Assembly (NCBI GenBank): GCA_002269645.1
Contig: NIVC01000515.1
Span: forward strand, 1 to 34,237
Length of the DNA stretch: 34,237 bases
Direction: 5' to 3'
DNA from: Macrostomum lignano
Lineage: Eukaryota
Of this stretch, positions 1 through 34,237 are shown piece by piece. The notes beneath the pieces are model-generated. The model was not told the DNA's origin and ran no database searches. It saw only the letters and a list, made by a program, of their open reading frames with translations. A program made the translations under genes and the position numbers. Position 1 is the first letter of the stretch. Every line of letters begins with the position of its first letter.

Positions 1-1
1 G

Positions 2-130
2 GTGAACGAGTTCATCGATTTTCTGCAGCAGAAAAAGCTTAATGTTCGCTTTCCGCTGTTGGTAAATCAGTTAAGAAGAAAATGGCAACCAGCAGAGGGG
101 GTGAACTGGAGAAAGAACAGGAGAGTCTAG
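2..130 (+). CDS. 3' end of an ORF truncated by the window edge (element-associated hypothetical protein)
   Basis: Frame +2 is open from base 2 to TAG at 128-130: VNEFIDFLQQKKLNVRFPLLVNQLRRKWQPAEGVNWRKNRRV*. The F..FL...N.P.L.N..R...W pattern resembles C-termini of Polinton-associated ORFs from memory; not verified. Confidence 0.35.
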   Translation: MNEFIDFLQQKKLNVRFPLLVNQLRRKWQPAEGVNWRKNRRV

Positions 131-180
131 TCAAGGGGTACGGAGCAACACAGCCTGGCTGAAATTGCCTGCCAGAAAAG

Positions 181-187
181 TATATAA
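181..187 (+). promoter_or_regulatory. Candidate TATA box (TATATAA) upstream of the ATG 229 ORF
   Basis: Consensus TATAWAA in an otherwise balanced-composition intergenic gap, 41 nt before the ATG. Confidence 0.45.
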
Positions 188-228
188 GAAGGTGACTGAC
201 TCCGAAATTTTCGAAGGAAAGCTGCATC

Positions 229-669
229 ATGAACTACATTGACTTCAAGGATTCCCGTGCAACAGCACAAGCAAAAATTTGTTGTGAAGGAGTTGGCAGT
301 TGTTCAAATCAGAGCGGGGAGCTACCACATTGCTCACCATGTGTACGCACCTCCGTATCCATGGGAGAGAGTCTCACCTGACATGCGAGTTTACTACAGA
401 CAGCTATCTAAGAGTCTGCACCAGTTTAAGTGGAATGATGGAACCCGTCCGTACATGGAACTGGCGGAAGACATTCTGAGCATTGCCAGTGGTCCGATCT
501 GGTCAAATGGGGAAAGGAAGTCGATTTTTCTGACTGAGCTGCTTGGAAGACAGGTTTATAACCTAGAAGATTTGGGAGCACCTCGACTGAAGATTCAGAT
601 ACTGGCTGTGCAGTGAGAAATTCGTTGCTGCACACTACAGTTGGCTTAAGCCAAAGTTCTGCATCAACT
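229..669 (+). pseudogene. Small RNase H-like/DEDD-type putative nuclease of Polinton-associated type, interrupted by single-base frameshifts
   Basis: ATG 229 reads MNYID in frame 1, QGF in frame 3 (246-254), then frame 2 ...KFVVKELAV...YAPPYPW...HQFKWNDG..PY...NGERKSIFL..LL...VYNLEDLGAP, then CAVRN in frame 1 (607-621). TATATAA lies at 181-187. Pseudogene versus sequencing error cannot be decided here. Confidence 0.55.
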
Positions 670-747
670 TAAGAAGCGAGCAGTGTCCGTGGCACACGAG
701 CAGTAAAGTTGGCAGAAGCAGATTTGGTGAAGAAGTTGACGATCGAA

Positions 748-1320
748 ATGAGCCCACCAGCTACAGCCCTAAGAGTGACCAATCTGGTTGGCGGAGTAGA
801 TCTGAGACTGGATGGTGGCAGGGGCGCTCAGCTGCCTCTACGGGAACTGGCTCTCAGCATGGCTCATGTGATCTACCGGCCCGTCTGGCCCCGGGTGCTC
901 ATCAAGCGGATGCGGATTCCCAGAGTGACTCTCCTACTCTACCCTACTGGGCAACTGAGCATCTGCGGTGCCAAGACCCACGCAGACGCCAAAAGGGCTG
1001 CCCGTCGCTTCGTGGCTATGCTGCATCGGAGAGTGCCGGCTCAACTGCTGCCTCATCAAACAATTTGTGTTCGAATTAAAACTATTACTGCTCATGGACA
1101 GCTCCCAGTTCATTCCGCACTTTCCTTATTAATGTTAAAATCAATTATCCCAAACGCCGAATATGAACCAGAATCCTTTTCTGCTTTAATTTTCAATTTA
1201 AACTTTTGTAAATGTCTGCTTTTTCACAGCGGCTCTTTTGTTCTCAGTGGAGCTCGGTCCTTGAATCAGTTGCATACCGATAGCATGCGTCTACTCAATG
1301 TAGTTCTTTCCATTGAATAA
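748..1320 (+). CDS. Divergent TATA-binding-protein (TBP)-like protein, intronless, core only (~190 aa; first ATG 748, ORF track starts at TTG 709)
   Basis: Two TBP half-repeats: VTNLVGGVDL...YRP...IKRMRIPRVTLLLYPTGQLSICGAK...AARRF and IKTITAHGQL...YEPESFSALIF...LLFHSGSFVLSGAR. These correspond to canonical NIVAT..L/PRTTALIFSSGK.V.TGAK and YEPELFPGLIY/LLIF.SGK.VLTGAK. AATAAA directly at and after the stop. Confidence 0.85.
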   Translation: MSPPATALRVTNLVGGVDLRLDGGRGAQLPLRELALSMAHVIYRPVWPRVLIKRMRIPRVTLLLYPTGQLSICGAKTHADAKRAARRFVAMLHRRVPAQLLPHQTICVRIKTITAHGQLPVHSALSLLMLKSIIPNAEYEPESFSALIFNLNFCKCLLFHSGSFVLSGARSLNQLHTDSMRLLNVVLSIE

Positions 1321-1902
1321 AAATAAAGTCAAGTCAAGCAATTTGCCGCAAATATTTCAATGATTAGTGAAAAGTGAATAAAAGGATAAACTTGGTATTC
1401 TTTACATTCATTTTCCCAGGCAGACAGCTATGGAACACTTCAAAAACGTATTTAGCCCATCACCAAAAGTATCGCAAAACGCATATCAAATCCGAAAGTA
1501 AACAATACTACCATCGTTATAACAAACGATGTGCACCGAGAGAAGAGAAATAGAAAAGTGATAGAGAAAATATGATTAAAACGCTGATTGAATTTACAGG
1601 AACAATTTGTGTCAGATAAAAACCAAAAACACATTTTAAACAAGTAGTACACAAAGCAAACAAAAATGAATTAATATTGTATGAGCGCACTTGCCACACA
1701 GCTTTATAAAAAGTAAAACTTAAATTGATATCAATATTTCACGCCGCAAAAACAAATTGACAGCTAAATCTAGCGCAATTAGCCAAGCATACAAATTTGT
1801 AAAAGTTACTACATGCAAGTCACTACATTTAAAACAGAATTTGGCAATTTAAACAACTCTAAAAGCAAGAAAAAGTACTAAACAGTCTGTTAAACACCCG
1901 CA

Positions 1903-4900
1903 CTAGACCAGTCGGATGCGCTTCAGCTGATCGTGGGATGCGGGCGTCAGCGCATAGTGTCCGTAGGGCAGGCTTCGATTACTGCTAAGCCACACTCGCT
2001 TATCCTCCCACACCGATAGGCTTCTTTTCTCCATGACCGACGTGAAGATTTCGTGTTTCTTGGAAACAATCGCTGTCATGGCAACCATCTGCTCTTGCTT
2101 GGACTCGAACGCGTCGACATAGTTCGCATGCGAAATTTGCTGTCTTACTACTGACTGCTTCACGCCTTTGGCAGTTTTCTTGATCTTTGCACTCGAATTC
2201 TCGGCAGGGAGAAACGAATAAAGTTTTGGACGCAAAAGAATCCACTCCTGGTAAATTCCACCAGCAGATTCATCTTTAACGCAGCCCAGCTTTCCTTTTA
2301 ACTCTTCAGAGAAATGCGGATGGTCTCGAGAATAGTTGGATGTGTCAAGTATTTTTTCCTCTCTAAGCTTCGGGATTACCTCCGATGTTAAATCATGATT
2401 CTTGAAAGCTAGAAAAAATGAGTCAGTATCACCTCCGCAAAGCATCATGTCTCTGGAACCGTCTGAATGACAGAACAGCGGTCGGAGCCTGTCATATAGT
2501 AGGCTGTACATGGCCATCTTAGAGAGATCGAGAACTGCCTGGCCAACGAAAATGGCCTTGTCAAGCGTGACTTTATCTTTTTTGAGCTGAAAAATGCTCA
2601 ACGACTCATTGATAATCGAGAATGCGGCACAGTTTGGTCGAGAGGCGCAAGTTTCTGCTTGAGTCTGGTTAGTGCAAATTCGAACATCGCATCTTTTTCG
2701 AACGTTCTCCATAGTTTTTCCAAAGAGAGAATTGTTTTTCAATTTGTAAAAATCCTTAGCAAACTCGGAAGTTGCCAAAGCTCTTTTTTCATTGTTGCTG
2801 GCAATGTACGGCGCGAAAATATTTTCCTGCTTGAACGAAATCATTTTTTTGACGCACTTGATCCGCATTCCGTGTTGCAGGTAAAATCTTAAAACGGTGC
2901 TGTGAACTACGTAAGAATCCTTGTCGGTACAGGTGAGTAGAAGCTTCTCCGTTGCTTGAAACTTAGCTTCAGCATTGCCAGTTCGCTGTTCAGCAATCTC
3001 TTTCCATAGTTCGGCCATGTACGGCGAGAATTGATCTGGCTGTGGTTTTGATTTTTCAGGTGCAAACGGTAACTCCTGAGTCGAATCGTGAATCTCAGCT
3101 GGGTATTCTAGATCGAGTTGAACAAGGTAGGCGATCTCGGCTTCTGGATTGAGTGACAGAAACCGATTGGAGTCCCAGAACTGGATTTCCTGTTCCGGTA
3201 CCCACCTGAATTCCCTGCATGGAAGCGGAAGCGACAGGGCAAAGCCATACAAGTTGTTCATATCGATCGGCATGAGGCTTACACTCTCTTGCTGATCATC
3301 ATAACCTGGCAAGCTAGGATTATTACCTTTGACGCAATGCACATTAATGAAGGACATGCCTCCTCGTATTCCCTTCTCAAACAGATGATACATGTCAGCA
3401 TCAGTCAGCTGCTCTAGAACCACTCCAGTCGACTTTAGAGCTGAGTCGTAAGACAAACCAGGAGTAGTAAAGTAGTGTACCGGATCCAATCCGTCCTCTT
3501 TCAGACTGGCCTGTCGGAATGTCTCGAAAATGTCAGCCAGCTGCCTTACATCCATTTCAAGATAGGCGAGCATATAATCCTTCAAACTTTTGCATTGAAA
3601 TGCCGCCCATGCCGCTCTTGCTCTATTGTAGTCGTCGTCGGAAATTCCCCGATCGGAAAGTCGATTAAAAAAAGCATCTTTAGGCGGCAAAACCGACTGC
3701 TCGAGAATCTCAAATCCTGTGAGGTAATCATATGGGAAAATCCCTTTTTTTCGAAGTAGCTCTCTTGAAAGATGTGGTCTTGACTCAAGCATTTGCATTG
3801 TCAGCTTGCATTCAGCTTCGGGAAGATTAGCAAACAAATTGGACAAACTTCCCTTCAAAAAGCAGAGCGAGTCGATGAACTGAATTGTAAACATGATTGG
3901 CACAACTTTTCCGTTCTTTACGTAACTTGCAACAGGGAATTCCGCCCTTAGTGACAAGTATCGCTCGGATGATTGCGGAACAACACTAAGTTTCCAATTT
4001 TTCATGCTCCCAAGCGCAGTGGAAAGTAGAAGATGAAGGTCGTAGCCGCCTAAGTTGTGAAAAACCAGGGGCAGAAACCGGCGTCGGAGCTGTGCTCGCA
4101 GGTTGCATTCTTGACATGCTGCACCTTTGTACTGTCCATTTAAATGATCGTGGTCAAAATGTTTATCTGTAGAACTTTTAAAGTTCTTCTTGCAGTAGTG
4201 ACATACCTCAGCAGAATTGAAATCATCCATGACGGTCGCGGATGATCGGTCAGCCGGCTGGTGGCTATGCTTCTGGTTCCAGTGAAATATATCCTGAGCC
4301 AGGCTTTCAAGAGATTTGAGAAAACCAAGGATACACTCATCAGGGTCCGCATTGCAAAAGACCTTGTACATGTCTCCTTCTGGCCTAAGCGGAGGTCCTG
4401 TCATGCCTTCACGAGGCACTGCAAGAAAAGCTGCTGCACATGGTTCATGCTTTGAGATCAGGTTAGCAGGGTCTGTGTTCGCTCGCAAAATGGCTTCCAG
4501 GTCGGCATAGGCAACGAATGGTGGACTGACAGTGTTTTGACAGTTTCGGAACTTTATTTCATTCTGTCCTGGAACTGGAAGCGTTTCTTTGACAGGATTT
4601 TCTGCAGTAATGCTGCATTCGTTCCTGTGCTCTTGAAGCCTCTCGTTGCTATAAAATGATGTTAAACATTTCGTGCACCACTTCCTCATGGCGGGACCAT
4701 TACGACTGTTCATTAACCTGTCAAAATTAGTAATTGCACACCAGTGCTCCGATCCGTAGCTGTCTTTAACTAGCAAAAGCATGAGGTGTCTTCGGTCATC
4801 TGACTCATGCTTGCGGCGACGGAGAAGAGTCACACTGCCCTGCTGCCAAGAGAACGCAGAAATGCAAATTCCTGGATTGTTAGACTCGACGCGATCGATA

Positions 4901-5361
4901 TCAGCGACACTCACTGGCATGGAGATTTCTGCAAAGTCCAGCTCACGCAACCATTCATCGTAAGAGGATATTCTGTTGGGCGATTTCTGAACTTTCGGAT
5001 CGGCGCTGTGCAGTGCAGCGAGACAGGCGTACAGGAAACAGTCTTTGCCTGTGCTCGGTGGATTGATAACAGCCTTTTTGTTCTTCAAACTGGCAGGAAG
5101 ATTGAATCTAACGGCTCTGCCCTGGCGAAATCGAATTGGATTGTACCTGGCAAGGTTGATGTCTAGAAAATTAATTTGTTTAATTGTCCAGCCACTGCCG
5201 TTCGTATTAATCATACTACAGATCCTCTCCAACTCCTGCTCCTGCTCAATCAACCAGTTGTTTAAACGGCCTGCTTCACCACCTAGGTCTAGGGCCTGCA
5301 TTTTACAGCTTATCCATCTGTCCTCTTCGGCAAGCATCTCCCCATCTCTTATTCGGACCAT
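1903..5361 (-). CDS. polB: Family B DNA polymerase, Polinton/protein-primed type, with C2H2-like finger and endonuclease VII-like insertion (frame open upstream to 5565; true start probably further 5')
   Basis: ExoI YADLE, ExoII FHNLGGYD, IDS, KGIFPYDY, ExoIII YLEMDV, Pol A DMNNLYG, Pol B KLKNNSLFGK, Pol C DTDS, PKLY and KGV. Long insertions between A-B and B-C fit TPR1/TPR2. CxxC...DHDH...CxxCN at 4203-4102. Uninterrupted 1152 codons. Confidence 0.95.
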   Translation of the reverse strand: MVRIRDGEMLAEEDRWISCKMQALDLGGEAGRLNNWLIEQEQELERICSMINTNGSGWTIKQINFLDINLARYNPIRFRQGRAVRFNLPASLKNKKAVINPPSTGKDCFLYACLAALHSADPKVQKSPNRISSYDEWLRELDFAEISMPVSVADIDRVESNNPGICISAFSWQQGSVTLLRRRKHESDDRRHLMLLLVKDSYGSEHWCAITNFDRLMNSRNGPAMRKWCTKCLTSFYSNERLQEHRNECSITAENPVKETLPVPGQNEIKFRNCQNTVSPPFVAYADLEAILRANTDPANLISKHEPCAAAFLAVPREGMTGPPLRPEGDMYKVFCNADPDECILGFLKSLESLAQDIFHWNQKHSHQPADRSSATVMDDFNSAEVCHYCKKNFKSSTDKHFDHDHLNGQYKGAACQECNLRAQLRRRFLPLVFHNLGGYDLHLLLSTALGSMKNWKLSVVPQSSERYLSLRAEFPVASYVKNGKVVPIMFTIQFIDSLCFLKGSLSNLFANLPEAECKLTMQMLESRPHLSRELLRKKGIFPYDYLTGFEILEQSVLPPKDAFFNRLSDRGISDDDYNRARAAWAAFQCKSLKDYMLAYLEMDVRQLADIFETFRQASLKEDGLDPVHYFTTPGLSYDSALKSTGVVLEQLTDADMYHLFEKGIRGGMSFINVHCVKGNNPSLPGYDDQQESVSLMPIDMNNLYGFALSLPLPCREFRWVPEQEIQFWDSNRFLSLNPEAEIAYLVQLDLEYPAEIHDSTQELPFAPEKSKPQPDQFSPYMAELWKEIAEQRTGNAEAKFQATEKLLLTCTDKDSYVVHSTVLRFYLQHGMRIKCVKKMISFKQENIFAPYIASNNEKRALATSEFAKDFYKLKNNSLFGKTMENVRKRCDVRICTNQTQAETCASRPNCAAFSIINESLSIFQLKKDKVTLDKAIFVGQAVLDLSKMAMYSLLYDRLRPLFCHSDGSRDMMLCGGDTDSFFLAFKNHDLTSEVIPKLREEKILDTSNYSRDHPHFSEELKGKLGCVKDESAGGIYQEWILLRPKLYSFLPAENSSAKIKKTAKGVKQSVVRQQISHANYVDAFESKQEQMVAMTAIVSKKHEIFTSVMEKRSLSVWEDKRVWLSSNRSLPYGHYALTPASHDQLKRIRLV

Positions 5362-5784
5362 TCGAATATTCGCCTTTAGCTGAACTTTGTAATGATGTCT
5401 TGAAATTCTTTGCTGAACTGCCTCAATAATTTTGTCTCCAGCTTGGACAAAAAATTCTGACGGAAGCGTGTCTGGGTGACTCGATCTGAGCCTCAGTATT
5501 TCCAGTGATTGATCATAGGCTTGGGCAACTCTGCTGAAGCTGACTGTTGAACCTGGTTTGTGGTTTTAGGATAATATTTTTGTTTTTTGCTGCCTATAGT
5601 TTCAAATATCAAAGATACTAAACTAAACGTCTGTACCCAAGCATACATGTACAACCCTACCGGTATAAAGTCTTTTATCTCCCCTTCTCCCATTCTTTGG
5701 ACTAAAATTTTAGACTGCATAATATACATCGCATTGATAAGAAAATTTTTAAGTAAGTTGAAAAGGATAAATAAAGGCACTTAC

Positions 5785-6181
5785 CTTGGTGTGCATCAGT
5801 CACCGACTCGCTGTTGGCTGCTGACTCGCTGCTGGCTGCTGACTCGCTGCTGGCTGCTGACTCGCTGCTGGCTGCTGACTCGCTGCTGGCTGCTGACTCG
5901 CTGCTGGCTGCTGACTCGCTGCTGGCTGCCGACTCGCTGCTGGCTGCCGACTCGCTGCTGGCTGCCGACTCGCTGCTGGCTGCTGACTCGCTGCTGACGT
6001 CATGGTCCACCCAAGGGTGGTCATACTCGATCCACGAGTGGTCATCCTCCATCCACGAGTGGCCATTCTCCATCCATGAGTGGTCATTCTCCATCCATGA
6101 GTGGTCATTCTCCATCCATGAGTGGTCATTCTCCATCCATGAGTGGTCATTCTCCTGCTCCATCCAGGAGTGCTCAACCAT
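5785..6181 (-). CDS. Putative first exon of a repeat-rich protein, (DHSWMEN)n plus (SSESAA)n; possibly the spliced N-terminus of polB
   Basis: ATG at 6181 followed by in-frame 21-bp and 18-bp repeats, then CAAG|GTAAGT donor at 5784-5779 (phase 1). A phase-1 acceptor ACTATAG|G is at 5595-5594. Confidence 0.45.
5803..5997. repeat. 18-bp tandem repeat (gctgctgactcgctgctg), about 10 copies, in ORF
   Basis: Directly visible. Confidence 0.95.
6005..6175. repeat. 21-bp tandem repeat (tccatccatgagtggtcattc), about 8 copies, in ORF
   Basis: Directly visible. Confidence 0.9.
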
Positions 6182-7065
6182 AGAAAAGGCAAGCAGTTAA
6201 AAGCTGACAGTGTTTACTGGCTGCAACTGAGTGTCATAAGCAACTGGGAGTGAATATTTGAAATCTTTTTTCGTAAGTCTTTATTGCTGCAATACTGGTA
6301 CAATATCCACACTTACAAGCTAGTAGATGCTGGTTATATTTTTTTGGTTCTCCCTTAAGCTAGCTCTCTGCATGCATATTCTATTGATCCCTATTCGTAA
6401 AAGTTCGTTTCTATTTGCCTCCTACGCAGACTCAATCGGTAAAAAATGCAAAATGAAGCCAATAGTTAATTAACAAACCAATCACCGAGTGGAAAAATGC
6501 TGACATTATATATATATTTTTTAAAAAAATATCGAATTCACATGGTGCAATCATAGTCAATAAACAATGCATGGAACAATGAATTACAAATACAGACGAG
6601 AGTTTAGAAGCAGAAATATAGCTGAAAAGTTCAATAATTAAAGAATGAGGAAACACCGCATCAAAGCAGTAGAAAGAAAATTATACCTAATCAATCGCAC
6701 CAAGCATACGAAACCATCACCAATTTATTGAAAGTATGTTATGTTGATTTTAATTTGTTAAATTCAACTGTATAATGTTTCACCTACTTTTCAAATAATT
6801 TTTTTTTACCTCGGATACCAAAAAAATATTGGTTGCCACTACGAGCTACGAGCTTTTTTTAAAACTAATTTGGAAATGAAAACTGAAAACTTATAAGCAA
6901 GATTCCTAGAAGCGAATACAGAGTTATGAGATGATCAAATCATTAATTAATGAACCTACTTTCAACTTTAAAAAGCTAGTTGAAATAAAGTTTTAGCAAT
7001 AATTGCAATAAATGGGTAGATTTCTCACTCCACACAGAAAGCAAAAAAGTACAAAAATTGCTTAG

Positions 7066-8439
7066 TCACAGCGGCACAATTCTAATACGATTTTCGAAAA
7101 TCGTTACCTCGTACCCAGCCCCGCCGACAGGAGGCAGAAAGAAGGCAACTCCAGCTGGCACGGGTGGAGTTTCGGATTGAGAAGCTGGAATTGTAGAGGC
7201 TGCAGCTGGGGCGGCTGGAGCAGCTGGGGCAGCCAGAGCAGCTGGGGCGGCCAGAGCAGCTGGGGCGGCTGGAGCAGCTGGGGCGGCCAGAGCAGCTGGG
7301 GCGGCTGGAGCAGCTGGGGCAGCCAGAGCAGCTGGGGCGGCCAGAGCAGCTGGGGCGGCCAGAGCAGCTGGGGCGGCCAGAGCAGCTGGGGCGGCCAGAG
7401 CAGCTGGGGCGGCTGGAGCAGCTGGGGCGGCCAGAGCAGCTGGGGCGGCCAGAGCAGCTGGGGCGGCCAGAGCAGCTGGGGCGGACAGAGCAGCTGGGGC
7501 GGACAGAGCAGCTGGGGCGGCCAGAGCAGCTGGGGCGGCCAGAGCAGCTGGGGCGGCTGGAGCAGCTGGGGCGGCCAGAGCAGCTGGGGCGGCTGGAGCA
7601 GCTGGGGCGGCCAGAGCAGCTGGGGCGGCCAGAGCAGCTGGGGCGGCCAGAGCAGCTGGGGCGGCCAGAGCAGCTGGGGCGGCCAGAGCAGCTGGGGCGG
7701 CTGGAGCTGCAGGTGGCACAATTGCATTATGCGACTCATTGTCGCTGCCCTCCTCTTCTAGGATTTCCATTTCGTGGTCGTCTTCAATTAGATGAAGTTG
7801 TTTTCCAGCAATCACCGGAACCGAAGAGACAGGTTGCTGCTGCTGCTGCTGCTGACCAGCGTTGAATTCCCTGAGGAACTGATCCAGGACATCTTCCTCT
7901 ATGAAGTTTATGACAGCAGCAGCCTCGACTCCAGCAGCCTCGACTCCAGCAGCCTCGACTCCAGCGGCCTCGACTCCAGCAGCCTCGACTCCAGCAGCCT
8001 CGACTCCAGCAGCCTCGACTCCAGCAGACAGCTCAACTTCAAATTCTGCAGCTGCTGAAGACCCGCTTGGCCTCATCCTCTTCAATGTAGAGTCAATTAC
8101 TTGACTCAAGTGAGCTGATAGCAGACTCCTGCTGGCTCCCTTTTTCTGCTGGCTCTTCTTTTCTCTCTCGTTGCTCTTTTTGATGGCGCGGATTACTTTC
8201 CAGCGGTTACTTTCTTGCTTTTTCTTGTCATCGCTGACGATCTTGTGTCCTCGATGATATGCTGGAATTTTTCCCTCCTGCAGAGCTTCGACGGTGCCGC
8301 ACTGGTCGCATGCCAACCAGCATGAGACCAGACAGTTCTCATTCTCGTGGTGTCTTGGGGACACGCCTCCAAGCAGGCACACTTCGCAGCTTATACAGAC
8401 CTCATAGAGGTCTCTATGACAACTTTTAAAAGTTTTCAT
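7066..8439 (-). CDS. Hypothetical protein (457 aa): Cys/His-rich N-terminus, basic segment, (VEAAG)n, polyQ, acidic patch, (AAPAAL)n repeat
   Basis: ATG in good context (TCAAAATGA) with TATAAAA about 52 nt upstream. Unique non-repetitive termini. Internal repeat units of 15 and 18 bp keep the frame. Same strand as polB, intronless. Confidence 0.7.
   Translation of the reverse strand: MKTFKSCHRDLYEVCISCEVCLLGGVSPRHHENENCLVSCWLACDQCGTVEALQEGKIPAYHRGHKIVSDDKKKQESNRWKVIRAIKKSNEREKKSQQKKGASRSLLSAHLSQVIDSTLKRMRPSGSSAAAEFEVELSAGVEAAGVEAAGVEAAGVEAAGVEAAGVEAAGVEAAAVINFIEEDVLDQFLREFNAGQQQQQQQPVSSVPVIAGKQLHLIEDDHEMEILEEEGSDNESHNAIVPPAAPAAPAALAAPAALAAPAALAAPAALAAPAALAAPAAPAAPAALAAPAAPAAPAALAAPAALAAPAALSAPAALSAPAALAAPAALAAPAALAAPAAPAAPAALAAPAALAAPAALAAPAALAAPAALAAPAAPAAPAALAAPAAPAAPAALAAPAALAAPAAPAAPAAASTIPASQSETPPVPAGVAFFLPPVGGAGYEVTIFENRIRIVPL
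7195..7712. repeat. 18-bp coding tandem repeat (gcagctggggcggccaga / ...ggctgga), about 28 copies
   Basis: Directly visible; encodes AAPAAL/AAPAAP on the minus strand. Confidence 0.95.
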
Positions 8440-8490
8440 TTTGAAAGAGAAAGAGTTGTTTTTTAGAAGTAGTAAGGTTTTTAAAAATCC

Positions 8491-8497
8491 TTTTATA
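8491..8497 (-). promoter_or_regulatory. Candidate TATA box (TATAAAA) upstream of the 457-aa ORF
   Basis: Consensus TATAAAA on the minus strand about 52 nt before ATG 8439. A second TATATAA is at 8548-8542. The region is AT-rich, so chance is possible. Confidence 0.4.
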
Positions 8498-8739
8498 CAA
8501 TTTGTTTTTGTCTATTTGTTTATTTGTACTTGCGTGGCTGCTTATATAGTAATTTGTACATGCATGCCCTCTCCTTATCATATCGTATATGAACATCCAG
8601 CCATGCTCAGGTAATAATTACTTTACCGTTATAGAGGCCACTGGCTGTAATTAGTGTATCCCCCCGTCCCCTTATCCAGGTAAGCAACACCAGCCGTCCT
8701 CTGTGCAGTTGTAAAACTTTATAACCTTACCCTAACACA

Positions 8740-9300
8740 GAGCACAGAGATTGGCCACCCCTCTTATCTCTGCAATGTTTAGCCGTTCCCAATGCACAGA
8801 GATAGGATCCTCTCCGCAGTGTATTTTTCCTATATCCTTTTTGCCGCCTATCTCGCCAGCGCTAGTGCGGCAGTATCATGAATCGCCTCTATCTCCGCAG
8901 TGCTTAGCCGTCCCCAATGCACAGAGATAGAGCTCATATCTCTGCAGTGCTTAGCCGTCCCCAATGCACAGAGATAGAGCTCATATCTCTGCAGTGCTTA
9001 GCCGTCCCCAATGCACAGAGATAGAGCTCATATCTCTGCAGTGCTTAGCCGTCCCCAATGCACAGAGATAGAGCTCATATCTCTGCAGTGCTTAGCCGTC
9101 CCCAATGCACAGAGATAGAGCTCATATCTCTGCAGTGCTTAGCCGTCCCCAATGCACAGAGATAGAGCTCATATCTCTGCAGTGCTTAGCCGTCCCCAAT
9201 GCACAGAGATAGGGCTCATATCTCCGCAGTGTATTTTTCCCTATACATTTGCATTGCCGCCTATCTCGCCAGTGCTAGTGCGGCAGTATCATAATTCGCC
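8740..9300. repeat. 47-bp palindrome-containing tandem array (7 full copies from 8897) plus a duplicated ~75-bp tail; probable subterminal/TIR repeats
   Basis: Unit gcagtgcttagccgtccccaatgcacagagatagagctcatatctct starts at 8897, 8944, 8991, 9038, 9085, 9132 and 9179. The tail at 8816-8889 recurs at 9226-9302. Confidence 0.9.
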
Positions 9301-9817
9301 CTACTACTCTCTATCTTATCTTCTTCCACCCCTCTGTCAAAACGGCTCTTCAAGTGCCACACTTTATACACAGTGGATTGGTTTCCTATACTCAGCAGAG
9401 CTCAAACTCGCAATATCGCACCATATTCCAGCTAGTAGACAGAATGTCCGACAATAAAATTTTATCCAGCTCCCGGCGGATTAATGGACTGGCCGGGCAG
9501 ACATGGGAGCGTCTGCAACCAGCCAAGACTGCTTTCTCGCATGCGGTAGATATTCAGAGGGCTATAAATAGACTGATAGCATTTGTCAGGGAACTGACCT
9601 TGCCGCGGTAAATTGGATGAAAGTTATGGACGGGACTGTCAAATTAGTGCAAAAATTGGCGAAGATTAATTGGTGCACTGTTTTGCACTAATAAATCATA
9701 TATTTATATTAGATGTGCCTTGGATTGGCTTCATCACTGCCGTTGCTGGCTTCACCTTTGCACTGCAATGTTGTTAGAATAATTTGAAATGGGTGATTGC
9801 GGACCGTTCGGGTTTGG

Positions 9818-10376
9818 GTGTCTTAGATATAGGGTTCAGTGTCTTAGATGAAGGGTTCAGTGTCTTAGATGAAGGGTTCAGTGTCTGAGATGAAGGATTC
9901 AGTGTCTTAGATGAAGGGTTCAGTGTCTTAGATGAAGGGTTCAGTGTCTTAGATGAAGGGTTCAGTGTCTTAGATGAAGGGTTCAGTGTCTTAGATGAAG
10001 GGTTCAGTGTCTTAGATGAAGGATTCAGTGTCTTAGATGAAGGGTTCAGTGTCTTAGATGAAGGGTTCAGTGTCTTAGATGAAGGGTTCAGTGTCTTAGA
10101 TGAAGTGTTCAGTGTCTTAGATGAAGGGTTCAGTGTCTTAGATGAAGGGTTCAGTGTCTTAGATGAAGGGTTCAGTGTCTTAGATGAAGGGTTCAGTGTC
10201 TTAGATGAAGGGTTCAGTGTCTTAGATGAAGGGTTCAGTGTCTTAGATGAAGGTTCAGTGTCTTAGATGAAGGGTTCAGTGTCTTAGATGAAGGTTCAGT
10301 GTCTTAGATGAAGGGTTCAGTGTCTTAGATGAAGGGTTCAGTGTCTTAGATGAAGGGTTCAGTGCTTTAGACGAAG
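9818..10376. repeat. 21-bp minisatellite (gtgtcttagatgaagggttca), about 26 copies
   Basis: Directly visible. Confidence 0.95.
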
Positions 10377-11214
10377 AGCTTGATTATTTTTTCAAGGAAA
10401 TCAAGTTACCAGTCAGCTGTTTTGAGCAGTTCCTCCCAAAATGAAAACTGTTTCACCATTATTCTCAGTTAATAGCGGAACCTCACGGGCAGAGGGTAGG
10501 CACTGTCTAATTTGCACGAAGAAAAAAACACATTTTTTGTCTTTAAACTGGAAAATTGGATTTTCTGCTAATGCGACCACTTCACGCGGAGCAAGTGGGT
10601 AGGTGTAGACTGGGTAGAGAGGGGATGAGAGGAGAGAGACAGAGAGTTGCTGTTTGAGCTGACAACAAATCTGCGTTCTTTTTTGTCTAGAGTTTCTCAA
10701 GCGTTTTTTAAGCTGAAGTGTTAGTTTTATGAAATACTTTTCCCGCACCACGTAGAGGGCCTTCAGCTAGCCTGCAGCGCTTCTCAGCCAATCAGAATCG
10801 TCTAGGGAGAGAGGGCTTGCAGCTCTGGCCGTACCGAGATTAAAGGTTGATTCAACTCGCTGCAAGCTCCGGTCCCGCTTGCTAGCTCAGCTATTGAGGA
10901 GCAGTTTGTCTCAGGAAATCGCCCGTTCCAGACCCCCCCCCTAGACCTGTCTTAGCAGTTGGCAAGAAGGCTTGGCTAGGAAAAGCTTCACAAAGCCCCT
11001 GTTTTGGCGACAGAGTTAGCAGAGGATCAAAGCGAAGGTGAGCATTTTTTAAAGTTGGATTTCCTATTCTCGGGTTTCTGGTCGATTTAGATTATGGCAG
11101 TTGATTGACCCCAGATTGGGGCATTGTCTTGCGCCATCCGCTTGGCTCAGTGAAGAATCAGTGGAATATACCACGAGGGAGAAGGTGGTACTGGGGTAGA
11201 GAGAAAGAAAAGGA

Positions 11215-11395
11215 TTTAAAAGAAAGAAGACATAAACAAGATAAAAGATAGAAGATAGAAGACAGAAGATAGAAGACAGAAGATAGAAGATAGCAGATAG
11301 AATATAAAAGACAGAATATAGTAGATAGCAGATAGAAGATAGAAGACAGAAGATAGAAGACAGCAGATAGAAGATAGAAGACAGAAGATGGAAGA
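11215..11395. repeat. Purine-rich low-complexity repeat (agaagatagaagac-like)
   Basis: Directly visible. Confidence 0.8.
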
Positions 11396-11886
11396 TTGTG
11401 GCAGCTGTACCAAGCTAAAATAAAGGTGCTCAAAGAATGAGAACATGCTGAGTTGAGGCCAGAGTTGATAAGCCGTATCACATAAAAATATACCCAAATA
11501 GAGGCTGTAAACTATAATGAGAAGCAGTGAAGCCAAGAAAGCAATCGATTTCATGCTGAGTTCAGGCCAAAAGCAATCCATAGGGGGCTCAAGAGATCGC
11601 TAGAGAGACGCAGAATTTTTTTTTCTTTTTCCCTTTGCTTTAGAGTCGGCTTAGACTTCGATTTAAAGCCAAAGGAGAAAAGCAAGAGCCTCTGGAGAAG
11701 GGATGTGAAAGTAACATCAATTATCTGCTCAATTGCCAATTGATAAAAATAATAATAAAGGGGACTCAATGAATGGCAGTGGCACACACGGATCAAAGGT
11801 ATTGATAGCATAGGTGTGGCAAAATAAGTTATTCTGCAATCTTGTCCTTTGTTTGGGAATGAAAAGGGAGACAGAGGGGGGCAGGG

Positions 11887-12391
11887 GGTGAAGGGAGAGT
11901 GAGACACAGCTAGCAGAGGGTGAAGGGAGAGTGAGGCACAGCTAGCAGAGGGTGAAGGGAGAGTGAGACACAGCTAGCACAGGGTGAAGAGAGACTGAGA
12001 CACAGCTAGCACAGGGTGAAGGGAGAGTGAGACACAGCTAGCAGAGGGTGAAGGGAGACTGAGACACAGCTAGCAGAGGGTGAAGGGAGAGTGAGGCACA
12101 GCTAGCAGAGGGTGAAGGGAGACTGAGACACAGCTAGTAGAGGGTGAAGGGAGACTGAGACACAGATAGCAGAGGGTAAAGGGAGACTGAGACACAGCTA
12201 GCAGAGGGTGAAGGGAGACTGAGACACAGCTAGCAGAGGGTGAAGGGAGACTGAGACACAGATAGCAGAGGGTAAAGGGAGACTGAGACACAGCTAGTAG
12301 AGGGTAAAGGGAGACTGAGGCACAGCTAGCAGAGGGTGAAGGGAGACTGAGACACAGATAGCAGAGGGTGAAGGGAGACTGAGACACAGCT
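11887..12391. repeat. 32-bp minisatellite (gagacacagctagcagagggtgaagggagact), about 16 copies
   Basis: Period 32 (e.g. 12029 and 12061). Confidence 0.95.
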
Positions 12392-13060
12392 GAAGAGAGA
12401 GTGTAGCTAATGTTGAATCTGCTGACCAAACATCAATAGCGATTACGTAATGAGACTTGCAACAGTTCTCAAACTTAGAGCCGCTCCCGGATAGCAAAGT
12501 GGATTTGTGCTTCGATGCCGGGGTAGAAAGAGTATTTGTTGGGAGAATTCTCCAGTGGAAGGAGAGCAGTGCAGCAAAAGAGGGGGGGGGGCAAGCTGCG
12601 GTGGCCAGGACTGGTAATTTAGCGAAATGAGCTTTGCTCAAAGATTGAGTCCGGAGCTGTGCCAAGCCAGGAAGCAAGATGAAAGACAAATTTCTGCTCA
12701 GTCCAGGAACTTCGCTGGTTTCGTTCGGCTGGTTTCTCCTCAAGCTCGAAGATTGCTTCAAGTCGTCCCTCCCCTTTTTGGCGGCGGTCGCGCTTCGCCA
12801 AGTGAGGCGCGGGTGCATGGGGAGAGATAGAGATGGAAGGGAACGAGGAAGACATACTGACTGATGATGAAGTCCCGGCCGGGGTCTCCCGGGCGATTCT
12901 CCCTTTTTTGATCAAAGACTTGGAAAGGAGGAGCTTCTCTGTCTCGGGTCCGGCGTGCTCCGCTGCTCCTGTGCACCGCGGCGTGCTTTATGGCTGCGCC
13001 TGGCTTGAAATTGCAGTCCTCGCTTGATTGCCCTGTTTGTGTGTCTTTTCTCCCCTTTGC

Positions 13061-14225
13061 CTCTCCTCTCCTCTCCTCTCCTCTCCTCTCCTCTGCTCTG
13101 CTCTGCTCTCCTCTCCTCTCCTCTCCTCTCCTTTCCTCTCCTCTCCTCTCCTCTCCTCGCCTCTCCTCTCCTCTCCTCTCCTCTCCTCTCCTCTCCTCTC
13201 CTCTCCTCTCCTCTCCTCTCCTCTCCTCTCCTCTGCTCTCCTCTCCTCTCCTCTCCTCTCCTCTGCTCTCCTCTCCTCTCCTCTCCTCTCCTCTCCTCTC
13301 CTCTCCTCTCCTCTCCTCTCCTCTGCTCTCCTCTCCTCTCCTCTGCTCTCCTCTCCTCTCCTCTCCTCCTCTCTCTCTCCTCTCCTCTCCTTTCCTCTCC
13401 TCTCTTCTCCTCTCCTCCTCTCTCCTCTCCTCTCCTCTCCTCTCCTCTGCTCTGCTCTCCTCTCCTCTCCTCTCCTCTGCTCTGCTCTGCTCTCCTCTCC
13501 TCTCCTCTCCTCTCCTCTGCTCTCCTCTCCTCTCCTCTCCTCTCTCTCCTCTCCTCTCCTCTTCTCTCCTCTCCTCTCCTCTCTACTCCTCTCCTCTCCT
13601 CTCCTCTCTCTCCTCTCCTCTCCTCTTCTCTCCTCTCCTCTCCTCTCCTTTCCTCTCTCTCCTCTCCTCTCCTCTGCTCTCCTCTCCTCTCCTCTCCTCT
13701 CTCTCCTCTCCTCTCCTCTTCTCTCCTCTCCTCTCCTCTCCACTCCTCTTCTCTCCTCTCCTCTCCTCTTCTCTCCTCTCCTCTCCTCTCCTCTCCTCTC
13801 CTCTCCTCTCCTCTCCTCTCCTCTCCTCTCCTCTCCTCTCCTCTCCTCTTCTCTCCTCTCCTCTTCTCTCTACTCCTCTCCTCTCCTCTCCTCTCCTCTC
13901 TCTCCTCTCCTCTCCTCTTCTCTCCTCTCCTCTCCTCTCCTTTCCTCTCTCTCCTCTCCTCTCCTCTTCTCTCCTCTCCTCTCCTCTCCACTCCTCTCCT
14001 CTCTCTCCTCTCCTCTCCTCTTCTCTCCTCTCCTCTCCTCTCCTCTCCTCTCCTCTCCTCTCCTCTCCTCTCCTCTCCTCTCCTCTCCTCTCCACTCCTC
14101 TTCTCTCCTCTCCTCTCCTCTCCTCTCCTCTTCTCTCCTCTCCTCTCCTCTCCTCTCCTCTCCTCTCCTCTCCTCTCCTCTCCTCTCCTCTCCTCTCCTC
14201 TCCTCTCCTCTCCTTTCCTGTCCTC
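13061..14225. repeat. (CTCCT)n homopyrimidine satellite
   Basis: Directly visible; generates many spurious ORFs. Confidence 0.97.
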
Positions 14226-14659
14226 TCATCTCCTCCACTTACTTCAATAACCTTTCTTATCCTATGCTTTTTTCCTTTTATCTCCGTTCAACCCAGACCG
14301 CACTCTTGTCAATGCGTTCTTTATCTTATAAGCGTACCGATACTGCCAAATCTTAAAGGGACAGCAGATAAAGATAAAGAGAAAGGTAAAAACACTGACA
14401 ATTTACCTTGCAAAAAGATGTACTTTTTTAGCTAATCAAAGTACCGGACTCCATTTTTGAGCGGTAGTTATTGCACTTTCTAGTAGCTAAAAAGGCGTAC
14501 TATAACCACCTGCATGCATTATGTGTTCAGGAGTCAGCACGATGGACAGGCTTTGCGCCAGGGTGCCCAAAAGTAATTTGTAATTTAACTGTTAATATGA
14601 AAATTAAGGAATTAATAAACAAAATTTTCCAATTGTGCGCAGGATAGAAGAGCCAAGCG

Positions 14660-15666
14660 ATGCTGCTGCTGTCTCTGCTGTCAGTCCTGGTGCTCAGTCT
14701 CGTGCCCGACGTCTCCGCTTCGATCTACGGTACGCCGAGGCACCACAGGCTGGTGTATACCCTGTACAGCACGGACCACCCCAGCTGCCAGCACGCGGAC
14801 GAGACTCCGCTATCCGTTGACGGATCCCTGAAGCTGACCACAGCTGCATCTGGCGGTTCCGGCTACAGACTCTGCTCAACTCCGGTGGTTCCGTTTGGCG
14901 AGCTGATTCGCGACCCTCGTGGCATCCGGTTCTGGTACCTGCGCATCCGAGTCACTAAGCTGTCGCCCGGTCAGGAACTCGTGGTCGTCTCCATGGAGAA
15001 GCAGGACATGAGCCCGGGCATAGTTGACAATGACAAGCACCACAGAGTTACTAGCGAAGCGAAGACAATTCCAACTGAATTCCAACTGCGCTACAGGTAT
15101 GCCCGGCTGTTCTGGGTGGAGAGCAGCCCGCCGGGGCCGCCAGTCAACATCACGGTGTCTCGCTATGCCAGATTCGATGAACAGTTCAACTACACAAGCC
15201 GGCGGCTGTTCTGCGAACGGTACGGCAACGTCTGGTGCCAGAAGAAGGTCAAGGATGACGGTGGCAGCGACGATGGTGGACTCTGCGTAGCTCCGGGAAG
15301 CTGCAGCCTCCGTGCTGACTGCTTCGACCTGTTTGAAGAGCCGAACAAGTGCCCGGACGGCCCATTCTGGCTTGGCGGTGTCGGCAGCTCCAACCGGTCG
15401 AATCTGCTGCACCCGACTCACAGCTCCTGGCTGTCTAGAAATTTCCCCTGGCTAGCCTTTGGCGCCGTGCCGATTGCGTTGGCGTTCGCTCTGGCAAAAA
15501 TTTGCGCTCAAAAACGCGAATTGGATATTGACGACGACTACGACTATAAGTTGAGCTGCTCGGAGAGGGGCGGTCGGAGAAGCGACGAGGAAGAAGGCGA
15601 TGGGGATGAGGCAGGCTCCGACAGTTTCACATTCGGTGGCGGTCCCAGACAGTCCGCTCTGGCCAG
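14660..15666 (+). CDS. Single-pass membrane protein with signal peptide, CUB-like and LDLa-like domains; exon 1 of 2
   Basis: Hydrophobic signal MLLLSLLSVLVLSLVPDVSA. Beta-rich domain with a Cys pair (CUB-like, inferred). WCQ...LCV...C...ADCFD..EE..C (LDLa-like). TM segment FPWLAFGAVPIALAFALAKIC. Donor CCAG|GTGCAG at 15667 (phase 2). Confidence 0.8.
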
Positions 15667-15674
15667 GTGCAGAC

Positions 15675-16477
15675 CTGTTCCTTTGATTTACCGCCACTCT
15701 CTGTTCCCCTTTGATCTACCGCCACTCTCTGTTCCCCTTTGATCTACCGCCACTCTCTGTTCTCCTTTGATCTACCGCCACTCTCTGTTCTCCTTTGATC
15801 TACCGCCACTCTCTGTTCCCCTTTGATCTACCGCCACTCTCTGTTCCCCTTTGATCTACCGTCACTCTCTGTTCCCCTTTGATCTACCGCCACTCTCTGT
15901 TCCCCTTTGATCTACCGCCACTCTCTGTTCTCCTTTGATCTGCCGCCACTCTCTGTTCCCTTTGATCTACCGCCACTCTCTGTTCTCCTTTGATCTACCG
16001 CCACTCTCTGTTCCCCTTTGATCTACCGCCACTCTCTGTTCTCCTTTGATCTACCGCCACTCTCTGTTCTCCTTTGATCTACCGCCACTCTCTGTTCCCC
16101 TTTGATCTACCGCCACTCTCTGTTCCCCTTTGATCTACCGCCACTCTCTGTTCCCCTTTGATCTACCGCCACTCTCTGTTCTCCTTTGATCTGCCGCCAC
16201 TCTCTGTTCCCCTTTGATCTACCGCCACTCTCTGTTCTCCTTTGATCTGCCGCCACTCTCTGTTCCCCTTTGATCTACCGCCACTCTCTGTTCTCCTTTG
16301 ATCTGCCGCCACTCTCTGTTCCCCTTTGATCTACCGCCACTCTCTGTTCTCCTTTGATCTACCGCCACTCTCTGTTCCCCTTTGATCTACCGCCACTCTC
16401 TGTTCTCCTTTGATCTATCGTCACTCTCTGTTCCCCTTTGATCTACCGCCACTGTTTCTTCCCCTTTGATCTGCCGC
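15675..16477. repeat. 28-bp intronic minisatellite (gatctaccgccactctctgttccccttt), about 29 copies
   Basis: Directly visible; fills almost the whole intron. Confidence 0.95.
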
Positions 16478-16548
16478 TAACCCTTTCAGTACAATAATTA
16501 TCAAGTCATTTCGATAACACAGATAACATTTATTTTGCACTCCTTCAG

Positions 16549-16957
16549 AAGCCCCTCAGCGAACCCAACGCCAGATCCTGAACCTGCCATCAGTCAGCAC
16601 GCACGCCACTCTGGCAGTCTGAATCGGGACAGCCAAATTCGAGGAAAGCATCAAACGAAAGCGCCGCCTCCACCGCCTCCGCCGCAGCCCTCGGCGAAGT
16701 CGTCTCCGCCCCAGTTGGATTTCAAAGCCAGCGTCGCAAACGATGAAGAGCCCGCGCCGCCGCCGCCTCCACCCCGACGGTGGGACCGGGCCTCGCTGCA
16801 GCTGAGGGCTCCTCCAGACTATGAGGGCAGCTTTGAGGGCAACAGCCGGCCGCTGCTCTGCCAAGTAGACGCCCCAGCGACTGGCTTTGACGGAGGAGCC
16901 GAGCGGGAGTCGGTTGAGCTCACGGCCATCGCCCAGCAACCGGCGGGATGCGCGTGA
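16549..16957 (+). CDS. CUB/LDLa-like membrane protein, exon 2 of 2 (Pro-rich cytoplasmic tail with PPxY)
   Basis: Acceptor TTTTGCACTCCTTCAG| at 16547-16548, phase 2 matching exon 1 (AG+A = Arg). Poly-Pro tracts and APPDYEG; TGA at 16955-16957. Confidence 0.75.
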
Positions 16958-16959
16958 CG

Positions 16960-17377
16960 GGATTGCTAATCTAGCCAATACATGGATGCAGGAATAGAAT
17001 GGATTGCTAATCTAGCCAATACACGGATGCAGGAATAGAATGGATTGCTAATCTAGCCAATACATGGATGCAGGAATAGAATGGATTGCTAATCTAGCCA
17101 ATACACGGATGCAGGAATAGAATGGATTGCTAATCTAGCCAATACATGGATGCAGGAATAGAATGGATTGCTAATCTAGCCAATACATGGATGCAGGAAT
17201 AGAATGGATTGCTAATCTAGCCAATGCACGGATGCAGGAATAGAATGGATTGCTAATCTAGCCAATACACGGATGCAGGAATAGAATGGATTGCTAATCT
17301 AGCCAATACACGGATGCAGGAATAGAATGGATTGCTAATCTAGCCAATACACGGATGCAGGAATAGAATGGATTGCT
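16960..17377. repeat. 41-bp minisatellite (ggattgctaatctagccaatacacggatgcaggaatagaat), 10 copies
   Basis: Period 41 (16960, 17001); starts 2 nt after the stop codon. Confidence 0.95.
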
Positions 17378-18031
17378 TAAGAGGTTAAGATAAATCCAAG
17401 GATGGTGTGATCAGAGCTAACGGATTCACTTCCGTGATTCCAATTTTGTTCAAACATTTAGGAGTAGTTTTACTTCTCAACGCAGGGTTAAGCGCGCTCT
17501 GAACTGCTACCCCATGAATATTTGAGTAGAAATGTGATTTGCCGTGTAAATGTAAAATTCATCCAGTTCACTCAGTCCTCAATTTGATGACCACTCTGTG
17601 TGATTCCTTGTGCATAGAAACTGCTAATGGGGGTCACGCAGTCTGCGGATCAATGGGATTCAATGAGCAGCACTTCTCAACCCAACAGTTCTCCCCGAGC
17701 TGTGAACAGGCGCACCTACGTGTATTGAGCCGGCTAAATGCATAAACTGTATCTCCTTGCTACTATCGCAATTTGCAATTAGCAATTTGCAGCAAGAATC
17801 TGCCGCGTATGTTTTTTAAAAATCTCCAATAGTCATTTATACTCGTACGAGTAGATTACCATTGCATTGGCCTAATTGTGCATGTGCGCGTTGTTTGTAC
17901 TGACTTTTTTCTCATCTACTCCAATCCATTCTGATTGTAAGCTAGACTGTCAGCACAGCATTGAACCTGTGCTGTACTTGCTTTACTACTGTTGTTCATT
18001 GCCGGTCTTTTTTCTTGAGGCACCGAGAGGT

Positions 18032-18433
18032 GCCAGGGCTCCAGGGGCGCCAGGGCTCCAGGGGCGCCAGGGCTCCAGGGGCACCAGGGCTCCAGGGGCG
18101 CCAGGGCTCCAGGGGCGCCAGGGCTCCAGGGGCGCCAGGGCTCCAGGGGCGCCAGGGCTCCAGGGGCTCCAGGGCTCCAGGGGCGCCAGGGCTCCAGGGG
18201 CGCCAGGGCTCCAGGGGCGCCAGGGCTCCAGGGGCGCCAGGGCTCCAGGGGCGCCAGGGCTCCAGGGGCGCCAGGGCTCCAGGGGCGCCAGGGCTCCAGG
18301 GGCGCCAGGGCTCCAGGGGCGCCAGGGCTCCAGGGGCGCCAGGGCTCCAGGGGCGCCAGGGCTCCAGGGGCGCCAGGGCTCCAGGGGCGCCAGGGCTCCA
18401 GGGGCGCCAGGGCTCCAGGGGCGCCAGGGCGCC
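18032..18433. repeat. 17-bp GC-rich minisatellite (gccagggctccaggggc), about 23 copies
   Basis: Directly visible. Confidence 0.95.
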
Positions 18434-19010
18434 AATTGATAGGGCCAATTTAAAAGTGCAAATCACACGGTCTACTGAACAAAAATAAACGAATTGATTA
18501 TCAAGATATTTACAAAATTGCTTATTCAGTCGTAAGCTCTAGCTAAAGTTTATTTTTTTCATTCAAAGCATTTCCATCGCAACGTTTGATTCAGTCTATA
18601 TTCAGTCAAAGTTTTTATACACAAGGCGGAGAAATCACAGCCTCCAGAACGAGTTTAGAAGAGTCCTACAATGAGGGCGGCACCGGACACTGAGCGCCAG
18701 TGTTACAGCAATTCTTGAATCGAATCCCGAGTGGAATTTGAATTGGCCACACGCTCAGATTGGTCAGGACAATGCGGTCAGCTGGTGAATTGCGGAAGAG
18801 AAGGCAGGGAGAAATTTAAAGGGAGAAGTTCGGTCGAAGTTCGGTCGATGAGCGGGACTCAACATTTTTTTCTAAAAAATAACTTGTCCAACCTTCCTTG
18901 GGTCTTATTTCGCTTCAGCTACACCTGCCTCTGCAGACAAGCCACCCTTTCACCTTAGCCAGGGAGTCCTTGAACCAGAACTTGGACTGGAAGAAAACAG
19001 TTGACGAACC

Positions 19011-19558
19011 TAGTGAAATTTAAGTCTTGTGTGAAATTTAGGTCCAGAGAAATTTAGGTCTAATGAAATTTAGGTCTAATGAAATTTAGGTCTAGTAAAC
19101 GTTAGGTCTAGTGAAACTTAGGTCCAGAGAAATTTAGGTCCAATGAAATTTAGGTCTAGTAAACGTTAGGTCTAGTGAAATTTAGGTCCAGTGAATTTAG
19201 GTCTAGTGTGAAATTTAGGTCTAATGAAATTTAGGTCTAGTGAAATTTAGGTGCAGTGAAATTTAGGTCCTGAGAAATTTAGGTGCAGTGAAATTTAGGT
19301 CCTGAGAAATTTAGGTGCAGTGAAATTTAGGTGCAGTGAAATTTAGGTCCTGAGAAATTTAGGTGCAGTGATATTTAGGTGCAGTGAAATTTAGGTCCTG
19401 AGAAATTTAGGTGCAGTGAAATTTAGGTCCTGAGAAATTTAGGTGCAGTGATATTTAAGTGCAGTGAAATTTAGGTGCAGTGATATTTAGGTGCAGTGAA
19501 ATTTAGGTGCAGTGATATTTAGGTCCTGAGAAATTTAGGTACAGTGAAATTTAGGTCT
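19011..19558. repeat. ~16-bp minisatellite (gaaatttaggtgcagt / gaaatttaggtcctga)
   Basis: Directly visible; two alternating variants. Confidence 0.9.
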
Positions 19559-20124
19559 CGGTAAATTGTGTATAAAATGATGCCTTTAGGAAGCACTGCC
19601 GCTCCAGATTCCAGTTTGGGGATCTCCATGCTAACAGCCGAGTTAATAAGGATTGGAGCATTGAGGGAAGAGCTTTCGCAAAATGAGGGGCTGCCTATGC
19701 AGTAGTGACTGGGCAATGAAAAGCAGCCTTACAAAAGTAGTGCAGTTGGACAAAGGAAAAATCGAACGAAAAGGTGAAACGACCGAAAGAGGAGAAGCTG
19801 GAAAATGATGATGAGGAAGGCTGGCTTCAAGCTTCATCGAGCCCGCTAGACCGGGGCTCTATCGAGCGAGACAGCTGAGGCAGATGGCTCTGCAGGGTTT
19901 CAAGGCTAGAGAAAAAATGATGAGTAAACAGAGAAATTGAGTAGAACACAAAAGAATGCGCTTGGACATCGATATGGGGGATATTTAATTCTCAAAGATG
20001 CTCAAAGATGCTCCCAGCGTGGTATTCTGAATTGGTTTGCACACTGCTTCAAGTGGGTGGCAGAACTCAGGGGGGTAGTTTCTGGTTAGAAGGGTCTCAC
20101 AGATTCTCGGGAAGGTTCTCGAGG

Positions 20125-20540
20125 CGACTCTCAAGAGGAGATTCCCAAGGGGAGACTCTCAAGCGGAGACTCTCAAGGGAACATTCTCAAAGGGAGACTC
20201 TCAAGGAGAGATTCTCATGGGGAGACTCTCAAGGGGAGATTCGCATGGGGAGACTCTCATGGGGAGACTCTCAAGGGGAGATTCTCATGGGGAGACTCTC
20301 ATGGGGAGACTCTCAAGGGGAGACTCTCAAGGGGAGACTCTCAAGGAGAGACTCTCAAGGGGAGACTCTCAAGGGGAGATTCTCATGGGGAGACTCTCAT
20401 GGGGAGACTCTCAAGGGGAGACTCTTAAGGGGAGACTCTCAAGGGGAGACTCTCAAGGGGAGACTCTCAAGGAGAGACTCTCAAGGGGAGACTCTCAAGG
20501 GGAGATTCTCAAAGGGAAACTCTCAAGGGGAGATTCCCTA
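20125..20540. repeat. 15-bp minisatellite (ggggagactctcaag)
   Basis: Directly visible. Confidence 0.9.
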
Positions 20541-20936
20541 AGGAGATTCGCAGGGTTCCTAGGGGGATTTCCAACGGTAGATTATCGGGAAGATAATAAG
20601 AAGGAATTCTCAGAGGAATCCTCAAGAGATTCTGAAGAAAATTTGTCGAGGTGTGATATCATAGGGAAGATTTTCATGGTGGAGATGTTCCAAAGAAGAT
20701 TCTATTAAAAAAAGTGCGTGTGCTAATCATAATAAAAGATCTGCCGTTGAAGTATTTTAATTTCCTCGAAATAAACTTTCTAGTAATCCTACTATTAGTA
20801 GCTAATAAACCCTCTGAGATCCAAGCGGTTGATGGGAGTTTTAGCATTGGCCAATGGCAGCCCGCGGTCGATTTCGATAGAAATATTCAGCCAGAGCTTC
20901 GGCTAGCAGAAAAATTGGCAGCATCAGCAACAGACA

Positions 20937-21320
20937 ATGGCAATCAGTCTGCTGTTATTGTGGCTCCTGCTTCAATTGCAAATCACTGCTGCTGCTGCTG
21001 CGGCCAGCAACATCGGCTCGTCCAGAGGGGCCGCTGCGGCGGCCGCCGCTGCGTCGTCGGGTCGTCATCAGGACGGCTCCGGTGGCGAGCTCGGCGGCGG
21101 CGGAGGCTCAGGCCGGCTGGCATCGATGACGGACGGTGGCGGCGGCATGGGGCGCCTGTGCACGGATCACTGCTCGGAAGGGTTGCGCAATTGCTCAGCT
21201 GAGCAGCGGGCCAAGGAGACACTGCTGTGCGGCTATGATCGGACGTCCAGACCGGTGCTGCAGGAGGATAGCCAGATTCGTGTGCACATCGCTGTGGCTC
21301 TGTTTCATATTCTGGACGCG
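20937..21320 (+). CDS. Nicotinic acetylcholine receptor alpha-type subunit, exon 1 of 5
   Basis: Signal peptide MAISLLLLWLLLQLQITAA. AEQRAKETLLCGYDRTSRPV...IRVHIAVALFHILDA matches the Cys-loop receptor N-terminus. Donor GCG|GTGAGC at 21321 (phase 0). Confidence 0.85.
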
Positions 21321-21404
21321 GTGAGCCTTTGATTCTGAGCGTTTGACTCACCTATCGAAAGTTGAAGATAAGATTGGTCTTTCCTGGGCTTATGAGTGGG
21401 GGAG

Positions 21405-22045
21405 TGAAGGTTTATGGCTCTCAGATCTAAGATAATCGATAAAAGAGTGAAGGTTTATGCTCTCAGGTCAAAGATGAGTGATAAGAGATTGAAGGTTTAT
21501 GGCTTTCAGATCTAAGATAATCGATAAAAGAGTGAAGGTTTATGGCTCTCAGGTCTAACTGATAAGAGAGTGGGGGTTTTGGTTCCCTGGTCTAAGATAA
21601 GAGATAAGGGAGTGAGGGTTTATGGCTCTCAATTCTAAGATAAGAGATAAGAGAGTGGGGGGGGTTATGGCTCTCATGTCTAACTGATAAGAGAGTGGGG
21701 GTTTATGGTTCCCTGGTCTAAGATAATCGATAAAAGAGTGAAGGTTTATGGCTCTCAGGTCTAACTAATAAGAAAGTGGGGGTTTATGGTTCTCTGGTCT
21801 AAGATAAGAGATAAGAGAGTGAGGGTTTATGGCTCTCAATTCTAAGATAAGAGATAAGAGAGTGGGGGGGGGTTATGGCTCTCATGTCTAACTGATAAGA
21901 GAGTGGGGGTTTATGGTTCCCTGGTCTAAGATAATCGATAAAAGAGTGAAGGTTTATGGCTCTCAGGTCTAACTAATAAGAAAGTGGGGGTTTATGGTTC
22001 TCTGGTCTAAGATAAGAGATAAGAGAGTGAGGGTTTATGGCTCTC
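21405..22045. repeat. ~40-bp intronic minisatellite with ~208-bp higher-order duplication
   Basis: Units such as taagataatcgataaaagagtgaaggtttatggctctcaggtc; the block starting at 21721 recurs at 21929. Confidence 0.85.
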
Positions 22046-22656
22046 GGTTGTTTTTCTTTGCTGTTTAAACGTGCGCCAGTACATTTTCCCCCACTTCGTT
22101 TAACTTTTTGGAACGACAAAAATTTAAAGCGCATACGAGCACAACAGCAGACGAGAGAAAATCCAAAAATTCACCCAACCTGCTTCGCATGGCAACCGGG
22201 CCAATTTCCTGTCCGAATCTACAATTACACACTCGCAAGCGAAAGGGGAAGGAATGCGATAGACAGATGCTCCCCTCCCCGGCTAAGCGAGAGTTGCAAA
22301 ACTTCCCAACCCAGAGAGAAACGCTGCTTCGGGATCATAGGTGGGATTTTTGGATTTGACAAAATTTTGTTACGAATTCTCCTAGGCAGAGGAAAATTGC
22401 ATTAAATTCTGGATGCAGCGTTGCTTTGCTCGCATTAATGCGAAAAAGAGAGAAGGAAACAGACAGACAAACAGACAAAACTCTACTGGGATGGAGGGGA
22501 GAGTTTTGAGGGAACTCAAAACACAGTCCAGCTGAAGCTTTAGGAATAATCCGTAGAATATTGAGCAGCAACTGAATGCTGGAGGCTGACTCGGAAGGAT
22601 TCCTGTAGATTAATGTAAGAGGCCTGAAGCTTATTGTGGACGATTTCAAGCTTTTT

Positions 22657-22882
22657 GTAGAGAGCCCGAAGCCTACTATAGAGACCCTGAATATTACTGT
22701 CGAGAGCCTGAAGCCTACTATAGAGACCCTGAATATTACTGTCGAGAGCCTGAAGCCTACTATAGAGACCCTGAATATTACTGTCGAGAGCCTGAAGCCT
22801 ACTATAGAGACCCTGAATATTACTGTAGAGAGCCTGAAGCCTACTATAGAGACCCTGAATATTACTGTAGAGAGCCTGAAGT
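22657..22882. repeat. 42-bp intronic minisatellite (gagagcctgaagcctactatagagaccctgaatattactgtc), 5 copies with degenerate flanks
   Basis: Directly visible; the unit is a diverged dimer of 21 bp. Confidence 0.9.
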
Positions 22883-23241
22883 TTGCTGTGGAAATCCTGA
22901 AGTTTAATGTAGAAAGCCTGAAGCTTGCCGCTGAGAGCCTGAAGTTTTCTTTAGGTTCCTGAAGTTTACTGTAGAGAGGCTGAAGAGCCTGAAACGTTTT
23001 AGAGAGCCTGAAGCTCAAATAAGACTTGAATTTTTGTTCAAAATTTCTAAAGCGAAACTATCCTTCCATCCGTTGCGACAACCCTGAGGGCCTGAAACTA
23101 GTTATAGACAGCCTGATGTCTTGAAGTGAAACTTGATGAAGTGTCTCAATCCTTAGATTACATCGTTTCAAATGCTAGCTTAGAATAACTTTATACGTAG
23201 CTAACAGAGGTGCTAAATATTTTAATTGCAAAACACTTCAG

Positions 23242-23286
23242 GACGAAAAGCATCAAACTTTGACGATACTGCTGTCAATCCGATTG
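23242..23286 (+). CDS. nAChR alpha-type subunit, exon 2 of 5 (45 bp; missed by the ORF track)
   Basis: CTTCAG|GAC GAA AAG CAT CAA ACT TTG ACG ATA CTG CTG TCA ATC CGA TTG|GTAATT encodes DEKHQTLTILLSIRL, the DEKNQ.LT segment of nAChRs; phase 0/0. Confidence 0.85.
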
Positions 23287-23378
23287 GTAATTGATGATTT
23301 CGAATCACTTTTCTGGCACATGTTTTATTGCAACCGGCCCGCGAGTACTTTACCGATTTTGTACACGCTTATTTTCAG

Positions 23379-23488
23379 CGGTGGACAGACGAACACCTGA
23401 TTTGGCTGCCGGACGAGTTCAATGGCACCCAGTCCATACATATCCCATCTGGCTCGATATGGACTCCTGATATTGTCATCTCCAACAG
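23379..23488 (+). CDS. nAChR alpha-type subunit, exon 3 of 5
   Basis: ATTTTCAG| RWTDEHLIWLPDEFNGTQSIHIPSGSIWTPDIVISN AG|GTGCGT (phase 0/2); W.D..L.W and IW.PDI motifs. Confidence 0.9.
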
Positions 23489-23494
23489 GTGCGT

Positions 23495-23837
<343 letters not shown>

Positions 23838-24460
23838 CTACAGTGAGTAGAGCTTGACAGTAGAGGGTCAGCATATTTACTAAGTTATGCTTACTAACCT
23901 ATTCGGTACAATCCAATTTCGGGCCCCAGAAAGCTTTCAGCAGCATCAGTTGAATCCAATCAGTTTTTCAGCTTCAGCGATCCGACAAAATTGGCTCGGA
24001 TCGGCGGTCAAAGAAATGAATTGATTAAAACTGGCTGCCCACTAGAATTTTGGAGGGCAGGCTTTGGTAAAAAATAAATAGCAGGGTGGGCCAACGCTTG
24101 GCGTCTGCGTGTCTCTGTGGCTGCGACTCCTTCAATCTTGGCTTAAAATTTTCCCGATTTAAAAGTACAAAGTATTAAACATAAAATGAATTACATTAAC
24201 CCGTTCAATTTCATTATTCGTTTCAATTGTTTGCCTTGGCTTTACAAAAATTCGCATTCGCGGAGAGAGAAATGCCTTGAGGCGATGCTTTGGGATTGGA
24301 AATTCTGAATAATTGGAGCTTGAAAAACAATGAATGCGCGGAATTCATTGTTGCCATTATCGACTGATGAGATCGAGGAATCGAGGGCCTGACTGCTGGC
24401 CTTCTCGCTGATTTATGGCAACTAAACTGAAGCCTACTGCTGGCACTAATCCTTAGCTGC

Positions 24461-24772
24461 CAAGGACCGCTGTAGCATAACAGGATCAAGGACCACTGTA
24501 GCATAACAGGATCAAGGACCACTGTAGTATAACAGGATCAAGGACCACTGTAGCATAACAGGATCAAGGACCGCTGTAGTATAACAGGATCAAGGACCAC
24601 TGTAGCATAACAGGATCAAGGACCACTGTAGCATAACAGGATCAAGGACCACTGTAGTATAACAGGATCAAGGACCACTGTAGTATAACAGGATCAGGGA
24701 CCACTGTAGTATAACAGGATCAAGGACCACTGTAGTAAAACAGGATCAAGAACCGCTGTAGTATGACAGGAT
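24461..24772. repeat. 26-bp minisatellite, left arm (12 copies; ataacaggatcaaggaccactgtagc/t)
   Basis: Period 26; reverse complement of the array at 24930-27055. Confidence 0.95.
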
Positions 24773-24929
24773 AATTAAAGAAATGGTAATTTTAACTCAC
24801 CCAAATCAAATGCAGTCATTGATTTTGTGATGTAAAAAATGTTTCTTATCTCGCAGTGTCTTTTTTTTCCAGGATATTTGGCCTCCAAAAAATCGCAAAA
24901 TCTTTGAGTTTTGAGTTGCACCTCGTACG

Positions 24930-27055
24930 TCCTGTATACTACAGTGGTCCTTGATCCTGTTATACTACAGTGGTCCTTGATCCTGTTATACTACAGCGGT
25001 CCTTGATCCTGTTATACTACAGTGGTCCTTGATCCTGTTATACTACAGCGGTCCTTGATCCTGTTATACTACAGTGGTCCTTGATCCTGTTATACTACAG
25101 CGGTCCTTGATCCTGTTATGCTACAGTGGTCCTTGATCCTGTTATACTACAGTGGTCCTTGATCCTGTTATACTACAGTGGTTCTTGATCCTGTTATACT
25201 ACAGTGGTCCTTGATCCTGTTATGCTACAGTGGTCCTTGATCCTGTTATGCTACAGTGGTCCTTGATCCTGTTATGCTACAGCGGTCCTTGATCCTGTTA
25301 TACTACAGTGGTCCTTGATCCTGTTATACTACAGTGGTCCTTGATCCTGTTATGCTACAGTGGTCCTTGATCCTGTTATACTACAGTGGTTCTTGATTCT
25401 GTTATACTACAGTGGTCCTTGATCCTGTTATACTACAGTGGTCCTTGATCCTGTTATACTACAGTGGTCCTTGATCCTGTTATACTACAGTGGTCCTTGA
25501 TCCTGTTATGCTACGGTGGTCCTTGATCCTGTTATACTACAGTGGTCCGTGATCCTGTTATACTACAGTGGTCCTTGATCCTGTTATACTACAGTGGTCC
25601 TTGATCCTGTTATGCTACAGTGGTCCTTGATCCTGTTATACTACAGTGGTCCTTGATCCTGTTATACTACAGCGGCCCTTGATCCTGTTATGCTACAGTG
25701 GTCCTTGATCCTGTTATGCTACAGTGGTCCTTGATCCTGTTATGCTACAGTGGTCCTTGATCCTGTTATGCTACAGTGGTCCTTGATCCTGCTATACTAC
25801 AGCGGTCCTTGATCCTGTTATGCTACAGTGGTCCTTGATCCTGCTATACTACAGCGGTCCTTGATCCTGTTATGCTACAGTGGTCCTTGATCCTGTTATG
25901 CTACAGTGGTCCTTGATCCTGTTATGCTACAGTGGTCCGTGATCCTGTTATGCTACAGTGGTCCTTGATCCTGTTATGCTACAGTGGTTCTTGATCCTGT
26001 TATACTACAGTGGTCCTTGATCCTGTTATGCTACAGTGGTCCTTGATCCTGTTATACTACAGTGGTCCTTGATCCTGTTATACTACAGTGGTCCTTGATC
26101 CTGTTATGCTACAGTGGTCCTTGATCCTGTTATACTACAGTGGTCCTTGATCCTGTTATGCTACAGTGGTTCTTGATCCTGTTATGCTACAGTGGTCCTT
26201 GATCCTGTTATGCTACAGTGGTTCTTGATCCTGTTATGCTACAGTGGTCCTTGATCCTGTTATGCTACAGTGGTCCTTGATCCTGTTATGCTACAGTGGT
26301 CCTTGATCCTGTTATACTACAGTGGTCCTTGATCCTGTTATACTACAGTGGTTCTTGATCCTGTTATGCTACAGTGGTCCTTGATCCTGTTATGCTACAG
26401 TGGTCTTGATCCTGTTATGCTACAGTGGTCCTTGATCCTGTTATGCTACAGTGGTTCTTGATCCTGTTATGCTACAGTGGTCCTTGATCCTGTTATGCTA
26501 CAGTGGTCCTTGATCCTGTTATGCTACAGTGGTCTTGATCCTGTTATGCTACAGTGGTCCTTGATCCTGTTATGCTACAGTGGTCTTGATCCTGTTATGC
26601 TACAGTGGTCCTTGATCCTGTTATGCTACAGTGGTCCTTGATCCTGTTATGCTACAGTGGTCCTTGATCCTGTTATACTACAGTGGTCCTTGATCCTGTT
26701 ATGCTACAGTGGTCCTTGATCCTGTTATGCTACAGTGGTCCTTGATCCTGTTATGCTACAGTGGTCCTTGATCCTGTTATGCTACAGTGGTCCTTGATCC
26801 TGTTATGCTACAGTGGTTCTTGATCCTGTTATGCTACAGTGGTCCTTGATCCTGTTATGCTACAGTGGTTCCTTGATCCTGTTATGCTACAGTGGTCCTT
26901 GATCCTGTTATGCTACAGTGGTCCTTGATCCTGTTATGCTACAGTGGTCCTTGATCCTGTTATACTACAGTGGTCTTGATCCTGCTACAGTGGTCCTTGA
27001 TCCTGTTATGCTACAGTGGTCCTTGATCCTGTTATGCTACAGTGGTCCTTGATCC
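24930..27055. repeat. 26-bp minisatellite, right arm (about 82 copies; gctacagtggtccttgatcctgttat)
   Basis: Directly visible; inverted relative to 24461-24772. Confidence 0.97.
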
Positions 27056-27072
27056 CTAATCTCCCATTGCAG

Positions 27073-27614
27073 CGCAGACGACAGTAACAAACGCTTCGCC
27101 AGCACAAACATTGTTGTTCAGCACAACGGCTCCGTGCTGTGGATGTTCCCAGCCCTGGTGAAGGTCACCTGCAACTTGGCTGTCAAGTATTTCCCATTCG
27201 ACTCGCAGCGCTGCAATGTCACCTTCATCAGCTGGACTTATCACCTGTACCAGGTGGACCTGTGGCACGACGAATCAGTGGACGCCAACAGAAACTACTT
27301 CTCGGAGGCCAGTCAAGAGTGGAATGTGACCAGCATAGCCTATTCCCGCTCTACCGGGGTGTACGCCTGCTGCAGTGAGCCCTGGCCGGACATCACCATC
27401 ACCATCGACATGACTCGACGATCACTGTTCTACGTGTTGAACCTGGTGTTCCCCTGCGCCCTGATGTACCTTACCAGTTGGCTCGGCTTCTTCTTGCCCG
27501 CCGAGTCTGGCGAGAAAGTCAACTTGGAGCTGACCATCCTGCTGGCTCTGGTGGTGTTCCTCATGATTGTTGGCGACACTCTGCCGCCTACACCCGATGC
27601 CATTCCGCTTGTGG
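27073..27614 (+). CDS. nAChR alpha-type subunit, exon 4 of 5 (Cys-loop, loops B and C, M1, M2)
   Basis: CTAATCTCCCATTGCAG| acceptor (phase 2). Cys-loop CNLAVKYFPFDSQRC, SWTY, vicinal cysteines YACCSEPWPD, M1 RRSLFYVLNLVFPC, PAESGEK and M2. Donor GTGG|GTGAGT at 27615 (phase 1). Loop C resembles alpha9/alpha10-type sequences. Confidence 0.95.
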
Positions 27615-27699
27615 GTGAGTAAGGGGATGCTGGGGATGAGGCTGGGCGAATTGCTGGGGGATTTTAGTGCTTAACCCTTGTAGAATGGGATTTAAATGC

Positions 27700-28920
27700 T
27701 TAAGGATGTGTTTGGATATTTTCAAGGGGATTTGGATGTTTAGGATGGGATTTGATGCTAATGATGGGATTTGGATGTTTAGGGTGAGATTTGGATATTT
27801 AGGATGGGATCTGGATATTTAGGATAGTATTAGAATATTTAGGGTGGGATCTAACTGTTTAGGATGGGATCTAACTGTTTAGGATGGGATCTAACTGTTT
27901 AGGATGGGATCTAACTGTTTAGGATGGGATCTAACTGTTTAGGATGGGATCTAACTGTTTAGGATGGGATCTAACTGTTTAGGATGGGATCTAACTGTTT
28001 AGGATGGGATCTAACTGTTTAGGATGGGATCTAACTGTTTAGGATGGGATCTAACTGTTTAGGATGGGATCCGAATGCCTAGGATGGGAGTTGAATGCTT
28101 GGGATGGGATCTGGATGCTTAGGATGGGATTTGTATGTTTAGGATGGGATCTGGATATTTAGGATGGTATTAGAATATTTAGGGTGGGATCTAACTGTTT
28201 AGGATTGGATCTAACTGTTTAGGATGGGATCTGAATGCTTAGGATGGGATCTGCATGCTTAGGGTGGGATCTGAATGCCTAGGATGGGAGTTGAATGCTT
28301 GGGATGGGATCTGGATGCTTAGGATGGGATTTGTATGTTTAGGATGGGATCTGGATATTTAGGATGGTATTAGAATATTTAGGGTGGGATCTAACTGTTT
28401 AGGATTGGATCTAACTGTTTAGGATGGGATCTGAATGCTTAGGATGGGATCTGCATGCTTAGGGTGGGATCTGAATGCCTAGGATGGGAGTTGAATGCTT
28501 GGGATGGGATCTGGATGCTTAGGATGGGATTTGTATGTTTAGGATGGGATCTGGATATTTAGGATGGTATTAGAATATTTAGGGTGGGATCTAACTGTTT
28601 AGGATTGGATCTAACTGTTTAGGATGGGATCTGAATGCTTAGGATGGGATCTACATGCTTAGGGTGGGATCTGAATGCCTAGGATGGGAGTTGAATGTTT
28701 AGGATGGGATCTGGATATTTAGGATGGGATCTGGATGCTTAGGATGGGATCTGAATGCCTAGGATGGGATCTGGATGCTTAGGATGGGATCTGGATATTT
28801 AGGATGGGATCTGGATGCTTAGAATGGGATCTGGATATTTAGGATGGGATCTGGATATTCAGGATGGGATTTTTATGTCTAGGATGGGATCTAGATATTT
28901 GGGATTAGGATGGGATTTTA
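27700..28920. repeat. 20-bp intronic minisatellite (aggatgggatctaactgttt) with a 200-bp higher-order repeat
   Basis: The marker variant aggatgggagttgaatg recurs at 28081, 28281, 28481 and 28681. Confidence 0.95.
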
Positions 28921-29419
28921 ATGCTTTTTAGGGATTTTTAGGATGGTTTCAGACGGTTTGGGACTGATTAGGACTTGGAAACTAGAATTGGCGTTGAAGT
29001 ATTTGAGTAGTGATATCATTACAATGAATATCGACTGTGATGTTTATTAAGCGTATCAAAAATGGTAATACTTGAGCCAAAAACGGTACAGCTCGAAGCA
29101 AATTGCCATGTCCCCCAGCTTCTCACCTGAGTATTCGAAGTAGCTCAGCATTGATGCAAAAACTCCTTGGAGCGAAGCAACGACTGAGCACTACTACTCA
29201 TAGTTATCAAGACGGGCTTGACTACACACTGGCTACTTGTTGGCCTATAGAAGAACTCTGAAAAAGAAATTGCAGCCCGTTCAACTATACTGACTATGGT
29301 TTGAATAATAATCTTTGTTTACAGTACGAGATTTATAATAATTCAATTTATTTTCTTAGAATACATGCATGATTATTTCTCAATATCTCACTTTGCTGTG
29401 TTTGGCTAGAAGCTCTGAT

Positions 29420-30980
29420 CTCTGGAGAGGGGAGAGAAGAGAGAAGAGATGAGAGAAAAGAGAGGAGAGGGAGAGAGGAGAGAAGAGAAGAGAGAAGATA
29501 GGAGAGAAAAGAGAGGAGAGGGGAGAGTGGAGAGAGGAGAGTGGAGAGAGGAGAGAAGAGAAGATAGAAGAGATGAGACGGGGAGAGGAGAAGGGAGAGA
29601 GGAGAGAAGAGAAGAGAGAAGAGATGAGAGGGGGAGAGGAGAGGGGAGAGAGGAGAGAAGAGAAGATAGAAGAGATGAGACGGGGAGAGGAGTAGGGAGA
29701 GAGGAGAGAAGAGAAGAGAGAAGAGATGAGAGGGGGGAGAGGAGAGGGGAGAGAGGAGAGAAGAAAAGAGAGAAGATAGGAGAGAAAAGAGAGGAGAGGG
29801 GAGAGTGGAGAGAGGAGAGTGGAGAGAGGAGAGAAGAGAAGATAGAAGAGATGAGAGGGGGGAGAGGAGAGGGGAGAGAGGAGAGAAGAGAAGAGAGAAG
29901 AGATGAGAGAAAAGAGAGGAGAGGGGAGAGTGGAGAGAGGAGAGGGGAGCGAGGAGAGAAGAGAAGATAGAAGAGATGAGAGGGGGGAGAGGAGAGGGGA
30001 GAGAGGAGAGAAGAGAAGATAGAAGAGAGGAGAGAAAAGAGAGGAGAGGGAGTCAGAGAGTGGAGAGAGGAGAGTGGAGAGAGGAGAGAAGAGAAGATAG
30101 AAGAGATGAGACGGGGAGAGGAGAAGGGAGAGAGGAGAGAAGAGAAGAGAGAAGAGATGAGAGGGGAGAGGAGAGGGGAGAGAGGAGAGAAGAGAAGATA
30201 GAAGAGATGAGACGGGGAGAGGAGAAGGGAGAGAGGAGAGAAGAGAAGAGAGAAGAGATGAGAGGGGGAGAGGAGAGGGGAGAGAGGAGAGAAGAAAAGA
30301 GAGAAGATAGGAGAGAAAAGAGAGGAGAGAGAGTGGAGAGAGGAGAGTGGAGAGAGGAGAGAAGAGAAGATAGAAGAGATGAGACGGGGAGAGGAGAGGG
30401 GAGAGAGGAGAGAAGAGAAGAGAGGAGAGGGGAGAGTGGAGAGAGGAGAGTGGAGAGAGGAGAGAAGAGAAGATAGAAGAGATGAGACGGGGAGAGGAGA
30501 AGGGAGAGAGGAGAGAAGAGAAGAGAGAAGAGATGAGAGGGGGGAGAGGAGAGGGGAGAGAGGAGAGAAGAAAAGAGAGAAGATAGGAGAGAAAAGAGAG
30601 GAGAGGGGAGAGTGGAGAGAGGAGAGTGGAGAGAGGAGAGAAGAGAAGATAGAAGAGATGAGACGGGGAGAGGAGAAGGGAGAGAGGAGAGAAGAGAAGA
30701 GAGAAGAGATGAGAGGGGGGAGGGAGAGGGGAGAGAGGAGAGAGGAGAGTGGAGAGAGGAGAGAAGAGAAGATAGAAGAGATGAGACGGGGAGAGGAGAG
30801 GGGAGAGAGGAGAGAAGAGAAGCGAGAAGATAGGAGAAAAAAGAGAGGAGAGGGAGAGTGGAGAGAAGAGATGACAGGGGACAAAAGAGAGAAGAGAGGA
30901 GAGGGGAAGAGAGGATAGGGAGAGGGGAGAGAGGAGAGAAGAGAGCTGAGAGAAGAGAGCTGAGAGAAGAGAGCTGAAAA
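29420..30980. repeat. GA-rich homopurine complex satellite (intronic)
   Basis: Directly visible. Confidence 0.95.
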
Positions 30981-31147
30981 GAGCTCAACAAACCTTGAGC
31001 GGGCCGGATTGCTATTGTGAAGTTTCAAGGGACCCGAGGGCCGGATAGAGAGGCTTTGCGGGCTGCATGTGGCCAGTGGGCTGGAGTCTGCCGACCTCTG
31101 GCATGCTAACAAATAAAATAACAAAGTACACCCTGCACTTCAAACAG

Positions 31148-31590
31148 GTCTACTCTTCGGCTCCACAATGCTAATGGTATCTCTGGCTCTCCTGATGGCC
31201 GTCGCAGTGACCAATATTCACGTGAGAAAGTTCACCCGCTCAACTGGTCGAGTGCCCGACTGTCTCCGCCGCTACGTGTCCAGATTTCACTGTCAGCAAA
31301 GCTGTCGCTACCGGCGACGCCCAAGACGCAAGGAGCAACAGCCGGCAGTTGTTAGAGAACTGGGCAGCGATGAAGCAGAGATGGCTGGGGATAGCGTTGC
31401 CAGAGGCAAGCCGCGAGGAGGACTGCATAAGGAAGAATTGAGCAGCTGCCTGTGCAGCAGCCCAGAAGCGTGGGTTGCTCTGGCCAGATCGGCTGACAGA
31501 ATTCTGTTCTGGCTGTTCTTGGCCATCAGCGGTGTGGCGATAAGCGTTATTTATCAGAGCGTGCCCAGCAGTGCGCTGAATTTTAAATAA
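31148..31590 (+). CDS. nAChR alpha-type subunit, exon 5 of 5 (M3, loop, M4)
   Basis: CAAACAG|GT (phase 1, G+GT = Gly). M3 LLFGSTMLMVSLALLMAVAVTNIH; WVALARSADRILFWLF M4; TAA at 31588-31590. The five exons sum to 1524 nt, or 507 aa plus stop. Confidence 0.9.
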
Positions 31591-32029
31591 AATTTCCGGA
31601 ATTAATATACTTCATGAGGAACGAGCTTTTCCTTGACGAGCCAGGACAAGTGTGTAGATTGTTTCAGCGTCATACTGGCATAAAGATCTTCCGCAAGGCT
31701 CTACTACAATAGAAACCAATAAAGTGGGTTGGCGGTAGCACCTTAGAAATTAATACTAGTAATAATATCACGCCAGCAAAAAGTACGAATCCGGAATGGA
31801 ATTCAGTTATAAAAAACGTTGTTGGCTGCTCGAATATAACTTTACAAGCCTCATAAAGATTCGATTTGCATATACTAGTTAGCTTAGTACTAAAGCTGCG
31901 CCTCTGGTGGCTGTTGGATCGAATTTCGATTTTTGGCTGAATGAATTTTTTATGCCTGAATCGAGCCAAAATCGAATTAAAGCAGGCCGCACATCATGTC
32001 GTCCGCTTGGCAAAAACAACTTTGTTAGT

Positions 32030-32274
32030 TTAGTTGATCATAAAAATGGTGAATTGTCGTTTTCTGGCACAAAATCGAAGACTGAAAGGGAGCTCAAGCA
32101 GATACGAACAGCTCGGTACGATCTCCTGATCGATTCTGTTTCTATCGCTGACAATGTCGGCAATTTCTTCCTGGCCGGACTCCCGCAGAGCATTGTCCAG
32201 GTCCCGGATGATGTCATTCTCTTTTGCGCCCTTGCGCATCTTCTTCCAATAGAGTAGAAGCTTTTGAGCGGCTC
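32030..32274 (-). CDS. Death-domain-like small protein, exon 3 of 3
   Basis: ACACAG|GA acceptor at 32276-32275 (phase 1). AAQKLLLYWKKMRKGAKENDIIRDLDNALRESGQEEIADIV fits the death-fold helix pattern W...L..AL...G...IA.+V. Confidence 0.7.
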
Positions 32275-32373
32275 CTGTGTAGTTTCACAACAATTATTGT
32301 TTTAATAAGTATTGGCTACAAAATGTAGTTTAATCTAGAATCTGTGTTTTTATTATCTCGCTTTTTTACTCAC

Positions 32374-32544
32374 CGTACTCTGGCATCTTCAATTCCTCGT
32401 TTCGAACCTTCTGACGGACGATCTCTACAGTGGGAATATTGAGCAGCATGTACAACTTCATGTCACCTTGCTTCACAGCTTTGCCAAGATTGAGTAGGCT
32501 TGTTTCTGTCAGCACGCGGGCTTCCTTTTGCTCCTCCGGTTGTT
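32374..32544 (-). CDS. Death-domain-like small protein, exon 2 of 3 (171 bp; missed by the ORF track)
   Basis: TCTTTTTCAG| acceptor and TACG|GTGAGT donor; open phase 1/1 exon QPEEQKEARVLTETSLLNLGKAVKQGDMKLYMLLNIPTVEIVRQKVRNEELKMPEY. Confidence 0.75.
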
Positions 32545-33061
32545 CTGAAAAAGAGAAGTTTCAATTTTCAGACGACTGTTGAAATACACAGGGCTACTTG
32601 ATCTGTAAATCATTTACATTCCAGGGATTCCACAATTCCCACTAAGCAAAAATTACACTGCGCAACCAATTTTGTCTCACAAGCCCTATGTGTAACCCCT
32701 CCAATGACGTATGTGACCCAATCGGCCAATTCGACCCCAACCCGGCCCGGTATAAAATGGTGATTACGACTCTGAAGGAATAGGCACTTCTTGCTTAAGT
32801 TTTGTAAGAAATCATTAGACCTTAACCACTTGGTGCCCACTTCTTTAAATTAGTCATGGCCTGCATACTGGGTCATACAGTGGCCATTCTGGGCAGTTGC
32901 GTTAGTGACTGGGGATATGGTTTTTGATGCTATAGATATTTTTGAATCTCTGGGCTTTTGGGCCGTTTTGGTATGGCCTGCAGTGCAGCCCTTTGGCTTC
33001 CAAATGGTTAAATAATCAAGTAATATAGATTCGATTTCTGGATAAAAAGACGTACGTGTAC

Positions 33062-33077
33062 CTGTTTGTGATTCCAT
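33062..33077 (-). CDS. Death-domain-like small protein, exon 1 of 3 (MESQT + G)
   Basis: ATG GAA TCA CAA ACA G|GTACAC is a phase 1 donor compatible with exon 2 (G+AA = Glu). Total 432 nt. Confidence 0.5.
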
Positions 33078-34237
33078 TCTCGCTAGACAGGATGGAAGAT
33101 TGTATCAAGACTTATGATGAACAAGTTTCAATTGTTTGAATAAGTTACAGTTAAAAAATTATTCAAACTATTGCAAATAAAACTTTTAGAGTCGTCGTTG
33201 GTTGGTTAGAAATCAAACGATATAACAATTTCATTCTCATAAAATTAAAGAAAAATAAAAACTATCGACAAAGCTAAGCGAAGCTTGAAGGAAAAGGCTG
33301 TTTTAATGCTAAATATAGTTCATATTTCATTCACGCAGTAATGCATTCGCTTTACTCAGCTGAGTCCGCGTGACTAAAATTTTCAGAAGTTTAACTGATC
33401 GAACATTCTTATTTTTTTGTCATCAGAATTTTTATTCAATTGTTTTTTTTCACAGTTGCATTTATCCCAACCAAAAACTTTATTTTACTATTTTGCCATA
33501 ACCTAACTATATGCTATTGCCTATTACTTTGAACTTTTATACGCTTATAATACTGGGAGGCTTGAAAAGTACAAGGAGAGCCATAGGCATATATTAATTG
33601 TAGCTTAGACTATCTAGGTGTTTCCTGAAAATATCACCGTTATATCCAGGTTTTCATTTTGGGGGTGCCAAAGTCTTACCTGGGGTGATTGTGTATCCAG
33701 AGGTGTTCATGTATTCAGTCCATGTATTTTAGGGACTGGTAAGGGTTTAGGGGACTGTGTAGCCTTTTTGGCTGACAGATGGAGGGTAAATTTTACTAGG
33801 GAGTTTTACTGCCCCATGGGGTGTCAGATATCAGAGGCAAGTATAATGAAATATGCAATTGCAAGTAAATATATTGATTATTCTTATTGGTGTTATCTTG
33901 GAAAAAATATAGGCAATACTGATAGATTAAATTCTATCAAAGCTATTCAATTTATTAAAATAATGTGTATGATATATAAGTATAGTATTCTATAGACTAT
34001 AGAGTATCATATGTCTATGTATTGTTTATAGTGTTTTGCTAATGCTGTTATGCCTATTTTAATTAGGCTGAATATTTAAAATAATTAAGTTTTAATACCA
34101 ATTGGGCAATTCCATATAATTATGGTCGTAACATGACAGGCTATTTTTACTTATAAATGAAATCTAATAATAGAATACACTAAACCAATATTTTAAATGA
34201 AAGATTTTTTGTCAAGAATATTTTTATAGAGTTTCAT

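Follow-up and report, generated by a model that had tools for sequence, protein, structure and literature searches.

A divergent TBP gene and a variant promoter box suggest a late-gene switch in Polintons of Macrostomum lignano

Introduction

Why would a transposon-sized DNA element carry its own TATA-binding protein (TBP), and which promoters would this protein read? The question is raised by contig NIVC01000515.1 of the flatworm Macrostomum lignano, a laboratory species with transgenesis and RNAi; the window analyzed here is its whole 34,237-nt stretch. A sequence-only reading of the window had described a TBP-fold gene next to the DNA polymerase of a Polinton-like element, and had proposed that this TBP either expresses the element's own genes or competes with host TBP. 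The locus bears on the timing of capsid genes in animal Polintons and on whether these elements still work as viruses.

Results

The window contains the right half of a capsid-encoding Polinton

Positions 1-9308 of the window are the right half of a Polinton of about 16.7 kb in the M. lignano genome. Because window base 1 is the first base of the contig, this copy lacks its left half, and sister copies were used for it; the other inverted repeat, the integrase and the capsid gene that had been expected to the left were all found there. The terminus had been placed at 9312 and lies instead at 9308, while its inverted repeat was confirmed: alignment with sister copies showed that 8887-9308, which carries a 47-bp tandem array and ends in ACTACT, is found inverted at the left ends of other copies (423 bp, 99.3% in C136). 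Terminal inverted repeats with AGT-type ends are present. A 6-bp target-site duplication was seen in C530 and C114 of family A, to which the window element belongs, and in C738, C2485 and C1157 of a second family, B; in C1021, a two-ended copy, the flanks do not match.

With the sister copies, the Polinton gene set comprises integrase, double-jelly-roll capsid protein, protease, putative ATPase and family B DNA polymerase (PolB). The integrase is of the retroviral type, with PF00665 and a chromodomain (sister copy L046). The model of the major capsid protein (pLDDT 85.6) matches the capsids of PBCV-1, mavirus and Sputnik with E about 1e-14, and the adenovirus-type cysteine protease matches PF00770 above the cut-off. 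The packaging ATPase candidate is a P-loop ORF in the expected position, whose matches to P-loop families are all sub-threshold, and a 272-aa ORF without Pfam match is called penton from position and size alone. PolB (1903-5361, minus strand, frame open to 5565) is a protein-primed polymerase of 1152 aa with an Endonuclease VII-type domain; it matches PF03175 above the cut-off with 47 bits, a weak score that is consistent with the Beta adintovirus definition. Beta adintoviruses are further characterized by an OTU domain at the N-terminus of their divergent PolB and by GasderminX and Cupiennin genes. The element in the window is a recently multiplied, capsid-encoding Polinton.

The remaining genes of this half of the element are less well assigned. 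Window base 1 aligns within a conserved, unassigned 230-aa ORF of copy C906, whose 3' end occupies 1-200 of the plus strand (end approximate). It is followed by a MAEL-like gene (229-1079, plus strand), which is 278-283 aa long in sister copies and is split by small frameshifts in the window copy. The Pfam search gave no match for it, and the Atlas gave a lead to Maelstrom (0.88, rank 23). Over its final 110 codons it shares the DNA of the TBP gene, read in a different frame. The overlap is open more often than codon resampling expects (about 1% in each family), but that it stayed open as the sequences diverged is unremarkable (9-17%), and a functional MAEL-like extension over TBP is not claimed. 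On the minus strand, a repeat-rich 159-aa ORF without Pfam match (5702-6181) and a 457-aa ORF (7066-8439) lie between PolB and the terminus. The latter has a Cys-rich N-terminus, 27-39% identical in other subfamilies, and Ala/Pro repeats, and occupies the position of the "Oncoid" genes in adintoviruses.

Family B has a rearranged gene order and a TBP orthologue 37% identical to that of family A, and both TBP-bearing families encode PC4. A third family, C, has a related PolB and neither TBP nor PC4. The genomes of the TBP-bearing Polintons are 11-17 kb. Among ten capsid-centred neighbourhoods TBP was found in two, both of family B; the other eight were truncated or decayed, and matches to the MAEL-like gene and PolB were absent there too.

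The TBP is a bare core with altered DNA contacts

The intronless, core-only TBP-fold gene described by the sequence-only reading is real: the ORF at 748-1320 (plus strand), which converges on PolB as had been stated, encodes 190 aa and matches both repeats of Pfam TBP (PF00352, E 7.9e-25). The structure model, for which the input alignment included canonical TBPs, has pLDDT 95 and a two-repeat saddle fold that matches solved TBPs with TM 0.83 and E 2.6e-14. The protein is nevertheless divergent, with 29% identity to host TBP. The C-terminal pair of the four intercalating Phe is kept and the N-terminal pair is changed, with one Phe lost and the other replaced by Tyr. The first of two Asn is kept and the second is Thr, and the Pro for the first base is Ser or Asn in both families. 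In cellular TBP this Pro selects the first T of the TATA box, and Glu residues of the stirrup contact TFIIB, according to the portion of the source available (PMC12529657). Both stirrup Glu (E140 and E142) are kept in both families, the EPE stirrup being invariant in 8/8 aligned element-type TBPs. The changes common to both families are located on the DNA-binding face, and the altered intercalating Phe could weaken DNA bending. The charge of the family A protein is +14 (host TBP, +15).

The TBP gene belongs to the element and is under selection

The TBP gene lies inside an element in all 34 TBP-centred neighbourhoods fetched, and it is present across other copies and in the second family. Over 21 subfamily pairs, dN/dS was 0.12-0.39, which indicates purifying selection; the family B values (0-1.18, few changes) are uninformative. 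In the tree, the element TBPs of both families form one clade (SH-aLRT 94) separate from host TBP and host TRF2, not the grouping with host TBP that would have spoken against the earlier reading. Purifying selection and 29% identity together argue that the gene is not a recent host retrocopy. The host TBP core is likewise intronless, so that the lack of introns is compatible with host capture. In recombinant subfamilies, the C-terminal half of the TBP gene moves with the PolB arm.

A search of viral contigs with the element alignment and host TBP gave no relatives with context; among metagenome contigs, 32 loci matched at 23-33% identity (one short 43-93 match included). Across four sets of contigs whose RNA type is a guess, coverage of the stretch was even, intergenic DNA included, without joints.

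A variant box lies upstream of core genes

A box search placed CTTAAGAA at 668-675 (plus strand), 80 nt 5' of the TBP start. In full copies the CTTAAGAA box is also found 5' of the integrase, penton, capsid, ATPase and 112-aa genes. When all 7-mers were ranked in windows from -120 to -8 relative to gene start, CTTAAGA came first upstream of family A core genes. All 6 sites of C906 are upstream (binomial p 1.8e-9, about 3e-5 corrected for 16,384 words), as are 5/5 sites in C130, a diverged subfamily whose neighbouring genes differ at dS 0.8-2.9. In the TBP-less control, one copy of family C, CTTAAGA occurs five times and upstream of none of 12 genes. Three box sites within coding sequence retain TTA-AGA codons in four subfamilies, where about 2% is expected per Leu-Arg pair.

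The signal is in position only, as the raw count shows no excess over shuffles (6 versus mean 2.65, maximum 8). In C906, 4/10 family A core genes are without CTTAAGA. The distance from box to ATG is 12 to 110 nt, and the ATPase site is inside the test window only when the second ATG is used. Stray sites make up 1/6 in C754 and 2/7 in C84. In family B, the best 7-mer of C110 (3/3, p 3.8e-5) fails the multiple-word correction and the three genes tested in C738 gave no 7-mer; the degenerate box sites of this family lie on the core strand in 8/8 cases.

Terminal genes (PC4, the 457-aa ORF and family B PolB) have canonical TATATAA in their 5' regions, at distances to the gene similar to those of the variant box, which is itself AT-rich and TATA-length. 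In the window, a TATATAAG box lies about 105 nt 5' of the 457-aa ORF (8541-8548, minus strand). Another, 48 nt 5' of the MAEL-like gene (181-188, plus strand), is a candidate host-TBP promoter; the box at this place is canonical in C906, C1113, C754 and C38 and not in C114, C130, C219 and C84. The family A TBP gene is itself behind the variant box, the upstream canonical box being absent in 4/8 copies examined. AATAAA occurs twice at the TBP stop (1316-1327, plus strand) and likely marks the shared 3' end of core transcripts; the signal lies within about 130 nt of this stop in 6/6 copies examined.

Discussion

We consider it probable that the divergent TBP is a herpesvirus-like late-gene switch, with predicted binding to CTTAAGAA before the core genes and predicted recruitment of host RNA polymerase II. 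The element has its own divergent TBP, and a common variant box stands before most of its capsid and packaging genes; the Polinton therefore likely activates its own late genes. The terminal genes (PC4 and the 457-aa ORF, and PolB in family B) would be made first via host TBP at TATATAA. Next, the element TBP would turn to the variant box of the core genes, because its Pro for the position-1 T has become Ser or Asn and its N-terminal DNA contacts have changed. Host TFIIB would be recruited via the kept EPE stirrup, PC4 may assist as a co-activator or single-stranded DNA-binding protein, and the AATAAA signals 3' of TBP would give nested transcripts their common 3' end. More tentative, at somewhat under an even chance, is the general proposal that animal Polintons of 11-17 kb run their own early-to-late switch with a minimal re-tuned TBP, a private CTTAAGAA box poorly read by host TBP, and PC4 as a helper.

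Other roles of the protein were weighed against this late-gene switch. The TBP might be a non-specific initiation booster, with the TAAG box serving as a start-site or RNA-level signal for host factors or a helper virus. Late promoters of baculoviruses have a TAAG motif, and the variable distance between box and ATG fits such a role, as does the equal binding of TATA and TATT by herpesvirus BcRF1 in vitro, in the part of the report available (PMC4893493). Against this account stand the residue changes, common to both families and located on the DNA-binding face, and the box itself, which resembles a TATA box in length and AT-richness and stands at distances similar to those of TATATAA before terminal genes; we regard it as rather unlikely. 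We also hold it unlikely that the protein is a decoy for host TFIIB or TBP regulators which damps host transcription, the box being read by another factor. The stirrup is invariant while half of the DNA-intercalating residues have changed, as a decoy would allow, yet the C-terminal Phe pair and the first Asn are kept, as is the basic charge, and the box co-occurs with TBP and is not upstream of genes in the TBP-less family. Of the two roles proposed earlier, self-expression has gained sequence support from the upstream box, the control family and the residue pattern, whereas for competition with host TBP we found nothing beyond the retained TFIIB-contact residues.

Much less probable is a role of the TBP fold in replication or packaging, where it would act with PolB and PC4 to bend the DNA of the termini. 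PC4 has a single-stranded DNA-binding fold, and the linkage of the C-terminal half of the TBP gene with the PolB arm would suit this role; on the other hand, the terminal repeats of C530 have no CTTAAGA site, the TFIIB-contact residues are retained, and family C, which has a related PolB, replicates without TBP. That the gene is a recent retrocopy or a neutral passenger is highly improbable, since the intronless host core that would favor it is outweighed by the low identity, purifying selection, two deep families and a separate clade.

A self-encoded TBP and a defined 8-bp box make a direct assay in the flatworm possible, for which the TBP-less family of this genome offers a control. If the late-gene switch is correct, viral TBP mimicry would reach from large viruses down to transposon-sized genomes. 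If the more tentative general proposal also holds, these Polintons would have the smallest TBP-promoter code known from any virus, one that arose independently of herpesviruses and giant viruses, and their TBP and box would form a natural pair of altered specificity.

Comparison with known systems

The element shares with Polintons/Mavericks, or adintoviruses, the inverted repeats, PolB, rve integrase, double-jelly-roll capsid and adenain-like protease, along with a candidate for the packaging ATPase, as given in the available text of Starrett et al. 2021 (PMC8502044). In Supplementary Fig. S2 of that paper, some of the animal adintoviruses have genes marked MAEL and SSDBP, and a "TBP" label appears once, in the Fig. 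5 legend, in a section on non-animal datasets; the available text does not name the TBP-bearing element, discuss its function or describe a promoter box. In the flatworm, by contrast, two Polinton families carry TBP as a fixed gene. In a literature search whose scope lay outside subscription journals and Repbase, no paper on a Polinton TBP was found beyond this legend, from the portions available. That label puts the novelty of a TBP outside the canonical Polinton set somewhat below what had been claimed.

Cellular TBP and TRF2/TLF (PF00352; host copies G000:C70 and G000:C350) have in common with the element protein the saddle fold (TM 0.83), the EPE stirrup and the C-terminal Phe pair, and differ from it in the N-terminal Phe pair, the second Asn and the Pro, as in overall identity. 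TBPs of Nucleocytoviricota and mirusviruses have the same fold (best E 1.6e-11 in the Foldseek viral library) and are 7-20% identical to the element TBP, less than cellular TBPs are (22-27%). In giant viruses TBP is accompanied by a virus-encoded RNA polymerase, according to the part of the source available (PMC11464507), unlike in this Polinton, which has none.

A parallel in function is given by the TBP mimics of beta- and gamma-herpesviruses (BcRF1, ORF24, UL87), which act at TATT late promoters, as described in the sections available (PMC4893493, PMC12529657). Both systems have a virus-encoded TBP fold and no viral RNA polymerase, and in both a variant TATA box stands in front of the structural genes. 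The herpesvirus proteins are, in the same sections, large and multidomain, work in a six-member complex and bind polymerase II directly, through an N-terminal domain; all four Phe and the Pro are present in them, but not the TFIIB-contact acids. The Polinton TBP, in contrast, is a bare core of 190 aa from an 11-17 kb genome that has kept the acids and lost the Pro and two Phe. The Polinton system likely works like the herpesvirus TBP mimics, by an analogy of function only.

TBP gene of the element

The open reading frame at 748-1320 of the window encodes a TBP core made up of two repeats (Pfam E 7.9e-25; top match among solved structures, E 2.1e-18), and the model of its protein (pLDDT 95) gave a TM-score of 0.83 to solved TBPs. 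A protein assigned to Macrostomum lignano in the databases shares 99% identity with it. As the sequence-only reading had claimed, the gene converges on PolB, which was found at 1903-5361. That reading had also placed an element at 1..9312; the element was confirmed, with its right end at 9308 instead of 9312. Base 1 of the window is the first base of its contig. A MAEL-like frame overlaps the TBP gene (window 748-1079) by 110 codons in family A, the window's own, and by about 129 in family B, the other TBP-bearing family, in the same relative frame. Of 25 TBP-bearing copies that were scored, 23 showed the overlap and the remaining two were broken there.

By eye, a GTAAG splice-donor-like site was spotted at about 5784 (minus strand), inside the 159-aa ORF. 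Judging from the sequence, it could join this ORF to PolB, whose frame stays open for 68 codons above the first PolB ATG. Exons of a host ligand-gated ion channel, nicotinic receptor-like (PF02931, PF02932), lie at 20937-31590, surrounded by many tandem repeats.

Copies and gene order

The TBP query gave at least 152 matches in the M. lignano genome (150 of 231 candidates scored), a count that includes assembly duplicates; at least 25, the window included, were 100% identical. Among 19 near-identical neighbourhoods and the window, distinct flanks numbered 10 of 12 on the left and 11 of 13 on the right. Both ends were present in five copies, at a distance of 16.5-16.8 kb from each other. Target duplications of 6 bases were read at contigs C530, C114, C738, C2485 and C1157; the flanks compared for a duplication at C1021 did not match. 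On one strand, family A carries PC4, integrase with chromodomain, putative penton, 125 aa, major capsid protein (a double jelly roll), protease, candidate ATPase, 112 aa, 230 aa, MAEL-like and TBP, followed on the opposite strand by PolB, 159 aa and 457 aa. By the features tested, the element is a Polinton. Many copies contained small frameshifts, and some of these breaks are probably assembly errors, since short-read contigs and the assembly disagree at small indels.

Family B elements (11-11.7 kb) have PolB first and PC4 facing TBP, with the MAEL-like gene ahead of TBP as in family A. The PC4-like genes lie at opposite element ends in the two families (family A, neighbourhood L046:880-1656, PF02229 E 5.5e-8; family B, L047:7363-7800, E 2.6e-5, just below the cut-off). 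Family C, a third Polinton family (contig C1304, neighbourhoods L138-L141), is 16,055 bp long with 1.1-kb inverted repeats and a gene set unlike those of A and B.

TBP is a fixed gene of the element. It stood beside other element genes, inside the element boundaries as claimed, in all 34 TBP-centred neighbourhoods fetched, and it recurred in further copies and in the rearranged family B, whose TBP is 37% identical to that of family A. Two of 10 capsid-centred neighbourhoods had TBP; the other eight were truncated or decayed. In family C, whose PolB is about 30% identical, tblastn and HMM searches found TBP in 0/5 neighbourhoods, and PC4 and MAEL-like matches were likewise absent from L138-L141.

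The subfamilies are mosaics: between C530 and C114 or C1113, the core from penton to the TBP N-half is 89-99% identical, the arms about 50% and the PolB proteins 46-48%. The junctions lie at about 1099 of the window (TBP codon about 117) and about 3100 of L046, with loose ends in read contigs at both. Because one of these junctions separates the first TBP repeat from the second, the N- and C-halves of TBP reassort.

Origin of the TBP

Host and element TBPs share 29% identity. A quick tree (155 rows, with long branches) placed nine element rows and eight relatives in one clade (SH-aLRT 94) apart from host TBP and TRF2, so the element gene did not group with either. With modest support, the short divergent TBPs P0012, P0039, P0040, P0080, P0083, P0090, P0114 and P0144 adjoined the element clade; they are candidate Polinton TBPs of other animals. 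Host TBP (C70, C713, C1301) and a TRF2-like gene (C350, C3090, C3513) each occurred at three places with intronless cores.

Upstream box and contact residues

When 7-mers were ranked in the -120..-8 windows of 10 core genes, CTTAAGA was top in contig C906 with 6/6 sites (integrase, penton, capsid, ATPase, 112 aa, TBP; p 1.8e-9), the ATPase site being counted depending on which ATG is chosen. It was also top-ranked in the diverged C130 (5/5 sites), which is conservation and not an independent draw because C130 shares ancestry with C906. Terminal genes were preceded by TATATAA or TATAAAA boxes. The TBP gene's own box is a canonical TATAAAAG in family B and the variant box in family A. Family B showed only a degenerate TAAGAA form, which failed correction. 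This and the dependence of the ATPase site on the ATG speak against the box, as do a few stray sites, a total count within shuffles, the lack of the word at four of the 10 core genes and a spacing to the ATG that varied from 12 to 110 nt. In the family C copy, CTTAAGA was upstream of 0/12 genes, with five sites elsewhere in that copy; T-rich then A-rich leaders stood in its place.

Compared with host TBP, families A and B are unchanged at the C-terminal Phe pair and at the first Asn, and their EPE stirrup is intact. Of the N-terminal Phe pair, one residue is lost and the other is Tyr; Thr replaces the second Asn, the third Phe is followed by Ser or Asn in place of Pro, and a repeat-1 Val has become Ser, a change that, judging by known structures, might let in G at position 6. 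PMC12529657 states that the stirrup acids contact TFIIB and that the Pro in question creates a preference for T as the first base of TATA.

Proposed mechanism

We consider it probable that host TBP makes the early products of the terminal genes, plus some element TBP, which would then bind the variant box and bring host TFIIB and polymerase II to the box-bearing integrase, capsid and packaging genes, with PC4 assisting; binding, timing and expression are what we infer here. The box could instead be read by some other factor, which we consider unlikely.

Next in rank, a role of the element TBP as a decoy seems improbable, and service in replication very improbable. That TBP is a passenger is hardly credible; for family A, dN/dS was 0.12-0.39 over the whole gene (21 subfamily pairs), 0.09-0.27 in the first 110 codons and 0.07-0.24 in the remaining codons (computable for 13 pairs, saturated in 8). 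These values concern family A only, the 10 family B pairs being uninformative.

Comparison with known systems

The supposed novelty of a TBP-bearing Polinton held in part. The Fig. 5 legend of Starrett et al. (PMC8502044) already gives 'TBP' for one element, and their Supplementary Fig. S2 marks genes as MAEL and SSDBP; beyond that legend label, a search of the open-access literature found no description of a TBP in Polintons or of its promoter. PMC10675990 concerns mirusvirus-like elements and PMC11464507 a giant virus. The element TBP is not a member of the beta/gamma-herpesvirus TBP mimic family (PMC4893493), but by analogy the element system would work like that mimic and its TATT box.
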